Shown one piece after another: positions 1 to 64,000 of a stretch of 64,000 nt of DNA; position 1 is the stretch's first letter, and every line of letters begins with the position of its first letter. The notes beneath the pieces were generated by a model. The model was given only the letters and a program-made list of their open reading frames with translations. It had not been told where the DNA came from and did no database searches. This stretch comes from an uncultured Christensenellaceae bacterium (lineage in GTDB: Bacteria > Bacillota > Clostridia > Christensenellales > CAG-314): positions 129,987 to 193,986 of the forward strand of contig CAJUIV010000001.1 in assembly GCA_910586905.1 (NCBI GenBank). Direction: 5' to 3'. The position numbers were made by a program, and so were the translations under genes.

Positions 1-1
1 G

Positions 2-1150
2 ATAGGAAATTACGGTTGGACAGTAGTTGTGTTTACCGTCTTTTTAAAAATCATAATGTTGCCGCTTGATTTTTGGCAGCGTTATTCTTCGAGAAAAAGC
101 ACGGCTAAAATGCAAAGACTTCAACCTCTTATCGAAGGGATAGACAAGCGTTACGGCGCAAATACTCAGCGCGCTAACGAAGAAAAGCAAAAATTATACA
201 AAAAGCAAGGTTACTCGATGTTTTCGATGTGCTTGCCTATGCTTGTATCGATGGGTATATTCTTTGTTATGTTCGCAGGACTGCGTAACTACTCCACTTA
301 CAGTACCGTTACGACGTTCAGAGAGCTTTCTACCGCGTATTATCAAGTTTACGCGGAAGAAATCGAGAATAGCGACGGAGAAATTGCGACTATTTTTAAA
401 ACCAAATACGACGCCGTTTATAAAGAAAACTACGATAAACGCGCCGCCGAACTTGCCGAGGGCGAAGAGGTCGACGTCGAAGCGGTAAAACTAATTGCGA
501 GAATTGCCGGAATAAAAGCTATTCCCGCCGATAACGAGAATTACGCGCAAGCGCTTAACGATGCCAATAACGCGGCTAAAAAAGCCGTAGAAAACAGATA
601 TTTGGAAATACGGGAAAGTTGGCTGTGGATTCAAAACGTTTGGCAGCCGGATACTTGGGAAGCGTTGATGCCTCAGTACGACAGCGGCGCAAACAGTTTT
701 ACGCAAACGGTTGATATGTCCGGTTATCCCGACGACTCTAACGGTCGTATTACTTACGATACGATACGTAACGTAGTGTTATCTACCGGCAGCCGCGGAA
801 ACGAAGGCAAATGGAACGGTCTGATGATTTTGCCCATTTTGTCGATAGGCTTGTCGTTCCTGTCGATGTGGATATCGCAGTTTATAGAAAAGAAAAACCG
901 TAAAGGCGAAGTAGTACAAAATCAACAGCAAGCGGCGACAAACAAAACGATGATGATATTGATGCCGTTGATGATGGCGTATTTCGGATTTATATATACG
1001 GGCGCTTTTGCAATATATATGGTGGTAAACTATACTTTAAGTATTGTGTCCACCATCGCTTTGCGTGTTCCCGTTGAAAAGTTAGTTGATAAAAATCTTT
1101 CCAAGGGCGAAAAAAACAATAAATCGTCCAAGGCAAGTTATATGAGGTAG
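2..1150 (+). CDS. yidC: YidC/SpoIIIJ-type membrane protein insertase, 5' end cut by window edge
   Basis: Frame is open from nt 2 (IGNYGWTVVVFTVFLKIIMLPL precedes the GTG listed at 29). KMQRLQP, CLPMLVSMGIFF and WLWIQNVWQPD resemble YidC core motifs. Basic C-terminal tail. jag follows 4 nt later, as in spoIIIJ-jag operons. Confidence 0.85.
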   Translation: MGNYGWTVVVFTVFLKIIMLPLDFWQRYSSRKSTAKMQRLQPLIEGIDKRYGANTQRANEEKQKLYKKQGYSMFSMCLPMLVSMGIFFVMFAGLRNYSTYSTVTTFRELSTAYYQVYAEEIENSDGEIATIFKTKYDAVYKENYDKRAAELAEGEEVDVEAVKLIARIAGIKAIPADNENYAQALNDANNAAKKAVENRYLEIRESWLWIQNVWQPDTWEALMPQYDSGANSFTQTVDMSGYPDDSNGRITYDTIRNVVLSTGSRGNEGKWNGLMILPILSIGLSFLSMWISQFIEKKNRKGEVVQNQQQAATNKTMMILMPLMMAYFGFIYTGAFAIYMVVNYTLSIVSTIALRVPVEKLVDKNLSKGEKNNKSSKASYMR

Positions 1151-1154
1151 TAAG

Positions 1155-1775
1155 ATGAGAAAGTCAAAGAAATCGGACGACGTTTTGAACGTTGTCGACG
1201 AAACGACCGTCAAAGAAACGTCTGAAGTAAGCGAACCCGTTTTAAACGGCGATGCGGAAACGATTAAAGAATTTTTGCAGAACGTATTGGATAAAATGCA
1301 GTTTTCCTGCAAAGTGGAAGAAAAAGAAAGCGGCGAAGTTTTGTCGTTGGAAATAACCGGTGAGGACGCGTCTCACGCTATCGGTTACAGAGGCGAAACC
1401 TTGGACGCATTGCAATATATGTGCAATTTGCTGCTTGGAGGTAAAGAAAGCGGTTTTAAACGCGTTACGTTGGACGCCGAAGATTATCGCGCTAAGCGTG
1501 AAAAAATATTGCAGCGTTTGGCAGGTAACCTTGAACAAAAGGTAAAACGTACGGGGCGTGAAGTAAAACTCGAGCCGATGAATCCGTATGAAAGACGTAT
1601 AATTCATACCTCTTTACAGGGAAGCAAATACGTAACTACCGCAAGCGAAGGGCAAGGAAGCGCGCGGCACGTAGTAATAAGTCCTATCGGCCAAAGCGAT
1701 ATTTTGAACGCGCCGAACGCACCCAGAAAAACGTTGAATTTCGTTTACCGCAGCGAAAAGAAAAGACGCAGATAA
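1155..1775 (+). CDS. jag: Jag/KhpB RNA-binding protein (KH + R3H domains)
   Basis: GYRGETLDALQYM (KH-like) and MNPYERRIIHTSL (R3H) motifs. Conserved position directly after yidC. GAGG about 8 nt upstream of the ATG. Confidence 0.85.
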   Translation: MRKSKKSDDVLNVVDETTVKETSEVSEPVLNGDAETIKEFLQNVLDKMQFSCKVEEKESGEVLSLEITGEDASHAIGYRGETLDALQYMCNLLLGGKESGFKRVTLDAEDYRAKREKILQRLAGNLEQKVKRTGREVKLEPMNPYERRIIHTSLQGSKYVTTASEGQGSARHVVISPIGQSDILNAPNAPRKTLNFVYRSEKKRRR

Positions 1776-1800
1776 AAAAACAAAATTAAAGATTTATGTA

Positions 1801-1840
1801 AAAATGACTGACGATAATTTGCGTCAGTCATTTTATATTG
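1801..1840. terminator. Bidirectional intrinsic terminator after jag
   Basis: AAAATGACTGACG / CGTCAGTCATTTT 13-bp inverted repeat with U-runs on both strands. Confidence 0.75.
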
Positions 1841-1854
1841 CAATAAAATTAACT

Positions 1855-1974
1855 TTAAACTTCGACGGCAATATGCTCATCCTTTTGCTGCTCGGCGTAA
1901 ACGGTCTTGACTGAATCGGCAGATTTTGCCGTTGATTTGCAAACGCTGTTTTTCGCTTGCAGACCGACTGACAT
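1855..1974 (-). CDS. Possible 39-aa small protein (MSVGLQAKNSVCKSTAKSADSVKTVYAEQQKDEHIAVEV)
   Basis: ATG-to-TAA ORF below the ORF-track cutoff, host-like CG-rich codons. Ends just upstream of the bidirectional terminator at 1801-1840. Weak SD only. Confidence 0.3.
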   Translation of the reverse strand: MSVGLQAKNSVCKSTAKSADSVKTVYAEQQKDEHIAVEV

Positions 1975-2088
1975 TCCGCTATATGTATTCGTTTTGATTT
2001 TTAAAAGTCTGTTTGGTTAAAATAGCCGTTCACTCAGAATTTTTAGCGGTAAATGTACCGTTCCTCGTTTATGCGTATAAAGCTGACA

Positions 2089-2580
2089 TTATATTTTGTC
2101 TTTTAGCAAGTCGTAACGTTGCGAGACGGAGCGGACTACTTCATTGTTGGCTATCATGATTTGCAATTCGGCTTTCGATACCCACTTGGCGTTTATCGTT
2201 TCGTTTTTGTCCAATATGAGAGTTTGAACGTCCGCGTCTTTATTGACCAGATAAATATCCATAAAGTAATTTCGCTGTTTATATTCGAGTAAATACGTCA
2301 AATCGTTATCTGTTAAATCAACGCCGATTTCTTCTTTGACTTCCCGTACGGCTGCTTGCGTTGTAGTTTCGCCGGCGAGTACGCCGCCTCCGATAAATTC
2401 CCACAATCCTCCCGCTTTTTTGTTAGGATTACGTAGTGTAATCAACAATTCTCCTTTGGAATTTTTCAACCAGACTTCGCAGCAAACGTAATACTCTCCC
2501 TCTTTGAATTTGTCGCCTCTTAGTATCGTCCTGTTTTGAAATACTCTGTTTTTGTCGTATACGTCCCGATATTCGTCCAT
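2089..2580 (-). CDS. Nudix hydrolase
   Basis: Nudix box GGGVLAGETTTQAAVREVKEEIGV (GX5EX7REUXEEXGU pattern). Confidence 0.85.
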   Translation of the reverse strand: MDEYRDVYDKNRVFQNRTILRGDKFKEGEYYVCCEVWLKNSKGELLITLRNPNKKAGGLWEFIGGGVLAGETTTQAAVREVKEEIGVDLTDNDLTYLLEYKQRNYFMDIYLVNKDADVQTLILDKNETINAKWVSKAELQIMIANNEVVRSVSQRYDLLKDKI

Positions 2581-2617
2581 TATGTTGTCCTTTAAAAACG
2601 ATCTAATTGAAATTTTG

Positions 2618-3298
2618 TTATAACGGTTGTTTGCGCGGTTTGTTTTGATTTCTGGGATATTTCGGCGGGGTACGTTTGATTTTTTTGAATACCAATAAAC
2701 AGCGGTTGCTTCCGTCGGGCAATACGAATCTATGAGTTTTATCCAACGCTAAACCTAAAACGTTGCAAGCGTTTGAAGCGGAATTTAATTCGCTTTCGTC
2801 CGTTTTGTAAGCGATAACCGTTCCGCCTATTTTAACTGTTTGAGCGACGTATTCTAACAGAACCGGAAGCGGCGCAACTGCGCGCGCCGTCGCTACGTCG
2901 TAGCGTTCGCTGTGAGTTTTTGCAAAGTCTTCCGCTCTTTCGTGATAAAATTCAGCGCTTATTTGAAGCTTCTCGCATAGCGTACGCGTAAAGGAAATAC
3001 GTTTTTGTAAACTGTCTACGAGCGTTACGGTTATATCCGGACGTACGATTTTTAATGGTAAAGACGGGAAACCCGCTCCGCTGCCAATGTCGCACACTTT
3101 CGATTTTGGAGCTATGGCTATACTTCCCAACGCGCTGTCGGCAAAGTGTTTAACGTATATTTCGGTCGGTTCCGTAATGGCCGTTAAATTGTATTTTTCG
3201 TTTTCTTCGCGCAAATAATCACAGTACGTTTTAAATTGTGTTTGCATTATCTGCGTAAGGTCTACGTTTATTTGTTCTTTTAAAAATGCTTCTATCAT
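2618..3298 (-). CDS. rsmG: 16S rRNA (guanine527-N7)-methyltransferase RsmG
   Basis: SAM motif DIGSGAGFPSLPLKI and GidB-family length. Start moved to the internal ATG (MIEAFLKEQ) because the TTG at 3325 has no SD. Confidence 0.9.
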   Translation of the reverse strand: MIEAFLKEQINVDLTQIMQTQFKTYCDYLREENEKYNLTAITEPTEIYVKHFADSALGSIAIAPKSKVCDIGSGAGFPSLPLKIVRPDITVTLVDSLQKRISFTRTLCEKLQISAEFYHERAEDFAKTHSERYDVATARAVAPLPVLLEYVAQTVKIGGTVIAYKTDESELNSASNACNVLGLALDKTHRFVLPDGSNRCLLVFKKIKRTPPKYPRNQNKPRKQPL

Positions 3299-3567
3299 CT
3301 TGCGTTTTTCACCATGTATCAACAAATAATTATTTGTGAGTTATTTTGTTTGAAGCGAATATAAGTCTGCGTTTAAACCGTTCCGCAAAACGTTACGAAA
3401 GCGTGAACTCAAAAAAAATTTGTTATTTGTTCGACGCTTATTTCGGGTCTGCGCCTAAATATACTTAATACTGCTTAAAGTATTACTGCATATTGTATTT
3501 TGCGCAAGTAAGGCATTTAAAACTCACAACTTGTACGCTTAGCGTAAAGCTATTATAAAAAACGACT

Positions 3568-5421
3568 TTATTTTAAACCGCGTTGAGCCAAATATACGAT
3601 TAGAATCTGAACGTCCGCCGGAGATACGCCCAAAATCCTGCCTGCTTGTCCGAGATTTGCCGGACGTATTTTGTCGAGCTTTTGACGCGCTTCCAAACGC
3701 AGACCGTCAATAGACAAATAATCGATATCTGCGGGAAGAGATTTGTTTTCCAATTTGTTTGCTTGTTGTATTGCAACTCGTTCCTTTTCGATATAACCGC
3801 GATACTTGCTTTCAACTTCGATTTGATATAGCGCGTCGTCGTCTATGTCCGTTAAGAACCCTAACTTCTGTAAATCTTTAGCGGTAATATTCGCTCGGCG
3901 TAACATTTCGTCGACAGTTAATCCGGCATTGGTAACGGTTTCGTTTTTTTCTTCGAAAAGAGGCGAATATACTTTGGGCGACACCACTTTTGAAAGTTGT
4001 TTTTTTGCAAGTTCGATTTGGCGTACTTTTGCGGAATACTTTTGATATCGTTCTTCCGAAACCAATCCGATTTCATTTCCCAAATCGGTTAGACGCAGGT
4101 CTGCGTTATCTTGCCTTAAAATCAATCGGTATTCGGCGCGGCTGGTCATCATACGGTAAGGCTCGGTTGTTTCTTTTGTGGTTATATCGTCTATCAACAC
4201 TCCGATGTAACTGTTATCTCTACGCAGTGTAAACGGTTTTTTATTATGTACGTAACGCTCGGCGTTTATTCCGGCGATAATGCCTTGTCCCGCAGCCTCT
4301 TCGTAACCGCTTGTCCCGTTTATTTGTCCGGCAAAAAACATGCCGTTAATTTTTTTAGACATAAGGGTCGAATTCAGTTCCGTTGCGTCTATGCAGTCGT
4401 ATTCTATAGCGTATGCGTCGCGCATAATTTCTACGTTCTCAAGTCCATCTATACTGTGGTATATTTGTTCTTGGATTTCTGCGGGCATTGACGACGACGC
4501 GCCTTGAACGTAAAATTCGCACGTGTCTTCGGATTCCGGTTCGAGAAAAATTTGGTGCCGTTCTTTGTCGGCAAATCGTACGACTTTATCTTCTATACTG
4601 GGACAATAACGCGGACCTACGCCGTTTATTTCTCCGTTATAAATAGGCGCAAGTTGCTTGTTTTGTAAAATAATTCGTTTGGTTTCTTCCGAGGAATAAG
4701 TTAAATAACAGCTTCGTTTAGTTGCGGGTATACTTTCGGTGATATACGAAAAAGGTTTAACGTCGTTTTCTCCGCATTGTTCGGTCGTTTTGCTTAAGTC
4801 AATCGAAGTCATACGAACTCTTGCGGGTGTCCCCGTTTTAAACCGTTTAACCGTAAACCCCAAATCCAAAAGACTTTTAGTTAAATATTTGGCGTTTGCA
4901 AAACCGTTCGGTCCGCTTTCTCTTACGCATTTACCTACGATAGTTTTGGAATTTAAGTATACTCCGCAGCAGAGTACTACCGCTTTTGCATTATATCTTA
5001 AATCCACGGCGGTTGTAACGGTAAACGTCCCGTCGGAATCCCAATCGATATTTACGGCTTCGCCTTGGCGCAAATACAAGTTCGGGGTATTTTCAATAGT
5101 TTGCTTCATATGAACGTGATACGCGTTTTTGTCGACTTGGGCGCGCGGGGAATAAACCGCGGGTCCTTTGCCGCGATTTAACATACGCATTTGAAGTAAA
5201 CTTTTATCTGCGTTTACAGCCATTTCGCCGCCGAGCGCGTCGATTTCTTTTACTATTTGACCTTTGGCTGTTCCGCCTATGCTGGGATTGCACGCCAAAA
5301 AAGCAACCGTATCTAAATTGGTTGCCAATAGTAATGTCGAGCAGCCCAACCTTGCCGAGGCTAGAGCAGCTTCGCATCCTGCGTGTCCGGCGCCTATAAC
5401 TATAATGTCAAAGTTTTTCAA
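3568..5421 (-). CDS. mnmG: tRNA uridine 5-carboxymethylaminomethyl modification enzyme MnmG (GidA)
   Basis: N-terminal FAD fold DIIVIGAGHAGCEAA. Full-length GidA-like sequence, 617 aa. Confidence 0.95.
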   Translation of the reverse strand: MKNFDIIVIGAGHAGCEAALASARLGCSTLLLATNLDTVAFLACNPSIGGTAKGQIVKEIDALGGEMAVNADKSLLQMRMLNRGKGPAVYSPRAQVDKNAYHVHMKQTIENTPNLYLRQGEAVNIDWDSDGTFTVTTAVDLRYNAKAVVLCCGVYLNSKTIVGKCVRESGPNGFANAKYLTKSLLDLGFTVKRFKTGTPARVRMTSIDLSKTTEQCGENDVKPFSYITESIPATKRSCYLTYSSEETKRIILQNKQLAPIYNGEINGVGPRYCPSIEDKVVRFADKERHQIFLEPESEDTCEFYVQGASSSMPAEIQEQIYHSIDGLENVEIMRDAYAIEYDCIDATELNSTLMSKKINGMFFAGQINGTSGYEEAAGQGIIAGINAERYVHNKKPFTLRRDNSYIGVLIDDITTKETTEPYRMMTSRAEYRLILRQDNADLRLTDLGNEIGLVSEERYQKYSAKVRQIELAKKQLSKVVSPKVYSPLFEEKNETVTNAGLTVDEMLRRANITAKDLQKLGFLTDIDDDALYQIEVESKYRGYIEKERVAIQQANKLENKSLPADIDYLSIDGLRLEARQKLDKIRPANLGQAGRILGVSPADVQILIVYLAQRGLK

Positions 5422-5876
5422 GTTTATTTTTCCTTATGATAATCTGTCTGTTATGTTGTGTGTTCGATTGTATATAACGGTTTAGATTTGCATTTTTACT
5501 TGTAAATAAGTTTTCACTGTTAGTTGAATACTAACTTAGCGCTTTTTAATTGAAAACTGTTGTTTTAATGTTTTTCTATTTTATTGAACAATCTGCACCC
5601 GTTATGGCGTTTTGCTTTGATAGCGGTTTGCAATTGTACAAGTAAAGCCTTTAAAATTAGTAAGGTGCGCTTTAATTCTGTGTTATTTCATCCGAATTTC
5701 AAATAAAAATACAATAGAAAATGCAGCTTTTGTATTTTGTTCGACAAGGTTATTTTTTTATATTTGAATTCAGCTGAACGATTTTATATTATTATTTCTT
5801 ATTTTACGGCGCATCATGTATGATAAGTTTAGCCTTGCGCCGGTAAATTTTAATTTGCCGTCAGTTAGATTCTGGA

Positions 5877-7175
5877 TTATTTGCCTAAGCAGAATTTGCT
5901 GTAAATTCTATCTATTATTTCCTCTTGAGCGGTAGAACCCGTTATTTGTCCAAGCGTTTCCCAAACAAGTTTTAACGCGCTTGTTACAACGTCCAAAGTA
6001 GAATTATGACAATCGTTTATCGCGGCTTCGGTTTGATTTAAAGCCGATTGCAAACAGGAAAGGTGTCTTTCGTTTGTTATGAGTAAATCGGAGTTTTCTA
6101 TTTCGCCCGCGCTGAACATTTCGTATAACGTTTCTTTGATAATTTCCACGTTGCCCGACTTTGCCGAAACAGCCAGGCTATCTACACAGCACGGTTTGTT
6201 TTTAAATAAATCGCTTTTGTTATAAATTCTGATTTGCGGTCTAATCGTCGGATAAACAGACCTGTCTTGAGGGTCGTCTGTTACGTGCAGTACTACGTCG
6301 GCATTGTCGGCTGCTTTTTGCGCGCGCTTGACTCCCTCCTTTTCTACTATGTCGTTGGTATCTCGTATGCCGGCGGTATCGACGAAATTAAATTTTATAT
6401 CTTTGTAGTTTACGCTTTCTCTCAACGTATCGCGCGTCGTGCCTTGAATATCGGAAACTATCGCCCTATCCGAACCTAAAAGCGCGTTTAATAAACTGGA
6501 TTTCCCTACATTCGGCGAGCCTACTATGGCTACGTCTATCCCGTATTTTGCAACTTTGCCGAGAGTTGCCGTTGATAAAATAGATTTGAGTTCTGCGCGC
6601 ACGTTTTCCAGTTTGGTTTTTACTGTTGCGACCGTCGGAAGTTCCAGTTCTTCTTCGGGATAATCGAGAGCCGCCTCGCAGGAAGATGACAAATCTAGTA
6701 AAACGTCTTGCAGTTCCGCCACTTTTTTGCCCAATTTATTTTCAAGCAAATTTGCTCCGGCTTTTGCTGCCGAAGCGGTTTCGGCATCAATCATTTCGAT
6801 TATTCCTTCGGCGTTTGTTAAATTCTGTTTGCCGTTAATGAACGCCCGTTTACTGAATTCTCCGTTTTGCGCCGGTACCGCACCGTATTTTATACATTGT
6901 TCTATAACGGCTTGACATACCGCGGTTCCTCCGTGGCAGTGAAACTCGACGGTATTTTCTCCCGTATAAGAATGCGGCGCGTTAAAATAAACGCACATTG
7001 CGTGTTCGTCGAACACGGAAGTTTTAAGCGTTCCGACTTTGAGCATATTCGGCTGCGTCGGGAAAGGTTTGAAAAATTTTTTTGCAATGTTAATCGACTC
7101 GTCTCCGCTCATACGCACGACTGCAATGGCCGAACGTCCGCGCGCCGTCGATAACGCGACTATTGTTGTGTTCAT
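5877..7175 (-). CDS. mnmE: tRNA modification GTPase MnmE (TrmE/ThdF)
   Basis: G1 motif GSPNVGKSSLLN, DTAG, NKSD, and the C-terminal C-L-G-K tetrapeptide typical of MnmE. Confidence 0.95.
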   Translation of the reverse strand: MNTTIVALSTARGRSAIAVVRMSGDESINIAKKFFKPFPTQPNMLKVGTLKTSVFDEHAMCVYFNAPHSYTGENTVEFHCHGGTAVCQAVIEQCIKYGAVPAQNGEFSKRAFINGKQNLTNAEGIIEMIDAETASAAKAGANLLENKLGKKVAELQDVLLDLSSSCEAALDYPEEELELPTVATVKTKLENVRAELKSILSTATLGKVAKYGIDVAIVGSPNVGKSSLLNALLGSDRAIVSDIQGTTRDTLRESVNYKDIKFNFVDTAGIRDTNDIVEKEGVKRAQKAADNADVVLHVTDDPQDRSVYPTIRPQIRIYNKSDLFKNKPCCVDSLAVSAKSGNVEIIKETLYEMFSAGEIENSDLLITNERHLSCLQSALNQTEAAINDCHNSTLDVVTSALKLVWETLGQITGSTAQEEIIDRIYSKFCLGK

Positions 7176-7703
7176 AGTACACCCGATAAATTGAGGTTGT
7201 TTTTATTTTAACACTTTGCGATAAAAACGACAAGTTGTTTTAAGCGCCGTTTTGAATTTCGTTTTATACGTAAGATGTTGAGATGTGTTTAAGTAAATCT
7301 ATATTATGTTAGTAATAGTACAAGTTTGTGCGTTTAAGTAATATATTTTGTATTTAATATAACCTAATATGTGTATTTTATATAAATTTTAGATTTGTTT
7401 GAAAATGCGGAGTCGAGACTTGCCGCTTAGAGAATAGTTAGATTTTATATAAAATAATATATATTGTTGTAAAAGTTTTTATTTTATGCTATAATAAAGC
7501 AATCAATCAAGTTTAACTGCGCTTATTTGGTTTTTTGTTACATCGTATCACGTTTCTTGGTGAAAGTTCTAAGCAAACGTTATTCATATACGATATAATG
7601 GAAGTTAACGATAGATTTTTAACGTCGTATAATTGAGGCATAAACATTGACGCCTCGATTGTATATGGCGATGTGTTTTTCATTTTGTCTTTGGAGAATT
7701 GAT

Positions 7704-8471
7704 ATGAGTAAAATTTTCGCTTTTTCCAATCAAAAAGGCGGGGTCGGTAAGACCACGACTGCAATAAATTTGGCTACGGACGTGGCTCGTCTCGGTAAAA
7801 AAGTTTTGCTTTTAGACTTTGACCCGCAAGGCAACGCTACCAGCGGTTTTGGAATCGAAAAAAATCAGCTGGAGTTTACTTGCTACGATATGCTTATGGA
7901 AACTTGTGAAGCCAAACAAATTATTTTGCCAACGATGATAGATAACCTGTCTATCATTCCCAGCAACATCGATTTGGCTGCCGCCGAAGTCGATTTGGTT
8001 AACGTGCCGTCTCGCGAAAGCGCTTTAAAGCGCGCATTGTCCGCCATTCAAAACGATTACGATTATATATTTATCGATTGCCCTCCAAGCTTGGGCTTGA
8101 TAACTTTAAACGCTTTGGTTGCTTGCACCGGAGTTATAATTCCCATACAAAGTGAGTTTTTTGCTTTGGAAGGGTTAAGTCAGTTGATGAACACGATAAA
8201 AATCGTTAAACAACGGTTAAATCCGCAAATTTATATTAACGGCGTCATTTTGACGATGTACGATACGCGTACGACGATGTCGAAACAGGTTACGGCGGAA
8301 ATATATAAGTATTTCGGAGACAAAATTTATACCGTGCCAGTGCCGAGAAATATTAAACTGGTAGAATCTCCGAGTTTCGGAGTGCCGGTTATATTGCACG
8401 CGCCTCATTGCAGCGGCGCTTTGGCTTACGATGCTTTAGCTAAACAATTTTTAAGCAGAGAGGAAAATTAA
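7704..8471 (+). CDS. parA: ParA/Soj chromosome partitioning ATPase
   Basis: Deviant Walker A NQKGGVGKTT. Start set at ATG 7704 (GGAG 9 nt upstream) rather than the track start 7647. Confidence 0.9.
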   Translation: MSKIFAFSNQKGGVGKTTTAINLATDVARLGKKVLLLDFDPQGNATSGFGIEKNQLEFTCYDMLMETCEAKQIILPTMIDNLSIIPSNIDLAAAEVDLVNVPSRESALKRALSAIQNDYDYIFIDCPPSLGLITLNALVACTGVIIPIQSEFFALEGLSQLMNTIKIVKQRLNPQIYINGVILTMYDTRTTMSKQVTAEIYKYFGDKIYTVPVPRNIKLVESPSFGVPVILHAPHCSGALAYDALAKQFLSREEN

Positions 8472-8473
8472 AA

Positions 8474-9400
8474 ATGGCTAACAAAGGATTAGGCAGAGGC
8501 TTTGCCTCTTTGATGGGATTGAACGATATAGACGATTTTACACAGCCGTCGCAAACGGTACCTGCTGAGAATATCGAAACGCCGAACACCAACGACGGAG
8601 TGGTAAATATATCTTTGCTTGATATCGACCCCAATTATGAACAGCCGCGTAAGAATTTTGACGAAGACGCTTTGGCTGAATTGGCGGACAGTATAAAGCT
8701 TCACGGAGTTATTCAGCCTATTGTTGTAACGCCTATAGGTAAGCGTTTTATGATAATAGCCGGTGAACGTCGTTTTCGTGCAAGTAAACTTGCCGGGAAA
8801 CGAGATATACCCGCTATAATTAGACATTATACTTCTCAACAAATCAAAGAAATCAGTTTGATAGAAAATTTGCAGCGCGAAGACTTGTCTCCTATAGAAG
8901 CGGCGCGCGCAATCAGAACTTTGATGACGGAATTTAATATGACGCAGGAAGTTGCCGCCGATAGAATAGGTAAAAGCCGTTCTGCAGTTGCCAATACTTT
9001 GAGACTGCTTACTTTGAGCGACGACGTTATCGCTTTGATAGAGCAAGGAAGATTGTCTGCGGGGCACGCACGTACTTTGGTTGTTATTCCTCGCGACCAG
9101 CAGTACAAGTTGGCTCTTAAGGGGTGCGATAATCAGTTGACCGTTAGAGAAATGGAAAAATTGGTTAGAGAGTTCCTTAATCCTAAACCCGAAAAACAAA
9201 AACCTGTTATGCAGGAAAGCAAAGAGCTTGTGAGTTTGGTAGGAAATATGCAACGCGCGTTCGCGACCAAGGTTTCCGCTTTGGGAAACGGCAACAAAGG
9301 TCGAATTTATATTGATTACTACACTGCCGATGATTTGGATAGAATTTGTAATTTGGTTGAAGATTGGATGAGCGATAAGTTCCGTAAAAACGCTGAATAA
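8474..9400 (+). CDS. parB: ParB/Spo0J partition protein
   Basis: GERRFRA box and an HTH region (QEVAADRIGKSRSAVANTLRLL). Immediately follows parA. Confidence 0.9.
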   Translation: MANKGLGRGFASLMGLNDIDDFTQPSQTVPAENIETPNTNDGVVNISLLDIDPNYEQPRKNFDEDALAELADSIKLHGVIQPIVVTPIGKRFMIIAGERRFRASKLAGKRDIPAIIRHYTSQQIKEISLIENLQREDLSPIEAARAIRTLMTEFNMTQEVAADRIGKSRSAVANTLRLLTLSDDVIALIEQGRLSAGHARTLVVIPRDQQYKLALKGCDNQLTVREMEKLVREFLNPKPEKQKPVMQESKELVSLVGNMQRAFATKVSALGNGNKGRIYIDYYTADDLDRICNLVEDWMSDKFRKNAE

Positions 9401-9409
9401 ATATTTTAG

Positions 9410-9441
9410 AAACGCTTTGATTTTTCAAAGCGTTTTTTTTT
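9410..9441 (+). terminator. Intrinsic terminator after parB
   Basis: AAACGCTTTGA-TTTT-TCAAAGCGTTT hairpin followed by a T-run. Confidence 0.8.
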
Positions 9442-10092
9442 GTTGAAACAGAATTTTTAAAATCGGGATTTTTCTTCTTCGATATAGTTATCAAACAAAA
9501 AATCGCGAATAATTATGTTATAAAAGGTGGCTGAAATAGACGTTTAGACAGAATTTTAGAGTGCTTGTCCGAAAAAATCCGAGCAAATTTAGGCTCATTC
9601 TGCGAGCAAAAAAGAAATAATTCTATAAAATATTCATTTTTATAATAAATAATGAATTACAATTCATTTTTAGACTTAATTTTGATACATTGTATTGTTT
9701 TAAAATATTTTAATAAACGGTTGCTAAGCATTCGTCAATAGCATAAGAAAAGTTGTATTTTGCAGCTTGAACTAATAGAAAAGTCAACCTAGGCTATTTA
9801 TTTTTGACTTCTAAAATTAAGAGAAAATAGCAAACGAACTAATTTACTTACTTACTGCTGCTTTGTGTTGAATTACATTTGATGTATTAATCGTTGAAGT
9901 AAAGTAATTTTGAGACGTTTGTAAAGTACGCTTGAAATTGATTTATATAAAAAATTTGAGCAGAACAACTGATTAGTTTTGTGTGGTCTAATCAAAATTA
10001 TTTATTGATTTCCTTTTAATACAATCGCGTTATTTTTATTCTTTCATTGGGCCGAGTATAAAAAGAATAGTATCAATACTCTGCTTTGACAA

Positions 10093-10108
10093 TGTTTCAT
10101 ATGAAACG
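10093..10108. promoter_or_regulatory. Degenerate parS-like site TGTTTCATATGAAACG
   Basis: 13/16 match to the B. subtilis parS consensus TGTTNCACGTGAAACA. The palindrome is retained with a CATATG core. Confidence 0.4.
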
Positions 10109-10165
10109 GAAGCATTGCTCTGTGCGTTTTTGTAGGCATAATTTGATTGTTTTGTTTGATTAACT

Positions 10166-10181
10166 TGTTCCACGTGAAACA
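10166..10181. promoter_or_regulatory. parS site TGTTCCACGTGAAACA
   Basis: 16/16 match to TGTTNCACGTGAAACA. Confidence 0.8.
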
Positions 10182-10243
10182 TTGGATTCGTTGATATGAA
10201 GCTTGATAGAAGCTCAAAACTAGGCTTGAGGAACGCATTAAAT

Positions 10244-10259
10244 GGTTTCACGTGAAACA
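10244..10259. promoter_or_regulatory. parS site GGTTTCACGTGAAACA
   Basis: 15/16 match. Perfect 14-bp palindromic core GTTTCACGTGAAAC. Confidence 0.75.
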
Positions 10260-10410
10260 AAATTAAGGAAATAATCGGTTAAAACCCTTGAAATATTGGA
10301 ATTTTAAAGCAAAAAGTACGGTTTTTTTAAAAAAAGTTTAGAAAAAGATAAAAGAAAATAGCCTTTGATAATGTTCAAAGACTATTTCTGTAGAAGAAGC
10401 ATTCCTAATT

Positions 10411-11139
10411 TTATGCTATAACAGCCAAATTTAATAAATCAATATTGAAAAATTGAGCGATGTAGGAACCTATCAGATTGGTATTGTGAGCAAATTTAAA
10501 TAATATCGAATCTGCAACTAATTGCATGAGCGTGCTTTGAAAATTCGGGATAAACTTTATGATAACTATTTCGCAAACCGTAAGCACCAATGAGATTACG
10601 ATTAAGTACGTTATAGCAACCGACCAAACCAGACCGAATATTCTGTCAAGCGTACGCAGTACCGGTAATTTTGCAATTTTGCCAAGCAAACATTTTATTC
10701 CTAATAAAGAATACTTAAGCGCTAACAGTAAAATAATCCAAAGAAAAAAACTAACGATAAAGCTAGCCGTTAAATGCCCGAAATATGCTCCTAATGTAGT
10801 TGCGCCTACGCTTTGCATCGCATTAAACATTTTATCGGAAATACTTTGCAGTATTCTCAAAAAGCTTTGCTCCAAAACGGCGTTCAAATCTTCTGCACTG
10901 GCTATTGCCATTGTATAGTATTCTTTGCTGAACCAACCACCGGCCGCTTCTGCAAGTTGTTTAAATATATTCGTCGATTTTAGCAAAGGCATCAAAAGCA
11001 CAACTAGTCCTATAGAACCGAAAAAAGCTATAAAACCGCAGAGTCCTTTAGAAAATTCTTTCGAAAACCCCTTTATAACGCCTACTATAATAGCAATCAG
11101 AAAAATAATCGCTAAGGATATATCGGCTATATTTCCCAT
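10411..11139 (-). CDS. CvpA-family integral membrane protein
   Basis: N-terminus ADISLAIIFLIAIIVGVIKGF and multiple TM helices typical of CvpA. AGGAGG SD upstream. Confidence 0.6.
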   Translation of the reverse strand: MGNIADISLAIIFLIAIIVGVIKGFSKEFSKGLCGFIAFFGSIGLVVLLMPLLKSTNIFKQLAEAAGGWFSKEYYTMAIASAEDLNAVLEQSFLRILQSISDKMFNAMQSVGATTLGAYFGHLTASFIVSFFLWIILLLALKYSLLGIKCLLGKIAKLPVLRTLDRIFGLVWSVAITYLIVISLVLTVCEIVIIKFIPNFQSTLMQLVADSILFKFAHNTNLIGSYIAQFFNIDLLNLAVIA

Positions 11140-11155
11140 AAAATCCTCCTAATAA

Positions 11156-11169
11156 TGAACGTATGTTCA
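11156..11169. promoter_or_regulatory. SOS(Cheo)-box-like palindrome TGAACGTATGTTCA
   Basis: GAAC-N4-GTTC core of the Gram-positive LexA operator (CGAACN4GTTCG). Embedded in a perfect 10+10 inverted repeat at 11151-11174, 5 nt upstream of the cvpA-like SD. Confidence 0.3.
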
Positions 11170-11811
11170 TTATTGTCAAAACCGGTTATATTGAATACTT
11201 AAGAATAATCTGATTATATTCTTAATTGATTTTTGCCGCTGCGTTTTTCGCTTGTTTATCGGTTAAATCCCGTACGAACTGTTTTTTTTTGTAAATATTA
11301 TCTTACGTATAAGCAGAAACTGTTTGCAGGAATAAACTTCTTTAAACGGCTTTATCGCTATCAATTCTTCTGCAAAAATCAAAGACAAATCTAACCGAGG
11401 TCATTGATATTCTAAGTATATCATAATTATATCCAAAAATAAAGTAATTTACAAATTTACAGCGCTTTTGATTGTATTATATTATTGTTATATTTTGGTT
11501 CCGCTGCTTTGTATTACAATAAATATATATTAAAAATTAAATCGGTATGCGATTTTGCATATGTATTTAAAGCAATATCTCGGATTATTCGCGCTTAAAA
11601 AAGCCGGGACTTGTCAAGAGAAATAACGGACATTATATTTAAATAACAGATTTTCATTTTCGGTAATACTTGCTTTATTGTTGTGTGAATTGATTTAAAT
11701 AATCGATATTTCGACAAAATTCGGCGGTTTTTTGTTTCGGTGGAATTAAATTCGTAAATAATTTTTTTGTCTTACGTCAACAATTTATAAAAACCCAAAG
11801 GAGTAAGAAAA

Positions 11812-12324
11812 ATGGTAGAGGTAAGCGTTTATAATCAGCAGGATAAGGCAAAATTAACGCAGGCAATCAAGGGCAAAATAACGAATCCCGTATTTATGTG
11901 TATAGGAACTGAAAAAGTATTTTCGGATAGTCTCGGGCCTAGAGTAGGCAGTTTGTTAAACGACGGTATGCAAAACCCCGTTTTCGTTTACGGAATGTGC
12001 GACCAAAATATAACTGCGGAAAATCTGTGTCATAGTTACAATTTTATCAAAGCTATGCATCCGGACAGTCAAATAGTCGTGGTAGACGCGGGAGTAGGAG
12101 GATACGAACAAATCGGTAAAATCCAGCTTTGCGACGGAGGCTTGATTCCCGGAGCGGCGACTAACAAAAATTTACCGTCAGTCGGAGACGTCGGAATAGT
12201 CGGTATAGTCGCAGAGCGCGGAATGAGCGATTTTTATACGTTAAATTCAACTAAAGATAAACTTGTCGGAGCCGTCGCGCAGTTCATTGCTGACGCGATA
12301 TTGGACGCAACGCAATACGCGTAA
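11812..12324 (+). CDS. yyaC: YyaC-family putative sporulation protease
   Basis: CIGTEKVFSDSLGPRVG, VVVDAGVG and GLIPGAATNKNLPSVGD match my recollection of conserved blocks in B. subtilis YyaC. Confidence 0.75.
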   Translation: MVEVSVYNQQDKAKLTQAIKGKITNPVFMCIGTEKVFSDSLGPRVGSLLNDGMQNPVFVYGMCDQNITAENLCHSYNFIKAMHPDSQIVVVDAGVGGYEQIGKIQLCDGGLIPGAATNKNLPSVGDVGIVGIVAERGMSDFYTLNSTKDKLVGAVAQFIADAILDATQYA

Positions 12325-12814
12325 CGATTGTGCGGAAAGTCAACTTTACAAGTTAAAAGCAAAAGGCGGCGCAATAAATTGCTGTCGGTACGAAATTATA
12401 CGAAACAGGCAACTATATTTAAAGTTTTCGGACGATATAAGAGTGCGTTAACTTTTGCAAGCCGACAATTTTTCAAAAAAGAAAAACCGCTAGCTGCGGA
12501 CTCTTTCAAGCGCGGGCAATAATCAAAACGCGCGCGGGCTTTCGCAAAAAAGCAATTATTAAATCCGTTCGATTGTTTCTTATTGTTGTTCGAAGCGAAT
12601 TTTTAAGCAATGTTCAAGCGAACGTATATATAATAAAGTATACTAAGGGAAAAAATTCTAAGTTTTCTATTATACTTAGCGCAAATAAAGTATCCTCAAC
12701 TGCAAATACTATATAATGCTCTGCATGTGCGGTATTTGCATTTAACTTGAATTGCAGATATTTTTGAAAAGCGTTATCAGTATAATAATTAGCGGCGTTT
12801 TAGGCGGCTAAAAT

Positions 12815-12843
12815 TTGACACTTTTTTGCCCGTATGGTAAAAT
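12815..12843 (+). promoter_or_regulatory. Sigma-A type promoter upstream of ftsH
   Basis: TTGACA - 17 nt - TAAAAT. Confidence 0.5.
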
Positions 12844-12896
12844 ATCTAAATTAACGATAATTTTAGTATTACTTTGTTAAAACGTTGTCGCTTTTT

Positions 12897-14990
12897 ATGC
12901 GACGCAAAAGGAGAAACGATTTGAATCAAAAGCGTAGAGGAATTATATATTCGATAGTCGCCGTGGTTTGTCTTATCGCAGTGTTTTTGATAGTTTGGCA
13001 GGTTCTCGGCAATTCGGCTAAAGAAATAGACGAAAACGTATTTAAAGAAAATTTTAACAGTTACGTTAAAGTTAACCTTAATTATTATAAAGTAATTTGC
13101 GTTGACGAAAACGGACAAAAGTATTCTTTTACCATTGTAGACAGAAACGAACTTGACGACTTTATCAAGGCGGGTATTTACAATACAAGCAACGCCAATA
13201 AACCCGTTCCGGATAAGGACGCGGATGGCAACGTTATAGTTATCGTTCCGGAAGGCTACCCCAAAGCTCCGTACGCTAACGCCAAATTGTGCGAAGCAGG
13301 ACAATACCGTCCCGCCGATCCCAACGCCACAAGCTGGACGGATTACATCGTCCCCGTTTTGTGGATTGGTCTGCTTATTTTGATGGGCGTACTTATGTTC
13401 CGTCAAATCGCGAAGCAAAATAACCAAAATATGGATTTCGGCCGTTCGCGCGCAAAAGCCGTACAAAATATTAAAATCCGTTTTACTGACGTGGCCGGAG
13501 CGGAAGAAGAAAAAGAAGAACTGCAGGAAATCATTGATTTCTTGAAAGACCCCAAAAAGTTCAGCGATATGGGCGCGCGCATACCCAAAGGCGTATTGCT
13601 CGTAGGTCCTCCGGGAACGGGTAAAACTTTGTTCGCTAAAGCCGTAGCCGGCGAAGCGGGCGTTCCGTTCTTTTCAATGAGCGGTTCCGACTTTGTCGAG
13701 ATGTTCGTAGGCGTAGGCGCAAGCAGAGTAAGAGATTTGTTCGACCAAGCCAAGAAAAATATGCCCTGTATTATTTTTATTGACGAAATCGACGCCGTAG
13801 GACGTCAGCGTGGAGCAGGTCTGGGCGGCGGACACGACGAACGCGAACAAACTTTAAACCAGCTGCTTGTAGAAATGGACGGTTTCGAAACGAGTACCAA
13901 CATAATAGTTATGGCTGCGACAAACCGCGCGGATATTCTTGACCCTGCGCTTTTACGTCCCGGCCGTTTCGACAGGCAAATTTACGTTAACCGTCCCGAC
14001 GTACGCGGAAGAGAGGCTATTCTTAAAGTTCACGCGCGTAAAAAGCCTATCGGTCCGGATGTCAATTTCCGTACGGTTGCCCGTATAACGGCAGGATTTA
14101 CCGGCGCGGACCTTGAAAATCTTTTAAACGAGGCTGCAATACTTGCCGTAAGAGGCGGACGCCGCGTTATTACAATGGCTGACGTAAACGAAGGTATAAA
14201 CAAAGTAGTCATGGGACCGCAAAAGAAATCGCGTCTTGTAACCGAACCCGACAAGCGCATTACCGCTTATCACGAATCGGGACACGCTATTTTGGCTTGC
14301 AGTTTAAAATACTGCGACCCCGTTCACGAGGTTACGATTATACCTCGCGGAATGGCGGCGGGCTATACTATGACGCGCCCCGAAAACGACAACAACCACG
14401 TAACCAAACAACAGTTGTTGGATCAAATAACGATGACTCTCGGCGGACGCGTTGCGGAAGAACTTATTATAAAGAACATAAGCAGCGGAGCAAGCGGAGA
14501 TATCAAGTCTCTTACTCAAACGGCGCATCAAATGGTTACCGAGTGGGGTATGAGCGAGCGTTTGGGACCTCTTTTCTACGGTAGCGACGGCGAAATTTTT
14601 GTGGGAAGAAGCTATCAGCAGGAAAAAGGTTACTCCGACGAGATAGCTAACATAATCGACGAGGAAGTGCGTGAAATCGTAGACGAATGTCATAAACGCG
14701 CGACCAAACTGCTTACGGAAAAAATCGACGTTCTGCACAATATGTCGCGCGTGCTTATTGAAAAGGAAACTATCCATACCGAAGAAGTAGATATGCTTAT
14801 GCAAGGTAAACCGGTGGAAGAAATCATCGCCTATATGGAAAGTAAAGAAGCGGGCGCCGCCGAAACGACTTTGGCGGATAAAGAATCCGAGAATAAAGCG
14901 GAATCTGTAAAAGAAAACGAAGAACCGAAAACAGAAAAAAGCCCGAACGCCGATAAAGAATCCGAAAAAGACGACGAAAATAAAAAATAA
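12897..14990 (+). CDS. ftsH: ATP-dependent zinc metalloprotease FtsH
   Basis: Walker [12 protein letters not shown] region, HESGHA zinc site, two N-terminal TM segments. The start is ambiguous: ATG 12897, or a TTG 24 nt further downstream behind AAGGAG. Confidence 0.95.
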
Positions 14991-15243
14991 TATATAACAT
15001 AATACGCTTTAGTAAAATCCGTTGTTTTACAAAGCGTATTTTAATTTTTGAAAGCAGTTTTTATCCGCCGAGGCGTTTGTCGATAAACAACAATAAAAGC
15101 AGTATCGTGCCGAAACGTATTTCAACGAAGTTTCAGCTTGCAGTAACCGTAAGAATATTTGTTGGCACAATCTAAAAAGTATGATATACTATACGCACTA
15201 TATTCGTCGGAATTGACTTTCGGCGGATAAAACGGAGATTTAT

Positions 15244-16368
15244 ATGAAAAAAAAGATAGCATTGCTTATTTTAACTTTAGTTGCGTTAACCGCAATATTG
15301 ACCGCTTGTAATTCCGTAGCGACGACTATAGTAGTACGTTGGAACGAATCGGAAGATTACACGTTCAATATTTCGCTTGCGGATTTTGATACTTCCGAAA
15401 ACGCGACCGGTTTTTTTAAAAAATATTTATACGAAAATGCAACCTACTACAAAGATTTAGCCATATCGGCTCAAGAAGTCGCCAGTTTAACGACAGCCGA
15501 CGAGCTTCGTCCGGAAAATGCCGGAGGGACGTATACTTATTCTTTAAGGCGTTCTTCGGGCACAAGCCAAGGAGAGGTAACCGCAAAGCAAACTTTGTAC
15601 GTTCAATATAAAACGGAAACTTTACAATCTTTCGAATGTTGGGACGAACTTAAAAAAGATTTCGCCGTCGCCGCCGATTCGGAAGAAAATCCTTTTACGA
15701 ATCACGAAGGACTGACTACGCTTAAAAGCGTTACGGAAACCAGCGCCAAATTTGCCGACGATACCAATCAGCGTCCCGTAAGTTCGTCTACGAAATTGAA
15801 CGGTTTTTATTTGGGTAAACTTCATCAGGAAATTTCGAAATACGAAGTTGTTACCGAGTATGATTTCGATAAAAACGTCGCTAAAGTTACCGTTACCGAA
15901 AACGGAGTCGAAGGCGAAGTTAAAGAACAAAAACTTTCCGTCGCTAAAAGCCGCAATTTTATAGATTCCAATCAAATATTAACGTATTTGAGAAGTTTGG
16001 AAAAGTCGGCGACGTCTTTCCAAGACAATCCCACGGTTACCGTTTATAACCCTCTGACGAACGCTACCGCAATCGCGTCTTTCAATTTCAGCTACGACCA
16101 AAAAGTCGTACTTAACAACAACGGCGAAAACTTTTATACGTCTTTAAACGCGGTAGGAGTGAATATAGGCGGTATGGCTTTTATGATGCAGGAAAATTTG
16201 CCCGACAGACTTGCAAGTAAGGACAAAGACGTTTACAACACCGTGGGAGATACAAAGTATTCCAAGTATACTACGGTTCGATTCCGCGTAGGATATTGTT
16301 CGTACGAACTCGACTCTTACGACCAAGACGTTCTAACAGCGTTAAACGCCAAAGAAGAAAGCAAATAG
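15244..16368 (+). CDS. Lipoprotein of unknown function
   Basis: Signal peptide plus lipobox LTAC. No motif I can assign. Confidence 0.6.
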   Translation: MKKKIALLILTLVALTAILTACNSVATTIVVRWNESEDYTFNISLADFDTSENATGFFKKYLYENATYYKDLAISAQEVASLTTADELRPENAGGTYTYSLRRSSGTSQGEVTAKQTLYVQYKTETLQSFECWDELKKDFAVAADSEENPFTNHEGLTTLKSVTETSAKFADDTNQRPVSSSTKLNGFYLGKLHQEISKYEVVTEYDFDKNVAKVTVTENGVEGEVKEQKLSVAKSRNFIDSNQILTYLRSLEKSATSFQDNPTVTVYNPLTNATAIASFNFSYDQKVVLNNNGENFYTSLNAVGVNIGGMAFMMQENLPDRLASKDKDVYNTVGDTKYSKYTTVRFRVGYCSYELDSYDQDVLTALNAKEESK

Positions 16369-16564
16369 TTTAATATATACAATTTAAAGACGTTCCGTTT
16401 TCGGAGCGTCTTTTGTATTACTTTTCAGTATCGAGCGTAAACACAATTATTGATAACGCTATTAACTCAGTCAGTATATTTCCGTTAAAATATAATGCAT
16501 TTTTACGTCGTTTTTTGCCGCTTCCTTATTGCGGTAAAATTTTAAAACTGTTATAATAATCGTT

Positions 16565-19500
16565 ATGGTAACAATTTACAAAACAAACACGATGAAAGAC
16601 GCGGCAAACTACGTGCTAAACATCTTAAAACGGGTAGACAAAAGAAATCTGTCCGTTTTGCATACGGTAATAGTTCCCGACAGAGCTTCGCTCGAGGCGG
16701 AACGCGCGTTGCTTAAAACTTTGGGAGGAAGTTTTAACGTTCAGGTTAAAACGTTCCGTCGTTTTGCCAACGATATTTTACCTAAATACGATTACCTTTC
16801 TAAGCAAGCGGGCATAATGGCTCTTTCCGAAATTATACGCGATAACCGAGATAAACTGACTTGCTACACCAAGGGCGTAGAAACCGCCGGCTTTGTCGAA
16901 GAAATGTACGATACGATAAGTATGATGAAGTATTGTAAAATTTCTCCCGAGCGATTGAATTGCGGCGATTTACCTCGCAGCGTGCAGAGCAAAGCGCGCG
17001 ATATAGCGTTGCTTTACCGCGCGTATTTGGATTTCAATCAAGGCCGGTTTATCGATTCGGCGGATAAACTGGATATTTTGAAAGAGAATATCTCCGATTC
17101 CGATTCGGTAAAAAACGGATGCTTCTATATCTACGATTTCGACAATTTTTCAAAGCAGGAATCGGAACTCGTCGAACGTCTTGTTTTGACCGCCAAGGAC
17201 GTAGTAGTCGCCTGCTGCGCAAGCGATAAAAAATACGATAGGCATTTGTACTTAAACGATATTTACGATAGCGTAAAAGATATTTGCAAACGTAACGGTA
17301 TTGAGTATAAAGACATTCCAGGCGAATCTTATTCTAACGAATACGTCGAACAAATCGGACGGAATCTGTATCGGTATTATCAAAACGCCGCTATAGAAAA
17401 CGACGGTTTTGCCGAAATTTTTAACGGAGCCACACGCGTTCAGGAAGTGTACGCTTTGGCGTGCAGAGTAAAACGTTTTGTGCAAAACGGCGGCAGATAC
17501 AAAGATATATACGTAGTAACAAGCGACGTAAACGCCTATTCGAACGCGATTTCAACAGTATTCGAGCAGTTCGGTATTCCTTATTTTTGCGATAAGCAGT
17601 TTGCGCTTGCGGAACACCCGTACGCCCGCTTTATTTTAGACTATTTAACTTTATGCAAAAATAACGGCAAGGCGGCAGCCGTTTTGCAGTTCGTAAAAAA
17701 TTACTTGTTTTGCGGCGCTTTCGATAAAGACGATGACGTCGAAAACGTTTACCACTTCGAGAACTATTGCTTAAAATACAACGTTTCGTACAAATACGAC
17801 GGCTTTACGTTAGGCGTCAACGAACCGTTTTTTGCTCGTGCGGACGCGTTTAGAGCAAAATTCAACCGTTTATATAAGCGCGCGGTTTTCCCCGCCAACG
17901 CTACCGTCAAGCAATATACGGATTTGGTACGTAATTTAATAGATATATCCGATTTGCGCGAAAGAGTAAGAACGTTCGGCAAACGACAGGAAAACGCGAA
18001 TTTAGGGTACGAAAGCAAAGTATCTCTGCAGGTTTGCGAAAAGTTTGATTCCGTACTCGATAACGCCGACGCGGTTATCGGCGAAAGGTATCTTTCTCTG
18101 GATGAATTTATAAAAACTTTAACCGCGGGTATTGCGTCCTCTCGCGTGTCGGTTATTCCCGTGCGTAACGACTGTGTCGTTTTCGCAAATATGGCCAAGG
18201 CGCGTAAGCACGACGTAAAATTTTTAGCTCTTTTGGGAGCAAACTACGGCGCGATGCCTATTATCAAACGCGATTGCAAATTATTGACGGATAACAATAT
18301 AAAAGATTTAATCGGCGCAGGTATAAACGTCGAGCCGCAAATTCTTACGGAAAACCGCCGCGAACGCTTTAGTTTGTTTCAGCTATTACAAGAACCGTCA
18401 AATAAATTGTACGTTTCTTACTCGTCGGCGGACGGCGGCAACGCTCTTGTTCCGTCCCCGTTCGTTGCGGAACTGTGCAAATTGTTTAAATCGGGCGGAA
18501 AGAATTTAACTCCGACAGCTGCCGCCGACGAGGAAGTTTATTCGGAAAAACAAGCCGTATCCAAAATAGTTACGAACAAACGAAAGTTAAAGGACAACAG
18601 ATTCGTAAATATGCCCGCTTATCAAATTTTGAGCGATTATTTCGAAGAGCAAACCGAGGGTTATGTTTTCGATAAGGACGGAAAAAGCGTATCCGTCGAG
18701 CGCGGCGGAGAAATCTACTTAAAAAATTCATCAACAAGCGTAAGTCAGCTTACGGACTTTTTCAAGTGTCCGTACAGGTTTTACGTTCAGTATGGTTTAA
18801 ACGTTAAGCCGCGTTCGGTGTCAAAACTTCAAAGCGCGGATTTAGGCAATATTCTTCACTCCGTATTGGAACACTACGTCCGCGATATGGACGAAGAGGA
18901 AAGCGAAATTGTAACCGAGCAAAAAGCGTTAAAATGGTTTGAGTTTACCTTGAACGACGATTTTTATAAAGGTATGAGAAGCGACCCGCAAATGGCCGGA
19001 ACGTTAAAAATGCTGGAAGCGGAAGCTGCGCGTATGTGTAAGGTCGTAAAAAAGCAAATAGTCGATTCGAATTTTAAAAATTTGCAGACGGAAATGGCTT
19101 TCGGAGGAGAAGGACAGGCTCCGGCGGTAGAAGTTGATTTTGACGGCGGCAAATTTAAATTGGTAGGAAAAATCGACAGAGTAGACGTTAACGGCGGCAG
19201 ATTCATCGTTATAGATTATAAAAGCGGGGCAAGCGCCGCGCATTTTACCGAAAAAGATTTATACATAGGACACAAAATGCAGCTTCCCGTGTACGTAAAA
19301 GCGGTCAAGGACAGTTTTAATTTGCGTCCCGCAGGTTTTTATTATTTTAATATGCATGATAATTTTACGGATTATTCCAGCGAAAACGTTTACGTTTATA
19401 ACGGCAGAACGTTAGACGATGCAGACGTCGCCTGCGATATAGACGTCAATTTGAAAAACGGCAAAAGCGAAAAGCTCGGTATAAAACTGAAATCGGACGG

Positions 19501-19756
19501 AACTTTAAGCAGAACGGGCGACAAACTGCTTACGGACGGACAATTCGATAATCAAATAAACTACGCTTTCGAATTGATTTCAAAAGCCGGAAATTTGATG
19601 AGCAAGGGTTATGCCTCGGTAAATCCTTACAAGGGAACCTGCGATTATTGCGACTATAAGGATATTTGCGATTTCGGCGACGTTTATAATTACGACGAGC
19701 GCGAAGTAAAAGCGAAAAAAATAAAAGAAACCATAGACGAAACGGTGAAAAAATGA
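16565..19756 (+). CDS. addB: Helicase-nuclease AddAB subunit B
   Basis: Size, position before addA with an ATGA overlap, and C-terminal nuclease/Fe-S cysteines (FKCPYRF ... CDYCDYKDIC). Confidence 0.9.
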   Translation: MVTIYKTNTMKDAANYVLNILKRVDKRNLSVLHTVIVPDRASLEAERALLKTLGGSFNVQVKTFRRFANDILPKYDYLSKQAGIMALSEIIRDNRDKLTCYTKGVETAGFVEEMYDTISMMKYCKISPERLNCGDLPRSVQSKARDIALLYRAYLDFNQGRFIDSADKLDILKENISDSDSVKNGCFYIYDFDNFSKQESELVERLVLTAKDVVVACCASDKKYDRHLYLNDIYDSVKDICKRNGIEYKDIPGESYSNEYVEQIGRNLYRYYQNAAIENDGFAEIFNGATRVQEVYALACRVKRFVQNGGRYKDIYVVTSDVNAYSNAISTVFEQFGIPYFCDKQFALAEHPYARFILDYLTLCKNNGKAAAVLQFVKNYLFCGAFDKDDDVENVYHFENYCLKYNVSYKYDGFTLGVNEPFFARADAFRAKFNRLYKRAVFPANATVKQYTDLVRNLIDISDLRERVRTFGKRQENANLGYESKVSLQVCEKFDSVLDNADAVIGERYLSLDEFIKTLTAGIASSRVSVIPVRNDCVVFANMAKARKHDVKFLALLGANYGAMPIIKRDCKLLTDNNIKDLIGAGINVEPQILTENRRERFSLFQLLQEPSNKLYVSYSSADGGNALVPSPFVAELCKLFKSGGKNLTPTAAADEEVYSEKQAVSKIVTNKRKLKDNRFVNMPAYQILSDYFEEQTEGYVFDKDGKSVSVERGGEIYLKNSSTSVSQLTDFFKCPYRFYVQYGLNVKPRSVSKLQSADLGNILHSVLEHYVRDMDEEESEIVTEQKALKWFEFTLNDDFYKGMRSDPQMAGTLKMLEAEAARMCKVVKKQIVDSNFKNLQTEMAFGGEGQAPAVEVDFDGGKFKLVGKIDRVDVNGGRFIVIDYKSGASAAHFTEKDLYIGHKMQLPVYVKAVKDSFNLRPAGFYYFNMHDNFTDYSSENVYVYNGRTLDDADVACDIDVNLKNGKSEKLGIKLKSDGTLSRTGDKLLTDGQFDNQINYAFELISKAGNLMSKGYASVNPYKGTCDYCDYKDICDFGDVYNYDEREVKAKKIKETIDETVKK

Positions 19757-22700
19757 GCGATAATAAAACAACGCGGTACACAAAGCCGCAGCAAAACGTA
19801 ATAGATTATCGCGGTAAAAATATTCTTGTTTCCGCGTCGGCGGGAACGGGTAAAACTACCGTTATGATAGAGCGCATCGCTTCGTTAATCGAAGAAGGAA
19901 CGGACGTCTCGCAAATAGTGGTGGTTACTTTTACCAATCTTGCGGCTGCGGAAATGAAAAACCGTCTTGCGGTAAAGCTATCTCAAAAAACGGACGACCC
20001 GCGCGTATTCGAGCGGTTGGAAAAATTGGATACGGCAAGCATTTGCACGTTGCACGCTTTTTGCAGCGAATTGCTGCGCAACTATTTTTACGTTGCGGAT
20101 ATCGACCCGTCGTTTACCATATTGGACGAAGCTACCGTATCCACGTTAAAATCCAACGCGCTGGACGAGGTTTTCGAATTTTATTTTTCGCAAAACGACC
20201 CGCTGTTTTTTAAAACGTACAAAATTTTCTCTACCGCTCGTAAAGAAGAGAATTTTAGAAACACGCTTTTGAATCTTTACGATTTTTCTCGGCGTATAGT
20301 CGATTTCCCCGATTGGTACTCGGCAAAACGGCAAAATTTTTTGAAGTACGGCGACGATAACCCACTAGTAAAAACTATTTTAAACGATATCTCGCAAACC
20401 GTAACGTACTACAAAAACAACTATATTTCGCTTGCCGAAAGATGTTCGGACGAAGGGCTGCCTTTTGAAAACGTCGTAAGATATAATGCGGAATTGTTAG
20501 AAGGTATAAACGTCGGCAATTTATCCGACGCTTTAAACGACGTGTCTAAGATTTCATTGCAACCGCTGCCCCGCCGAAACTCTAAAAATTGTTCGGACGT
20601 CGAAGATAAAATACGCGAAGACTTTAAATCGCTTTCCTCCGAAATAAAAAAAATAGTCGGCAATTATTCGGCTATCTGCCGCGGAGAAAAACTTGAAACG
20701 CTGTGGAACGAAACCGCAAAATCAGTGGAAATAACAGATAAGCTGGTAGAAGCGGTTTGCAAATTCGACGAAACGTACTTCGAAATGAAAAAGCAGCGCG
20801 GCGGTTTGGACTTTAACGATTTGGAACATTTAACTTTAAAAGTGCTGGAAAGTCCCGAGGCGCTTGAGCAAATAAAAGAAAAGTATTCTTACGTATTCGT
20901 TGACGAGTATCAAGATACCAATCCCGTTCAGGAAGCGATAATTTCCGCTCTCGGCAAAGACTGTAATTTGTTTATGGTCGGCGACGTTAAGCAGTCAATT
21001 TACGGATTTAGAGGATGCGAACCGGATATTTTCGTAGATAAATACCGCTCGTATAAAAACGACAAAACCGGATACGTAGAAGAACTGAACGATAACTTTC
21101 GCAGTAACGCTCGCATTTTAAATTTCGTTAACGCTTTATTTAAAGGTATAATGACCGCCGACTTCGGCAAGGTCGACTACGCTCGCTCATCGATGCTCTG
21201 CGGTATAAAACCTCCTGCGTTAAACGCCGCTTCCGTTAAAATAGATTTGATAACTCGCGAAGAAAAACAGGACGAAACGCTTTCGGGAGTGTACGACATA
21301 ACCCAAATACCCGAACGTGAAAACGGGGTAGAGCAAGGCGAACTTATTGCGCGCAGAATAAAGCAATATGTCGGTTTGAAATATAAAGACGCCGACGGCG
21401 AAATAAAAACTATAACTTACGGCGATATTGTTATACTTATGCGTTCGTTGACAGACAAGGCGGAAAATATATACGCCCGTCTTGTCGAAAACGGAATACC
21501 TGTAGCAGCGGGATTTAAATCGGACGATTTGTCATCTAAGGAAATAAAAGACTTTGTCAACTTGTTGCGGGTGCTGGATAATCCTTATAACGACGTTTAC
21601 GTCGTAGGGGTTTGTTTGTCGCCTTTCGGCAAGTTTACCGAAAGCGAATTGGGCATAATCCGTTTGGATACGCAAGGACGTATTCCGTTTTATTCGAGGC
21701 TTGTCAACTACGCAAAGCAAGACGGCGATATCCGAATAAAAAACAAAATAGATTCTTTACTCGAATTTTTGGATAAAATCAGATTTTATTCCCGATGCGC
21801 TTCGGTAAGCAACGTGGCGTTGCGTGTTATTAAGGAAAGTTCGTACGATTTGTTTGTGGAAGGACTGCCTAACGGCGGTATGCGTATGCGTAAATTATAC
21901 GCGTTTATCGATAAACTTAAAGACGCCGAATATGCTCGCAGCGTTGAAAAGTTTTTATCTTATTTGGACGAATCGCACGATAATCGAGCGGACGAATCAC
22001 AGGGAGAAACGGACGCAGTAAGACTTATGACTATGCACGCGTCCAAAGGACTGGAATTTTCAATAGTTATCGTAGCGGGGTTAGAAACCAATTTCCGTTT
22101 CGATTATTCTGCGGTGGAAACAAATGCGGAAATGGGCGTTGCCGTTAAACACTACGATTTCGAAAAAATGAAAGTCGCAAACACGTTGGGCGCGGCAGCA
22201 TGCGGCATGTTTAACAAAACGAAACAGCGCGAAGAAGAAATGAGATTATTATACGTTGCGACGACGCGCGCCAAATTCGCGCTGAACTTAGTCGGCTCGC
22301 TTACGCGTAAACAGCTGGAAGCTTTACCGAAGCTGCCCGCTCGCGCGATTTCTCATTTGGATTGGCTTTTGTACGCAATTCGTAACGAGCTGAACGACGA
22401 AGCGTTTTTGTCGGAAAACAGCGTAGAGCTAAACGTCATAGAAGAACTGCCGACCGAAAACGATTCGTCAAATAACGGTTTATTATGTAAACAGCGTACC
22501 GATTTAAACGCGGAATTGAAAAAAATAAACTACCGTTATCCGTACGAAAGTCAAACCGAAATGCCGTCCAAAATAGTCAGCTCGGCGCTCGATAAAGAAT
22601 ATATCGAGGGAACGGAAGAAAGTACGTTTACGCCCGCGCTTAACGATAACGCCGACAGAAACCGTATCGGGACGGCTTATCACAAAATATTACAATACGT

Positions 22701-23145
22701 TTCGCCGGAATCTACGCAAGAGCAAATCGAAGAAATAGTGCGCGGATTGATTGCCGAAGGAAAGATAGAAAAGCGCTTTGAAGAAAAAATAGACGCGTCG
22801 AAAATATACGCCGTTCTTCGTAACGCTGAATTCAAGAGATTGCTCGTATCTGGTAAAATATACCGTGAAATACCTTTTATGCTGCTTTCCCCGTACAACG
22901 ACGTGGCAAAGGACGCCCGTTTTACGGACGAAGTTATGCTGCAGGGTGTTATCGATTTGCTTATAATCGACGGCGACAGAGCGGTCGTCGTAGATTATAA
23001 GTATACTTCTCACAGCGACACGGCGCGCGATAAATACGAAATGCAGTTAAAAAGCTACAAAACGGCGGTACAAAAAATTTGCGGTATCGATAACGTAGAG
23101 TGTTATGTGTTATCTATCGACGACAACAAATTGATAAAGATGTAG
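19753..23145 (+). CDS. addA: Helicase-nuclease AddAB subunit A
   Basis: UvrD-type motifs ASAGTGKT, FVDEYQDTN and MTMHASKGLEF. C-terminal RecB-type nuclease (IDLLIIDGD...VVDYK). Confidence 0.95.
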   Translation: MSDNKTTRYTKPQQNVIDYRGKNILVSASAGTGKTTVMIERIASLIEEGTDVSQIVVVTFTNLAAAEMKNRLAVKLSQKTDDPRVFERLEKLDTASICTLHAFCSELLRNYFYVADIDPSFTILDEATVSTLKSNALDEVFEFYFSQNDPLFFKTYKIFSTARKEENFRNTLLNLYDFSRRIVDFPDWYSAKRQNFLKYGDDNPLVKTILNDISQTVTYYKNNYISLAERCSDEGLPFENVVRYNAELLEGINVGNLSDALNDVSKISLQPLPRRNSKNCSDVEDKIREDFKSLSSEIKKIVGNYSAICRGEKLETLWNETAKSVEITDKLVEAVCKFDETYFEMKKQRGGLDFNDLEHLTLKVLESPEALEQIKEKYSYVFVDEYQDTNPVQEAIISALGKDCNLFMVGDVKQSIYGFRGCEPDIFVDKYRSYKNDKTGYVEELNDNFRSNARILNFVNALFKGIMTADFGKVDYARSSMLCGIKPPALNAASVKIDLITREEKQDETLSGVYDITQIPERENGVEQGELIARRIKQYVGLKYKDADGEIKTITYGDIVILMRSLTDKAENIYARLVENGIPVAAGFKSDDLSSKEIKDFVNLLRVLDNPYNDVYVVGVCLSPFGKFTESELGIIRLDTQGRIPFYSRLVNYAKQDGDIRIKNKIDSLLEFLDKIRFYSRCASVSNVALRVIKESSYDLFVEGLPNGGMRMRKLYAFIDKLKDAEYARSVEKFLSYLDESHDNRADESQGETDAVRLMTMHASKGLEFSIVIVAGLETNFRFDYSAVETNAEMGVAVKHYDFEKMKVANTLGAAACGMFNKTKQREEEMRLLYVATTRAKFALNLVGSLTRKQLEALPKLPARAISHLDWLLYAIRNELNDEAFLSENSVELNVIEELPTENDSSNNGLLCKQRTDLNAELKKINYRYPYESQTEMPSKIVSSALDKEYIEGTEESTFTPALNDNADRNRIGTAYHKILQYVSPESTQEQIEEIVRGLIAEGKIEKRFEEKIDASKIYAVLRNAEFKRLLVSGKIYREIPFMLLSPYNDVAKDARFTDEVMLQGVIDLLIIDGDRAVVVDYKYTSHSDTARDKYEMQLKSYKTAVQKICGIDNVECYVLSIDDNKLIKM

Positions 23146-23421
23146 CGACTGCCAAAAAGTTTAAGTTTGCGCGGCGTATCGGATACTTGACCTCTTTGTA
23201 TGCAAATTTCTTAAATAAAACGGTTTTTTAAAAGATTCGCCCGCTAATCTTCTTAACGGAAGTTCGGCGGGCGGCTTATTTTAAACGCTGTTTTCGCGGA
23301 TTTAGCAAAACGAAACAGCGGCGTAATTACGGTTTAAATTCGTAAAAAATATTTTAAAAATTTTTCTTATTCGTTTATCATGGACGATAAAAGTCAATAA
23401 TCTTACAAAACGGAGGTTACA

Positions 23422-24156
23422 ATGACTTATATCAAAGCAGTGCTACAATTTATCACAGATTACGACTTTATTATTTTGCCCGTTATCTCGCTTGTATTAG
23501 TGTGTTTCGGTGTGATTAACTGGACTCGTAACGTATACCGCAAACAGAACAAAAAACTCACGGCGTGCGCTCGGAAAATAGCTTCTTATCCGCATAAAAC
23601 CAATCAGTACGCAACCGCTATGCTGCCTGCGGAGTACAAGCGTCAATGGCGCGCGTACGTAAACGGTAAGGCTGAAAAACCGTCGTTAACATTCGAATTC
23701 GCTCCCGTCAAAAACTCGATTTGTCTAGTACGCCTTTTCGTGTTGGCGGCGATAGTCAGCGTGTTGTACGTTGTCGCGTTTGCTTTCGATTTGTCGCGAC
23801 GCGATTATCTTGTTTTTCAAATAGTTTTTTGGCTGGGTTTTTCATTATCGATGGTGGTTAACAAATTGCTGTTTATTCGCAAGGAGCGCAAAGCAAAACA
23901 AATTTTTGCCCGTTTCGTCGCCGAACTGAACAGATATGCCGACTGCAGCAAAGACAGCGGAGCGGAAATCGAAGAAACTGTCAAAAAACTGCAGCAGCTC
24001 AAAAAATGCGAAGTGAGCGACGCGGTTTTGTGCAAAGCGTCGTCGCTGCTGCGCGACAAAGGATTAAACACCGACAGAAGCGCTGCTCAGCAGCGTAAAC
24101 TCAATGCCGCACTAAACGGTTTGCTTCAATCTTATTCCCGTTCCGAAAGTTTGTAA
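23422..24156 (+). CDS. Membrane protein of unknown function
   Basis: Three predicted TM helices and a helical charged C-terminus. No recognisable family. Confidence 0.5.
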   Translation: MTYIKAVLQFITDYDFIILPVISLVLVCFGVINWTRNVYRKQNKKLTACARKIASYPHKTNQYATAMLPAEYKRQWRAYVNGKAEKPSLTFEFAPVKNSICLVRLFVLAAIVSVLYVVAFAFDLSRRDYLVFQIVFWLGFSLSMVVNKLLFIRKERKAKQIFARFVAELNRYADCSKDSGAEIEETVKKLQQLKKCEVSDAVLCKASSLLRDKGLNTDRSAAQQRKLNAALNGLLQSYSRSESL

Positions 24157-24218
24157 ATTCGAATTGCGTTTTGTAAATAAGTGTTGTTCGGGCGCGTATT
24201 TTGTGCTATACTTGACTT

Positions 24219-26039
24219 ATGTTGCAGCAAGTCGATATTCAGACAAAACTTAAAAATTTGCCCGACGAACCGGGCGTTTACATTATGTACGACGCAAACG
24301 GCAACATTTTGTACGTCGGCAAAGCAAAGGTGCTTAAAAACCGCGTTCGCCAGTATTTTCACGCTTCTACAAAAAAAAGCGAAAAAGTACTGGCGATGCT
24401 TTCGCACGTTACGGACTTTAACTATATAATAACCGCCAGCGAAGCGGACGCGCTGAGTCTGGAAAATACTCTTATCAAAAAACACACTCCGCCGTACAAT
24501 ATTCTGTTAAAAGACGACAAACAGTATCCTTATATAAAGGTTGACTTGTCTGCGGATTTTCCCAAATTTATACCTACGCGTAAGCTTGCGCGGGATAAGT
24601 ACAAATACTTCGGACCGATAACGCAAGGCGGAATAAAATCGTTTACGGATATTTTGTCGTCGGTTTTTCCGACGGTTACGTGCAATTTCAATTTCAACAA
24701 ACTTCCGCGTAATTTCCGTCCCTGTTTAAATTATCATATCGGCAGATGCACGGCTCCCTGCGCGGGTAAAATCAGCAAAGAAGATTACCGTAAAATTATC
24801 AACCGCGCCGTTTCGTTTTTATCCGGCGACGATATGGAAGTTAAACGGACGCTTATCGAAAAAATGCAAGCTTGCTCCGACAAAATGCAATACGAACAAG
24901 CGCTGACTTACAAGCGTTATCTGGAATTGATAGATAAAATTTCGCAGCAGAGGATTGTCGTACTGAACAAATTTGTGGATTACGATATGTTTGCGGCGGC
25001 AAGCAACGGGCAAAATTGCGTTGTGAATCACACTATGATTCGCGGAGGCAAAGTCGTATTCTCCGAAAATAACGCCGTTTCGGACGCGGGGATAGACGAG
25101 GCGCAAACGCTTTCCAGCTTTCTTGCGGAATATTGCGATATCGTGAAACTCAGCGGAGAATTGTATACTAATCTGCCGCTGCCGGACGAATCCGAACTCG
25201 CCGCGCTTATAAGCGAAAAAACGGGACAAAAAACGCAGATAAACTGTCCTCAAAAGCAAGATAAAAAACGACTTGTAGATATGGCGTACCGAAACGCGGT
25301 GGAGTATCTTACCAAAAGCCAAACTTCAATCGACAAAAAATTCAACACGACTCACGGAGCGGTGCTTCAGCTCGGGGAATTGCTTAAACTTAAAACTTTA
25401 CCCAAGCGGGTTGAATGTTACGATATTTCCAACGTGCAGGGTGTTGATAAAGTGGCGAGTATGGTGGTGTTTACAAACGGACAAAAAGACGCTTCGCAAT
25501 ACCGCCGATTCAGAATAAAAACCGTCGAAGGTGCAAACGACTTTGCAAGTATGAAAGAAGTTTTAACGCGCCGTTTCGAGCGTATGAAAGAAAACGACGG
25601 CGTATTCGGCAAAACTCCCGATTTGATTGTGGTAGACGGAGGTTTGGGACAACTGGATTACGCCCGTCAGGCCATGGAAGAAGCAGGCGTAAACGTGCAG
25701 CTTGTCTCTCTTGCCAAACGGGAGGAACTTGTTTACACGCTGAACGGCCGAGAACCGATATTTCTTCCCCGTAACAGCTACGCGCTGAATTTACTTATCA
25801 ATATACGCGACGAATCGCATAGGTTCGCAATAACTTATTTTCGTAAACTGCATAATAAAAACAGTATAAAGTCTGTTTTGCAGGACGTCGAAGGCATAGG
25901 CGAAAAACGCCGAATAGAACTTCACAGGCATTTTAAATCGATGGATAAACTGCGCGAAGCCACAATAGAGGAAATCGCTTCGGTCAAGGGTATGAGCCGC
26001 AGCGTCGCGGAACGTCTTTATGCGTTTTTACATCCGTAA
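24219..26039 (+). CDS. uvrC: Excinuclease ABC subunit C
   Basis: GIY-YIG N-terminus (GVYIMYDANGNILYVGKA), UvrBC-interaction region, C-terminal (HhH)2. Confidence 0.95.
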   Translation: MLQQVDIQTKLKNLPDEPGVYIMYDANGNILYVGKAKVLKNRVRQYFHASTKKSEKVLAMLSHVTDFNYIITASEADALSLENTLIKKHTPPYNILLKDDKQYPYIKVDLSADFPKFIPTRKLARDKYKYFGPITQGGIKSFTDILSSVFPTVTCNFNFNKLPRNFRPCLNYHIGRCTAPCAGKISKEDYRKIINRAVSFLSGDDMEVKRTLIEKMQACSDKMQYEQALTYKRYLELIDKISQQRIVVLNKFVDYDMFAAASNGQNCVVNHTMIRGGKVVFSENNAVSDAGIDEAQTLSSFLAEYCDIVKLSGELYTNLPLPDESELAALISEKTGQKTQINCPQKQDKKRLVDMAYRNAVEYLTKSQTSIDKKFNTTHGAVLQLGELLKLKTLPKRVECYDISNVQGVDKVASMVVFTNGQKDASQYRRFRIKTVEGANDFASMKEVLTRRFERMKENDGVFGKTPDLIVVDGGLGQLDYARQAMEEAGVNVQLVSLAKREELVYTLNGREPIFLPRNSYALNLLINIRDESHRFAITYFRKLHNKNSIKSVLQDVEGIGEKRRIELHRHFKSMDKLREATIEEIASVKGMSRSVAERLYAFLHP

Positions 26040-26141
26040 CGTTTAAAAATAAATTGCGTCCGTTAAGCGAATCGGAATAAATTTTTAATCGCGGTTTCAT
26101 CAAACGTTTACGCAACGTTTTCCGTTTGAAATTTTGCAAAT

Positions 26142-26173
26142 AAAAAAGAGGCTTTTTTGCCTCTTTTATTTTT
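26142..26173. terminator. Bidirectional terminator shared by convergent uvrC and dut
   Basis: AAAAGAGGC-TTTTTT-GCCTCTTTT hairpin with A/T runs on both sides. Overlaps the dut stop codon. Confidence 0.7.
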
Positions 26174-26654
26174 GCGGATTATCGCGCGAAGTAGACCCGA
26201 GTCCTCCGTTTCTTTCGTTCGTAACGTCGTCGTCTTCCGTAAGCAAATATTTAACGAATATTCCTTGTGCAAACGCCGTGCCTTTTGTTATTTCAAGCGT
26301 CTTGTCGCTTTCGTTTGTCATACGCACGAATATATGTCCTTCGTTTTCCGAATTGCTGTAGTCTGCGTCTATTACCCCCACCGTGTTGTTTAAACGCAGC
26401 TTGTATTTAAATCCCAATCCGCTGCGCGGAAGTATTAGCAAACACCAGTCGTCCGGCATAAGAACTCGTAATCCCGTTGCTACGGTAACCGTTTCGCGCG
26501 GTTTAAGCGTTATCGGTTCGGGCGCAAACAAATCGTATCCCGCGCTGCATTTTGTCGCGCGTTTGGGAATTTTTATGTCTTCGTAAATTTTTTCGCCGCC
26601 GTAGGGTAAAAATTGCTCTAAACTTACTTTTTCGAATTTCGCTTGTTTTCTCAT
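26166..26654 (-). CDS. dut: dUTP diphosphatase
   Basis: AGYDL motif, GVIDADY and a C-terminal GGLGST motif. Confidence 0.85.
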   Translation of the reverse strand: MRKQAKFEKVSLEQFLPYGGEKIYEDIKIPKRATKCSAGYDLFAPEPITLKPRETVTVATGLRVLMPDDWCLLILPRSGLGFKYKLRLNNTVGVIDADYSNSENEGHIFVRMTNESDKTLEITKGTAFAQGIFVKYLLTEDDDVTNERNGGLGSTSRDNPQK

Positions 26655-27046
26655 ATTTTTATAGTATCACATCATCGTTAATATTTCAACTTATTTATTT
26701 GATTTGCGCAAGATATTGCATTTGATTTACGGTTGAACGTCTAATCCGGTTACAGCTTCATAAACGTCGCAAATGGCTCGTCGGTAAGTTATTTGGCTTA
26801 ACCTTTGTTTTGCGATACGTTTTGCAAAATATCCGCGAATTCTATTTTTTAAACTGATTTTTTGCCTTTATTGTCAGCCGCGTAATATGTCGTTTGTCCG
26901 TATACAATCAGAATGTAAACGGAGGCGTAATATGTTGTCCGCGTATAAAAAAGTATGTCGAAGTATACAATCTAACAGGTTTCATATCCTTGCCCGAAAG
27001 AAAAAAATAAACAATCGCGGTTTTTTTTCATTTATGTATTTTGATA

Positions 27047-27076
27047 TTGACATTACCGCACGGGGGGGGGTATACT
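27047..27076 (+). promoter_or_regulatory. Candidate promoter TTGACA-18 nt-TATACT with a G9 tract in the spacer
   Basis: A consensus -35 and a near-consensus -10, 80 nt upstream of the TIM-barrel/ABC/GH2 gene string. Confidence 0.45.
27062..27070. repeat. G9 homopolymer
   Basis: Nine consecutive G in an otherwise AT-rich intergenic region. I noticed no other G/C run of this length in the window. Confidence 0.95.
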
Positions 27077-27155
27077 TTTAGCCGAAGTTTATAAGGCGTA
27101 ATTGTTGCCTTTGTACTGCGGATAAAAACCAAAACGTTAACGTAAGGTAAGGAAA

Positions 27156-27977
27156 ATGATTTCGGGAGCAAAAAAAGGACAGAATTTCAGATGCGGTTTT
27201 TACGATATTTCGCCCGAAAAAAGACTTTCCGCCATAAAGAACGCAGGCTTTGACGAAACGATGTTTTGGTGGGGCGACGAGTACGAGGATACCGACGGTT
27301 CCCGATATAAATTGTTCGATACGGCGGTTAAACTCGGATTGGAAGTAAATACTTGTCATTTTCCGTCCACTCACGCCGATTATTTGTGGTATAACGACGT
27401 CCGCGCCGACAGTTACGTTAAACAGTTCGACGCAGCGTGCAAAGATTGCGGCGAACGCGGAATAAAAAACTTGGTTTTGCATCTGACGCGCAGGTTGATT
27501 ACTCCGGAGCCTAACGAATACGGCGTTGCCAATTTTGCAAAAATGCTGGAATCCGCCGAGAAGCACGGAGTTGTGATAGCGATAGAAAACACGCGGTTTT
27601 TAAGGTACAACGACTTTATTTTACAGCGCTTTAAAAGCGGAAGTATCGGTTTCTGTTACGATACGGGGCATAACAACGCGTATACTCCGAACGAAAGTCC
27701 GTTGGATAAATACGGCGGAATGCTTGTAACCACGCATATACACGATAACGTAGGAGCGGTCGGTTGCGAACCCGACCAACATCATCTGATGGGCGAAGGA
27801 AACGTCGATTTCGATAAGGTATTCGCTAAATTCAAACGCTTTAACGCCAAGCACTACAATTTGGAAAGTTATTGTAACGAAACAAGCGAATACTACGGCA
27901 AATTGACTTTGGATAACTATTTGCAATTATCTTACGGTAAGTTAGACGCACAGCTAAAAAAGAGCGGCTGTGAATAA
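27156..27977 (+). CDS. Xylose-isomerase-like TIM-barrel protein (sugar phosphate isomerase/epimerase family)
   Basis: NLVLHL, IAIENT and TTHIHDN blocks typical of the AP-endonuclease-2/TIM-barrel family. Confidence 0.7.
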   Translation: MISGAKKGQNFRCGFYDISPEKRLSAIKNAGFDETMFWWGDEYEDTDGSRYKLFDTAVKLGLEVNTCHFPSTHADYLWYNDVRADSYVKQFDAACKDCGERGIKNLVLHLTRRLITPEPNEYGVANFAKMLESAEKHGVVIAIENTRFLRYNDFILQRFKSGSIGFCYDTGHNNAYTPNESPLDKYGGMLVTTHIHDNVGAVGCEPDQHHLMGEGNVDFDKVFAKFKRFNAKHYNLESYCNETSEYYGKLTLDNYLQLSYGKLDAQLKKSGCE

Positions 27978-28034
27978 ATAAGGTAATCTCGCCGCAGAAG
28001 GCGACGTTATAAAAAGAAATAAAAGGAGAAAAAA

Positions 28035-29258
28035 ATGAAAAAGAAACTTTTTAGTATGCTTCTTGTTTTTGCATTGGTAGTTGCGTCTGTTATGACAATC
28101 GTAGCTTGCACACCTAACAATGGCAACGACAGCATCGACGATATTATTGCCCAAGGGCAAAAAATGACAACGGAGCAGTTGCTTGAAAAAGCAAAGGCCG
28201 AAACGGGCGTTTTTACCGCTTACGGAACTTCTTCTCGTATTGCCGACGCTATGATAAGCTTTATCGATAAGTACGGTAAAGACCTTGGTATCGATAACGA
28301 TACGTCCAAAGGCGTTAAGAAAAACGACAGCGACGCTTATACTCTTTTAGCCGCCGAATACGCGTCTAAACAGAATAAGGGCGCTTCTATGGTTATGGTG
28401 CAAGACGGCGCTCAACTTATTCTTTACAGAGAAGAAAGTGAAATGCTTAAAAACTACGTTCCTTCCACTCTTGAAGGAATACCCGACGGCGAGCTTGTTC
28501 CTTTGGTTCACCAATACATCAATAAATTGTTTATTTGGAACAAAACCGGCAGCGGAGCCGACATCAAAGTTACCAACGTATGGCAAGTAGTCGACGACGA
28601 ATTTATGGGAAGCAAACAGCTGTTCTTCAAAAATCCCAAAACGGAACAAGTTAACAAAAACTTCCTGATAATGCTTACAAGCGACGCTTGGGCAAAGAAA
28701 TTGGCGGATTCGTACAAAGCTCTTTACAACAAAGATATCGTACTTGACAACGATTGTCCTAACGCAGGATATCAATGGGTTAAAAAATTCTTAACTAAGG
28801 CAAACTTCTCTTACGACGGAGACAGCAAAATTGCCGCAGGACTTGAAAAACCCGAAAACGCAGGAAATATGGGATTGTTCGTTTTGTCGAAGCTTCGCGA
28901 CGCTCAGGACGTTAACAACTTCCAAGTAGCCGCTTGGCAAAACGTGCCTCAAGGTAAAACGGTTGCCGTAGAGCCTTTTGCAGGATTTATGTATCCTATG
29001 TACTGCCAAATCACCACTAAAGCTCCGCGTCCTTACACAGCCATGTTGTTTATCAACTATTTGATGGAAGAAGAAGGTTTTGCAGCTTGGGGAGATTCTT
29101 GGGGCGCTTACTCCACGAACAGCAACATTCAAGTTAACGACGGAGACAAACCTTTGTCTTTCTGGAGAGATACTTTGGTAATAGAAGACGCTTCTTATAT
29201 TAAGACGAGCGTCGGTACCGTAGGACAATTTATCGATACCATTATTGCCGGTAAATAA
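28035..29258 (+). CDS. ABC transporter substrate-binding lipoprotein (Fe3+/Afu-type family)
   Basis: Signal peptide plus lipobox IVAC. Size and context: followed by a fused FbpB-like permease and an ATPase. Confidence 0.75.
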   Translation: MKKKLFSMLLVFALVVASVMTIVACTPNNGNDSIDDIIAQGQKMTTEQLLEKAKAETGVFTAYGTSSRIADAMISFIDKYGKDLGIDNDTSKGVKKNDSDAYTLLAAEYASKQNKGASMVMVQDGAQLILYREESEMLKNYVPSTLEGIPDGELVPLVHQYINKLFIWNKTGSGADIKVTNVWQVVDDEFMGSKQLFFKNPKTEQVNKNFLIMLTSDAWAKKLADSYKALYNKDIVLDNDCPNAGYQWVKKFLTKANFSYDGDSKIAAGLEKPENAGNMGLFVLSKLRDAQDVNNFQVAAWQNVPQGKTVAVEPFAGFMYPMYCQITTKAPRPYTAMLFINYLMEEEGFAAWGDSWGAYSTNSNIQVNDGDKPLSFWRDTLVIEDASYIKTSVGTVGQFIDTIIAGK

Positions 29259-29280
29259 TAAAGTTTAAATAGTTAAATCG

Positions 29281-29312
29281 AGGTTAGGGGGCGGCAATGT
29301 CGCCCCTTACCT
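29281..29312 (+). promoter_or_regulatory. Intercistronic GC-rich stem-loop between SBP and permease genes
   Basis: AGGTTAGGGGGCG / CGCCCCTTACCT imperfect inverted repeat with no U-run. This is the classic position for a hairpin that raises SBP:permease expression. Confidence 0.5.
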
Positions 29313-29326
29313 AATAAGGAGAACAT

Positions 29327-31168
29327 ATGCTCAATACATTAGAAACAAGTAAGTGGAGGAAATTCGGAAACGGGTTAAAACGTTTCTTTTCTCAACCTGC
29401 GAATATAATACTTGTTCTTACTGTTGTTGTTTTAGGTTTTTTTACTCTCTATCCTTTAATTTTACTCGTTTTAGATACTTTCAAAGTACAAATTGCCGAT
29501 AAATTATTGCCGGGATTCGCCGATATAAAAGTCGGGTCGTATACGGGTTTGCACTGGACAACGATTCTTTTTTCCAATGAAAGCACAATGTACTTTTGGA
29601 AACCGCTGGGCAACTCGCTGCTAATGTCGTTAATTGCAAGTGTTCTTGCGATTTTGTACGGCGGTATAGTGGCGTTCTTGATTACCCGTACGGATTTAAA
29701 AGGTAAAAAATTCTTGTCCGCCGTTTTTGTATTTCCGTATATAATGCCATCTTGGACTATAGCGTCGTTCTGGCAGAACTTTTGGCAGAATCCGGATATC
29801 GGAACGCGTACTGGCGGAATGTGGTATAATTTAGGCTTAGCAATAGCCAAAAATAATCCGGCGAACGTATCGAGTTTCTTTAAAGTTCCCGAAAGTTTCG
29901 TTTACGGTTTAGTTCCCAGCGCAATAGTTTTGGGTCTGCATTACGCTCCGTTCGCTTATATATTGATAGGCGGTATTCTGCGTAATATGGACGCCAACTT
30001 GGAAGAAGCGGCAACCGTTTTGAAAGCCGGCCGTATGAAAATCATTCGCCGTATAACGCTGCCTATAGTTATGCCAGCGTTGCTTTCCACATTTTTGTTG
30101 GTCTTTTCCAGTTCTATGAGCGCGTACGCGGTACCCAAATTTTTGGGCGGACCTTCCGGTTTTTCCGTGTTGACGACAACTATGAAAGAGTTTTTCGGAA
30201 GAGGCTGGAACGGAAGAGGCTACATAATGGCCGTCTTTATGATTATAATCGGTATGTTTATATTGGGCTTGAACCAGTATTTTACAGGCAGACGTAAATC
30301 GTTTACGACCGTTACGGGAAAGTCCGGACAGATTTCTTATATCAAACTTAAGTATTGGAAATGGATAATCGCCGTACTGTTGGTTATACTAAGCCTTTAT
30401 TGTTCTATTTTACCGTTAATTTCGTTTGCATTGGAATCTATATGCGAAATTCCGGGAGATTATAGGCAATTCACTTTGAAGTATTGGATTTCAAAGGAAA
30501 AAACCAATACGAACGGAGTACGCGGAATATTCTTCGAACCTCAGGTGCGCGAAGCGTTCCTGCACAGTTTCGGGTTGGCTATATGCTGCGCTTTGATTGC
30601 CGGAACAGTAGGTATTCTGGTGGGATACGCAGTATCTAAAAAAAGAGGTACCCGTCTTTCGCGTATTGCTGATAATCTAGCGTTTCTTCCCTATCTTATG
30701 CCCTCTATGGCAATGGGCGCCGCATTTTTGGCAATCGGTATGGCAACGGGCACTTATCCGTCGTTTTTCCTGCTGGTTCTCGTCGGTTCTATAAAATATC
30801 TGCCGTTTGCTTCCCGCAGCGGAATCAACGCGATGCTGCAGTTATCGGGAGAAATTGAAGAAGCGGCTATAATGGTTAACGTTCCGTGGTGGAAACGGAT
30901 GCTGCGCATAATCGTGCCTATACAAAAGTCAACGTTTATTTCGGGCTATTTATTGCCGTTTACCTCTTGTATGAGAGAATTGTCGTTATTCACTTTGCTT
31001 GCGCCTACGACTATGGTATTGATGACGACGCTGCTCGACGATTGGATGCAATGGTGGTCGCAATCTGCAAATGCGCTCAATCTGATTATAATAGTAACGA
31101 TATTGGTTATTAACTTTATAGTAAACAAGATAACGGGCGCGTCTATCGACAAAGGTGTCGGCGGCTAA
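29327..31168 (+). CDS. Fused two-module ABC permease (FbpB/AfuB-like, about 12 TM)
   Basis: Two EAA loops (LEEAATVLKAGRMKIIRRITLP and IEEAAIMVNVPWWKRMLRIIVP) in a single 613-aa polypeptide. Confidence 0.85.
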   Translation: MLNTLETSKWRKFGNGLKRFFSQPANIILVLTVVVLGFFTLYPLILLVLDTFKVQIADKLLPGFADIKVGSYTGLHWTTILFSNESTMYFWKPLGNSLLMSLIASVLAILYGGIVAFLITRTDLKGKKFLSAVFVFPYIMPSWTIASFWQNFWQNPDIGTRTGGMWYNLGLAIAKNNPANVSSFFKVPESFVYGLVPSAIVLGLHYAPFAYILIGGILRNMDANLEEAATVLKAGRMKIIRRITLPIVMPALLSTFLLVFSSSMSAYAVPKFLGGPSGFSVLTTTMKEFFGRGWNGRGYIMAVFMIIIGMFILGLNQYFTGRRKSFTTVTGKSGQISYIKLKYWKWIIAVLLVILSLYCSILPLISFALESICEIPGDYRQFTLKYWISKEKTNTNGVRGIFFEPQVREAFLHSFGLAICCALIAGTVGILVGYAVSKKRGTRLSRIADNLAFLPYLMPSMAMGAAFLAIGMATGTYPSFFLLVLVGSIKYLPFASRSGINAMLQLSGEIEEAAIMVNVPWWKRMLRIIVPIQKSTFISGYLLPFTSCMRELSLFTLLAPTTMVLMTTLLDDWMQWWSQSANALNLIIIVTILVINFIVNKITGASIDKGVGG

Positions 31169-31209
31169 GAACAAGACTGTTTTAAACTGACAATTAGGAG
31201 AAAAATAAA

Positions 31210-32784
31210 ATGCCAAAAATAACTTTAGAACACGTAACAAAAAGATTTGATAAGTTCGTAGCGGTAGAAGACTTAAATATGGTTATAGAAGACCGCGATT
31301 TCGTAACTCTATTGGGACCTTCGGGCTGTGGAAAAACGACTACTCTTCGTATGATAGCCGGATTGGAAACGCCTACGGAAGGGCGAATTACAATCGGCGA
31401 TACAGTTGTTTTCGATAGTGAAAAAGGTATCAACATAACGCCCGGAAAGCGCGATATCGGTTTCTTATTCCAAAACTACGCTTTGTGGCCGCATATGACG
31501 GTTTATCAGAATATCCATTTCGGTTTGGAAAACTTGAAAGAAGAAAAACCGAAAATCGCTTTGGAAGCAAGAGCCGCGCAGCAGATAATAGATATCCTGA
31601 GCGACTATCAGCGCGTTGTGGATATTATAAAAGATAACGCCGACGAGGAAGCGGGCAAAACTAAGAAGTCGGAAGTTGATAAAACCGAATTGGCTTTGAT
31701 AGACACTTACAAAATTTCGCAATATTCCGCACAGAAAATAATCGGATATAATCTGGATAAATCGGAAAATCCTCAAGAAATTATTACGAAGACTGTCGAG
31801 GAATTACAGCAAAAAATTACCGCCGCTCACGAATCCGCGGCAAAAGAAAATTGTTCGTTGAACGAAAAATTCGAATACGTTAAAGACGGCGAAATTGTAA
31901 CGAGCGTACGCAGACTTTCCAAGGAAGAAATGGATTTGGAGGTTCGCAGAGTTTCGCGAATACTTAAAATCGGTATTTTTATGAAGCGTTATCCCGCGGA
32001 GCTTTCCGGCGGTCAGCAACAGCGTGTAGCGATAGCTCGTACGCTTGCAACAAGTCCGAAAGTTTTATTTATGGACGAACCGCTTTCTAATTTGGACGCT
32101 AAGTTGCGTTTGGAAATGCGTACGGAACTCAAACGTTTACATGCGGAAACGGATTCCACGTTTGTGTACGTTACTCACGACCAGTTGGAAGCTATGACGC
32201 TTGCCACGAAAGTGTGTTTGATGAGTATGGGTCATCTTCAGCAGTACGACCCGCCGCTTGTTACTTACAACAATCCGAACAATTTGTTCGTTGCCGATTT
32301 TGTCGGTAACCCCACAATGAACTTTATTCACGGAAAAGCGAAAATCAACGGCAACAAAGCGGAATTGGAAGCGCTTGGCGATAAATTTGTGTTCGATAGC
32401 GATGAAATTACAGCCGAAGGCGAATTGGAAGTAGTTGTAGGCGTTCGTCCCGAATTCCTGCGTTTAGAGCAAGGCGCGCTTGTCGGGAGAGTATACGCAA
32501 CGCTGCCTGCCGGTATGGAAACTACCGTTAAACTTGCGGTTAACGACGAAGTTCTTACGGCGGTTGTATTCGGAGGAGTCGACTATCCGATAAATCACGA
32601 TATCAATTACGAAATAATCGGCAAAGGCATAATTCTGTTCGATAAAGAAAGCCAAAATAAAATAGGTATCGGAAGTTTGACGCTTGCTAATTCCAAAAAA
32701 GCCGCGCCTGCAAAGGCAACGGAAGAAAAAGCGGAAAAGAAAGCCGCGCCTAAAAAAACGACGGCAAAAAAATCCGCAAAGTAA
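31210..32784 (+). CDS. ABC importer ATPase (MalK/FbpC-like) with an internal insertion of about 120 aa and a Lys/Ala-rich tail
   Basis: Walker A GPSGCGKTT, Q-loop FQNYALWPH, LSGGQQQRVAIAR, Walker B LFMDEPLSNLD, H-loop VTHD, C-terminal TOBE-like region. Confidence 0.9.
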   Translation: MPKITLEHVTKRFDKFVAVEDLNMVIEDRDFVTLLGPSGCGKTTTLRMIAGLETPTEGRITIGDTVVFDSEKGINITPGKRDIGFLFQNYALWPHMTVYQNIHFGLENLKEEKPKIALEARAAQQIIDILSDYQRVVDIIKDNADEEAGKTKKSEVDKTELALIDTYKISQYSAQKIIGYNLDKSENPQEIITKTVEELQQKITAAHESAAKENCSLNEKFEYVKDGEIVTSVRRLSKEEMDLEVRRVSRILKIGIFMKRYPAELSGGQQQRVAIARTLATSPKVLFMDEPLSNLDAKLRLEMRTELKRLHAETDSTFVYVTHDQLEAMTLATKVCLMSMGHLQQYDPPLVTYNNPNNLFVADFVGNPTMNFIHGKAKINGNKAELEALGDKFVFDSDEITAEGELEVVVGVRPEFLRLEQGALVGRVYATLPAGMETTVKLAVNDEVLTAVVFGGVDYPINHDINYEIIGKGIILFDKESQNKIGIGSLTLANSKKAAPAKATEEKAEKKAAPKKTTAKKSAK

Positions 32785-32807
32785 TATTATAAACGGAAAT
32801 TCGTATT

Positions 32808-32838
32808 AAAAAGAGTTCGGTAATACTGAACTCTTTTT
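32808..32838 (+). terminator. Intrinsic terminator after the ABC ATPase gene
   Basis: AAAAAGAGTTC / GAACTCTTTTT hairpin with a U-run. Confidence 0.7.
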
Positions 32839-33074
32839 ACTTTTGTGTGTTTACTTTACGGCGATATTATGTTATACTTATTTCATCGGTATTGCGAAGG
32901 TAAAACTGTTATTAGCTTGACGCGTCGTGTCGTTTTTCGGTAAAAAGCCGTAAAACGGAAAAGCGTCCGGCATACCAAGCCGCGCAATACGTCGATTATA
33001 AAAAATACTTTGCGGCGTAAACTTGTGCAAAAGCCGGTTTATACGTTGCAAATTTAAATGTTCAAGGAGAAATT

Positions 33075-34811
33075 ATGTCTTTACGGCAGCTTACAACGGT
33101 GTGGGGCGAAAAAATTACGGACAAGCCCCTTCAGGAATATCCACGTCCGCAATTCGTCCGCAAAAGCTATGTGAATTTAAACGGATACTGGGATTACGCA
33201 ATAACTAAAAGCGACGCTATTCCGACAGTTTTCGACGGTAAAATACTGGTGCCGTTTTCCCCCGAATGCGCGTTGTCGGGAGTTAACAGACAGCTTAAAC
33301 CCAAGGAATATTTATATTACCGCACGACGTTTACTTTGACTAAAAGTTTTGTAAAGGACGTAGTATTGCTCAATTTCGGAGCGGTAGACCAGATTTGCGA
33401 CGTGTACGTTAACGGACAAAAAGTTTGTCATCACGAGGGCGGCTACAACGCGTTTTCCGCGGATATAACTGCGGCATTGAAGGAACGTGATAACGAACTG
33501 CTATTGCGGGTGCGCGATTTTACAGATACAAAGCACTACGCAAACGGCAAGCAGTCCTCTAACCGCAAGGGTATGTGGTATACGCCTCAAAGCGGAATTT
33601 GGCAAACGGTATGGCTCGAGAGCGTTCCGTCTCAGCATATTCAATCTTTGCGTATCACTCCCGATATAGACAATGCCTGCGTATCCGTCGATATCATATC
33701 GAATTTTGACGAACCAGTAACCGTCGTCGTTACCGACGGCGAAAAGGAAATAGTCAAAGCCGACGGTAAAAGTTCGGTTAAGTTGTATTTTCCCGACGGC
33801 GATTTCCGTTTATGGTCGCCGGAAGACCCTTACCTGTACGGATTAAAAATTATATCGCGCAGAGATTACGTCGAAAGTTATTTCGGTATGCGTAAATTTT
33901 CCTGCGAAAAAGTCGGTAAGTACCGCCGTCTGACGCTTAACAACAAACCGTATTTTCATAACGGGCTTTTGGATCAGGGGTATTATCCCGACGGATTGTA
34001 CACTGCCCCGGACGACGAAGCTATGATATTCGACATACTAAAAGCTAAGGAATTAGGTTTTAATATGCTGCGTAAGCATATCAAAGTGGAACCGATGCGT
34101 TGGTATTATCATTGCGACAGGCTCGGTATGCTCGTATGGCAGGATATGCCCAGCGGAGGTACAAAACAACACAAATCGGTAACGCTCGTTTTCCCGAATA
34201 TAGGTATAAACAAGCTTAAAGATAATCGCTATGGACTGTTTTCGCGTAAAAGTGAAAACAGCCGCGAAACGTTTATTGCGGAATATACCGAAATGTTGGA
34301 ATTGCTTTATAATTGTACGTCTATTGCAGTGTGGGTGCCTTTTAACGAAGCTTGGGGGCAATTCGACGCAAACCGAATCGCTCGGCTTACAAAGGATATC
34401 GACGCTACTCGCGTTGTCGACCACGCCAGCGGTTGGCACGACCAAGGCGGCGGGGATATAAACAGTATGCACGTATATTTTAAAAAAGTACGCCTAAACA
34501 AAGACTGTAACCGCGTCGTTTGTCTGACGGAATTCGGCGGATATAGTTTCAAGGATACGGAACACAGTTTTAATCCCGACCATACTTACAGTTATAAAAA
34601 ATTCGATACCGCACAAGCTTTTAACGACGGCGTTCGCGAATTGTACGGACGCGACGTAATCGCTCAAATAGACAAGGGACTTTCCGCCGCCGTTTACACT
34701 CAGTTAACCGATGTGGAGGACGAAGTAAACGGTTTGTATACTTACGACCGTAAGGTACAAAAGATTGACGCGGATATGATGCGCGAAATAAATAAAAAAA
34801 TCAAGCTGTAG
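33075..34811 (+). CDS. Glycoside hydrolase family 2 enzyme
   Basis: N-terminal EYPRPQFVRKSYVNLNGYWDY, acid/base region VPFNEAWGQ, nucleophile region CLTEFGGY. Confidence 0.8.
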   Translation: MSLRQLTTVWGEKITDKPLQEYPRPQFVRKSYVNLNGYWDYAITKSDAIPTVFDGKILVPFSPECALSGVNRQLKPKEYLYYRTTFTLTKSFVKDVVLLNFGAVDQICDVYVNGQKVCHHEGGYNAFSADITAALKERDNELLLRVRDFTDTKHYANGKQSSNRKGMWYTPQSGIWQTVWLESVPSQHIQSLRITPDIDNACVSVDIISNFDEPVTVVVTDGEKEIVKADGKSSVKLYFPDGDFRLWSPEDPYLYGLKIISRRDYVESYFGMRKFSCEKVGKYRRLTLNNKPYFHNGLLDQGYYPDGLYTAPDDEAMIFDILKAKELGFNMLRKHIKVEPMRWYYHCDRLGMLVWQDMPSGGTKQHKSVTLVFPNIGINKLKDNRYGLFSRKSENSRETFIAEYTEMLELLYNCTSIAVWVPFNEAWGQFDANRIARLTKDIDATRVVDHASGWHDQGGGDINSMHVYFKKVRLNKDCNRVVCLTEFGGYSFKDTEHSFNPDHTYSYKKFDTAQAFNDGVRELYGRDVIAQIDKGLSAAVYTQLTDVEDEVNGLYTYDRKVQKIDADMMREINKKIKL

Positions 34812-34831
34812 TAAACTTTAGGGGTAGCTTT

Positions 34832-35278
34832 ATGCACGAAGAATTTATGCTCTGCGCGTTGGAACAAGCAAAGTTGTCCGCCGAAACAGACGAAGTTCCT
34901 ATCGGAGCGGTCATCGTTAAAAACGGACAGATTATTGCAAAGGCGCACAATACGCGTAATCAGTCTAAAAACGCGGTAGAACACGCCGAACTTACGGCTA
35001 TAAGTAACGCGTGTAAAAAACTTTCCGATTGGCGGCTTACGGGTTGCGATTTGTACGTTACTTTAGAACCGTGCGTTATGTGTCTGGGCGCGTGTTTCAA
35101 CGCCCGAATACGTAACGTTTATTTCGGAGCGTACGATTTAAGCGGTAGCGGTTGTTTGCCTCTTGCCGAAAGTATAGGGCGCACTTTAAATCACGAATTG
35201 CAAATTTGCGGCGGAATACTGGAAAAAGATTGTTCCGAAATGCTTACTAAATATTTTAAGTCTAAACGAGACAAATAA
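34832..35278 (+). CDS. tadA: tRNA-specific adenosine deaminase
   Basis: HAELTAI and PCVMCLGA zinc-binding motifs, 148 aa. Confidence 0.9.
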   Translation: MHEEFMLCALEQAKLSAETDEVPIGAVIVKNGQIIAKAHNTRNQSKNAVEHAELTAISNACKKLSDWRLTGCDLYVTLEPCVMCLGACFNARIRNVYFGAYDLSGSGCLPLAESIGRTLNHELQICGGILEKDCSEMLTKYFKSKRDK

Positions 35279-35491
35279 AACTATGTTGACAACGTAACTT
35301 CGGTAAAACGGCGAGCGGATATACGCTATGCCGTTTTTTTTGTTAAATTCGAAACGGATATACGATTTCTAAAAATGTACGTTTTTAAAAATATTTTTTA
35401 GTAACAAACAGCGTTGATATTTTGATACGGGAGGGGGCGTATTAAGTGCGCTAGAGGTTATGCCCTAATAAATTAAAAAGGAGAAATAATA

Positions 35492-35627
35492 ATGAAAAAA
35501 TAAAACGCTATTAGCATTTGTAGCCGTTTTAGTACTTGTGCTTACAAGTGTGTTTGCTCTTGCCGCGTGTACTGGGAAGCACGATGGCGTTATATATGGA
35601 AACTATGTGTTAACCGCGCGGAAGTGA
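35492..35627 (+). pseudogene. Frameshifted, truncated small lipoprotein gene
   Basis: GGAG SD, then ATG AAA AAA TAA. The +1 frame continues KTLLAFVAVLVLVLTSVFALAAC (signal peptide plus lipobox). Loss of one A from the A6 run gives a 44-aa ORF. Confidence 0.4.
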
Positions 35628-35938
35628 ACACGGCAAGTCTCGCGTCTAGAGCGTGTCAGCTTTGTTTTGCGAGCGGTACTTTTGTACGTCTGGCTTCGCA
35701 ATGATGTCTCTCACTCTAAATAACCCCGCTTAATTATGCGGTAGTTTGTCGGTTTACGAACATTTGAAAATATAATCGGCGCGCGATTGACTTTGTCCGG
35801 ATTAAAGATAAACCCCTCGAAGCTTTTTTTTGAGGGGTTTACGCTTAAACGCGAATCAATTTTATATTGATTCTCGTTATACGTAGTGTTTTCGGCAAAC
35901 GATTTATAACAATACGCTGTGATTACGCTTATCGTAGG

Positions 35939-36607
35939 TTATTCGTTTCCTTTTTCGCCGTCATCTTGTTTGTCCGTCAGACATTGTAAGTCCACGTCGT
36001 TGTTTAAAGGTTCTTCGTAAATTTCGTCGGTTATTTCCCTCTGTTCGCCAAGCTGTTGAGCCTTGTTTTCGGCTTCCGGCAGACTCGGTTCGTAACGCGT
36101 GTTCAACCTGTGTACTTCGAAGTTTATCGCGTTAAACGAAATTCCCAACGTATTTTTAAAACCGTCTGCGAGCAGACATCTAAACGTATCTATGGTTTGA
36201 GCTACGTTATCGGCGTTAACGTTAATCTTTAAAGTTAAAGCGAAGCCTTTTTTATCATCCGCTCGTATTTTGATTTTTTTGACGGTAAGACCTTGGGCTT
36301 GTCGGGCGCATTCGTTGATAATATTACGTACGACTTTCGTATTGGCTGTGGTAGCGCTTTCACTGTCGCAAAAAAGCAAAACGCGTTTTAAATTTTCTTT
36401 TTCCGAAAAGTTAACGTACAGTATATACGCCGATAGCGCCAGATAAATGACGAACAGCACAAACATAAGCGAAGCCAAAGCGCCGTTATATTCTATCGTT
36501 TCTTCTTGAGGATAAACTCTCGTTAAATTTAACGTGGTCGTTATTGCAAAAACCATTGTAATGCAAATCTGCGCAACGACGGCGATTTTTTCAGCTATTT
36601 TTCTCAT
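35939..36607 (-). CDS. Membrane protein with Asp23-like region (AmaP-like, tentative)
   Basis: Two N-terminal TM helices followed by a region resembling Asp23/Gls24-family folds, then an acidic tail. The assignment is weak. Confidence 0.4.
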   Translation of the reverse strand: MRKIAEKIAVVAQICITMVFAITTTLNLTRVYPQEETIEYNGALASLMFVLFVIYLALSAYILYVNFSEKENLKRVLLFCDSESATTANTKVVRNIINECARQAQGLTVKKIKIRADDKKGFALTLKINVNADNVAQTIDTFRCLLADGFKNTLGISFNAINFEVHRLNTRYEPSLPEAENKAQQLGEQREITDEIYEEPLNNDVDLQCLTDKQDDGEKGNE

Positions 36608-36972
36608 AAAGCACCTCGTTTATAGTATTTACATAATGTCCGTACGAAATACCGCGTTAGATGTTATAATTAAGTGAACAGCCGTTTTAAATAAAATTTA
36701 TCTTGATTTAATTGCCTCGTATCACGTTTATGCGAAATCTTTTGTGATAACTGCATTCGCGTATGATATAATTAAGTTAGCAAATAGTTTGGCTGGCTTT
36801 AATTGCATCGCAAAAGTCTATACAATTAAGCGAACGATGGATAAAAAAAACATTTTTAAACGGACTGTTTAAGAGAGTTTGTTATTTGAAACCGAATGCG
36901 CAGTTAATATAACGCGTATGTTTTGTTGCTTCAAATCAATGAAAAAAATATATCTGAATTCAAATAGAAACA

Positions 36973-39207
36973 TTGACAAATATAGAGCAAAATATTAAAA
37001 TTCTTTTATCGAAAACGGAGATTTCACCTATGGACAAATACAAAGCTAAGGGAAATTTGATAGAGTACGTTTTAAATTATTTAAACGTCGTAGACGAGAA
37101 ATGCTATAATTTCGAGCAGAATGCCGATTCCGAAACCGCGCTTGAAGTAATGAGTTTTATGGATGAAATCCCGGGCGGATTTTTGATTTACCGCGCGGAC
37201 GGAAAAGAAGAAATAATTTACGCGAATACGGCGCTTATAAATATTTTTAAATGTGATTCGCTGCAGGAATTCCGCGAACTAACCGATAATTCTTTCAAGG
37301 GTTTGGTGTACTATCAGGATTTGGACGTTGTAGAGGAAAGCATCTCCAATCAAATCGAGAGCAACGCAGATAATTTGGATTTTGTTGAATACCGAATAAA
37401 GCGTAAGGACGGAGCGATTCGCTGGGTAGAAGATTACGGACATTTTATAAGCAGTAAGTCCGTAGGCAATATTTTTTACGTATTTATATCCGACGTTACG
37501 GAGGAAAAGGAACGCCGTCTTGCCGAAACGGCGGCTATCGTAAACGAAAAAGAACTTAAAATAAAAAATCTGACGGAAGAATTTGACAAAGAATTAAAAC
37601 TGATAAATCAGGAACATTTACGCAGACTCGAAGTGATAGAAGGACTGAGCGTTAACTACGACAGCATTTTGTATGTCGATTTATCTGCGGATAAACTGCT
37701 GCCTTATAGAGCAAGCTCGCGCATGAAAGACGAATTCGAGGAAATGTATATGCCTCGTGATTACTGTCGGTACATCAAACGTTATATAAACGCTTGGGTT
37801 ATTCCCGAAGACCGAGAATTGGTAGAAAAATCAACGTCTATCGACGGTATAATCGAAGGTTTGACGGAAAATAAAACGTTTTTTATAAACTATCGCATAA
37901 AGGAAAACAATGCGATTTGTCATATGCAAATACGCGTTGTTAACGTAGGTTCGAGAGAAAAAATATCGCAAGTAGTTATCGGCGCGCGCAATATAGAAGA
38001 CGATATCAAACGCGATATCAAACATATGCAGGTTTTGGAAGAAGCTCTTAGCGCGTCAAAACTCGCAAACGTTGCCAAAAATACTTTTTTGTCCAATATG
38101 TCGCACGACATGCGCACCCCGCTCAACGCTATTTTCGGTTATACGGCGCTCGCTAAAAATTGTGTAGACGAACCGACGAAAGTTTATTTGGATAAAATAG
38201 ACGATTCGGCAAATCAACTGCTGGAACTTATAGACAAGGTTTTGCAGATTTCTCAAATCGAATCAAGCGATTCCGTGCTTAACGAATCGGAGTGCAACGT
38301 GTGCGAGATTTTGAACAAGGTCAATAAGGAAGTTTTGCGCGCCGCGTCCGAAAAAAATATACGAGTTACAACGGACTTTTGCGAGGTTAAGCATAAAAAC
38401 GTCGTATGCGATTGCGAAAAATTGGAGCAAACTTTGCTGCATATTTTAAGTAACGCGGTAAAATATTCGCACGTCGACGGAACGGTTAAAATTTCCGTAT
38501 GTGAAACGCAGGAATTGCCGAACGGGTATTCCGTTTACCGTTTCGATGTTGAAGACAACGGCATAGGTATAGACAGCGATGCTTTGACTCGCATTTTCGA
38601 GCCGTTTGAACGCGTTAAAAACACGACTTTCAGTCGAGTATACGGTACCGGTTTGGGACTTACCATATCTAAAAAGTACGTTGACGCGATGGGCGGAAAT
38701 ATAACCGTTAAAAGCGAATTGGGTAAAGGCAGCATTTTTAGCGTAACTCTCAATTTGCTAACGCAGCGCGACGAACAAACCATGGTCGCGACAGCCGAAG
38801 ATTTGATACGCGCTTTATACGGAAAAAAGATTTTGATAGTGGACGACAACGAAATCAATTTGGAAATAGAAACCGAAATCCTTTCCGATTTGGGATTCGA
38901 TATCGACACGGCTACGGACGGCGATAAAGCGGTGGAGATTATGAAGTCCGAATCTGCCCGAGATTACGCGCTTGTAATAATGGATATTCAAATGCCGGTT
39001 ATGGACGGACGAACCGCAACCAAACATATCAGAAGCCTGCCGGACGCCGACGTTGCGGGCGTTCCTATAATCGCTTTGTCTGCAAACGCTTTCGAAAGCG
39101 ACAAAAAACTGTCTTTGGAATGCGGTATGGACGCGCATTTAACTAAACCCTTGGACGTACCTTTGCTGCTTAAAACCGTCGCGACGATTTTTAGTTCGCG
39201 CAGTTAA
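36973..39207 (+). CDS. Cytoplasmic hybrid sensor histidine kinase (PAS - HisKA - HATPase - REC)
   Basis: H-box SHDMRTPLNAI, N-box LSNAVKY, G-boxes DNGIGI and GTGLGL, receiver DD...MDIQMP...TKP. No TM segment. TTG start uncertain. Confidence 0.85.
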   Translation: MTNIEQNIKILLSKTEISPMDKYKAKGNLIEYVLNYLNVVDEKCYNFEQNADSETALEVMSFMDEIPGGFLIYRADGKEEIIYANTALINIFKCDSLQEFRELTDNSFKGLVYYQDLDVVEESISNQIESNADNLDFVEYRIKRKDGAIRWVEDYGHFISSKSVGNIFYVFISDVTEEKERRLAETAAIVNEKELKIKNLTEEFDKELKLINQEHLRRLEVIEGLSVNYDSILYVDLSADKLLPYRASSRMKDEFEEMYMPRDYCRYIKRYINAWVIPEDRELVEKSTSIDGIIEGLTENKTFFINYRIKENNAICHMQIRVVNVGSREKISQVVIGARNIEDDIKRDIKHMQVLEEALSASKLANVAKNTFLSNMSHDMRTPLNAIFGYTALAKNCVDEPTKVYLDKIDDSANQLLELIDKVLQISQIESSDSVLNESECNVCEILNKVNKEVLRAASEKNIRVTTDFCEVKHKNVVCDCEKLEQTLLHILSNAVKYSHVDGTVKISVCETQELPNGYSVYRFDVEDNGIGIDSDALTRIFEPFERVKNTTFSRVYGTGLGLTISKKYVDAMGGNITVKSELGKGSIFSVTLNLLTQRDEQTMVATAEDLIRALYGKKILIVDDNEINLEIETEILSDLGFDIDTATDGDKAVEIMKSESARDYALVIMDIQMPVMDGRTATKHIRSLPDADVAGVPIIALSANAFESDKKLSLECGMDAHLTKPLDVPLLLKTVATIFSSRS

Positions 39208-39224
39208 ATCGAAAGCGATATATA

Positions 39225-39251
39225 AGTTCGGCTTTGCAGTCGGACTTTTTT
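39225..39251 (+). terminator. Intrinsic terminator after the kinase gene
   Basis: AGTTCGGC / GTCGGACT stem (two G-U pairs) followed by T6. Confidence 0.6.
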
Positions 39252-39302
39252 AATATAAACGAATAAATTATGTAACGATTTTCACAAAGAGAACGGCAAG
39301 TA

Positions 39303-39331
39303 TTGACCGCGGCAAAGTTTTATTGTATAAT
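39303..39331 (+). promoter_or_regulatory. Sigma-A type promoter for the glycan/heptose cluster
   Basis: TTGACC - 17 nt - TATAAT. Confidence 0.55.
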
Positions 39332-39434
39332 CATTACAATCGGGTTTAAATAAAACGATTTCTTTTTGGCCGATTACCGTAAAGGCGGTATAAAAAACAA
39401 TAAATAGGTAAAAGCAAAAGATAAGAGGTTTCTA

Positions 39435-40616
39435 ATGTCAAGAAAGTTGAATATTCTTCAAGGCATGGATTGTTATCTTCCCGACGTGGACGGCGTTGTG
39501 AATTGTATGCACAACTACTGTACTCATTTAAGCGACGGCAACAACGTAACCGCCGCTGTGCCTAAAAACAGACGAGGGTATAAGGATAATTTTCCGTACA
39601 GGGTCGTGCGCTGTAACAGTATATTTCTTTTCGGCGATAACGTACATTACGGAATTCCCAAGCTGGACGCAAAATTCAGAAAAACAATTATGGACGGCGA
39701 ATACGATATTATTCACTGTCATTCTCCTTTTGCCACTCCCAAATTTTTGCTTAAAGTTGCCAAAAAGAAAAACGTGCCAATCGTTGCGACATTTCATACC
39801 AATATGGCGACGATTTTTCAGGATATTTCCAAATCCAAATCGTTAACCGAATCTTTCAGTAAATCTCTGGGAAAATTTTACAATAAATTCGACGAAGTAT
39901 TTTGCTGTTCTCCGCTTGTCGAAGAGCAAGTTCGCGCTTGCGGCTATACGGGTAAAGTTACTTATTTGCCTTTCGGTACGGACTTGGAACGGCGTACCGA
40001 CATAGAAGAATTGTGCGGCAAAGCCGACGCCGAGTTAAATATACCGAAAGATAAAATGGTTTTGCTGTACGTAGGCAGAGTGATGAAACTTAAACGTATC
40101 GATTTCACTTTGCGCAGTTTGAAAATTTTAAAAGATAAAGGCTACGATTTCAAATTTTATATAGTGGGAAAAGGAGCCGAAACGCGTAAACTCAAGAGGC
40201 TTACAAAGGAGTTGGAACTGCAGGATTGCGTGGAGTTTTTAGGTTTTGTTAAACGGGAACTTTTGCCGTTGCTTTTTGCTCGCGCAAATTTGTTTGTATT
40301 TCCTTCTTTGTACGATAATTTTGCTCTTGTAAAGGTAGAAGCCGCCGCATATTCGACGCCGGGCGTGTTTATTGCGGATTCTTGCTCGGGATATGGGGTA
40401 ACGGACGGAGTAAACGGTTTTTTGGCTGAAGATAACGACGAGGCTTTTGCCGCTAAAATAGAACAAGCTATAACGGACCCCGAGGTTTTAAAAACAATCG
40501 GGCAAAATGCTTCTCGGGATTTGTATATTCATTGGAAAGACTGCACGTTTAAGTTGCACGAAAGATATTGCGAAATAATTGACGAGTGGAGAAATAACAA
40601 TGCAAATACGAAGTAG
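39435..40616 (+). CDS. GT4-family (GT-B) glycosyltransferase
   Basis: C-terminal region FPSLYDNFALVKVEAAAYSTPGVF (EX7E-type) typical of GT4. Confidence 0.8.
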   Translation: MSRKLNILQGMDCYLPDVDGVVNCMHNYCTHLSDGNNVTAAVPKNRRGYKDNFPYRVVRCNSIFLFGDNVHYGIPKLDAKFRKTIMDGEYDIIHCHSPFATPKFLLKVAKKKNVPIVATFHTNMATIFQDISKSKSLTESFSKSLGKFYNKFDEVFCCSPLVEEQVRACGYTGKVTYLPFGTDLERRTDIEELCGKADAELNIPKDKMVLLYVGRVMKLKRIDFTLRSLKILKDKGYDFKFYIVGKGAETRKLKRLTKELELQDCVEFLGFVKRELLPLLFARANLFVFPSLYDNFALVKVEAAAYSTPGVFIADSCSGYGVTDGVNGFLAEDNDEAFAAKIEQAITDPEVLKTIGQNASRDLYIHWKDCTFKLHERYCEIIDEWRNNNANTK

Positions 40617-41631
40617 AGCGCCGCTGAGAATAGGTCTTGCCGGCGGAGGTACGGATTTGCTGTCTTACAGCGACGTATACGGAGGCGCAGTATTTAATAC
40701 GGCTATAGAAATGTATGCCTACTGCACGATAATACCGACCGACGACGGACGAATCAAAATGATTGCTTACGACAACAACAACACTATGGATTGCGTAAGC
40801 GTTCCTCATTTCAATATAGTAGACGAAAACCTGATTTTACATAAAGGCGTCTATAACCGAATCGTTAAAGACTTTAACGGAGGGAAACCTTTGTCGTTTA
40901 TAATGAGTACCAGTAACGACGCGCCTATCGGTTCAGGACTCGGGACGTCGTCTACGATGGTGGTAGCTATTTTAGAGTGTTTTGACAAATGGCTTAATCT
41001 CGGTTTAACCGATTATGAAAAAGCGTATTTGGCTTACGATATCGAGCGCAACGATTTGAAATTGTCCGGCGGAAAACAAGACCAATATTCTGCCGTGTTC
41101 GGAGGTTTTAACCTTATGGAATTTAAAACCGACGGAAATACTATTGTCAATCAACTGCGGATTGAACAGCATATCGTAGAAGAACTGGAGTGTTCTTTAC
41201 TGCTGTATTACGGAGGAGTAAGCCGCAGTTCCGCAAAGATTATCGACGAGCAGATAAAAAATACGAAATCCAAAAACGAAAAAACAATGGAAGCGATGCA
41301 TCAGCTCAAACAAAACGCTTACGTAATGAAGGACGAAGTGCTTATTGGTAATATGGCGGGCTTCGCCGAGCTGCTGCGTTCTACTTGGGAAAACAAAAAG
41401 AAAACATCTTCTATAATATCCAACAGAGATTTGGAAAACACAATTAACTACGCAATGGAACACGGCGCGGAAGCGGTCAAAGTTTCTGGCGCGGGCGGCG
41501 GCGGATTTTTGATGTTTTACTACAATCCCATAAACAGACAAAAATTGATTGACGCTTTAAAACTGCTGGAGGGAATGGTTTATCCGGTTAATTTTTCTAA
41601 GATGGGCGTTAAAAGCTGGGTAATCAAATAA
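40600..41631 (+). CDS. hddA: D-glycero-alpha-D-manno-heptose 7-phosphate kinase (GHMP kinase)
   Basis: APLRIGLAGGGTD N-terminus and GHMP motif PIGSGLGTSST. Start set at ATG 40600 (GGAG upstream), overlapping the GT4 gene by 17 nt. Heptose-pathway context. Confidence 0.75.
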   Translation: MQIRSRAPLRIGLAGGGTDLLSYSDVYGGAVFNTAIEMYAYCTIIPTDDGRIKMIAYDNNNTMDCVSVPHFNIVDENLILHKGVYNRIVKDFNGGKPLSFIMSTSNDAPIGSGLGTSSTMVVAILECFDKWLNLGLTDYEKAYLAYDIERNDLKLSGGKQDQYSAVFGGFNLMEFKTDGNTIVNQLRIEQHIVEELECSLLLYYGGVSRSSAKIIDEQIKNTKSKNEKTMEAMHQLKQNAYVMKDEVLIGNMAGFAELLRSTWENKKKTSSIISNRDLENTINYAMEHGAEAVKVSGAGGGGFLMFYYNPINRQKLIDALKLLEGMVYPVNFSKMGVKSWVIK

Positions 41632-42917
41632 TGGTAGGCGTTATAGTTGCGGGCGGGCGCGGAACGCGTCTGACGGAAATAACGAAAGACGAAATACCCA
41701 AGCCTATGGCAAAAATGCTGGGGAAACCCGTATTGGAACGCGCAATAGAAAATTTAAAAAAGTACGGTGTAAACGAGATTTACATTACCGTCGGACATTT
41801 GCACCAAGTTATACAAAACTATTTCGGAAAAGGCTCGAAATTCGGCGTTTCTATAAAATACGTGGTGGAAAACGAAAGTATGGGTTCCGCCGGCGCTCTG
41901 TATTTTATCAAAAACGAATTGACCGACGATTTTGTGATGTGTTCGGGAGACGTCGTGTTCGACGTCGATATAGATAGGTTGGTAGCGTTTCACAAACGAA
42001 AAGGCGCTTTGATAACGTTGGTTACGCACCCTAACGCGCATCCGTACGACAGCGACTTGGTGGTCGCCGATAAAAACGCATGCGTGCGTTCGATAAATAA
42101 AAAGAATTCCGAACGGAGTGATTTTTATAAAAATAACGTAAATGCCGGGTTGTTCGTAGTAAACGCTGACGCGTTGGATTTTTTTACACGGCCGTGTAAA
42201 GTTAATATGGAACACGATTTTGTGGCGCGTTATATTCCGGACGGAAAAGTTTATTGTTACAAGACCACCGAATACATAAAAGACGTAGGCACTCCCGAAC
42301 GGTTTGCCTCGACCGAAAAAGATTTGAATTTGGGACTTGTTGCGCAAAAAAATTTACGAAACAAGCAGAAAGCGGTGTTTCTAGATAGGGACGGGGTCGT
42401 TAATAAATACAAAGGTTTTATAAGTTCGTCCGAAGATATAGAACTTTTGCCGAACGTTGCGCAAGCTGTAAAAAGATTGAACGACAGCGGTTATTTAACG
42501 ATTATCGTATCGAATCAGCCCGTAATTGCGCGCGGAGAAAGCAGCTTTGCCGAAGTTGACAAGATGTTCGATAAAATCGAAACGTTGCTTGGACTTAAAG
42601 GCGCGTATATAGACGGATACTACTATTGTCCGCATCATCCCGACGGCGGTTTCGACGGTGAAGTTAAAGAACTGAAATTTGACTGCGAATGCCGAAAACC
42701 CAAAATAGGTATGCTCTTAAAAGCGGCTGCAGACTATAATTTGGAATTGACCGATTGCGTTATAATCGGCGACTCCGATTCCGACGTGCAAACGGGTATG
42801 AACGCAGGCGTTAAAACGATTCGCGTACTTTCGGGCGTTGACGGGCGTCCGCGATTGCAAGCGGACCATGTCGCGGACGATTTGTTTGGGGCGGTAATTT
42901 ATTTGCTTGGAGAATAA
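41631..42917 (+). CDS. Fused heptose-1-phosphate nucleotidyltransferase (HddC-like) / D,D-heptose 1,7-bisphosphate phosphatase (GmhB)
   Basis: N-terminal GGRGTRL nucleotidyltransferase fold. C-terminal HAD with FLDRDGVVN, SNQP and the GmhB zinc motif CPHHP...CECRKP, then GDSDSD. TAATG overlap with hddA. Confidence 0.8.
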   Translation: MVGVIVAGGRGTRLTEITKDEIPKPMAKMLGKPVLERAIENLKKYGVNEIYITVGHLHQVIQNYFGKGSKFGVSIKYVVENESMGSAGALYFIKNELTDDFVMCSGDVVFDVDIDRLVAFHKRKGALITLVTHPNAHPYDSDLVVADKNACVRSINKKNSERSDFYKNNVNAGLFVVNADALDFFTRPCKVNMEHDFVARYIPDGKVYCYKTTEYIKDVGTPERFASTEKDLNLGLVAQKNLRNKQKAVFLDRDGVVNKYKGFISSSEDIELLPNVAQAVKRLNDSGYLTIIVSNQPVIARGESSFAEVDKMFDKIETLLGLKGAYIDGYYYCPHHPDGGFDGEVKELKFDCECRKPKIGMLLKAAADYNLELTDCVIIGDSDSDVQTGMNAGVKTIRVLSGVDGRPRLQADHVADDLFGAVIYLLGE

Positions 42918-42922
42918 GTATA

Positions 42923-43564
42923 ATGAAGAAAGACAGTTTTAAATTCGTGGAAGATTTGTTTTTGCGCCGCGCGGATACCGCGTACTTAAAAAACGCTATA
43001 GAAAGCGCCGTAGACGCGATATGCGGTTTGGGTGAAAATAAAAAAATTCTTTTGTGCGGTAACGGCGGAAGCGCCGCGGACTGCGAGCATTTTGCGGGAG
43101 AACTTAACAAAGGTTTTATCTTAAAGCGCAGAATAACAAACGAACTTGAAAAAAAGATAGACGGTCTTTATCCGGAAGACACGGCATTGTTCGTCAAGCA
43201 TTTGCAGCAAGGCGTTCCAAGCGTTCCGCTGACTTCTTTTATCTCTACAAATACGGCGTATTTGAACGATTGCGAACCCGATTTGCTGTTTGCTCAGGGA
43301 GTAAATTCGTTGGGTAACAGAGGAGATGTTTTGGTGTGTTTCAGTACGTCCGGCAATAGCGCCAACGTGTTGTACGCGGCGAAACTTGCAAAAGCCAAAG
43401 GTCTTACGGTCGTTTCCTTCACAGGCGAAAGCGGCGGTAAACTTAAATATTTAAGCGACGTTTTGCTGAATGTGCCTTCGTCGGTTACACATTTGATACA
43501 AGAATACCATTTATCCTTATATCATACGATCTGTCTGTGCGTCGAAAACGAGCTTTTTGCTTAA
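42923..43564 (+). CDS. gmhA: Phosphoheptose (sedoheptulose-7-phosphate) isomerase
   Basis: SIS-domain motif CGNGGSAADCEHFAGEL and FSTSGNS. Confidence 0.85.
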   Translation: MKKDSFKFVEDLFLRRADTAYLKNAIESAVDAICGLGENKKILLCGNGGSAADCEHFAGELNKGFILKRRITNELEKKIDGLYPEDTALFVKHLQQGVPSVPLTSFISTNTAYLNDCEPDLLFAQGVNSLGNRGDVLVCFSTSGNSANVLYAAKLAKAKGLTVVSFTGESGGKLKYLSDVLLNVPSSVTHLIQEYHLSLYHTICLCVENELFA

Positions 43565-43874
43565 ATAACGTAGAGTATACGGCGTTTTTTATTATCGCGC
43601 GTGTATCGGATTGCGAAAATCAAGCGAAATCAAACGTTAAATATATGCCGTTTAATGTTTTTAAATATAGTTAGCGGCATATATTCTTTCAAGTTACTTC
43701 AAGTCGACTGCGCGTCGGTTCGGTCTACAAACAATAAAAATTAAAAATTGTTCGTAAGATGTTGCTTTTTTTTTAAATTTGTTGTATTATATGTTAGCGT
43801 CTGTTGCGGAGATTTACAGTTTGGAATAAATCGCCAAGCAAACGGATAGGTAAGTCGTTTTAATAAATATATAT

Positions 43875-43951
43875 CTGGGTGTAGCGCAGTTTGGTAGCGC
43901 ACAAGACTGGGGGTCTTGGGGTCGCTGGTTCAAGTCCAGTCACTCAGACCA
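43875..43951 (+). tRNA. tRNA-Pro (anticodon GGG), CCA encoded
   Basis: Hand-folded cloverleaf: acceptor CTGGGTG/CACTCAG, D arm GCGC/GCGC, anticodon stem CAAGA/TCTTG with loop CTGGGGG, T arm GCTGG-TTCAAGT-CCAGT, discriminator A plus CCA. Confidence 0.9.
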
Positions 43952-43962
43952 AATTAACCAAA

Positions 43963-43988
43963 AGCACCGTAAAAACGGTGCTTTTTTG
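43963..43988 (+). terminator. Intrinsic terminator after tRNA-Pro
   Basis: AGCACCGT-AAAA-ACGGTGCT followed by T6. Confidence 0.75.
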
Positions 43989-43994
43989 CTGTTA

Positions 43995-44018
43995 TTTAGG
44001 GGCAAATTTAGGGGCAAA
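43995..44018 (+). repeat. Tandem 12-bp direct repeat TTTAGGGGCAAA x2
   Basis: Two perfect adjacent copies between the tRNA terminator and the recombinase remnant. Confidence 0.9.
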
Positions 44019-44041
44019 ATAATGGGCTTTTTCAAAAGGGG

Positions 44042-44440
44042 TCAAAAGCGGAATTTTGTAGCTTCTTCCTGTTCGAATTTATCTAATATTTTAATATAGT
44101 ATTTGTTGGTTGTTTCGGTCTTTGTATGTCCCATCCATTTGGCAATAACCTTTTGAGATATGCCCTGCTCCGCGCATCGCGTTCCGAACGTAGTTCGGAG
44201 ATCCTTTATTTTGTAATTCGTTTTATTGTTTTCGTTTAATCTTCGGATAAAAGTTTTAAGTGCTTCATACGTAACCGTTCCTATTAGCAGGGGTTTGTTG
44301 TTGGATAAGTCGGTTTTAAGTAATTCGAGGCCTTTAACAAAGACGGGTATTATATGTTTGCAGTTTTATTAATTCGGTTTTCTCGCCGTTTTCATCAAAT
44401 AGTATTCTTTTCGGCTCAACGCCTTTTATTGTAAAAGACA
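44042..44440 (-). pseudogene. Tyrosine recombinase (phage integrase) remnant, N-terminally truncated and frameshifted
   Basis: My translation: MSFTIKGVEPKRILFDENGEKTELIKLQTYN, then a frame change to IPVFVKGLELLK...KIKDLRTTFGTRCAEQGISQKVIAKWMGHTKTETTNKYYIKIL. The DLRxT, GH and terminal Y blocks of the catalytic domain are present. The Arg-I region is absent. Confidence 0.6.
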
Positions 44441-44450
44441 TAATTACCTC

Positions 44451-44684
44451 CTACAATTTAATAGTCAACGTAGAACCGGACAAAACGAACGTGGCATCGA
44501 ATTTGGCTTGGACTTCGTTTAGAACGTCCTCCTTTAAAGCGTCCATTGTCTGCTTGTTAAGCGGCGTGCCTTGCTCGGTCGGATTATCCGCAAAGGTGAT
44601 ATCGTAAGTAGTGCGAGATTTCGTTTGCACGTCCTCTAAAATAACTCTACCCGGATTAGTTGCTTTTCTGTCTTTGAATTCCAT
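44451..44684 (-). CDS. Hypothetical 77-aa protein, resembles the N-terminal segment of Firmicutes phage tail-fibre/baseplate proteins
   Basis: The pattern FKDRKATNPGRVILEDV...ADNPTEQGTPLNKQTMDAL recalls the conserved ...PNR...GTPLN... N-termini of such proteins. From memory, not searched. Confidence 0.4.
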   Translation of the reverse strand: MEFKDRKATNPGRVILEDVQTKSRTTYDITFADNPTEQGTPLNKQTMDALKEDVLNEVQAKFDATFVLSGSTLTIKL

Positions 44685-44720
44685 AATGTTTCTCCTTTTT
44701 ATTTATTTTTTTTGAAATTA

Positions 44721-44763
44721 AAAGACGGCACAAAGGTACTTTAATACCTTTATGCCGTCTTTA
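44721..44763 (-). terminator. Intrinsic terminator downstream of the immunity gene
   Basis: AAAGACGGCACAAAGGTA / TACCTTTATGCCGTCTTT long hairpin, U-rich on the minus-strand side. Confidence 0.6.
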
Positions 44764-44835
44764 CTGTCCTCGTTTTCGGGATCTTTTCTTGGCGTATAAA
44801 GTCAAATTATGCATTTGATTTGAGTTGCAACAACA

Positions 44836-45168
44836 TCATTCAATAAGTTCAAGTATAATGCCCTTAGCAACTTTACTTTTACCTTCATACAATTCAAATC
44901 CTGCATTCATTTGCATTAATTCTTGTGGCGCACTTTCTGATAAATACTTAATCTCTGCAATACTTATATGTCCTTTAATGCTTTTATTATGCACCACACA
45001 AGTCCACAAAGGGACTGTTGACACATTATTATCCCAAATGGGAACATTATACTGATTATCGAATACTATTATTGGATTATATATCCAATCGTTATATTTT
45101 TTTTTAGATACTGCTGGTATTTCTTTTCTAGAAATAAACCACTCTATCTGCACCTTTGCTATTTTCAT
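44836..45168 (-). CDS. Putative cognate immunity protein of the Hint-toxin cassette
   Basis: 110 aa with no signal peptide. ATGA overlap with the toxin stop codon. Same AT-rich, CG-poor composition as the toxin tip. Confidence 0.55.
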   Translation of the reverse strand: MKIAKVQIEWFISRKEIPAVSKKKYNDWIYNPIIVFDNQYNVPIWDNNVSTVPLWTCVVHNKSIKGHISIAEIKYLSESAPQELMQMNAGFELYEGKSKVAKGIILELIE

Positions 45169-46151
45169 AAAATTCTCCTAAAACCCAACATAACCTTATT
45201 TAAATATGTATAATGTGCACTATAAGCCTTTCCGATACCGTCTAATGCATAATTATAATATTGCATTCCTTTTAAACTGCTAGTTGCGACTCTAATTTCT
45301 ACAACATTGAAATTTCCGCTTCCCATCATTTTGTTTCCCCATGTAACTGCATCATCAATAGACGTCGCCATAAACTTATCTTGCATTGTACCAAGCTTAT
45401 GCTTAAATCTTCCATGCTTTGTAAGACTTCCATATTCGGCATCTGACATTGCACGATACAATTTGGTTTCACAATTCTTATTATGTACCAACACACCTGT
45501 TTCAACGTAGTAGGTATGGAAATCCTCTACTTCAAAGTTGTAGGTAGTTTGGGGTGTTTCGTAGTGTATAGAGCGAGTGGCTTGTATTTGGGCTAGTTGT
45601 CCGTCGCTGAGCAGTACCGTATCGCCCGCTTTTAAATCTTGTGCAGATACCCATTGTTTGGTTAGCGGTAAGTAGTACTTATGTCCAGGGGTCGAAACTA
45701 TTTCTTTATCGTTGACCTTTACGCCCACCCAGTCCTTGCTTTCGTTACGAAATAAGCGTACCACTGTTTTGTAGGCTTGTTCGCCCGTTTCCTCATTGTA
45801 GGCTAATACTTTATCTCCGACTTGTACGGCTTCTATATTCTTTGTTCCGTCTTCGCAATGTACTAGTGTCCCAGCTATAAAGCAATACCCTGCACATTCC
45901 GCCAACTCTTGCGCAGGATTCGCATTGGCGCGACTGACGTACTTTATTGTGCTTACACATGTAGAGATAAAGACGAATACTCCTGTAATAAAGAGAGCAT
46001 CAGCAAGAGTTTCTTCCAACTCATCCGTATTCCACTTTCCGCTTATTGCAGAACTTATTGCCCAACCCGCTACTGCAAAGCCAATTCCTATAGATACTTC
46101 TATTAACGCAACTTTTGCTGCCGCAGCCAATGCAGAGACTCCGCCCAACAA
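45165..46151 (-). CDS. Orphan polymorphic-toxin C-terminal cassette: hydrophobic TG-containing region - Hint (PT-HINT) domain - unassigned toxin tip of about 95 aa
   Basis: Hint signature CFIAGTLVHCEDGTKNIEAVQVGDKV...FHTYYVETGVLVHNKNC. Two hydrophobic helices upstream (FITGVFVFISTCV). No N-terminal secretion/trafficking domain. TTG start doubtful. Confidence 0.7.
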   Translation of the reverse strand: MLGGVSALAAAAKVALIEVSIGIGFAVAGWAISSAISGKWNTDELEETLADALFITGVFVFISTCVSTIKYVSRANANPAQELAECAGYCFIAGTLVHCEDGTKNIEAVQVGDKVLAYNEETGEQAYKTVVRLFRNESKDWVGVKVNDKEIVSTPGHKYYLPLTKQWVSAQDLKAGDTVLLSDGQLAQIQATRSIHYETPQTTYNFEVEDFHTYYVETGVLVHNKNCETKLYRAMSDAEYGSLTKHGRFKHKLGTMQDKFMATSIDDAVTWGNKMMGSGNFNVVEIRVATSSLKGMQYYNYALDGIGKAYSAHYTYLNKVMLGFRRIL

Positions 46152-46612
46152 CTGCGCTTCCGGTCCTATTGACGCGCCGCCTGTTGCAACCGCTATACCT
46201 ATTGATGCTATAACCAGTATAGTACCTGCTAACGCTTTCTCCCACGCAGGAATACTTCGCCACCAAGAGCCTATTGTTCCTCACATTCTATCCCACCAAG
46301 TTTGCCCGGGATCATATGCAGGATCTTCGTGCCTCTCCGTTACGGGAAATGCCGTATACGGGCTGCTTTCAAGTGCAAGGGGATTATAGTATAAAGTACA
46401 ACTCCTGTCAATACGCCTTGGCAAATCTGCATTCTCTATTACGGTAGATAAGGGTGCGGCGTCTAAAATTGCCGCTTGCCAACAAGAATAAAATCGTATA
46501 TAATTATATTGTATAAAAAAGTCAATTTGTTCGTCGACTAAGCTTTATAGCTGCGCGAGATATGCGCGATTCGTCGGATTTTTCGGTCTGTGATATTTCG
46601 GAGGCTAAAATT

Positions 46613-48421
46613 TTGAATAAAAAAAATTTGCTCGTTGTGCTTTTTATAGCTCTGATAGTCGTTAGTTTGGTGTTCGTCGGCTGCGACGGACATACGCATC
46701 AATTCGATTCTGCTTGGCGTTCCGACGAAACGTATCATTGGAAAAAATGTGCTTGCGGTAAAACCGGCGAAGTACAAAAACACAAACTTGTGCAATGGGT
46801 AATAGATAAAGACGCAACTGCAACAACCGACGGCTTACGTCATTCGACTTGCGAGGTTTGCGGTAAAACTATTTCGGAAACTATCCCTAAGCAAGACGGT
46901 TCCAGCCGTTCGGTTGATTTTTATGCCATAAATGATTTTCACGGTGAGGTAGACAAAATTTCGCAATTTTGCGGATATCTTACTCAGGTATCGAACGGAA
47001 ACACGCTACTGCTCAATTCGGGAGATATGTTCCAAGGCTCGATGGAATCGAATTCCAATTACGGCAAATTGTTATCCGACTGTTTGTCTCTTGCTGGGTT
47101 TGACGAATTGACTTTCGGTAATCACGAATTCGATTGGGGCCTTGACAATCTTAAAAAATTAGTAGACGAAAGCGGAGTGCCGTTTTTGGGCGCCAATATA
47201 TATAATTGGAACGCAGACTCTAAAACGTGGGGCGATTTCGCGTCCGATTTGGCGCGTGAATACATTGTCAAAACGTTGGATAACGGATTGAAAGTCGGAG
47301 TAATAGGTGTTATAGGCGAAAAGCAAATAACTTCGATTTCATCTAACTTAGTACAGACGATTGGATTTAAAGACCCGCTGCCCATAATAAAAACTTTATC
47401 CGATAAACTTAAAAACGAATTGGATTGCGACATTGTGGTGGTAAGCGCGCACGCCAGTCCGCGCGGTTTGGTAGGGGAATCCGACGATTACAGCGCGCCC
47501 CCCAGCAGTTCTGCAGGTTTGTACGAGTACGTAGACGCGGTATTTTGCGCCCATACTCATCAAGAACAGCTGTACGTAGTGGACGGCATACCGTTTATAC
47601 AGGGCGGTTCTAACGGAGATTTCGTTTCGCATATCAGACTATCGGTCGAAAGTAACGGCAATGTTATATGCCGCGAAAAAGAAAACGTCCGATACAGCAA
47701 CAGCTGGCCCAATAAAATAGACGTAAGCGAGTTGGTAGATAACTCAAACGATAAAATAAAAGACGAAGCCAATCAGGTTTTGGGAAACGTTGCGGGCGGT
47801 TATTTAAATTCCGGCACGGCTATTCCGCGGCTGGTAAGCAGAGCTATCGCGGATTACGCCGTTTCTCAAGGATACGAAATTTCTCTCGCTATGGTCAATT
47901 CCGCAAGGAGCAGTCTTTCCGGAGAAATTACTTATTCCAATTTATACAACGCCATACCTTTCGATAACGTTGTATACGTCGCCAACGTATTGGGACGGGA
48001 AATTTTAAACGAGGTGAAATACGGCGTGAGTTTTTGGAGGGTTGACGGACAGGCTATAGAAAGTAACAAGTATTATAAAATCGCCGTTTTGGATTATTTA
48101 TTGTATCATCAAAACGAAAAACGGGAATATAACTATTTCCCGTCGGCATTTGCTTCTTCCAACGCATTTAAACCCGTCGCGTTAACTAAAGAGGGCGTGG
48201 AAGCGTATAATTATCGGTTGATTACGAGGGATTATTTGCTTGCCGGTTCGGGCTATATTTCGATTGCGGATTATGTGTACGCTAACGACTATACGAATCC
48301 GGATTATATTTCGTACGACGTGGATTTGAATTTTCGCGCGTACGGTATGGAAATGTTGACTTTCGATATCTCAAAACAAAGCTGCGTCTTGCAAAGCGGT
48401 AAAAGACGTTTTGCGGCGTAA
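46613..48421 (+). CDS. Lipoprotein 5'-nucleotidase / metallophosphoesterase (UshA/YfkN/CpdB family) with N-terminal Cys/His-rich module
   Basis: Metallophosphatase motifs NDFHG, GDMFQG and GNHEFD, plus a C-terminal 5'-nucleotidase-type domain. Lipobox FVGC. Start set at TTG 46613 behind GGAGG (the track start 46562 is in the same frame). Confidence 0.85.
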   Translation: MNKKNLLVVLFIALIVVSLVFVGCDGHTHQFDSAWRSDETYHWKKCACGKTGEVQKHKLVQWVIDKDATATTDGLRHSTCEVCGKTISETIPKQDGSSRSVDFYAINDFHGEVDKISQFCGYLTQVSNGNTLLLNSGDMFQGSMESNSNYGKLLSDCLSLAGFDELTFGNHEFDWGLDNLKKLVDESGVPFLGANIYNWNADSKTWGDFASDLAREYIVKTLDNGLKVGVIGVIGEKQITSISSNLVQTIGFKDPLPIIKTLSDKLKNELDCDIVVVSAHASPRGLVGESDDYSAPPSSSAGLYEYVDAVFCAHTHQEQLYVVDGIPFIQGGSNGDFVSHIRLSVESNGNVICREKENVRYSNSWPNKIDVSELVDNSNDKIKDEANQVLGNVAGGYLNSGTAIPRLVSRAIADYAVSQGYEISLAMVNSARSSLSGEITYSNLYNAIPFDNVVYVANVLGREILNEVKYGVSFWRVDGQAIESNKYYKIAVLDYLLYHQNEKREYNYFPSAFASSNAFKPVALTKEGVEAYNYRLITRDYLLAGSGYISIADYVYANDYTNPDYISYDVDLNFRAYGMEMLTFDISKQSCVLQSGKRRFAA

Positions 48422-48796
48422 TAAAAGCGATAAAATTTATCGATACGGAACCGACCCGAAAGTTAGAAAAAAATCAGGGATTTCCGTCAAATATAGTTTT
48501 AAACGGGCGTTCGCAAATTTCGGTTTCACGCGTATTTATATAAAACGAATCGCGCGTCAATTTATTGGTCTTAAATCGATTACACGGCAGCGGAAACAGC
48601 CTATTGCGGTGTAATATCGAATTTTGCGCTCTATATTGTTGCAGGCGAGCGGAATTTTTTAAATCCGGTACGATGAGGTAAAAACTTAAAGCGGCAGGAA
48701 CGGTTTTTTTTAAAAAACGCGATTGTATTTTTTGACCGGCAAGCGCCAGTTTGACGATATAATTAAAAAATGATTTTTAATTTTACATAATAGCTA

Positions 48797-48825
48797 TTGC
48801 TTTTTTGCCGAAACGGTGATATAAT
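48797..48825 (+). promoter_or_regulatory. Sigma-A type promoter TTGCTT-17 nt-TGATATAAT
   Basis: Extended -10 (TGnTATAAT) with correct spacing, about 40 nt upstream of the small ORF at 48865. Confidence 0.55.
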
Positions 48826-48864
48826 TCTAATGTTACGTAAAAAGCATTTTTTAGGAGTTGTAAT

Positions 48865-48948
48865 ATGCCGAATATATTTGTAACCAATCTTTATAAGACT
48901 AGTTTACAAAAAAGCGTTTTTACGACCTTTCAAGCGTTGTTTGTCTAG
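48865..48948 (+). CDS. 27-codon leader/small ORF (MPNIFVTNLYKTSLQKSVFTTFQALFV)
   Basis: AGGAG 7 nt upstream of the ATG. The stop codon lies inside the 5' arm of the terminator at 48932-48981. Confidence 0.35.
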   Translation: MPNIFVTNLYKTSLQKSVFTTFQALFV

Positions 48949-48981
48949 TTTGTTCTAGACGAACGGCGCTTTTATTTTTTT
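48932..48981 (+). terminator. Strong intrinsic terminator in the leader of the RDD-ABC operon
   Basis: 17-bp stem AAGCGTTGTTTGTCTAG / CTAGACGAACGGCGCTT (three G-U pairs), 6-nt loop, then TTATTTTTTT. Lies 58 nt before the RDD gene ATG. Confidence 0.75.
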
Positions 48982-49038
48982 GTAACAAACATATCGCATT
49001 GCATTGATACGGAAATTTGGCGATAAAAGGAATAAATC

Positions 49039-49785
49039 ATGATTTACGATTTACAAAAGGCTAGTATATTAAAACGAATTTCCGCGTTCTTATTGGACTT
49101 CATTTTGCTATTAATTCTTACCGCGGGATTTATAGCCTTGTTGACGTTAATCGTACGTTTTGATTTTTATTATAATCAACTTGCGGAATACGACAAGCAG
49201 TATAAAGAAATCGGTATCGAATCCATAACCATAACCAAGGAACAATACGAAGCGCTCGGCGCCGAAGCAAAGGAATATTACGATACGACGATAAACGACG
49301 TGCGCGCTTTAATGTCGCAATGCGTTAGCAGAGCGTTCATGTCTCTTTCGCTCGGATTGTTCTTCTCTCATTTGGTTTTGGAGTTTATAATTCCGTTGAT
49401 TTTAAAAAACGGACAAACGGTCGGCAAAAAGATTTTCAGCGTAGGCGTGATGCAGATAAGCGGCGTAAAACTAAAACCCGTTTCACTGTTTGTCAGAGCT
49501 ATGCTGGGTAAGTATGCCGTCGAAACAATGGTGCCGTTGTCGATAGTATTGATTTTCTTCTTTATCGAAGCGAACGCGTTGTTATTTATATTGTTTATAG
49601 CTTTGTACGTTTTGGAAATAGTGCTGTTTTTCGTAACTAAACGGTACGCGTTTATACACGACGTGCTTGCCAGTTCTGTTACCATAGATATGCAAAGTCA
49701 AATGATTTTCAACACTACGGAAGAAATGATTGCATATAAGGAAGAACTGCACCAAAAAGAAGTAGAACAAGCGGAATATAAATAA
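49039..49785 (+). CDS. RDD-family membrane protein
   Basis: N-terminal KRISAFLLDFILLLIL (RDD signature) and several TM helices. Confidence 0.7.
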   Translation: MIYDLQKASILKRISAFLLDFILLLILTAGFIALLTLIVRFDFYYNQLAEYDKQYKEIGIESITITKEQYEALGAEAKEYYDTTINDVRALMSQCVSRAFMSLSLGLFFSHLVLEFIIPLILKNGQTVGKKIFSVGVMQISGVKLKPVSLFVRAMLGKYAVETMVPLSIVLIFFFIEANALLFILFIALYVLEIVLFFVTKRYAFIHDVLASSVTIDMQSQMIFNTTEEMIAYKEELHQKEVEQAEYK

Positions 49786-49819
49786 TAAACAAAACAAATA
49801 ATTCATTTCGGAGGATGTT

Positions 49820-50308
49820 ATGAACAGAACGTTAATAAAAAATATAACGTTTTACATCGGTGTCGGCGTTGTTTTTCTCGCCGGACTTTTGTATATTTTA
49901 TTGGCGGATATAGTAATAAATACTCAGTCATTGTGGTTGATGATTGCCATCTTGTTATCTTTCGGAAGCGCGATATGCGCTATGGTCGCCGATAATTTCA
50001 AGGAGAAACATAAGGTTATGTATACGCTAAAAGGCGTAGCCATAGGGTTGGCTGTAACTTTTATCGTATTTTTGCTGACTTATATGTTAATTTCCTTTTC
50101 TCCCGCAAAGGAAATGGACGGCAATGCGTCAAGTTTTGTAAATAGCTTTGCGATAAAAAGAGTTGAATTGAAATCAAGCTCGGGAAAATTCGTTAAAGAG
50201 GGCGTCAAAACTATGATGGTATACGTAGTAACGATGGTTATTACAGCTATAGGTTTGGCGGCGCAGATTTGCAATTTGATTTTAACGGTTAAAGCAAAAG
50301 ACGAATAA
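49820..50308 (+). CDS. Small multi-pass membrane protein, unknown function
   Basis: Four hydrophobic helices. Good spacing within the operon. Confidence 0.5.
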   Translation: MNRTLIKNITFYIGVGVVFLAGLLYILLADIVINTQSLWLMIAILLSFGSAICAMVADNFKEKHKVMYTLKGVAIGLAVTFIVFLLTYMLISFSPAKEMDGNASSFVNSFAIKRVELKSSSGKFVKEGVKTMMVYVVTMVITAIGLAAQICNLILTVKAKDE

Positions 50309-50360
50309 GAAATTTTAAATTTACAGTTGTTAAATAATCCACATAAGGAAGGTATGTATT

Positions 50361-51560
50361 ATGAAAGTTGTATTAAAGGATTTAACCAAAATTTTCCCAA
50401 GCAGGAACAAAAACGGACAAGAGGTCGTTGCCGTCAATAACTTTGATTTTGAAATTCCCGACGGCAAACTTATCGGATTGCTCGGACCTTCCGGCTGCGG
50501 AAAAAGTACGACGTTGTATATGATTTGCGGATTGCAAAAGCCGACGAGCGGAAGGATATTTTTCGGAGAAGACGACGTTACCGATTTGACTCCGGAAAAC
50601 CGCGGAGTGGGACTGGTATTTCAAAACTACGCGTTATATCCTCATATGACGGTAAAACAAAATATACTTTTCCCGTTGCAGAATTTTAAAGGCAAAGATA
50701 AATTAACAAAATCGGAAATGCTGGAAAGAGCTTATAAGGTGGCGGAACTCGTACAAATCGACGAACTTATGGACCGTAAACCCAGTGAGCTTTCCGGCGG
50801 ACAGCAACAGCGCGTGGCTATCGCAAGAGCGTTGGTTAAAATGCCGAGAGTATTGCTGCTGGACGAACCTTTGAGTAACCTCGACGCCCGTTTGCGTTTG
50901 CAAACCCGCGAGGAAATCAAACGTATTCAACGCGAAACGAGCATTACGACGGTTTTCGTTACGCACGACCAAGAAGAAGCGATGTCGATTTCCGATTACA
51001 TAGTAGTTATGAAACTTGGCGTTGTGCAGCAAATAGGCGAACCTCAAAACGTTTACGACGACCCCGTCAATTTGTTCGTCGCGAAATTCTTGGGTACGCC
51101 GCCTATCAACGTCTTTGAAGGAAAGATTGAAAAAGGTAAACTGTATATAGGCGAAGACGCGGTATTGAACGTCGGAGACGTAGCCGACCAAGAGGTTTTC
51201 GTGGGTATTCGTCCGGAAGGATTTATATACGATAAAAACGGAGCTCTGCACTGTAAGTTACGCAATTTGGAAGTTATGGGACGCGACGTTAGCGTAGTTT
51301 CGACAAACGAAGCGGCAACGAGTCCTATCGTCCGTTCTATTATAGATGCCGATAATAAAGTAGATATAGCAAGCGAAAGCGTTACGTTCTCGTTAAAGCC
51401 CCACAAAACCTTTATTTTCAATAAAGAAACGGAAGAACGTATTTATTTTGAAATAGCTCAAAAGGCGGAGAAAGTCAATTCGGAAGAAAAACCCGCAAAA
51501 AAACCTGCCGCAAAGAAATCGACTGCGAAAAAAACGACGTCGAAGAAAAGCGCTGAATGA
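50361..51560 (+). CDS. CUT1-type ABC importer ATPase (MsmX/UgpC/MalK-like) with Lys/Ala-rich tail
   Basis: GPSGCGKST, FQNYALYPH, LSGGQQQRVAIAR, LLLDEPLSNLD, VTHD, C-terminal TOBE-like domain. Confidence 0.9.
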   Translation: MKVVLKDLTKIFPSRNKNGQEVVAVNNFDFEIPDGKLIGLLGPSGCGKSTTLYMICGLQKPTSGRIFFGEDDVTDLTPENRGVGLVFQNYALYPHMTVKQNILFPLQNFKGKDKLTKSEMLERAYKVAELVQIDELMDRKPSELSGGQQQRVAIARALVKMPRVLLLDEPLSNLDARLRLQTREEIKRIQRETSITTVFVTHDQEEAMSISDYIVVMKLGVVQQIGEPQNVYDDPVNLFVAKFLGTPPINVFEGKIEKGKLYIGEDAVLNVGDVADQEVFVGIRPEGFIYDKNGALHCKLRNLEVMGRDVSVVSTNEAATSPIVRSIIDADNKVDIASESVTFSLKPHKTFIFNKETEERIYFEIAQKAEKVNSEEKPAKKPAAKKSTAKKTTSKKSAE

Positions 51561-51569
51561 GGTGAGTAA

Positions 51570-52508
51570 ATGGTAGAAAGCAAACATCAATGGAAAGCGT
51601 GGCTGTATCTTTCGCCGGCAATCATATTATTGTTGGTATTTACGGTATATCCTATAATAAACACGCTGATAATGGCTTTTAGCAACAGTTATACTCCAAC
51701 GGCGACGGAATCGAAATCGCCTATAGGTATAAACAACTTTATTCACCTGTTTTCAGATGAAGGCTTGCCGATTTTTTGGAATTGTTTAAAAAATACGATA
51801 TTGCTGTGCGTCATTACCGTTCCGATATCTACGTTTTTGGCTCTTTTGATAGCCGTGGCGCTTAATTCGATTAAACCGTTACAAAAGCTGCTTCAAACGA
51901 TATTTTTCCTGCCTTACGTAACTAATACTATCGCTATCGGCATGGTATTTGCCGTTATGTTTAATATTACGGGCAGAATTGACGATCCGTCGTCTATCGG
52001 AGTAATAAATACCGTTATAAAAGCTTTCGGCGGAGAGCCTGTAAACTGGATAAATGCAAACTCATCGTATTGGAATAACTTTTTTGTAGTGTGTGCGTAT
52101 ATAGTTTGGAATGCATTGCCCTTTAAAATACTTGTCTTACTCGGCGGACTTCAAAGCGTCAATAAGCAATATTACGAAGCGGCAAAGGTGGACGGAACAA
52201 GCCGTTGGCGTACGTTCTGGCGCATTACCGTTCCTATGCTTTCTCCGATGCTTGCTTACGTTATAATTACGGGCTTTATTGGGGGATTTAAAGAGTATAA
52301 CAGCGTCGTGGGTATTTTCGGAGACACTATGGGGCCTGTAGGAACCCAGGAAGGTACGAATATGAACACTATGGTGGGAATGGTTTATCAATTTTTAGGA
52401 AACGGCAACTACGGCGTTGCAAGCGCGGCGTCCCTCATACTGTTTCTCATAATATTCGCGGTTACTATGTTAAATATGTACGTTAGCAAGAAAAAGGTAC
52501 ACTATTAG
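51570..52508 (+). CDS. CUT1 ABC permease (MalF/UgpA-like)
   Basis: Six TM helices and the EAA loop YYEAAKVDGTSRWRTFWRITVP. Confidence 0.85.
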   Translation: MVESKHQWKAWLYLSPAIILLLVFTVYPIINTLIMAFSNSYTPTATESKSPIGINNFIHLFSDEGLPIFWNCLKNTILLCVITVPISTFLALLIAVALNSIKPLQKLLQTIFFLPYVTNTIAIGMVFAVMFNITGRIDDPSSIGVINTVIKAFGGEPVNWINANSSYWNNFFVVCAYIVWNALPFKILVLLGGLQSVNKQYYEAAKVDGTSRWRTFWRITVPMLSPMLAYVIITGFIGGFKEYNSVVGIFGDTMGPVGTQEGTNMNTMVGMVYQFLGNGNYGVASAASLILFLIIFAVTMLNMYVSKKKVHY

Positions 52509-52517
52509 GAGTCGACT

Positions 52518-53522
52518 ATGTCTAAAAAAATACAGGAAAACTTGACAGTAGAAGAAACGGTATCCGCGGAAATAACCGTTGACGTTGCCGAAAGTACCGT
52601 TTCGGATAAAAATGAAAATTTAAGTTCGGTCATCACCGAAAAAGACGTAATGAAAGAACGTGATATCGAAAAAATAGAAAAACGTCAAAGAGCCGCAAAA
52701 ATTACCGCGCAAGTGTTCATTTACATATTTTTAACGGTAATGGCGTTGATAGTCGTATTTCCCTTCTATTGGATGATAATTTCTTCGTTAAAATCTTACG
52801 AAGAATATACGGGACACTTGGTTCCTACGTTTTGGCCGACGGAAGGTATAGATTTTGCGAACTATCTGGAAGCGTTTGAATTGGGCAATTTGGGTACTTT
52901 GTTTTTGAATACGCTGTACGTAGGACTCGTTTCTACGGTATTGTCCCTGATTATCACCGTGCTTGCCGCGTTTGCATTTGCAAGGCTGGAATTTAAAGGT
53001 AAAAACGCATTGTTTGCGGCTTTGCTTGCCACGATGATGATACCCGGCGAATTGTTTACTATAACAAATTATAAAACTATTACCGATTTGGGTTGGAACG
53101 ACTCGTTTATAGTTTTGATTGTTCCTTTCCTTGTAAGCGTATTTTACGTTTATCTTCTCCGCCAAAATTTTATGCAAATTCCAAACGAATTGTATTATGC
53201 GGCGAAAGTTGACGGGACGAGCGATCTTAAATATTTGTGGAAAGTAATGATTCCGCTTGCAATGCCTACGCTTATAACGATAACTATTTTAAAAATGATG
53301 GGTTCGTGGAACTCGTACATCTGGCCGTTGCTTGTTAACACGGATAAAACTTACTATCTCGTAACGGTAGGTATTCGTTCTATGAGCTTTACCGGCGCGG
53401 TTCCGGATTTACCGGTACAAATGGCTGCCGTAACACTCGTATCTTTCCCGCTGTTCCTTGTATTTATATTCTTGCGCAAGTACATAATGAAAGGCGTAAG
53501 CCGCAGCGGTATTAAAGGATAA
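52518..53522 (+). CDS. CUT1 ABC permease (MalG/UgpE-like) with an acidic N-terminal extension of about 60 aa
   Basis: EAA loop LYYAAKVDGTSDLKYLWKVMIP and six TM helices. Confidence 0.85.
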   Translation: MSKKIQENLTVEETVSAEITVDVAESTVSDKNENLSSVITEKDVMKERDIEKIEKRQRAAKITAQVFIYIFLTVMALIVVFPFYWMIISSLKSYEEYTGHLVPTFWPTEGIDFANYLEAFELGNLGTLFLNTLYVGLVSTVLSLIITVLAAFAFARLEFKGKNALFAALLATMMIPGELFTITNYKTITDLGWNDSFIVLIVPFLVSVFYVYLLRQNFMQIPNELYYAAKVDGTSDLKYLWKVMIPLAMPTLITITILKMMGSWNSYIWPLLVNTDKTYYLVTVGIRSMSFTGAVPDLPVQMAAVTLVSFPLFLVFIFLRKYIMKGVSRSGIKG

Positions 53523-53544
53523 ACAAATATATTTGGAGGAAAAA

Positions 53545-55038
53545 ATGAAAAAGACTATTTCAATAGTTATTTTGCTAATCTTATGTTTGGGCGTTATAAT
53601 TGCTTGCTGCGCTTGCGATTTTGAAAAAGACGGCATAGAAGTAACGTTCTACAGTACTATGGGTAAGAATCTCGAAGAAGTAACAAATCGTTATACGAAA
53701 GAGTTTAACAAAATTTATCCCGATATCAAAATCAAACATGTTGTTATATCCGGCGATTATAATGTTTTATACGACAGAATCGGAAAAGAATTGGAAGCTA
53801 ACAGCGGTCCGGCATTAGCCTATTGCTACGCAGACCACGTTGCGACTTACAACGAAACAAAAAAAGTAGTTGCTTTGGATAGTTTTATCAACAGCAAAGA
53901 GGTTGTTCCTGCGGGAAAATTCGGCAATGAAAAAGAATATTCAGTCGGATTCAGTCCCGAAGAAATAGCGGATTTTGTTCCCGGCTTTTATCAAGAAGGT
54001 AAAACGGCTTTCGGCGACGGTTCCACGATGTACACTTTGCCTTTTGCAAAATCTTCCGAAGTTATGTTTTATAACGTCGACGCATTTAACGAATTAAAAC
54101 TTGTTCCGCCTACGCATTGGTGGTGCGACGAAAACTGTCCGAGCGATTGCACAACCAGTATGGAATACGTATGTCAAACGTTTAAGAATACCGAAAAATA
54201 CAAAAACAGTATTCCTTTCGGTTACGACGCGGACGACAACTTCTTTATTACAATGTGCGAGCAGCTTCAAACGTTGCCTGAAAACGAGGGCAAAAACCTT
54301 TATACTAGCGCAACGGGCAAAAAATACCTGTTTAACAACGACGAAGTTAAAAATTGTATTTTAAAACTGAATCAGTGGTATAAAGCCGGTTATTTTATTA
54401 CAAAAGCCACCAACGGTAATGCGTATACTTCCGACTTGTTTAAATTCGAAGACAGCAACATCATCAGTCAAGGCAAACAGTCGTTTATGGGTATAGGTTC
54501 GACAGGCGGCGCTACGTATAATATTCCCGCTACAGATAAGTTTAAAGTCGGTGTCGCCCCTATTCCGCAAATGAACCCGTCTAAACCCAAAGTTATTTCT
54601 CAGGGACCTAACCTTTGTATGTTGTTTAACAAAAACAACATGACTTCCGACCAACAATTAGCGGCTTGGCTTTATATGAAGTTTTTAACAACTAATTTGA
54701 AGCTTCAAGCTTCCTTCTCTATGGCTTCGGGATATACTCCTGTAATTCAATCCGTACAGAACGACCCCATTTACAGAGACGAATATTTAAACAACGATAA
54801 ACTCGGCGCAACCGAAAGAATCTCCGCCGCGGCAGTGAAACAATGTTTGCAGCAAGTAAACAGTTACTACGTAAGTCCCGCTTTTTACGGTTCTTCAACA
54901 GCCAGACAGCAAGCGAAAATTTTGTTCTCCGGTTGTATGGAAATTAAACTTACCGACGAAGCGTTGATTAACGAAATTAACGAAAAATTCAAAACTGCTA
55001 TAGCTGCTTGCGAATTCTTTGCAAAGTCTGACGTCTAG
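53545..55038 (+). CDS. Family-1 extracellular solute-binding lipoprotein
   Basis: Start set at ATG 53545 behind GGAGG. Signal peptide with Cys-rich lipobox IACCAC. Size and position are typical of a CUT1 SBP. Confidence 0.8.
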   Translation: MKKTISIVILLILCLGVIIACCACDFEKDGIEVTFYSTMGKNLEEVTNRYTKEFNKIYPDIKIKHVVISGDYNVLYDRIGKELEANSGPALAYCYADHVATYNETKKVVALDSFINSKEVVPAGKFGNEKEYSVGFSPEEIADFVPGFYQEGKTAFGDGSTMYTLPFAKSSEVMFYNVDAFNELKLVPPTHWWCDENCPSDCTTSMEYVCQTFKNTEKYKNSIPFGYDADDNFFITMCEQLQTLPENEGKNLYTSATGKKYLFNNDEVKNCILKLNQWYKAGYFITKATNGNAYTSDLFKFEDSNIISQGKQSFMGIGSTGGATYNIPATDKFKVGVAPIPQMNPSKPKVISQGPNLCMLFNKNNMTSDQQLAAWLYMKFLTTNLKLQASFSMASGYTPVIQSVQNDPIYRDEYLNNDKLGATERISAAAVKQCLQQVNSYYVSPAFYGSSTARQQAKILFSGCMEIKLTDEALINEINEKFKTAIAACEFFAKSDV

Positions 55039-55052
55039 TAGAGGAAACGACA

Positions 55053-56408
55053 ATGAAAAAAATATTTAGTATTTTATTGGCAGTCGTGCTATGTTTCTCC
55101 GCCGCTGCGGCGTTGGTTTCTTGTAAAGATAAGGAGCCTATCGATTACGTCGCTCAGTGGAAATTGGACTTAAATTCGTCAACCGCTAAAATGGAAGTTA
55201 CCGTTAAGAACTACGTTGACGGCGATACGACGCACTTTTTCGTCCCCGGCGCAATGGCTTCCGAATTCGCTAACGGAGTGCTTAAAGCAAGATATCTTGC
55301 CGTAGACACTCCCGAATCAACGGGAGCGATAGAACCGTACGGTCAGCAGGCTTCCGATTTTACGCATGAAAAATTGGCTTCGGCGGAATCTATAATGCTG
55401 GAATCGGAAGACGAAAATTGGAACACGGACGCTAACGGCAGACACCTTGTTTGGATATGGTATCGTCCGGCTAAAGACGCCGAGTATCGTTTGCTGAATC
55501 TCGAGTTGCTGCAAACGGGCTTAGCAAAAGGTAAAAACGTTGACGGACTTAGATATACCGAGATTTGTACCTTGGCGTATAACCAAGCTATCGACTTTAA
55601 ACTAAAAGTTTATTCCGACGAAGAAGATCCCAAATACTACTACGGAGACGCTATCGAAACGGATATAAAGTATTTGCGTACTCATATTGACGAAGTAAAC
55701 GGCAAGCGCGTTGCGTTTACCGGAACTATCGTTAAAGAAGCTTCCGCAAATCAAGCCGTTTACGTACAAAGTTACGATGCCGAAGACGATATGTATTACG
55801 GTATGTACGTTTACTACGGCTACGCGTTAAAGTTCGGTATTTCGCAATTAAAACTTGGTAATTCGGTGCATTTTGTAGGAGTCGCTAAAGATAACGCTAC
55901 ATACGGTTTCCAAATTTCCGACATAAAGTACGACCCGTATCAGATAGGTACCGACGAGGAAAAAGATTTCTTTAAAGTTATTTCAACAGATAACGAAGTT
56001 ATTTATAAAGAAACTTCCGTAAGCGAATTTAACGGCAAAAAAACAATCGAACTCAGTATCGACGGCGAATTGGTTAAAAAAGAATACAGTTACGCTCAGC
56101 TAGCTTTAAAAACGGCAGTGTCGTTTAAAAATTTAAAAGTTGTAGATATATTTACGACCAGTAAGGAAGATTCTTCTTCCAAGGGCGCTATGACTTTAAC
56201 TTGCAAGGATGCGGCTAACAATACGTTGTATATCCGTACGGTCGTGTTATACGAAGACGATAACGCAAACAACCCCGTAGTTACGGCGGAGAAGTATTTA
56301 AATAAAACTATTGACGTTAAAGGATTCGTTGATTTTTATCAACCCGAAAGCGGCAACGGACAGTACCAAATAAAAGTTTATCAAACTGCGGATATTATAG
56401 TTAAGTAA
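55053..56408 (+). CDS. Lipoprotein with staphylococcal-nuclease (SNase/thermonuclease) domain plus OB-fold-like C-terminal modules
   Basis: Lipobox LVSC. SNase blocks NYVDGDTTHF, ARYLAVDTPE, YGQQASDF, DANGRHLVWIW and NLELLQTGLAKG. Starts 14 nt after the SBP gene. Confidence 0.8.
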   Translation: MKKIFSILLAVVLCFSAAAALVSCKDKEPIDYVAQWKLDLNSSTAKMEVTVKNYVDGDTTHFFVPGAMASEFANGVLKARYLAVDTPESTGAIEPYGQQASDFTHEKLASAESIMLESEDENWNTDANGRHLVWIWYRPAKDAEYRLLNLELLQTGLAKGKNVDGLRYTEICTLAYNQAIDFKLKVYSDEEDPKYYYGDAIETDIKYLRTHIDEVNGKRVAFTGTIVKEASANQAVYVQSYDAEDDMYYGMYVYYGYALKFGISQLKLGNSVHFVGVAKDNATYGFQISDIKYDPYQIGTDEEKDFFKVISTDNEVIYKETSVSEFNGKKTIELSIDGELVKKEYSYAQLALKTAVSFKNLKVVDIFTTSKEDSSSKGAMTLTCKDAANNTLYIRTVVLYEDDNANNPVVTAEKYLNKTIDVKGFVDFYQPESGNGQYQIKVYQTADIIVK

Positions 56409-56493
56409 CAAATTAAAGTATTTTACGCAATCTATTTGCGAAAAATAATGTAACTATGTTTCTAAAACAAAAAAAACATTTAAGGAGAAAAAA

Positions 56494-58158
56494 ATGAAAA
56501 AGAAACTGATTATCAGCTGTATTCTCGCGCTGGTACTGTGCGTGTCTATGTTTACGGCGTGTAACGGCACTAAATTGAGCGTTGAATCGCTTCAAGCTAT
56601 GTTCGATTCGTTAGACCGCAAATATTCCAATGCAAGCGGAACTACGACGGAAAGTTACGATATGCCTGCGCTTGTAACGTATGTAAACGACGGAAGTATC
56701 GAGGAGTGTGATGTTTTGTGGACGGTGGAAGGCTCCGAGCTTGTAACCGTAAGCGAGAAAAACGAAGAAACTCAACGCGTTACCATCAACGTTCCCGCAG
56801 TTAGAGAAAGTGCTATCAACTATACTTTAAAAGGTTCTTTAGTAGATGAAAAAGGCAACGTTTACAAAGACGGCGACGGAAAAGAATTTACGCTGACTTT
56901 AACTCGCGTAGCGCCTAAAACAAACAAAACGGAAGCCGCAAACGCCGAATTTAACAGCAAAATCGTTAAAACCCCTACTGCCGGTACCGCATATAAACTG
57001 GCAACGTGGAAATTACAAGAGATGCTGTATTTCTCCGGAAAAACAGTCAGCGCTACAACGACTTACCGCTATTCTACCGTTAAGAAGTACGCGGACGCCC
57101 CCGACGTTTTCACCGAAACGACTGACGGCGGTTTCTATCTGTACTTTATGAACGGAACGACGAAAACGTATATCGATTTGTTCTCCTTTAACGCTAACAG
57201 CGGCAGCACTGCTTTTGTTACGGATAAAGCGCAGCTTAAAGGCGTTTACAGCGTACACGAAACCGGCGCTTTGGTTACTACCACGAAGCTGAACGAAACG
57301 GATACGACTTCCTCGACTTATTATCTTTCCATAAGAAATAAGTATCCCGGGCAAATAAGCGCTAACGCCGTTAAATATTTGACGGATTCTTACAACAGTT
57401 ACAGAACGACCGAACACGCGATGTATTTGATAAACGGCGAACCTAATATGCCCGCTCAAGAAAATTTGACGGAAGCGCAAATTTTGGAAAAATTGGGTAC
57501 TCTCGGCGAAAACGAAGAAATGTACGGACGTTATTCGCTGACGGGAGAAGTAACTACGCTTGGAACTTACAACAGTAGTTTCTTCACACAAACTATAACC
57601 ATTAAGGTTAACGATACTTTAATCGAGGGTTACAATCTCTACGTCAGCAACGCCGGTAAAGACGTTGCGGTAGGTGATAAAATTAAAATTACCGGTGTCT
57701 TGACGAACTATTCAAAGGACGGCAACAGTAAATTCGAGTTCGTTGCCGGAAGCTCTTTCGAAATCGTTGAGAAAGGACCCGGTTCCGACACGCCTATAGT
57801 TCTTCCTTCTACGGAGCATGCCGGTACGTTAGCGGACCCGTATAGCGTTGCCGATGCCGGTAAAATCGCGGCGGTTTTGGGAAGCAAGCTTACCGAAGAA
57901 GCCGTATACGTAAAGGGTATCATAACGTCTATGAAAGATCCGAGTCAGGGCGAATATAATTTCGATATTGTAGACGCGAACGGAGATACAGTGAAATGTA
58001 TAATCTATTGGACAACGTCTTCTCAAGCTCCTGCGGTTGGAGATACGGTTGTAGTAAAAGGTTGGTTGACGCAATATAACGGTTCTGCCGAAATTACAAA
58101 GAAAGATTTTTCTAACAAACCGGTTATAGTATCTATCAACGGACAATCTATTGCTTAG
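56494..58158 (+). CDS. Lipoprotein with two OB-fold-like modules, paralogous to 58712-59980
   Basis: Lipobox FTAC. Shared N-terminal module (VLWTVEGSELVTVSEK...YTLKGSLVDEKGNVYKDGDGKEF). C-terminal AVYVKGIITS...VGDTVVVKGWLTQYNGSAEI resembles the OB modules of surface nucleases. Confidence 0.6.
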   Translation: MKKKLIISCILALVLCVSMFTACNGTKLSVESLQAMFDSLDRKYSNASGTTTESYDMPALVTYVNDGSIEECDVLWTVEGSELVTVSEKNEETQRVTINVPAVRESAINYTLKGSLVDEKGNVYKDGDGKEFTLTLTRVAPKTNKTEAANAEFNSKIVKTPTAGTAYKLATWKLQEMLYFSGKTVSATTTYRYSTVKKYADAPDVFTETTDGGFYLYFMNGTTKTYIDLFSFNANSGSTAFVTDKAQLKGVYSVHETGALVTTTKLNETDTTSSTYYLSIRNKYPGQISANAVKYLTDSYNSYRTTEHAMYLINGEPNMPAQENLTEAQILEKLGTLGENEEMYGRYSLTGEVTTLGTYNSSFFTQTITIKVNDTLIEGYNLYVSNAGKDVAVGDKIKITGVLTNYSKDGNSKFEFVAGSSFEIVEKGPGSDTPIVLPSTEHAGTLADPYSVADAGKIAAVLGSKLTEEAVYVKGIITSMKDPSQGEYNFDIVDANGDTVKCIIYWTTSSQAPAVGDTVVVKGWLTQYNGSAEITKKDFSNKPVIVSINGQSIA

Positions 58159-58273
58159 TAAGCGTTTTAATACCGTAGAATGTTCTTGGATTGAATGTTA
58201 TTACGACAGCGTCGTTTTAACCACGTTAGTCGTTTCTATAACTACTGTTTAATAAAATTCATAAAAATTACTG

Positions 58274-58303
58274 ACGCCCAAATTTTAGGATTTGGGCGTT
58301 TTT
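58274..58303 (+). terminator. Intrinsic terminator ending the RDD-ABC-nuclease operon
   Basis: ACGCCCAAA / TTTGGGCGT hairpin followed by T5. Confidence 0.75.
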
Positions 58304-58393
58304 AATTTTAAATTGTTTTTTATCGGATAATGTTCGAAAAGCAAAAAATATTGCATAAATAAAAAAATAAACGTCGTTTTTTTCTGCACGGTC

Positions 58394-58422
58394 TTGATAT
58401 CCTGGAAGCAAAGTGATATAAT
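58394..58422 (+). promoter_or_regulatory. Sigma-A type promoter TTGATA-17 nt-TGATATAAT
   Basis: Extended -10. Leaves a leader of about 280 nt before the ATG at 58712. Confidence 0.5.
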
Positions 58423-58711
58423 ATAAACGTAATAGCCGTATCTAAAGCTAAACGGCGTTTAAATCTGCATTTACAGACGCAAATCGTTATTTTTCGAACG
58501 CCGACGGTAATGCCGATTAGTTCGTGATAATTTCTCGGACGTTGCCGTTTATCGTAATCAAAACCGATTTATTGAAATATTATCGTCTTTAAATTCTCTT
58601 GCCTAACCGTAGAGTTGCCGTCGAATTTGACGCCGCGTTCATTCTCATACGTTATATATTAACGAGTTTTCTCGTTTAAAATATAATAAAAACATAAGGA
58701 GTATACGCAAA

Positions 58712-59980
58712 ATGAAAAAAAGACTTTCGCTTGTTGTTTTAGCGGTATTGGTTATTGCTGCCTGCCTAACGGTTTTTGCGGCATGCAATAATAACAACGT
58801 CGATGCTTATATGCTTTTGACGCTTAAAGAAACGCTGGACGATACTAAAATCGGTCCCGTAACCAATGCTGATTTTCAAGTTCCCGCAACGGTATCGGCA
58901 ATCGATATCGACGAGAATGAAATTACGGTAGATATAGTGTGGACGGTAGAAAGCGGCGGTAGCGCGGTTACGGTCGGTGAAAAATCTCAGGACGGCAAAA
59001 CGGTAACAATCAAAGTTACCCGCGGCAGCAACGAAGTCGTATATATGCTTAAAGGTAAGCTTGCAGACGCAAAGGGAAACGCTTATAAAGACGAGAATGG
59101 AGCCGAATTAGTATCGTCGTTTGGATGCAGAGTAGAAGCGTCCGGCAATCAAGGCGGTCAAACTCCTTCCGGAGACAAAGGCACTCAAAACAATCCTTAT
59201 ACCGTTGCGGAGGCACTCGCAATTATAAACGGTTTGACGGGCGAATTTTCCTCTCAAGCGGTATATGTAAAAGGCGTTGTAACGGGTACGGTTAAACTCA
59301 GTACTCAAACTGCTAATACGTATAACTTCGATTTGGCAGACAGCGCAAGCAGTTCCGACAAGCTTATCATATGGTGGGCTTTGAGCGAAAACAAGGCTCC
59401 CGCAGTAGGCAATAACGCCGTTATTTACGGTTATTTGCAAAAGTTCACCAACGCTTCCGGAACTAAAGCGGAAATGAACAGTAATGCCGGGGTAACGCTT
59501 ACGGTTACGTCTTTGGACGATAGCGGTTCGAGCGGCGGAAACCAGGGCGGCAATCAAGGCGGTTCTGACGTTGAAGGCGCAACTGCTACGATATCCGTTA
59601 TCGGTACTTCTACAATGACGGTTAAAACTGCCGCGCAAAACGTGTTCGAACAAAACGGCGTTAAAATTACTAACGATAAAGCCTCGTCTACTAATAATTG
59701 TATTGCTGTATCGAACGAGGCGTATGCTTCTCGTTTCTATGCGGGTTCTACCATCAAGATTGAATACGCAAATATGACGAAAATAGTTATCACTTTAGAC
59801 GACGGAAATTATAACGGTAAAACTTACGTTGCCGGATTTGACGGCATGGATGTTTCCGGAGCGACGATAACGCGCGACGGAGCAACGGTTACCATTGTAT
59901 TCGATTCTCCCGTTTCGGTATTCCAGACTACCGGTTTGGCAAGTCAAGTTCGTATTTACAGTTTTGCAATTTTTTGCTAA
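58712..59980 (+). CDS. Lipoprotein, paralogue of 56494-58158 (shared N-terminal module plus one OB-fold-like module plus distinct C-terminal beta-rich domain)
   Basis: Lipobox FAAC. IVWTVESGGSAVTVGEK...YMLKGKLADAKGNAYKDENGAEL and AVYVKGVVTG...VGNNAVIYGYLQKF align with the neighbour. GGNQGGNQGG linker. Confidence 0.6.
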   Translation: MKKRLSLVVLAVLVIAACLTVFAACNNNNVDAYMLLTLKETLDDTKIGPVTNADFQVPATVSAIDIDENEITVDIVWTVESGGSAVTVGEKSQDGKTVTIKVTRGSNEVVYMLKGKLADAKGNAYKDENGAELVSSFGCRVEASGNQGGQTPSGDKGTQNNPYTVAEALAIINGLTGEFSSQAVYVKGVVTGTVKLSTQTANTYNFDLADSASSSDKLIIWWALSENKAPAVGNNAVIYGYLQKFTNASGTKAEMNSNAGVTLTVTSLDDSGSSGGNQGGNQGGSDVEGATATISVIGTSTMTVKTAAQNVFEQNGVKITNDKASSTNNCIAVSNEAYASRFYAGSTIKIEYANMTKIVITLDDGNYNGKTYVAGFDGMDVSGATITRDGATVTIVFDSPVSVFQTTGLASQVRIYSFAIFC

Positions 59981-59997
59981 TAAAATTTAAATCAAGA

Positions 59998-60026
59998 AGC
60001 GGGCGCGTAAGTGCGTCCGCTTTTTA
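59998..60026. terminator. Bidirectional terminator between the lipoprotein gene and surE
   Basis: AGCGGGCGC / GCGTCCGCT hairpin followed by T5. Confidence 0.7.
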
Positions 60027-60056
60027 ATTTAAAGTCGCTTGATTATATAATCAGTA

Positions 60057-60797
60057 TTACTTTGTTTTGCTTATTATTTTTATCAGTTTGTTAAAAGCCT
60101 CTCTATCGTCCCGTATTACCGACAGCGGCGTTACGCTTACGTATCCGTTCATAGTGGCGTCGGTATCCAGTTCCAAATTTGTACCGAATTCGTAAACGGA
60201 ATAACCGCGTTGGTCGTAGTGCGTGTCGTCAAGCTTTACGAATTCGTCTGTAAAATACGCTCCGCCTTGGCGCGTTAACAATATTTTTCCGTTTGGTATG
60301 TCGGGAATGTTGACGTTATAAATCGTATTGTAATCGAAGAGCTTATTGCGCGTTATAAAATCGTAAACTAAATCTAAATAGCACGCGTCCGATAAAAATT
60401 TGTCGTGTTCCGTCGAAAAGGCTATTCCGCGAACGTTACGCAAACGCGCTTCGAATATGTTTGCCACAGTTCCGCTGTAAAGTATATCCTCTCCTAAATT
60501 ATAACCGTTATTTATACCCGAAAGTATCAAATCGTATTCTTGTTGTAAACCGATTGTTGCGAATCTAACGCAGTCTACGGGTGTTGAGTCTACGCTGTAA
60601 GCGGTTATATTTTCGCCGAATTCGTACTTGCAAACTTCAATGGGACTGTGTATGCAAATGGCGTGGCTTTTAGCGCTTTGCTGTTTTTTAGGCGCGCATA
60701 CGGTAACGTCGCCCAATTTTTTCGCCCAAACGGCAAGAGTTCTCAAACCTTCCGATTGTATTCCGTCGTCGTTGGTAACGAGTATTCTCATAGCCAT
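60057..60797 (-). CDS. surE: 5'/3'-nucleotidase SurE
   Basis: N-terminal MRILVTNDDGIQSEG, SGINNGYNLG. Confidence 0.9.
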   Translation of the reverse strand: MAMRILVTNDDGIQSEGLRTLAVWAKKLGDVTVCAPKKQQSAKSHAICIHSPIEVCKYEFGENITAYSVDSTPVDCVRFATIGLQQEYDLILSGINNGYNLGEDILYSGTVANIFEARLRNVRGIAFSTEHDKFLSDACYLDLVYDFITRNKLFDYNTIYNVNIPDIPNGKILLTRQGGAYFTDEFVKLDDTHYDQRGYSVYEFGTNLELDTDATMNGYVSVTPLSVIRDDREAFNKLIKIISKTK

Positions 60798-61774
60798 CCT
60801 TTGTTGTTAGTTTTGTATTCTTCAACCATTTTGTCTGCGTCGGCAACCATAAGCGCTATCTCGTCAGGCGAAGTTAACGTGGCGCCACAGGTATATTGAT
60901 GTCCGCCGCCGTTGTATTTTTCCGCAAGAGAATTTATCATCATAAAGCGGCTGCGTAACCGTACTCTTATCGTGCCGTCCGGCATATCTATAAAAGCAAG
61001 TTGCGCAATGCATCCTTTTATGCCTTTCAAAAAGGATACCGCCTCGCTCGCTTGTTCTACGGTAAGATTAAATTGCTTTTGCATTTCTTTGTTTACGTAC
61101 AGGTGTACGACGCCGTTTTCCGATATTTTCATTTGTTCGAAGACGTACGCTTGAAATTTTAAAAATTCGTAATCCTCTAAGTACAGATTGGAAAATAACG
61201 TTTCGGTATCGATTCCCGTATCCATCAGCATGCCTGCAAGACGCATTGTGTCGCCGGTGGTGGCTTCGTAACGGAAACGTCCGCTGTCGGTAACCATACC
61301 GGTGTAAATATATGTCGCTGCTTGCTTGTCTATTTTCAGCTCGTCTTTAAAAGTTTGGTAGAAATAGGCGATCATTTCGCTTGCGGACGAACGCGTATCT
61401 TCTATCCAGCACAAATCGCCGTACGGTTTTATGTCGATATGATGGTCTATTTTTATTATTTCTTTTGCAAGCGCGTAGTTGTCGTTGGAAATTCTGTCGG
61501 CGGTAGCCGTGTCTACAACTATAAGTAAAGCGTTTTTGTAGAGTTCGCCGGAAATCGGTTCGTCGTCTTTTCCCAAAAACGCCAGATAGTCGGAGCTATC
61601 TTTTGTTTGCAAATAAATTTCCTTGTGCGGATACGTAAGTTTCAAAATACGGCAAAGCCCTTTTGTCGAACCTATCGCGTCGCCGTCGGGACGTATATGG
61701 CGAGTAACGATAATACGGTCGTAGCGTTTTATTTTATCAAGAATGGCTCTCATTATTTTAAGCTGTTCGGTCAT
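60788..61774 (-). CDS. DHH/DHHA1 phosphoesterase (NrnA-like oligoribonuclease / pAp phosphatase)
   Basis: RPDGDAIGS, DHHI, GGGHQYTCGAT (DHHA1 GGGH). Overlaps the surE start by 10 nt. Confidence 0.85.
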   Translation of the reverse strand: MTEQLKIMRAILDKIKRYDRIIVTRHIRPDGDAIGSTKGLCRILKLTYPHKEIYLQTKDSSDYLAFLGKDDEPISGELYKNALLIVVDTATADRISNDNYALAKEIIKIDHHIDIKPYGDLCWIEDTRSSASEMIAYFYQTFKDELKIDKQAATYIYTGMVTDSGRFRYEATTGDTMRLAGMLMDTGIDTETLFSNLYLEDYEFLKFQAYVFEQMKISENGVVHLYVNKEMQKQFNLTVEQASEAVSFLKGIKGCIAQLAFIDMPDGTIRVRLRSRFMMINSLAEKYNGGGHQYTCGATLTSPDEIALMVADADKMVEEYKTNNKGWL

Positions 61775-61863
61775 ATATATCTCCGTATAATTTATTTTAA
61801 TAACTTTTATTTTATATTTTTTTAGTAAAGCCAGCGCGTCGGTATTTTGTTCGGCGCCGCACG

Positions 61864-62796
61864 TTATTCTTTCAATTCGTCCAAATCTTTTAACATATCC
61901 ATTGCCGTTTCCAAATCTTTTATTGTGGCGCCGCTGGCTTTGGCGTGTCCTCCTCCGCCGTATTTGGCTGCAACGGGGTTGACGTTGTATCTCTTAGAAC
62001 GTAATTCGCATAATACGCCGCTTTCGGTTTCGGTAAAATTAACCCATGTGTCAACGCCTTTTATTTCCGACATCACGCCAACCATACCGCGGGAAACGGT
62101 AAATTCGTCCGCTTTAACAGCCGCAAGTTCGTCTTTGGTAGTTATAATATACGCCACGTTATTTTTCGTGAATTTGATTTTGAGCGTATATATTGCACGC
62201 AGTTTTATTATTTCAAAATCGTCCGCATATAAATTCGCGTATAATTTGTTCGTATCGAAACCGTATTCTTTAAGAGCTGCCGCAAGACGGAAAGTCCGTG
62301 CGTTCACCGAATCGTAACGGAAACGTCCGCTGTCTGTAACCATACCCGTAAACAAAGATTTCGCTGCTAGAACGTTTAGTTTTAAACCGGTCTGCAGAGC
62401 GAAATCGGTTATAAGTCCGCAGCAGCTTTCATACGACGTATCTATAATATCTACGTCTGCAATATCTTCGCATTTGATATGATGGTCGAAACGCAGAGTT
62501 TCTTTCGCAAGCGTGTAACGGCCGTCGCTTATCATAGAGCGGACGGAAGTATCTAAAATAATCGCTAACGCGTTATCGTATACGTTGTTTGGGATATTGT
62601 CTGGCGAACAGTCTTCCATAAAAGAAAACCGTTTTGCGTCGTCGCCTACTATGTAAACGGTTTTTTGCGGGAAGTTGGTTTTGATAAGTTCCTTCATCCC
62701 AACCTGACTTCCAATCGCGTCGCCGTCCGGATTAGTATGGCGGTGGATAATTATCGTATCGTATTTTTTTATAAGTTCTAAGGCTTGTTTAAACAT
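61864..62796 (-). CDS. Second DHH/DHHA1 phosphoesterase (NrnA-like paralogue)
   Basis: NPDGDAIGS, DHHI, GGGHAKASGAT. Confidence 0.85.
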   Translation of the reverse strand: MFKQALELIKKYDTIIIHRHTNPDGDAIGSQVGMKELIKTNFPQKTVYIVGDDAKRFSFMEDCSPDNIPNNVYDNALAIILDTSVRSMISDGRYTLAKETLRFDHHIKCEDIADVDIIDTSYESCCGLITDFALQTGLKLNVLAAKSLFTGMVTDSGRFRYDSVNARTFRLAAALKEYGFDTNKLYANLYADDFEIIKLRAIYTLKIKFTKNNVAYIITTKDELAAVKADEFTVSRGMVGVMSEIKGVDTWVNFTETESGVLCELRSKRYNVNPVAAKYGGGGHAKASGATIKDLETAMDMLKDLDELKE

Positions 62797-63475
62797 ACTG
62801 TACCTTTTATGATTATTATTTCTAAAATCGCGTCAAACGCCGTGTTTTTGCTAAAAAGCGCCGATTTTTTAAGAATTTATAGTTTAACATATTTATAAAC
62901 ATTAGTCAACATTGAAAGTAAGCCGGACTTCTTCGAATCTGAAATAAACGGACAAATCTTTGTTATATAACGAGGTTATTGCACAAAATATTTTCAGATA
63001 AAATAACAATACGCATATCCGAGTATTTAAAAATGTGTTGTTTCGGAAAGACAATTTCTTAAAACTTTTGCGGGTAACGTTTGCGGTTGCCGCTATTGCG
63101 CGGCAGTTATGTAAAAGACCTTTGAAAGAGTATGCTTAAATTTAAATCATTCAAGTTAAAAGCAGATTGCTTTTTCTTAAACGCACGATTTATGCCGTTA
63201 AAATTGCTTTTTAATCGTTTCAATGTTTTCAATAGTCGAAATCGATATATTGTCGATTGTTTCCGTTTAAAAATTTTAACGATTTGGGTATTGACATTTG
63301 AAAAATAAGAATATAGAATAAGTAGTAATTTTTATTGAGTTTGAATAAAAGATTTGAGCAAGAATCTGAAAAAGCGTTTGATAATGCTGAGAAGCGATGC
63401 TGCGTTTTGACTTTTTGTGCAGTACTGCTTCGATTAAGTACTAAAAAACATAAAATAAACAAGACGGAGGAAAAT

Positions 63476-64000
63476 ATGAAGCTAACTTATCTTGGCACGG
63501 GCGCTGCGGAAGGCGTGCCGTCGCTGTTTTGTCAGTGCGACAACTGCAAACAGTCCCGCGCTTTGGGCGGCAGAAATATACGTTCGCGTTCGCAGGCTTT
63601 AATAAACGACGAACTGCTTATAGATTTTCCTGCCGATACGTTTTGGCATTTTATAAAATATAATTTCGATTGCGAAAATATATGCGGCTGTATTATAACC
63701 CATTCTCACTCCGACCATTTGTATCCCGCCGAAGCGGAAATCGCGAAACCGTCGCTTTCGCACGAACATCGTGTTATCAAGTTCTATGCCGATAAAAGCG
63801 GTTACGATTTACTTTTGCGGCAGGTTTCGCAAACAAACGGAAATGCGGCAGTTCATTTAATCGAAGTAGGTAAACGTTTCGAAATTGCGGGCAGCCGCAG
63901 GTATTCCGTTATGCCGATGAGAGCAAATCATAACGCGGATTCTACGCCGGTTATATATTCTGTCGAGTGCGAAGGTAAACGGGTGCTTTACGCGCACGAT
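63476..64000 (+). CDS. MBL-fold metallo-hydrolase (PhnP-like phosphodiesterase family), 3' end cut by window edge
   Basis: Not in the ORF track because it runs off the window. GGAGG SD, then MKLTYLGTGAAEGVPSLFCQCDNCK (Cys cluster) and ITHSHSDH (HxHxDH). Confidence 0.75.
   Translation, partial: MKLTYLGTGAAEGVPSLFCQCDNCKQSRALGGRNIRSRSQALINDELLIDFPADTFWHFIKYNFDCENICGCIITHSHSDHLYPAEAEIAKPSLSHEHRVIKFYADKSGYDLLLRQVSQTNGNAAVHLIEVGKRFEIAGSRRYSVMPMRANHNADSTPVIYSVECEGKRVLYAHD

Follow-up and report, generated by a model that had tools for sequence, protein, structure and literature searches.

What does a small Hint-domain operon in the genome of a mouse-gut Clostridia bacterium encode, is it a complete toxin locus or a displaced remnant, and on what would its toxin act? 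The operon lies in a 64,000-nt stretch of DNA, here called the window, to which all coordinates refer. A preliminary description had read it as a Hint-domain polymorphic toxin followed downstream by its cognate immunity gene, and this reading was upheld: we are highly confident that the toxin tip (the C-terminal ~100 aa) and the protein encoded behind it are a polymorphic toxin and immunity pair. The operon consists of promoter, toxin gene, immunity gene and terminator, in this order, and its two genes vary between strains. Its features and surroundings are as follows.

46383..46411, minus strand: promoter, TTGACA, 17-nt spacer, TATAAT (12/12 consensus positions)
46292..46297, minus strand: ribosome-binding site GGTGGG, read from the sequence, 5 nt upstream of ATG 46286
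45165..46286, minus strand: toxin gene, 373 codons in sister strains; codon 2 is TGA here
45165..46151, minus strand: toxin ORF as first noted, 328 aa counted from the first TTG
46045..46286, minus strand: constant N-terminal region, codons 1-80, hydrophobic helices; 97-100% identity between alleles with different toxins
45885..46044, minus strand: last hydrophobic helix and linker, left recombination zone; ~63% nt identity to other alleles down to ~45936
45480..45884, minus strand: Hint / PT-HINT autoprocessing domain, Cys135 (CFIAGT) to His268-Asn269
45168..45470, minus strand: toxin tip, residues 273-373, predicted minimal ADP-ribosyltransferase fold
44836..45168, minus strand: immunity gene, 110 aa, stand-alone EF-Tu domain III-like beta-barrel by prediction; ATGA overlap with the toxin stop, own AGGAG ribosome-binding site
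44793..44797, no strand: right end of the strain-variable cassette, where homology with other alleles resumes
44721..44762, minus strand: terminator-like hairpin, 19 bp, -30 kcal/mol, z -9.7, then UUUUAAUUU
44451-44684, minus strand: conserved 77-aa ORF (surroundings)
44040-44347, minus strand: C-terminal integrase fragment (surroundings)
43875-43951, plus strand: tRNA-Pro(GGG) (surroundings)

Fold and pairing of the toxin tip and the immunity protein

Both ORFs of the preliminary description were present on the minus strand, with the ATGA overlap. The Hint domain was complete from CFIAGT to VHN, as proposed. It matched Pfam PT-HINT (PF07591) with an E-value of 3e-27 over model positions 1-136 of 137 (95.9 bits, cut-off 27.7), and carried both end signatures, the N-terminal Cys (CFIAGT) and the C-terminal His-Asn (VHN).

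The tip had been considered unplaceable. This held for sequence searches, which gave no usable match in Pfam, NCBIfam, PHROGs or the PDB and no tblastn match in plasmids and phages, but not for the predicted structure. The leading PDB fold matches of the AlphaFold model (pLDDT 93.4) nearly all had the ADP-ribosyltransferase (ART) fold: Tpt1/KptA, RhsP2, CC0527, TreTu, cholera toxin/LT, ParT and RES. Foldseek E-values were modest (6e-4 to 1e-2), and the best matches, Tpt1 and RhsP2, act on RNA, not protein. Viral fold matches in BFVD that had names were mostly phage ADP-ribosyltransferases, DarT and RNA 2'-phosphotransferases. Judged from these models, the tip very likely has an ART fold.

Relatives of the tip formed at least 481 representative clusters (E-value ≤1e-3), ranging from gut Clostridia to soil bacteria. 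This large family is unnamed and without a Pfam or NCBIfam model. Among the 150 best-scoring relatives, 149 had the tip at the C-terminus; the host proteins measured 70 to 2522 aa. Full-length RHS toxins were among the carriers of the tip: RHS repeats or SpvB/TcdB domains were fused to the tip in five of six long members (the five with a Pfam match), and an RHS-like protein carried the same tip at locus L003.

Six tip residues were conserved across the family (R278, E284, K304, W316, D349 and G352), with the R, E, K and D invariant or nearly so. The acid kept throughout is D349, which lies in the loop preceding strand 5. No canonical R-S-E, H-Y-E or H-H-h triad was recognisable from sequence conservation; of the triad candidates, R278 was invariant in 64 members, T308 was found in 49/64 and E330 in 33/64. 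On balance, the tip is slightly favoured to be an NAD+-dependent transferase.

The immunity protein was related to EF-Tu. Of 82 family members, 34 matched GTP_EFTU_D3 (PF03143; best E-value 3.8e-8), although the window's own protein gave no Pfam match to PF03143 when searched alone. NCBIfam matches of the family were to bacterial EF-Tu models only, and hhalign aligned it with EF-Tu domain III over 89 columns (probability 95.9%, E-value 6e-9). The AlphaFold model (pLDDT 93.1) was an all-beta barrel, and all PDB fold matches among those listed were chains of EF-Tu, eEF1A or eRF3. The domain III motif EGGR was lost in the window's own subfamily, and the immunity family has no Pfam or NCBIfam model. 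Family profiles and predicted structure identify the immunity protein as a free-standing homologue of EF-Tu domain III, with homology established at the level of the family. It is homologous to that domain (PF03143) over its full length, and at ~100 aa differs from EF-Tu in lacking the G domain and domain II.

Tip and immunity protein are a near-obligate gene pair across phyla. Starting from the immunity protein, the tip was directly upstream in 9 of 14 genome loci; starting from the tip alone, the immunity gene followed within 150 nt in 67 of 72 informative metagenome loci. The pair is thus conserved in many other genomes, one of the points on which the preliminary description had made its reading depend. 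One fusion protein, P0127, has an immunity-like domain followed by a tip-like domain. It was not used as Rosetta-stone evidence, since its domains stand in reverse order and the protein may result from wrong gene calling within a cassette array.

Known relatives and the proposed target

The closest known system is TreTu-TriTu, from the C-terminus of the Salmonella Rhs-main protein (PDB 7ZHL/7ZHM; PMC9825190). TreTu and our tip are both minimal ART-fold polymorphic-toxin tips of ~100-113 aa, and in both an Arg on strand 1 is followed six residues on by a Glu in helix 1 (R6/E12 in TreTu). The predicted structure of our tip matches TreTu with TM-scores of 0.52/0.49 and an rmsd of 3.0. EF-Tu links the two systems, as the target of TreTu and as the ancestor of the immunity protein here. 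However, TreTu uses R-H-W without a catalytic acid, whereas the family here conserves R, E, K and D. Membership of the tip in the TreTu family was rejected at the sequence level: the window tip did not match TreTu_C (PF24691), the profile of its family did not recover 7ZHL, and the weak TreTu_C matches in 5 of 64 relatives (best E-value 0.0039) all stayed below the Pfam cut-off. TreTu modifies EF-Tu at D21, in the G domain and not in domain III, and TriTu is a flat five-stranded sheet with two helices, unlike the all-beta, domain III-like barrel predicted here.

Of the leading PDB matches of the tip, RhsP2 of Pseudomonas aeruginosa scored highest by query-normalised TM-score (0.60-0.61). Like our tip, RhsP2, Tre23 and TreThr are C-terminal on RHS proteins with an immunity gene downstream. 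They differ in being RNA-modifying toxins with known targets, in sharing only ~10% sequence identity with the tip, and in having unrelated immunity proteins. Tpt1/KptA and CC0527, of the H-H-h clade, were the top Foldseek matches (E-values 6e-4 to 5e-3), CC0527 being of similar size; they are not toxins but enzymes that are uncharacterised or have housekeeping roles, they have no immunity partner, and the Tpt1 tetrad is absent from the tip.

EF-Tu is a known point of attack. Doc phosphorylates its Thr382, in domain III. Several among CdiA-CT EC869/NC101, Tse6, Serratia Rhs2 and Doc bind or modify EF-Tu, and for none of these or TreTu do the available parts of the sources report an EF-Tu-like immunity protein. 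Nor did we find literature on EF-Tu-like immunity proteins or on the tip motifs in open-access papers and bioRxiv preprints, where absence is not proof; within that literature, the pairing of an ART-fold toxin with an EF-Tu-derived immunity protein was found undescribed.

Descent of the immunity protein from EF-Tu domain III suggests that the toxin recognises EF-Tu. The explanation that we regard as fairly probable is an exported ART-fold toxin that acts on or through EF-Tu, with the immunity protein as a decoy. The hydrophobic N-terminus would place the C-terminal part of the toxin outside the cell, where the Hint domain would cut the tip free, and the tip would enter a neighbouring bacterium. 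There, using NAD+, it would ADP-ribosylate EF-Tu, or it would dock on domain III and act on a substrate held by EF-Tu; either step would block translation. In the producer, the immunity protein would sit as a non-modifiable decoy on the EF-Tu-binding or catalytic face of the toxin. Taken by itself, the proposal that EF-Tu is the target or an obligatory partner stands at or somewhat below even chances, and the EF-Tu-derived barrel could be merely a convenient binding scaffold. Somewhat more doubtful is the broader proposal that a widespread toxin class recognises EF-Tu domain III and is neutralised by target mimicry, with an immunity protein that arose from a captured 3' part of a tuf gene and serves as an unmodifiable copy of the site where the toxin docks or which it modifies.

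The tip could instead be an ART-fold enzyme acting on RNA, either by ADP-ribosylation of tRNA or structured RNA or by a 2'-phosphate transfer like that of Tpt1/KptA. In that case, the resemblance of the immunity protein to EF-Tu would stem from docking on the EF-Tu·aminoacyl-tRNA complex, or give no clue to the target. Domain III of EF-Tu does contact the T-stem of aminoacyl-tRNA. The best fold matches, Tpt1/KptA and RhsP2, point in this direction, as do the DarT and RNA 2'-phosphotransferase matches among viruses, and there are known small ADP-ribosyltransferases of the Rhs type with tRNA or rRNA as substrate (PMC13617354, PMC8661411). However, the catalytic R-H-R-R tetrad of Tpt1 is not within the conserved R, E, K and D of the family, and action on RNA alone leaves the EF-Tu-domain immunity gene in 67 of 72 tip-selected loci unexplained. 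We consider this reading unlikely.

Still less likely is killing by NAD+ depletion, with the tip as an NAD(P)+ glycohydrolase and the immunity protein only plugging the active site. ART-fold Rhs NADase toxins exist (Tne5, preprint 10.64898/2026.01.26.701734), and the apparent lack of a canonical transferase triad would fit. Nevertheless, the nearest fold matches are transferases, and an EF-Tu-derived immunity protein would have no rationale, since a pure NADase needs no macromolecular target.

Start of the toxin gene and exchange of cassettes

The preliminary description had seen an orphan or displaced module without an N-terminus, starting with two hydrophobic helices that resembled a pre-toxin TG domain. 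In sister strains, the toxin starts at ATG 46286 (373-aa gene calls), and in the window the frame is open upstream to 46280. We therefore place the gene at 46286..45165, with three to four hydrophobic helices; the helices themselves were confirmed, their number was not. These helices make up the constant N-terminal domain of the toxin; its C-terminal part is exchangeable. In the N-terminal 129 aa, Pfam gave no match to the pre-toxin TG (PT-TG) domain, even with E-values up to 10 allowed. Pfam likewise recognised no trafficking domain (signal peptide, LXG, WXG, PAAR, TPS or RHS), only hydrophobic helices being present. Secretion is thus an assumption, as no recognised export signal was found. 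A metagenome scan with the constant N-terminus returned no relatives.

Upstream of the toxin, the sigma-70 promoter is a perfect match and is kept in sister strains. Codon 2 (46283-46281) is TGA in the window and TGG in sister strains, and most strains that carry the Hint/ART-fold cassette have an intact 373-aa ORF. Because of this TGG to TGA change, the window copy probably does not make the full-length toxin. The immunity gene is intact despite the nonsense codon, and the strain has probably lost production of the full-length toxin and kept protection, as read from the sequence. Translation of TGA as Trp (genetic code 4) was considered, since one database protein begins 'MW'. It was rejected because the toxin itself stops at TGA, other ORFs are normal under table 11, and the sister-strain codon is TGG.

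Three alleles occupy one chromosomal slot within one species, between the same flanking genes. Their first 240 nt (80 codons) were 97-100% identical, and the C-termini and immunity genes beyond were unrelated. One alternative allele encodes a 214-aa protein with an Imm40 immunity gene, the other a 244-aa LHH-like protein with a 207-aa gene. The exchanged cassette spans ~44797-46044 and includes the Hint domain; the terminator-like hairpin lies in the flank common to all alleles. Exchange of toxin tip plus immunity gene, which had been proposed from composition, was thus seen between strains, with the junction at ~46044, upstream of the Hint domain and not at the Hint/tip border.

The composition of the operon was unusual. 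For 44821-45540, the preliminary description had counted about 11 CG dinucleotides; our count was 12, the minimum over all 720-nt segments of the 64 kb (mean 58, 5th percentile 32), so that the extreme low was confirmed. GC content stepped down from 0.46 in the N-terminus to 0.43 in the Hint domain, 0.35 in the tip and 0.31 in the immunity gene. CpG observed/expected was 0.42 for the immunity gene and ~1.0 over the length of the toxin gene, compared with 1.6-2.1 in flanking genes, and GC3 was 0.25-0.33 in the operon versus 0.44-0.51 in flanking genes. The Hint/tip step may be a trace of an older exchange in a donor lineage.

This organisation resembles that of PT-HINT polymorphic toxins in the available part of Zhang et al. 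2012 (PMC3482391), with a constant N-terminus, a Hint domain just before a variable C-terminal toxin, an adjacent immunity gene, and alleles that differ between strains. The alternative alleles also use known parts, Imm40 and an LHH-like nuclease. In contrast, the N-terminal domain here is not among the trafficking domains listed in the available part of that paper, which does not mention EF-Tu.

The locus is a strain-variable polymorphic toxin-immunity operon and not an orphan. True orphan copies were seen elsewhere, at loci L001 and L008. These copies, the codon-2 stop, the lack of recognised LXG, WXG, RHS and signal-peptide domains, and a start region that resembles the segment after the RHS part at L003 would all suit a displaced cassette, kept only as recombination stock to supply a full-length toxin encoded at another place in the genome. 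This is very unlikely here, given the operon's own 12/12 promoter, ribosome-binding site and ATG, the hydrophobic N-terminal domain conserved across all three otherwise unrelated alleles, and the intact ORF in most strains with the cassette. Moreover, the window held no second Hint gene or full-length toxin (the only other tblastn match had an E-value of 0.076). An intracellular toxin-antitoxin module (addiction or abortive infection) on a degraded integrative element, suggested by the adjoining tRNA-Pro and integrase fragment and by an AbiH gene and a serine recombinase near L001, is highly improbable in view of the Hint domain and membrane helices upstream of the tip, the same tip at the end of RHS/Tc-toxin-like proteins of up to 2522 aa, and an allelic polymorphism typical of competition toxins.

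Implications for EF-Tu and for gut strains

Small ADP-ribosyltransferase tips (Tre1, Tre23, TreTu, TreThr, RhsP2) are topical, and each new family has so far brought a new block of an essential process. As the ancestry of the immunity protein points to EF-Tu, an uncharacterised tip becomes a directly testable hypothesis on target and neutralisation. If true, this would be, as far as we found, the first immunity family shown to derive from the very target of its toxin, and would point to a new vulnerable site on EF-Tu. The three alleles in one slot, with mapped junctions in one mouse-gut species, are a natural case of cassette exchange, and an allele that keeps the immunity gene behind a toxin with a codon-2 stop would be useful for studies of strain competition in the gut.

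Operon structure and the codon 2 stop

The toxin and immunity genes form a self-contained operon on the minus strand, since a promoter, ribosome-binding sites, a start ATG and a downstream hairpin are all present. The features of the operon and its downstream side are the following:

46411-46383, minus: promoter TTGACA-17-TATAAT, perfect match
5 nt ahead of the toxin ATG, minus: ribosome-binding site GGTGGG
46286, minus: toxin start ATG; the frame is open upstream of the first TTG up to a TGA at 46283-46281, with the ATG just before it
45165..46151, minus: toxin ORF as first read, 328 aa counted from the first TTG
CFIAGT to VHN, within the toxin: PT-HINT domain, Pfam E 3e-27, model positions 1-136 of 137
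Ahead of the immunity gene: its own ribosome-binding site, AGGAG
44836..45168, minus: immunity ORF, 110 aa; its ATG and the toxin TGA stop overlap as ATGA
3' of the immunity gene: 19-bp hairpin (-30 kcal/mol, z -9.7), then UUUUAAUUU
44451-44684, minus: 77-aa ORF, no family match, with a 35-aa ORF just downstream
43875-44347: tRNA-Pro(GGG), 11-bp terminator-like hairpin and tyrosine integrase C-terminal fragment (phrog_1, model positions 360-447 of 611)

The two ORFs with the ATGA overlap and the complete, full-length Hint domain agree with the preliminary description. The pre-toxin TG-like helices reported there had no counterpart in a Pfam search of the toxin, which gave no match to this domain. 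Mouse-gut runs labelled RNA, one of them metatranscriptomic, yielded short contigs that match parts of the toxin gene at 100% identity, a weak hint of toxin-gene transcription.

Codon 2 of the toxin gene was compared in nine contigs of other samples encoding the same immunity protein. It read ATG TGG GGA in seven of the nine; ATG TGA was found only in the window and in one other contig, L026. In the TGG contigs the toxin gene was called as 373 aa, or as 419 aa where the frame was open further upstream. Because alternative alleles of the locus (Imm40-type and LHH/HNH-like) also have TGG, the TGA is the derived state. The nonsense allele is real and common, as the cluster table holds the shortened 321-aa call in 13 contigs and the 373- or 419-aa forms in 13 contigs.

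Two related contigs, L025 and L030 (1745-1885), have the frame open for 46 codons above the ATG, giving a 419-aa call that crosses the promoter. The extra residues (..EDPAYDPGQTWWDRMWG..) are similar to a segment after the RHS part of a related locus, L003, and the extension may be a vestige of a longer ancestral toxin.

Allele exchange at one chromosomal slot

Alternative alleles were located in other strains via the conserved 77-aa neighbour gene. The slot is bordered by a 5'-nucleotidase-like gene on one side and by the 77-aa, SIS and NTP-transferase genes on the other. One alternative cassette encodes a 214-aa protein and a 111-aa Imm40 (PF15569) protein; this type was the most frequent and recurred in similar form at 19 more places. 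The other pairs a 207-aa protein with one of 244 aa whose end is LHH/HNH-like. All alleles share the start MWGTIGSWWRSIPAWEK, and their nucleotide identity to the window is 97-100% across the first 240 nt and ~63% between 46044 and ~45936. Below ~45936 there is no nucleotide similarity between alleles until it resumes at 44797-44793, just beyond the immunity stop. Exchange thus covers ~1.25 kb, from the last hydrophobic helix through Hint and tip to the immunity gene. In the constant N-terminal part, which matched no known trafficking domain, Kyte-Doolittle analysis gave three to four hydrophobic helices.

By these comparisons the locus is polymorphic and not an orphan; the N-terminus thought to be missing is the constant part common to all alleles, and it seemed absent only because of the nonsense codon. 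The earlier proposal of cassette exchange was borne out, but in this species the junction lies upstream of Hint and not at the Hint/tip border. Genuine orphan copies of the tip, with only the end of Hint, were found in L001/L009 (Christensenella sp.) and L008, and L003 encodes a full-length RHS-like protein terminating in the same order of helix, Hint and tip.

The host is strongly CpG-enriched given its 41% GC (whole 64-kb window), and the foreign operon is therefore conspicuous. CpG observed/expected was ~1.9 overall across the 64 kb and 1.6-2.1 in flanking genes, ~1.0 over the whole toxin gene and 0.42 in the immunity gene; GC3 was 0.25-0.33 in the operon vs 0.44-0.51 in its neighbours. The CpG depletion first described had even been understated, with 12 CpG in 44821-45540 the minimum of all 720-nt windows in the 64 kb (mean 58). 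An earlier exchange elsewhere may have left the extra GC drop between Hint and tip.

Several observations concern the surroundings. The tRNA-Pro and integrase fragment are the remnant of an integrative element; after the fragment, sister strains L026 and L027 carry a T5orf172/MUG113 gene and L025 a Rep_1/IS91-like gene. The 77-aa ORF was much more widespread among contigs than the toxin operon, whatever the adjoining cassette, and in L029 it was followed by a 231-aa gene. In the Christensenella sp. MAG (L001/L009, 7500-15000), a toxin-piece array adjoins AbiH and a large serine recombinase. It holds a truncated Hint with the same tip, an immunity gene and two more small ORFs, followed by a Gly-rich 303-aa protein in which PT-HINT is joined to another kind of tip. 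ORF translations at 1-9400 of the window gave YidC/Jag-like, MnmE, MnmG and ParA/ParB-like products, which suggests proximity to the chromosomal replication origin.

Tip and immunity families

The last ~100 residues of the toxin (the tip) had no sequence match in Pfam, NCBIfam or PDB, in keeping with the preliminary description, which placed it in no toxin family. A word-indexed search gave only three close relatives; with a profile, 481 were found among 1.84 billion representative proteins (E<=1e-3), 109 of them at E<=1e-10. Among the 150 best hits, whose proteins range from 70 to 2522 aa, 149 have the domain at the very C-terminus, and five of six long members tested had RHS repeats or SpvB/TcdB Tc-toxin domains (SpvB/TcdB in one). 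In a 64-sequence alignment (numbering of the 373-aa protein), D349 and G352 were conserved in 64/64 members, E284 and K304 in 63/64, W316 in 62/64 and R278 in 61/61 where present.

The AlphaFold2 model from this alignment (pLDDT 93.4), a check proposed earlier, had an ADP-ribosyltransferase fold, and nearly all leading Foldseek PDB matches were proteins of this fold: Tpt1/KptA (E 6e-4), the Pseudomonas aeruginosa toxin RhsP2 (TM 0.60), CC0527, the Salmonella toxin TreTu (7ZHL; TM 0.52/0.49, rmsd 3.0, 88 columns), cholera toxin and LT, ParT and RES. Named viral-model matches were mostly mycobacteriophage ADP-ribosyltransferase, DarT and RNA 2'-phosphotransferases. The tip has the spacing of TreTu R6/E12 (PMC9825190), with Arg on strand 1 and Glu six residues on. 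Membership in Pfam TreTu_C was rejected, as the matches from five tip-family members were all sub-threshold, and by sequence the family falls outside. No canonical triad is apparent from the alignment: E330 is conserved in only 33/64 members, and the invariant acid D349 lies in the loop ahead of strand 5. From the model, we file the tip as a new minimal family inside the ADP-ribosyltransferase fold, with putative transferase chemistry.

For the immunity protein, a single-sequence search gave three relatives and a six-sequence profile 135. Pfam GTP_EFTU_D3 was matched by 34 of 82 aligned members (best E 3.8e-8), NCBIfam matches were to bacterial EF-Tu models only, and the family profile aligned with residues ~303-391 of PDB EF-Tu chains. 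Aligned by hhalign to EF-Tu domain III (two sequences), the family scored a probability of 95.9% (E 6e-9, 89 columns). The AlphaFold2 model, likewise suggested beforehand, is an EF-Tu domain III-like all-beta barrel (pLDDT 93.1), and all PDB matches listed (at least 50) were EF-Tu, eEF1A or eRF3 chains (TM 0.47-0.59). The family shares with EF-Tu the motifs (E)GGR, Y-x-P and F-x-L-x-EG-x-K-x-V-x-x-G, the last being FAIREGGRTVGAG in EF-Tu; GGR is lost in the window's own subfamily. Profiles and predicted fold together show an EF-Tu domain III ancestry.

The tip was directly upstream in 9 of 14 genome loci retrieved through the immunity protein (Christensenella, Acetivibrio, Fervidicella, Erysipelotrichaceae, Candidatus Coproplasma, Acidobacteriota, Entotheonellaceae and an unclassified MAG); in the remaining five, the immunity gene stands alone or follows a truncated Hint. 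Metagenome loci were also picked solely through a distant tip subfamily, which shares ~35% identity with the tip of the window; 67 of the 72 informative ones had the immunity domain <=150 nt downstream and three more had it slightly further downstream, after only a partial tip match. The two genes are near-obligate partners across phyla, as a cognate toxin and immunity pair should be, and this upholds the initial assignment of the 110-aa protein.

Four loci (L016, L017, L020, L022) have stand-alone EF-Tu domain III-like genes with EGGR and no tip gene near; in L020 the domain ends a 410-aa open reading frame. These may be orphan immunity genes or have another role. A database protein of 218 aa, P0127, has an N-terminal immunity-like EF-Tu domain III barrel and a C-terminal tip-like domain, the reverse of the gene order; either the two domains are genuinely fused or two genes were merged in gene calling.

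Proposed action of the toxin

One toxin-cluster member is already annotated by NCBI as 'polymorphic toxin-type HINT domain-containing protein', and the kind of system is therefore known. Pfam and NCBIfam have no model for the tip or immunity family, EF-Tu is not mentioned in the accessible part of the 2012 catalogue of polymorphic toxin systems (PMC3482391), and neither an EF-Tu-like immunity protein nor the tip motifs were found in the open-access literature.

By analogy with polymorphic toxins, as described in that part of the catalogue (PMC3482391), the N-terminus would direct membrane insertion or export, although no export signal was recognised in the toxin. Hint would release the tip, which would be active in a competitor's cytoplasm, and the immunity protein would bind it inside the producer. 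Since the immunity protein descends from EF-Tu, and given a weak link to TreTu, the tip may recognise EF-Tu through domain III, and either modify it or need it as a platform or activator, with the immunity protein competing as a decoy. In the second option it would resemble several Cdi and Rhs toxins, which require EF-Tu in this way. The best fold matches of the tip modify RNA, a caveat against EF-Tu as substrate, and TreTu modifies the EF-Tu G domain, whereas recognition of domain III is proposed here. The EF-Tu-like barrel can also have been recruited as a mere binder.

In the window, the immunity gene is intact despite the TGA at 46281-46283, and the stop at codon 2 allows at most an N-terminally shortened toxin, from TTG codons 44 or 53. 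Judged from its sequence, this strain has likely lost the weapon and kept the immunity.

Follow-up and report, generated by a model that had tools for sequence, protein, structure and literature searches.

To our knowledge, mycoplasmas are the only organisms in which operons resembling the one described here have been investigated to date. In these bacteria, the genes of SNase lipoproteins are transcribed together with those of a predicted sugar-type substrate-binding protein (SBP) and an ABC importer, and the lipoproteins are believed to provide nucleotide precursors; the gene table listed for M. bovis places deoC and pdp a few genes away (PMC3585158, PMC4045577). That mycoplasma SNase genes occur within ABC-transporter operons had been correctly stated in the initial annotation of the present locus. 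Further, surface or secreted SNases of staphylococci and mycoplasmas have been assigned roles in the clearance of biofilm or mucus extracellular DNA or in competition (PMC9740415, PMC12115388). In this study, we analyzed a 64,000-nucleotide stretch of DNA (the window) from an uncultured gut Clostridium, of which positions 46562-59980 carry nucleotidase, importer, SNase and OB-fold lipoprotein genes. We consider it likely that together these genes enable the cell to harvest nucleic acid at its surface and to import it, with small, probably phosphorylated fragments being delivered to the importer.

Layout of the locus

All the open reading frames proposed in the initial annotation were present (Table 1), and profile searches recovered the domains it had claimed, with matches to Metallophos, 5_nucleotid_C, SNase, tRNA_anti_2 and SBP_bac_1/8. 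The described spacings also held, with 14 nt separating the SNase gene from the SBP gene and 85 nt separating it from the gene of the 554-aa lipoprotein; the terminator behind the latter was located, and promoter-like sites were found upstream of its paralogue, which had been credited with its own promoter. Two start codons were revised. The 5'-nucleotidase (602 aa) probably begins at TTG 46613 and the SBP (497 aa) at ATG 53545; each start is preceded by a GGAGG Shine-Dalgarno (SD) sequence and agrees with the gene call in a same-species contig. Lipobox cysteines were present in all five surface proteins of the locus. Judging from their spacing, the cassette genes would be co-transcribed.

Table 1. 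Features of the locus and its downstream flank, in window coordinates
Feature	Position	Strand	Evidence or remarks
Promoter-like site of 5'-nucleotidase gene	46476-46504		
Lipoprotein 5'-nucleotidase, UshA/YfkN-type	46562..48421	+	Metallophos E 1.2e-10, 5_nucleotid_C E 2.1e-9
Operon promoter	48798..48826	+	TTGCTT, 17 nt, TATAAT, TG extended -10; read from sequence
27-codon leader ORF	48865..48948	+	MPNIFVTNLYKTSLQKSVFTTFQALFV; AGGAG SD
Leader intrinsic terminator/putative attenuator	48932..48981	+	17-bp stem, then TTATTTTTTT
RDD-family membrane protein	49039..49785	+	PF06271, 35 bits; operon's first gene
162-aa polytopic membrane protein	49820..50308	+	Subclade-specific
ABC ATPase, UgpC/MalK type	50361..51560	+	ABC_tran E 8.6e-38, OB_MalK
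Permease 1, UgpA/MalF-like	51570..52508	+	BPD_transp_1; best NCBIfam UgpA
Permease 2, UgpE/MalG-like	52518..53522	+	BPD_transp_1; best NCBIfam UgpE
SBP lipoprotein	53533..55038	+	SBP_bac_8 E 1.2e-25; SBP_bac_1 also
SNase lipoprotein	55053..56408	+	PF00565 39.5 bits
554-aa OB lipoprotein	56494..58158	+	tRNA_anti_2 at 457-532, E 4.7e-7
Bidirectional intrinsic terminator closing main operon	58273..58300	+	12-bp stem, then T run
Promoter-like sites of 422-aa lipoprotein gene	58394-58422 and 58659-58687		
422-aa paralogous lipoprotein	58712..59980	+	BLASTP to 554-aa protein
SurE 5'/3'-nucleotidase	60057..60797	-	PF01975 E 4.3e-49
NrnA-like DHH/DHHA1 phosphoesterase 1	60788..61774	-	NrnA model 234 bits, below 350 cut-off
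NrnA-like DHH/DHHA1 phosphoesterase 2	61864..62796	-	NrnA model 246 bits, below cut-off
MBL-fold phosphodiesterase, PhnP/Apyc1-like	63476..64000	+	HSHSDH motif; truncated by window end

The region between the nucleotidase and RDD genes had been described as a promoter plus leader. The promoter stood, and was kept in loci L001 and L025 and partly in L089, while the leader was found to hold a 17-bp intrinsic terminator (48932-48971) and a short ORF as well. The terminator lies ~60 nt upstream of the RDD start, its stem dominates both the minimum free energy and centroid folds of the leader, and the stop codon of the leader ORF lies within its 5' arm. Because an intrinsic terminator is thus overlapped by a short ORF, expression of the operon is probably controlled by attenuation in response to a presumed regulatory signal. 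No family was matched in an Rfam search of the leader, and the equivalent ORF and terminator occur in four lineages only.

The 5'-nucleotidase, which carries a Cys-rich module after its lipobox, gave its best NCBIfam match with the 5'-nucleotidase half of PRK09419. Within the operon itself, the role of the RDD protein in the system is a presumed one. For the 162-aa protein that follows it, no family scored above cut-off in Pfam and NCBIfam profile searches, and such a gene lies between RDD and ATPase in 12/68 loci. The ATPase has a Lys/Ala-rich C-terminal tail and is 70-86% identical among loci.

Nuclease and OB-fold lipoproteins

From its N-terminus, the SNase lipoprotein comprises the lipobox, the SNase domain (~45-190) and two all-beta, OB-like modules (~219-289 and ~308-450). 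In line with the initial annotation, both the catalytic residues and the fold of the nuclease were retained in the alignment and in the structural model. The alignment spans the whole S. aureus enzyme with the DGDT motif kept, and S. aureus D21, R35, D40, T41, E43 and R87 correspond to D58, R80, D85, T86, E88 and R130. These residues were invariant across 23 homologues, save at the D40 position, a Ca2+ ligand that is Asp in the window protein and Asn in most homologues, which could lower the nuclease activity of the latter. In the model (pLDDT 89), the SNase domain superimposed on S. aureus nuclease with a TM score of 0.9 and an rmsd of ~2 A.

The additional modules scored as nucleic-acid-type OB folds and not as carbohydrate-binding modules. 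In the 554-aa lipoprotein, the tRNA_anti_2 match reached 30.4 bits (cut-off 27), a second OB-like stretch was present at 360-440, and weak ExeM/NucH and XseA OB matches were obtained with NCBIfam. The 422-aa protein had no Pfam match; BLASTP aligned it with the 554-aa protein over two segments (34% identity; E 4e-16 and 2e-15), corresponding to the N-terminal module and the OB module. As for the C-terminal modules of the nuclease, weak OB matches recurred among family members.

Conservation of the cassette and its neighbors

The 450-aa nuclease was found in at least 585 species-representative genomes, nearly all of uncultured gut Clostridia. The association of SNase with a CUT1 importer, proposed from this single locus, was strongly conserved: the order RDD-ATPase-permease-permease-SBP-SNase was the same in all 53 SNase-anchored related loci, ATPase and permease followed RDD in 68/68 and 63/63 RDD-anchored loci, and the SBP gene lay directly upstream of the SNase gene in 70/70. 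A relative of the OB lipoproteins was located downstream of the cassette in 59 of 62 loci.

The enzyme genes reported beyond the locus (surE, two DHH genes and an MBL-fold hydrolase) were also found, the last of them partial in the window. SurE scored 155 bits with TIGR00087, above the cut-off of 135, phosphoesterase 1 bears a DGDAIGS motif, and no signal peptide was detected in SurE or either DHH protein. Their genes lie just past the cassette and convergent to it. In many bacteria, SurE and NrnA fulfil housekeeping functions, which counts against the proposed system, and in 15/42 loci the flanks lack the three genes. They were present downstream in the other 27, however, and they remain adjacent in L024, L050 and L064, where order and strand differ. 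Further, deo nucleoside-catabolism genes were adjacent in 11/82 loci, so that the suspected tie to neighboring nucleotide enzymes is supported by both sets. Whether the MBL-fold hydrolase, which carries Anti-Pycsar_Apyc1 and Lactamase_B_2 domains in the same-species contig, belongs to the system is uncertain.

It could be argued that nutrition is not the main purpose of the nuclease and OB lipoproteins, that they act instead in, for example, clearing biofilm or mucus DNA or competing with neighbors, and that they have no substrate in common with the transporter, as roles of this type are documented for staphylococcal and mycoplasma SNases (PMC9740415, PMC12115388). Nevertheless, the invariant gene order (53/53) and tight spacing, the recurrence of salvage and catabolic enzymes beside the cassette, and a nuclease C-terminal module found only fused to SNase and only in the cassette context render this extremely improbable.

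Substrate-binding protein and candidate cargo

Among proteins of solved structure, the SBP was most closely related to a dinucleotide-binding protein and UgpB, and it did not group with binders of oligosaccharides. In profile searches against the PDB, the 7C0x series ranked first (E 6e-22), ahead of E. coli UgpB (2e-14) and then sugar binders. Similarly, the 25 top Foldseek matches of the AF2 model (pLDDT 93.9) were all 7C0F-7C19 entries, whose titles describe a Thermus dinucleotide-binding protein of an ABC transporter with endogenous uridylyl-3'-5'-phospho-guanosine bound, although the SBP is only ~18% identical to it. Across the 7C0x entries, seven residues have been mutated (Y56, F79, N81, S127, T240, Y246 and Q274), and we infer from the entry titles that they contact the ligand. 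In the SBP, they align with Y76, Y99, D101, S174, S323, Y329 and Q357; these positions are mostly invariant or nearly so in the family, Y329 being Tyr or His. The Thermus gene adjoins two permease genes, with no nuclease or nucleotidase nearby, and the physiological ligand of the Thermus protein is therefore uncertain. Taken together, the evidence points more to dinucleotides or oligonucleotides bearing phosphate than to sugars as the presumed cargo.

The four transporter components had their best NCBIfam matches in UgpC, UgpA, UgpE and UgpB, of the organophosphate importer Ugp, with all scores far under the equivalog cut-offs (for UgpC, 344 bits against 432). Since UgpB structures also formed the second-best PDB group and the Thermus relative reportedly binds glycerophosphocholine as well, the locus might encode an ordinary Ugp-type importer of sn-glycerol-3-phosphate or glycerophosphodiesters within a phosphate-scavenging island, where nuclease and nucleotidase would free phosphate and not feed the transporter. 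We regard this as very unlikely: apart from the low scores, W169 and W172 of E. coli UgpB align with D235 and F238 of the SBP, the SBP is coupled to SNase at operon spacing in 70/70 loci, and no GlpQ/UgpQ phosphodiesterase, Pst or Pho genes were found in 44-64 kb.

A further alternative retains the same surface machinery and has the importer carry unphosphorylated nucleosides, deoxyribose or ribose after full extracellular degradation. CUT1-type systems usually transport sugars, which, like the SBP_bac_1/8 matches, counts against nucleotide import. Models for free-living wall-less DNA degraders likewise assume nucleoside uptake (PMC10470597). In addition to the adjacent deo genes, the surface 5'-nucleotidase, encoded directly upstream of the cassette here and in the nearest relatives, argues that at least some of the flux loses its phosphate extracellularly and would favor nucleoside cargo; however, its homologues occur in only 19/82 loci, in contrast with the universal SBP-SNase pair. 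SNase-type enzymes yield 3'-phosphates, whereas UshA-type 5'-nucleotidases classically use other substrates. As the nearest SBP relatives bind phosphodiesters or organophosphates and not sugars, and two NrnA-like enzymes and SurE would be left without an imported substrate, we consider unphosphorylated cargo unlikely.

In the preferred reading, import of phosphorylated fragments, extracellular DNA or RNA would be held at the membrane by OB folds, those of the two C-terminal nuclease modules and of the 554-aa and 422-aa lipoproteins, and cleaved by the SNase domain into products that, by analogy with staphylococcal nuclease, may be 3'-phosphorylated mono-, di- and short oligonucleotides. Of these, the SBP would bind the small ones, most likely dinucleotides or other short pieces that carry phosphate, and deliver them to a Ugp-like channel of two permeases, powered by the UgpC/MalK-type ATPase. 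In the cytoplasm, the two NrnA-type phosphoesterases would split short oligonucleotides and SurE would strip phosphates from 3' or 5' positions, after which the nucleosides could be burned, in many relatives, by a neighboring deo set (pdp, deoD, deoB, deoC and cdd). Along an outside route, the 5'-nucleotidase lipoprotein may free phosphate and nucleosides extracellularly. The whole would be regulated from the operon's own promoter, probably by attenuation through the leader terminator and short ORF. Of the systems known, the mycoplasma MslA/P80-SNase-ABC "nucleotide transporter" operon resembles this one most closely.

Gene content and leader region of the importer locus

All of the genes that the initial annotation had named as a set of surface nuclease, nucleotidase and OB-fold lipoproteins around an ABC importer (46562-59980) were recovered in the ORF list, and their domains were backed by profile searches. 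The features of the locus and of its downstream neighbours are listed in the table.

Features of the importer locus and of the adjoining genes, in window coordinates
Feature	Position	Annotation
5'-Nucleotidase	46562-48421	Metallophos and 5_nucleotid_C; best match is the 5'-nucleotidase half of a YfkN-type model
Promoter, extended -10	48798-48826	Conserved in nearest relatives
Terminator hairpin, 17 bp and U tract	48932-48981	Dominant predicted structure in the leader of ~200 nt
RDD-family membrane protein	49039-49785	
Membrane protein of 162 aa, without family	49820-50308	
ABC ATPase	50361-51560	MalK-type regulatory domain
Two permeases	51570-52508, 52518-53522	BPD_transp_1
Substrate-binding protein (SBP)	53533-55038	SBP_bac_8/SBP_bac_1
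SNase-domain protein	55053-56408	
OB-fold protein (554 aa)	56494-58158	tRNA_anti_2 above the Pfam cut-off
Protein of 422 aa	58712-59980	No Pfam match
SurE and two DHH/DHHA1 proteins	Just beyond the locus	Minus strand
MBL-fold (metallo-beta-lactamase) phosphodiesterase gene		Truncated by the window end

A lipobox cysteine was present in all five surface proteins. The 554-aa and 422-aa lipoproteins have two modules in common, one N-terminal and one OB (34% identity between the OB modules, E 2e-15). A terminator (58273-58300) and promoter-like sites ahead of the 422-aa paralogue, both proposed earlier, were found in the sequence scan. Consecutive operon genes from RDD to SBP are separated by gaps of 9-52 nt, and the SBP and SNase genes by 14 nt. 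Two start codons probably shift to positions behind a GGAGG motif, namely to TTG 46613 for the 5'-nucleotidase and to ATG 53545 for the SBP. Beyond the locus, both DHH proteins contain DHH and DHHA1 domains, a DGDAIGS motif is present, and the two are closest to NrnA, with scores of 234 and 246 bits against the NrnA model (below its cut-off of 350); neither they nor SurE carry a signal peptide.

The window lies on the chromosome near the replication origin, with yidC, jag, mnmE, mnmG and parAB at 1-9400, and its species representative is an uncultured Clostridia MAG. Several further observations were made on the locus and its surroundings. The 5'-nucleotidase contains a Cys/His-rich module, HTHQFD..W..D..HWKKCACG....H....W....C.VCG, encoded at 46680-46880 between the lipobox and the phosphoesterase domain; its orthologue in the related locus L089 is ~300 residues longer. 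At its C-terminus, the ABC ATPase has a tail rich in Lys and Ala (51450-51560, EKPAKKPAAKKSTAKKTTSKKSAE) that resembles histone-H1-like nucleic-acid-binding tails. Directly upstream of the 5'-nucleotidase gene, and adjoining tRNA-Pro (43875-43951), lies a minus-strand ORF of 328 aa (45165-46151) with a pretoxin-HINT domain (PT-HINT, E 3e-27), followed by a small minus-strand ORF without family (44836-45168); together they look like a polymorphic-toxin cassette or a remnant of one. Downstream of parAB, near the origin-proximal genes, the stretch 10001-12000 is AT-rich (GC 0.33 vs. ~0.42) and encloses a minus-strand ORF of 242 aa (10411-11139). A second ABC system at 27156-34811, made up of a fused permease (613 aa), a double ATPase (524 aa) and two proteins without assignment beside a GH2 glycosidase, is unrelated to the nuclease-importer cassette.

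The leader upstream of the RDD gene contains a 27-codon ORF with a good Shine-Dalgarno sequence, whose stop codon lies inside the 5' arm of the terminator hairpin. Corresponding leaders were identified in the related loci L001 (~5120-5360), L025 (~3795-4035) and L089 (~5185-5420), to be compared with 48798-49038 in the window; throughout, the promoter, the Shine-Dalgarno sequence with an ORF of 26-31 codons and a strong intrinsic terminator, with the ORF's stop in its 5' arm, were conserved, and the U tract was followed by TT(G/A)TAACA in each case. In a comparison of 127 distinct upstream regions, the pair of leader ORF and terminator was found in the window's species and three other lineages only (L001, L025/L095 and L089/L090) and was absent from the next-closest loci (L093 and L110); on this sampling, the feature is lineage-specific. 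This arrangement suggests that the operon is probably controlled by leader-peptide attenuation, in which the terminator would be blocked by a ribosome located where the leader ORF ends; a possible coupling of this attenuation to nucleotide supply is an attractive idea. No Rfam match was obtained in the leader, neither with the whole window at gathering thresholds nor with 48300-49200 at E up to 5, and a known riboswitch was rejected since no Rfam family matched. A candidate palindromic operator, CGTCAAATTGACG, seen upstream in the related loci L096 and L105, was also dropped because only 3 of 130 upstream regions have it.

Conservation and distribution of the cassette

More than 4,700 relatives of the 450-aa nuclease were found in the databases, and at least 585 species-representative genomes carry a relative. 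Nearly all of these genomes come from uncultured gut Clostridia, under labels such as Christensenellales, Oscillospiraceae, Acutalibacteraceae, Faecousia and Scatosoma. When the window proteins were compared by tblastn with 82 nuclease-carrying loci, the succession RDD-ATPase-permease-permease-SBP-SNase was identical in order and strand in all 53 loci whose upstream DNA was long enough, the nuclease gene was immediately preceded by the SBP gene in 70 of 70 loci, and a relative of the OB lipoprotein followed downstream in 59 of 62. A second, independent set of 80 loci, collected with the RDD protein as anchor, showed the ATPase after RDD in 68/68 cases and the first permease in 63/63. The invariance of its gene across loci argues that the RDD protein belongs to the import machine. 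The cassette is uncharacterised and very widespread in uncultured gut Clostridia.

In 27 of the 42 loci that extend for at least 8 kb downstream, surE and two DHH genes were located within 11 kb, and in three of the loci compared (L024, L050 and L064) these genes were still adjacent despite a changed order or strand. An HD plus HD_assoc (dGTPase-like) gene followed the two DHH genes in 6 of the 42 (e.g., L003, 16407-17600) and was absent from this position in the window. Genes of nucleoside catabolism (deoC, deoD, deoB, cdd or pdp) occurred in the flanks of 11 of the 82 loci; in L003, L065 and L083, five deo genes adjoin the operon on the opposite strand. The 554-aa lipoprotein has one near-identical full-length relative, its remaining matches being partial, and by this measure the protein occupies a rapidly evolving slot and does not form a family. 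OB folds recur at other loci (L003 and L089), in downstream lipoproteins that otherwise vary greatly.

Some cassette-bearing contigs (L001, L064, L073, L161 and L169) have been deposited as Corallococcus, Sphaerochaeta, Acidiphilium or Spirochaetales; these implausible names are probably binning or labelling errors. Three further ones (L016, L024 and L082) are labelled Mollicutes or Bacilli in their record titles.

Nuclease, binding protein and proposed cargo

The SNase domain (PF00565, 39.5 bits vs. a cut-off of 21) belongs to a lipoprotein with the lipobox LVSC, and the family profile aligns to residues 8-144 of the S. aureus nuclease. Residues D21, R35, D40, T41, E43 and R87 of the latter, of which D21, D40 and T41 are Ca2+ ligands and R35, E43 and R87 are catalytic, correspond to D58, R80, D85, T86, E88 and R130 in the window protein, and all were invariant across 23 homologues except D85. 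The AlphaFold model of the lipoprotein (pLDDT 89) matched the S. aureus nuclease in Foldseek with TM 0.85-0.90 and an rmsd of ~2 Å. At the D85 position (the Ca2+ ligand D40 in S. aureus), most homologues have Asn and only the window's subclade has Asp; the Asn may alter metal dependence in most of the nuclease family.

The SNase domain is followed by two all-beta modules (residues 219-289 and 308-450). Weak OB-fold matches were obtained for these modules in family members, with tRNA_anti_2 in 6/23 and tRNA_anti-codon in 5/23. Foldseek with the full nuclease model returned SNase matches only and none to the C-terminal modules, so that their OB assignment rests on secondary structure and the weak, recurrent Pfam matches. 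No support was found for a carbohydrate-binding identity of the extra modules, the weak matches being to nucleic-acid OB-fold families. When the two modules (55635-56405) were compared with 1.84 billion representative proteins, only 234 proteins matched, and in the full-length matches the double module occupied residues ~200-450 of proteins of ~440-480 residues. This uniform position in SNase-sized proteins indicates that the double module exists only as part of this nuclease and is, on that distribution, a family-specific invention.

For all four transporter parts, the best NCBIfam matches were Ugp models, with scores far below the equivalog cut-offs (UgpC 344 vs. 432, UgpA 87 vs. 335, UgpE 109 vs. 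297 and UgpB 27 vs. 411). The SBP matched SBP_bac_1/8 only in profile searches, with no match to a Bmp-family binding protein. A profile built from 41 SBP homologues and run against the PDB ranked the 7C0F-7C1B series first (E 6e-22), followed by E. coli UgpB (2e-14) and thereafter by sugar binders. Similarly, the top 25 Foldseek matches of the SBP model (pLDDT 93.9) all belonged to the 7C0F series (E ~5e-22), and the next family, M. tuberculosis UgpB (2e-18), was four orders of magnitude weaker. The entries of this Thermus series are titled 'dinucleotide-binding protein of ABC transporter endogenously bound to uridylyl-3'-5'-phospho-guanosine'.

According to the entry titles, residues Y56, F79, N81, S127, Y224, T240, Y246 and Q274 were mutated in the 7C0F series, and we infer from these titles only that they are ligand contacts. 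Seven of them (all except Y224, which falls in an unaligned stretch) align with Y76, Y99, D101, S174, S323, Y329 and Q357 of the window protein; four of these pairs are identical and three conservative, at an identity of ~18% between the two proteins. Across the family, six of the seven positions show no or almost no variation, and Y329 is Tyr or His. By contrast, the UgpB pair W169/W172, mutated in 6X84 according to its title, is placed by hhalign opposite D235, which is variable in the family, and F238. In addition, no UgpQ/GlpQ glycerophosphodiesterase, which is present at the E. coli locus, was found among the proteins of 44-64 kb. Because of this absence of the Trp pair and the lack of GlpQ/UgpQ nearby, we rejected the SBP as an ordinary UgpB. 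In the matched Thermus genomes, the gene for the dinucleotide binder is accompanied by two permeases and lies between UbiD/FMN-reductase and aldehyde-oxidoreductase genes; the locus has no nuclease neighbours and hence gives no independent support for a nucleic-acid role.

Taken together, we consider it probable that the locus serves nucleic-acid harvesting and import; this was the interpretation of the initial annotation, which is supported here, with the observation itself confirmed. That the cargo consists of phosphorylated di- or oligonucleotides rather than nucleosides has, in our estimate, close to an even chance. In a scheme for such harvesting and import, nucleic acid would be retained at the surface by the OB-fold lipoproteins together with the nuclease's predicted OB modules, and the SNase domain would cut it there into 3'-phosphorylated mono- and dinucleotides and short oligonucleotides, which are the products of staphylococcal nuclease. 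The SBP would then deliver small phosphorylated products to the Ugp-like channel. Inside the cell, the two NrnA-type enzymes would split short oligonucleotides (in B. subtilis, such enzymes are short-oligonucleotide exonucleases and pAp phosphatases), SurE, a 5'/3'-nucleotidase, would release nucleosides, and deo enzymes, adjacent in many relatives, would break these down. The 5'-nucleotidase lipoprotein would offer an outside route to nucleosides and phosphate. Surface capture, cutting and digestion by NrnA and SurE are proposed on the basis of domain identity; import through the SBP is proposed from the SBP comparisons and is the least certain step.

A more specific version of this scheme, which we put forward tentatively and consider rather unlikely, is that the cassette would be dedicated to the uptake of intact dinucleotides or short 3'-phosphorylated oligonucleotides, with an SBP of the Thermus type fed directly by its partner nuclease, RDD as a further subunit that is obligatory, committed cytoplasmic steps carried out by NrnA and SurE and, in this lineage, a leader-peptide attenuator sensing nucleotide supply. 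If true, an oligonucleotide ABC importer would for the first time have a physiological assignment, and the long-sought substrate of the related mycoplasma transporters would be revealed as well.

To our knowledge, nuclease-linked ABC operons have been discussed almost only in mycoplasmas, as virulence or survival factors, and their cargo has never been identified there. The cassette, present in at least 585 species-level genomes, is a fuller version of the mycoplasma idea and combines putative capture proteins, nuclease, SBP and channel with cytoplasmic enzymes that would finish the digestion. This distribution suggests that an abundant, little-known section of the gut flora regularly feeds on nucleic acid from diet, host and microbes. 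The kinship of the SBP to the one solved dinucleotide-binding protein opens the cargo question to a simple binding experiment, and the invariant RDD gene provides a concrete context for a family of largely unknown function.

Comparison with known systems

The E. coli sn-glycerol-3-phosphate importer UgpBAEC has the same subunit composition as the cassette, which differs in that Trp169/Trp172 are not kept, UgpQ/GlpQ is lacking and a nuclease is coupled to the importer. Both in sequence and in fold, the Thermus dinucleotide binder matches the SBP best, and the order permease-permease-SBP is likewise the same; however, the window SBP is ~100 residues longer and lipid-anchored, and the Thermus locus lacks nuclease, nucleotidase and RDD genes.

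At the cell surface, the same three kinds of domain (OB, SNase and 5'-nucleotidase) are combined in B. subtilis YhcR, a single sortase-anchored polypeptide without transporter linkage. In contrast to this one wall-anchored chain, the domains of the cassette are spread over four lipoproteins inside or beside an ABC operon, and no LPXTG motif was seen in the surface proteins of the locus. The importers of the BmpA/PnrA type (NupABC and RnsBACD) presumably serve the same purpose, i.e., the salvage of nucleic-acid building blocks, with a binding-protein family different from the SBP_bac_1/8 type of the cassette.

In the free-living, wall-less Bacillota Izemoplasma and Hujiaoplasma nucleasis, extracellular nucleases are encoded together with NrnA, nucleotidases and ABC transporters, in loci that are induced by DNA or RNA in culture (PMC10470597, PMC8289736). 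As far as the available text of these papers goes, such loci are similar in concept and built from other parts, namely an extracellular ribonuclease and a phosphate ABC system, and no SNase-SBP pairing is reported there (PMC10470597, PMC8289736).

The nearest known system, compared by its published description, is the mycoplasma SNase-ABC 'nucleotide transporter' operon. In M. agalactiae, P80 (MAG_5030), modelled as a sugar-type SBP, is co-transcribed with the SNase MAG_5040 and with an ATPase and two permeases (MAG_5050/5060/5070), in this order, and the authors proposed that the nuclease supplies nucleotide precursors to the transporter (PMC3585158). The homologous M. bovis genes 0307-0311 have been termed a putative nucleotide transporter operon; here, MBOVPG45_0311, a P81/MslA homologue that binds DNA, precedes 0310 and 0309 to 0307, and deoC and pdp are found a few genes from the operon in the listed gene table (PMC4045577). 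Further mycoplasma members of the group are mhp379, MG_186, Mpn133 and MGA_0676.

Common to the mycoplasma operon and the cassette is an SNase surface lipoprotein beside an SBP-like lipoprotein and a sugar (CUT1)-type importer with one ATPase and two permeases, and the role proposed in mycoplasmas is likewise to provide nucleic-acid precursors to the importer (PMC3585158, PMC4045577, PMC9740415). The gene order differs, being SBP-SNase-ATPase-permeases in mycoplasmas and RDD-ATPase-permeases-SBP-SNase-OB lipoprotein in the cassette. The latter adds two C-terminal OB-like modules on the nuclease, separate OB-fold lipoproteins, a universal RDD gene and an adjacent surE/NrnA/NrnA block, and its hosts, different from mycoplasmas, are uncultured gut Clostridia with the standard genetic code. 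Finally, the DNA-binding lipoprotein of mycoplasmas is the SBP-like P80/P81 (MslA) itself, whereas in the cassette this part would fall to the predicted OB lipoproteins in the conserved downstream slot.
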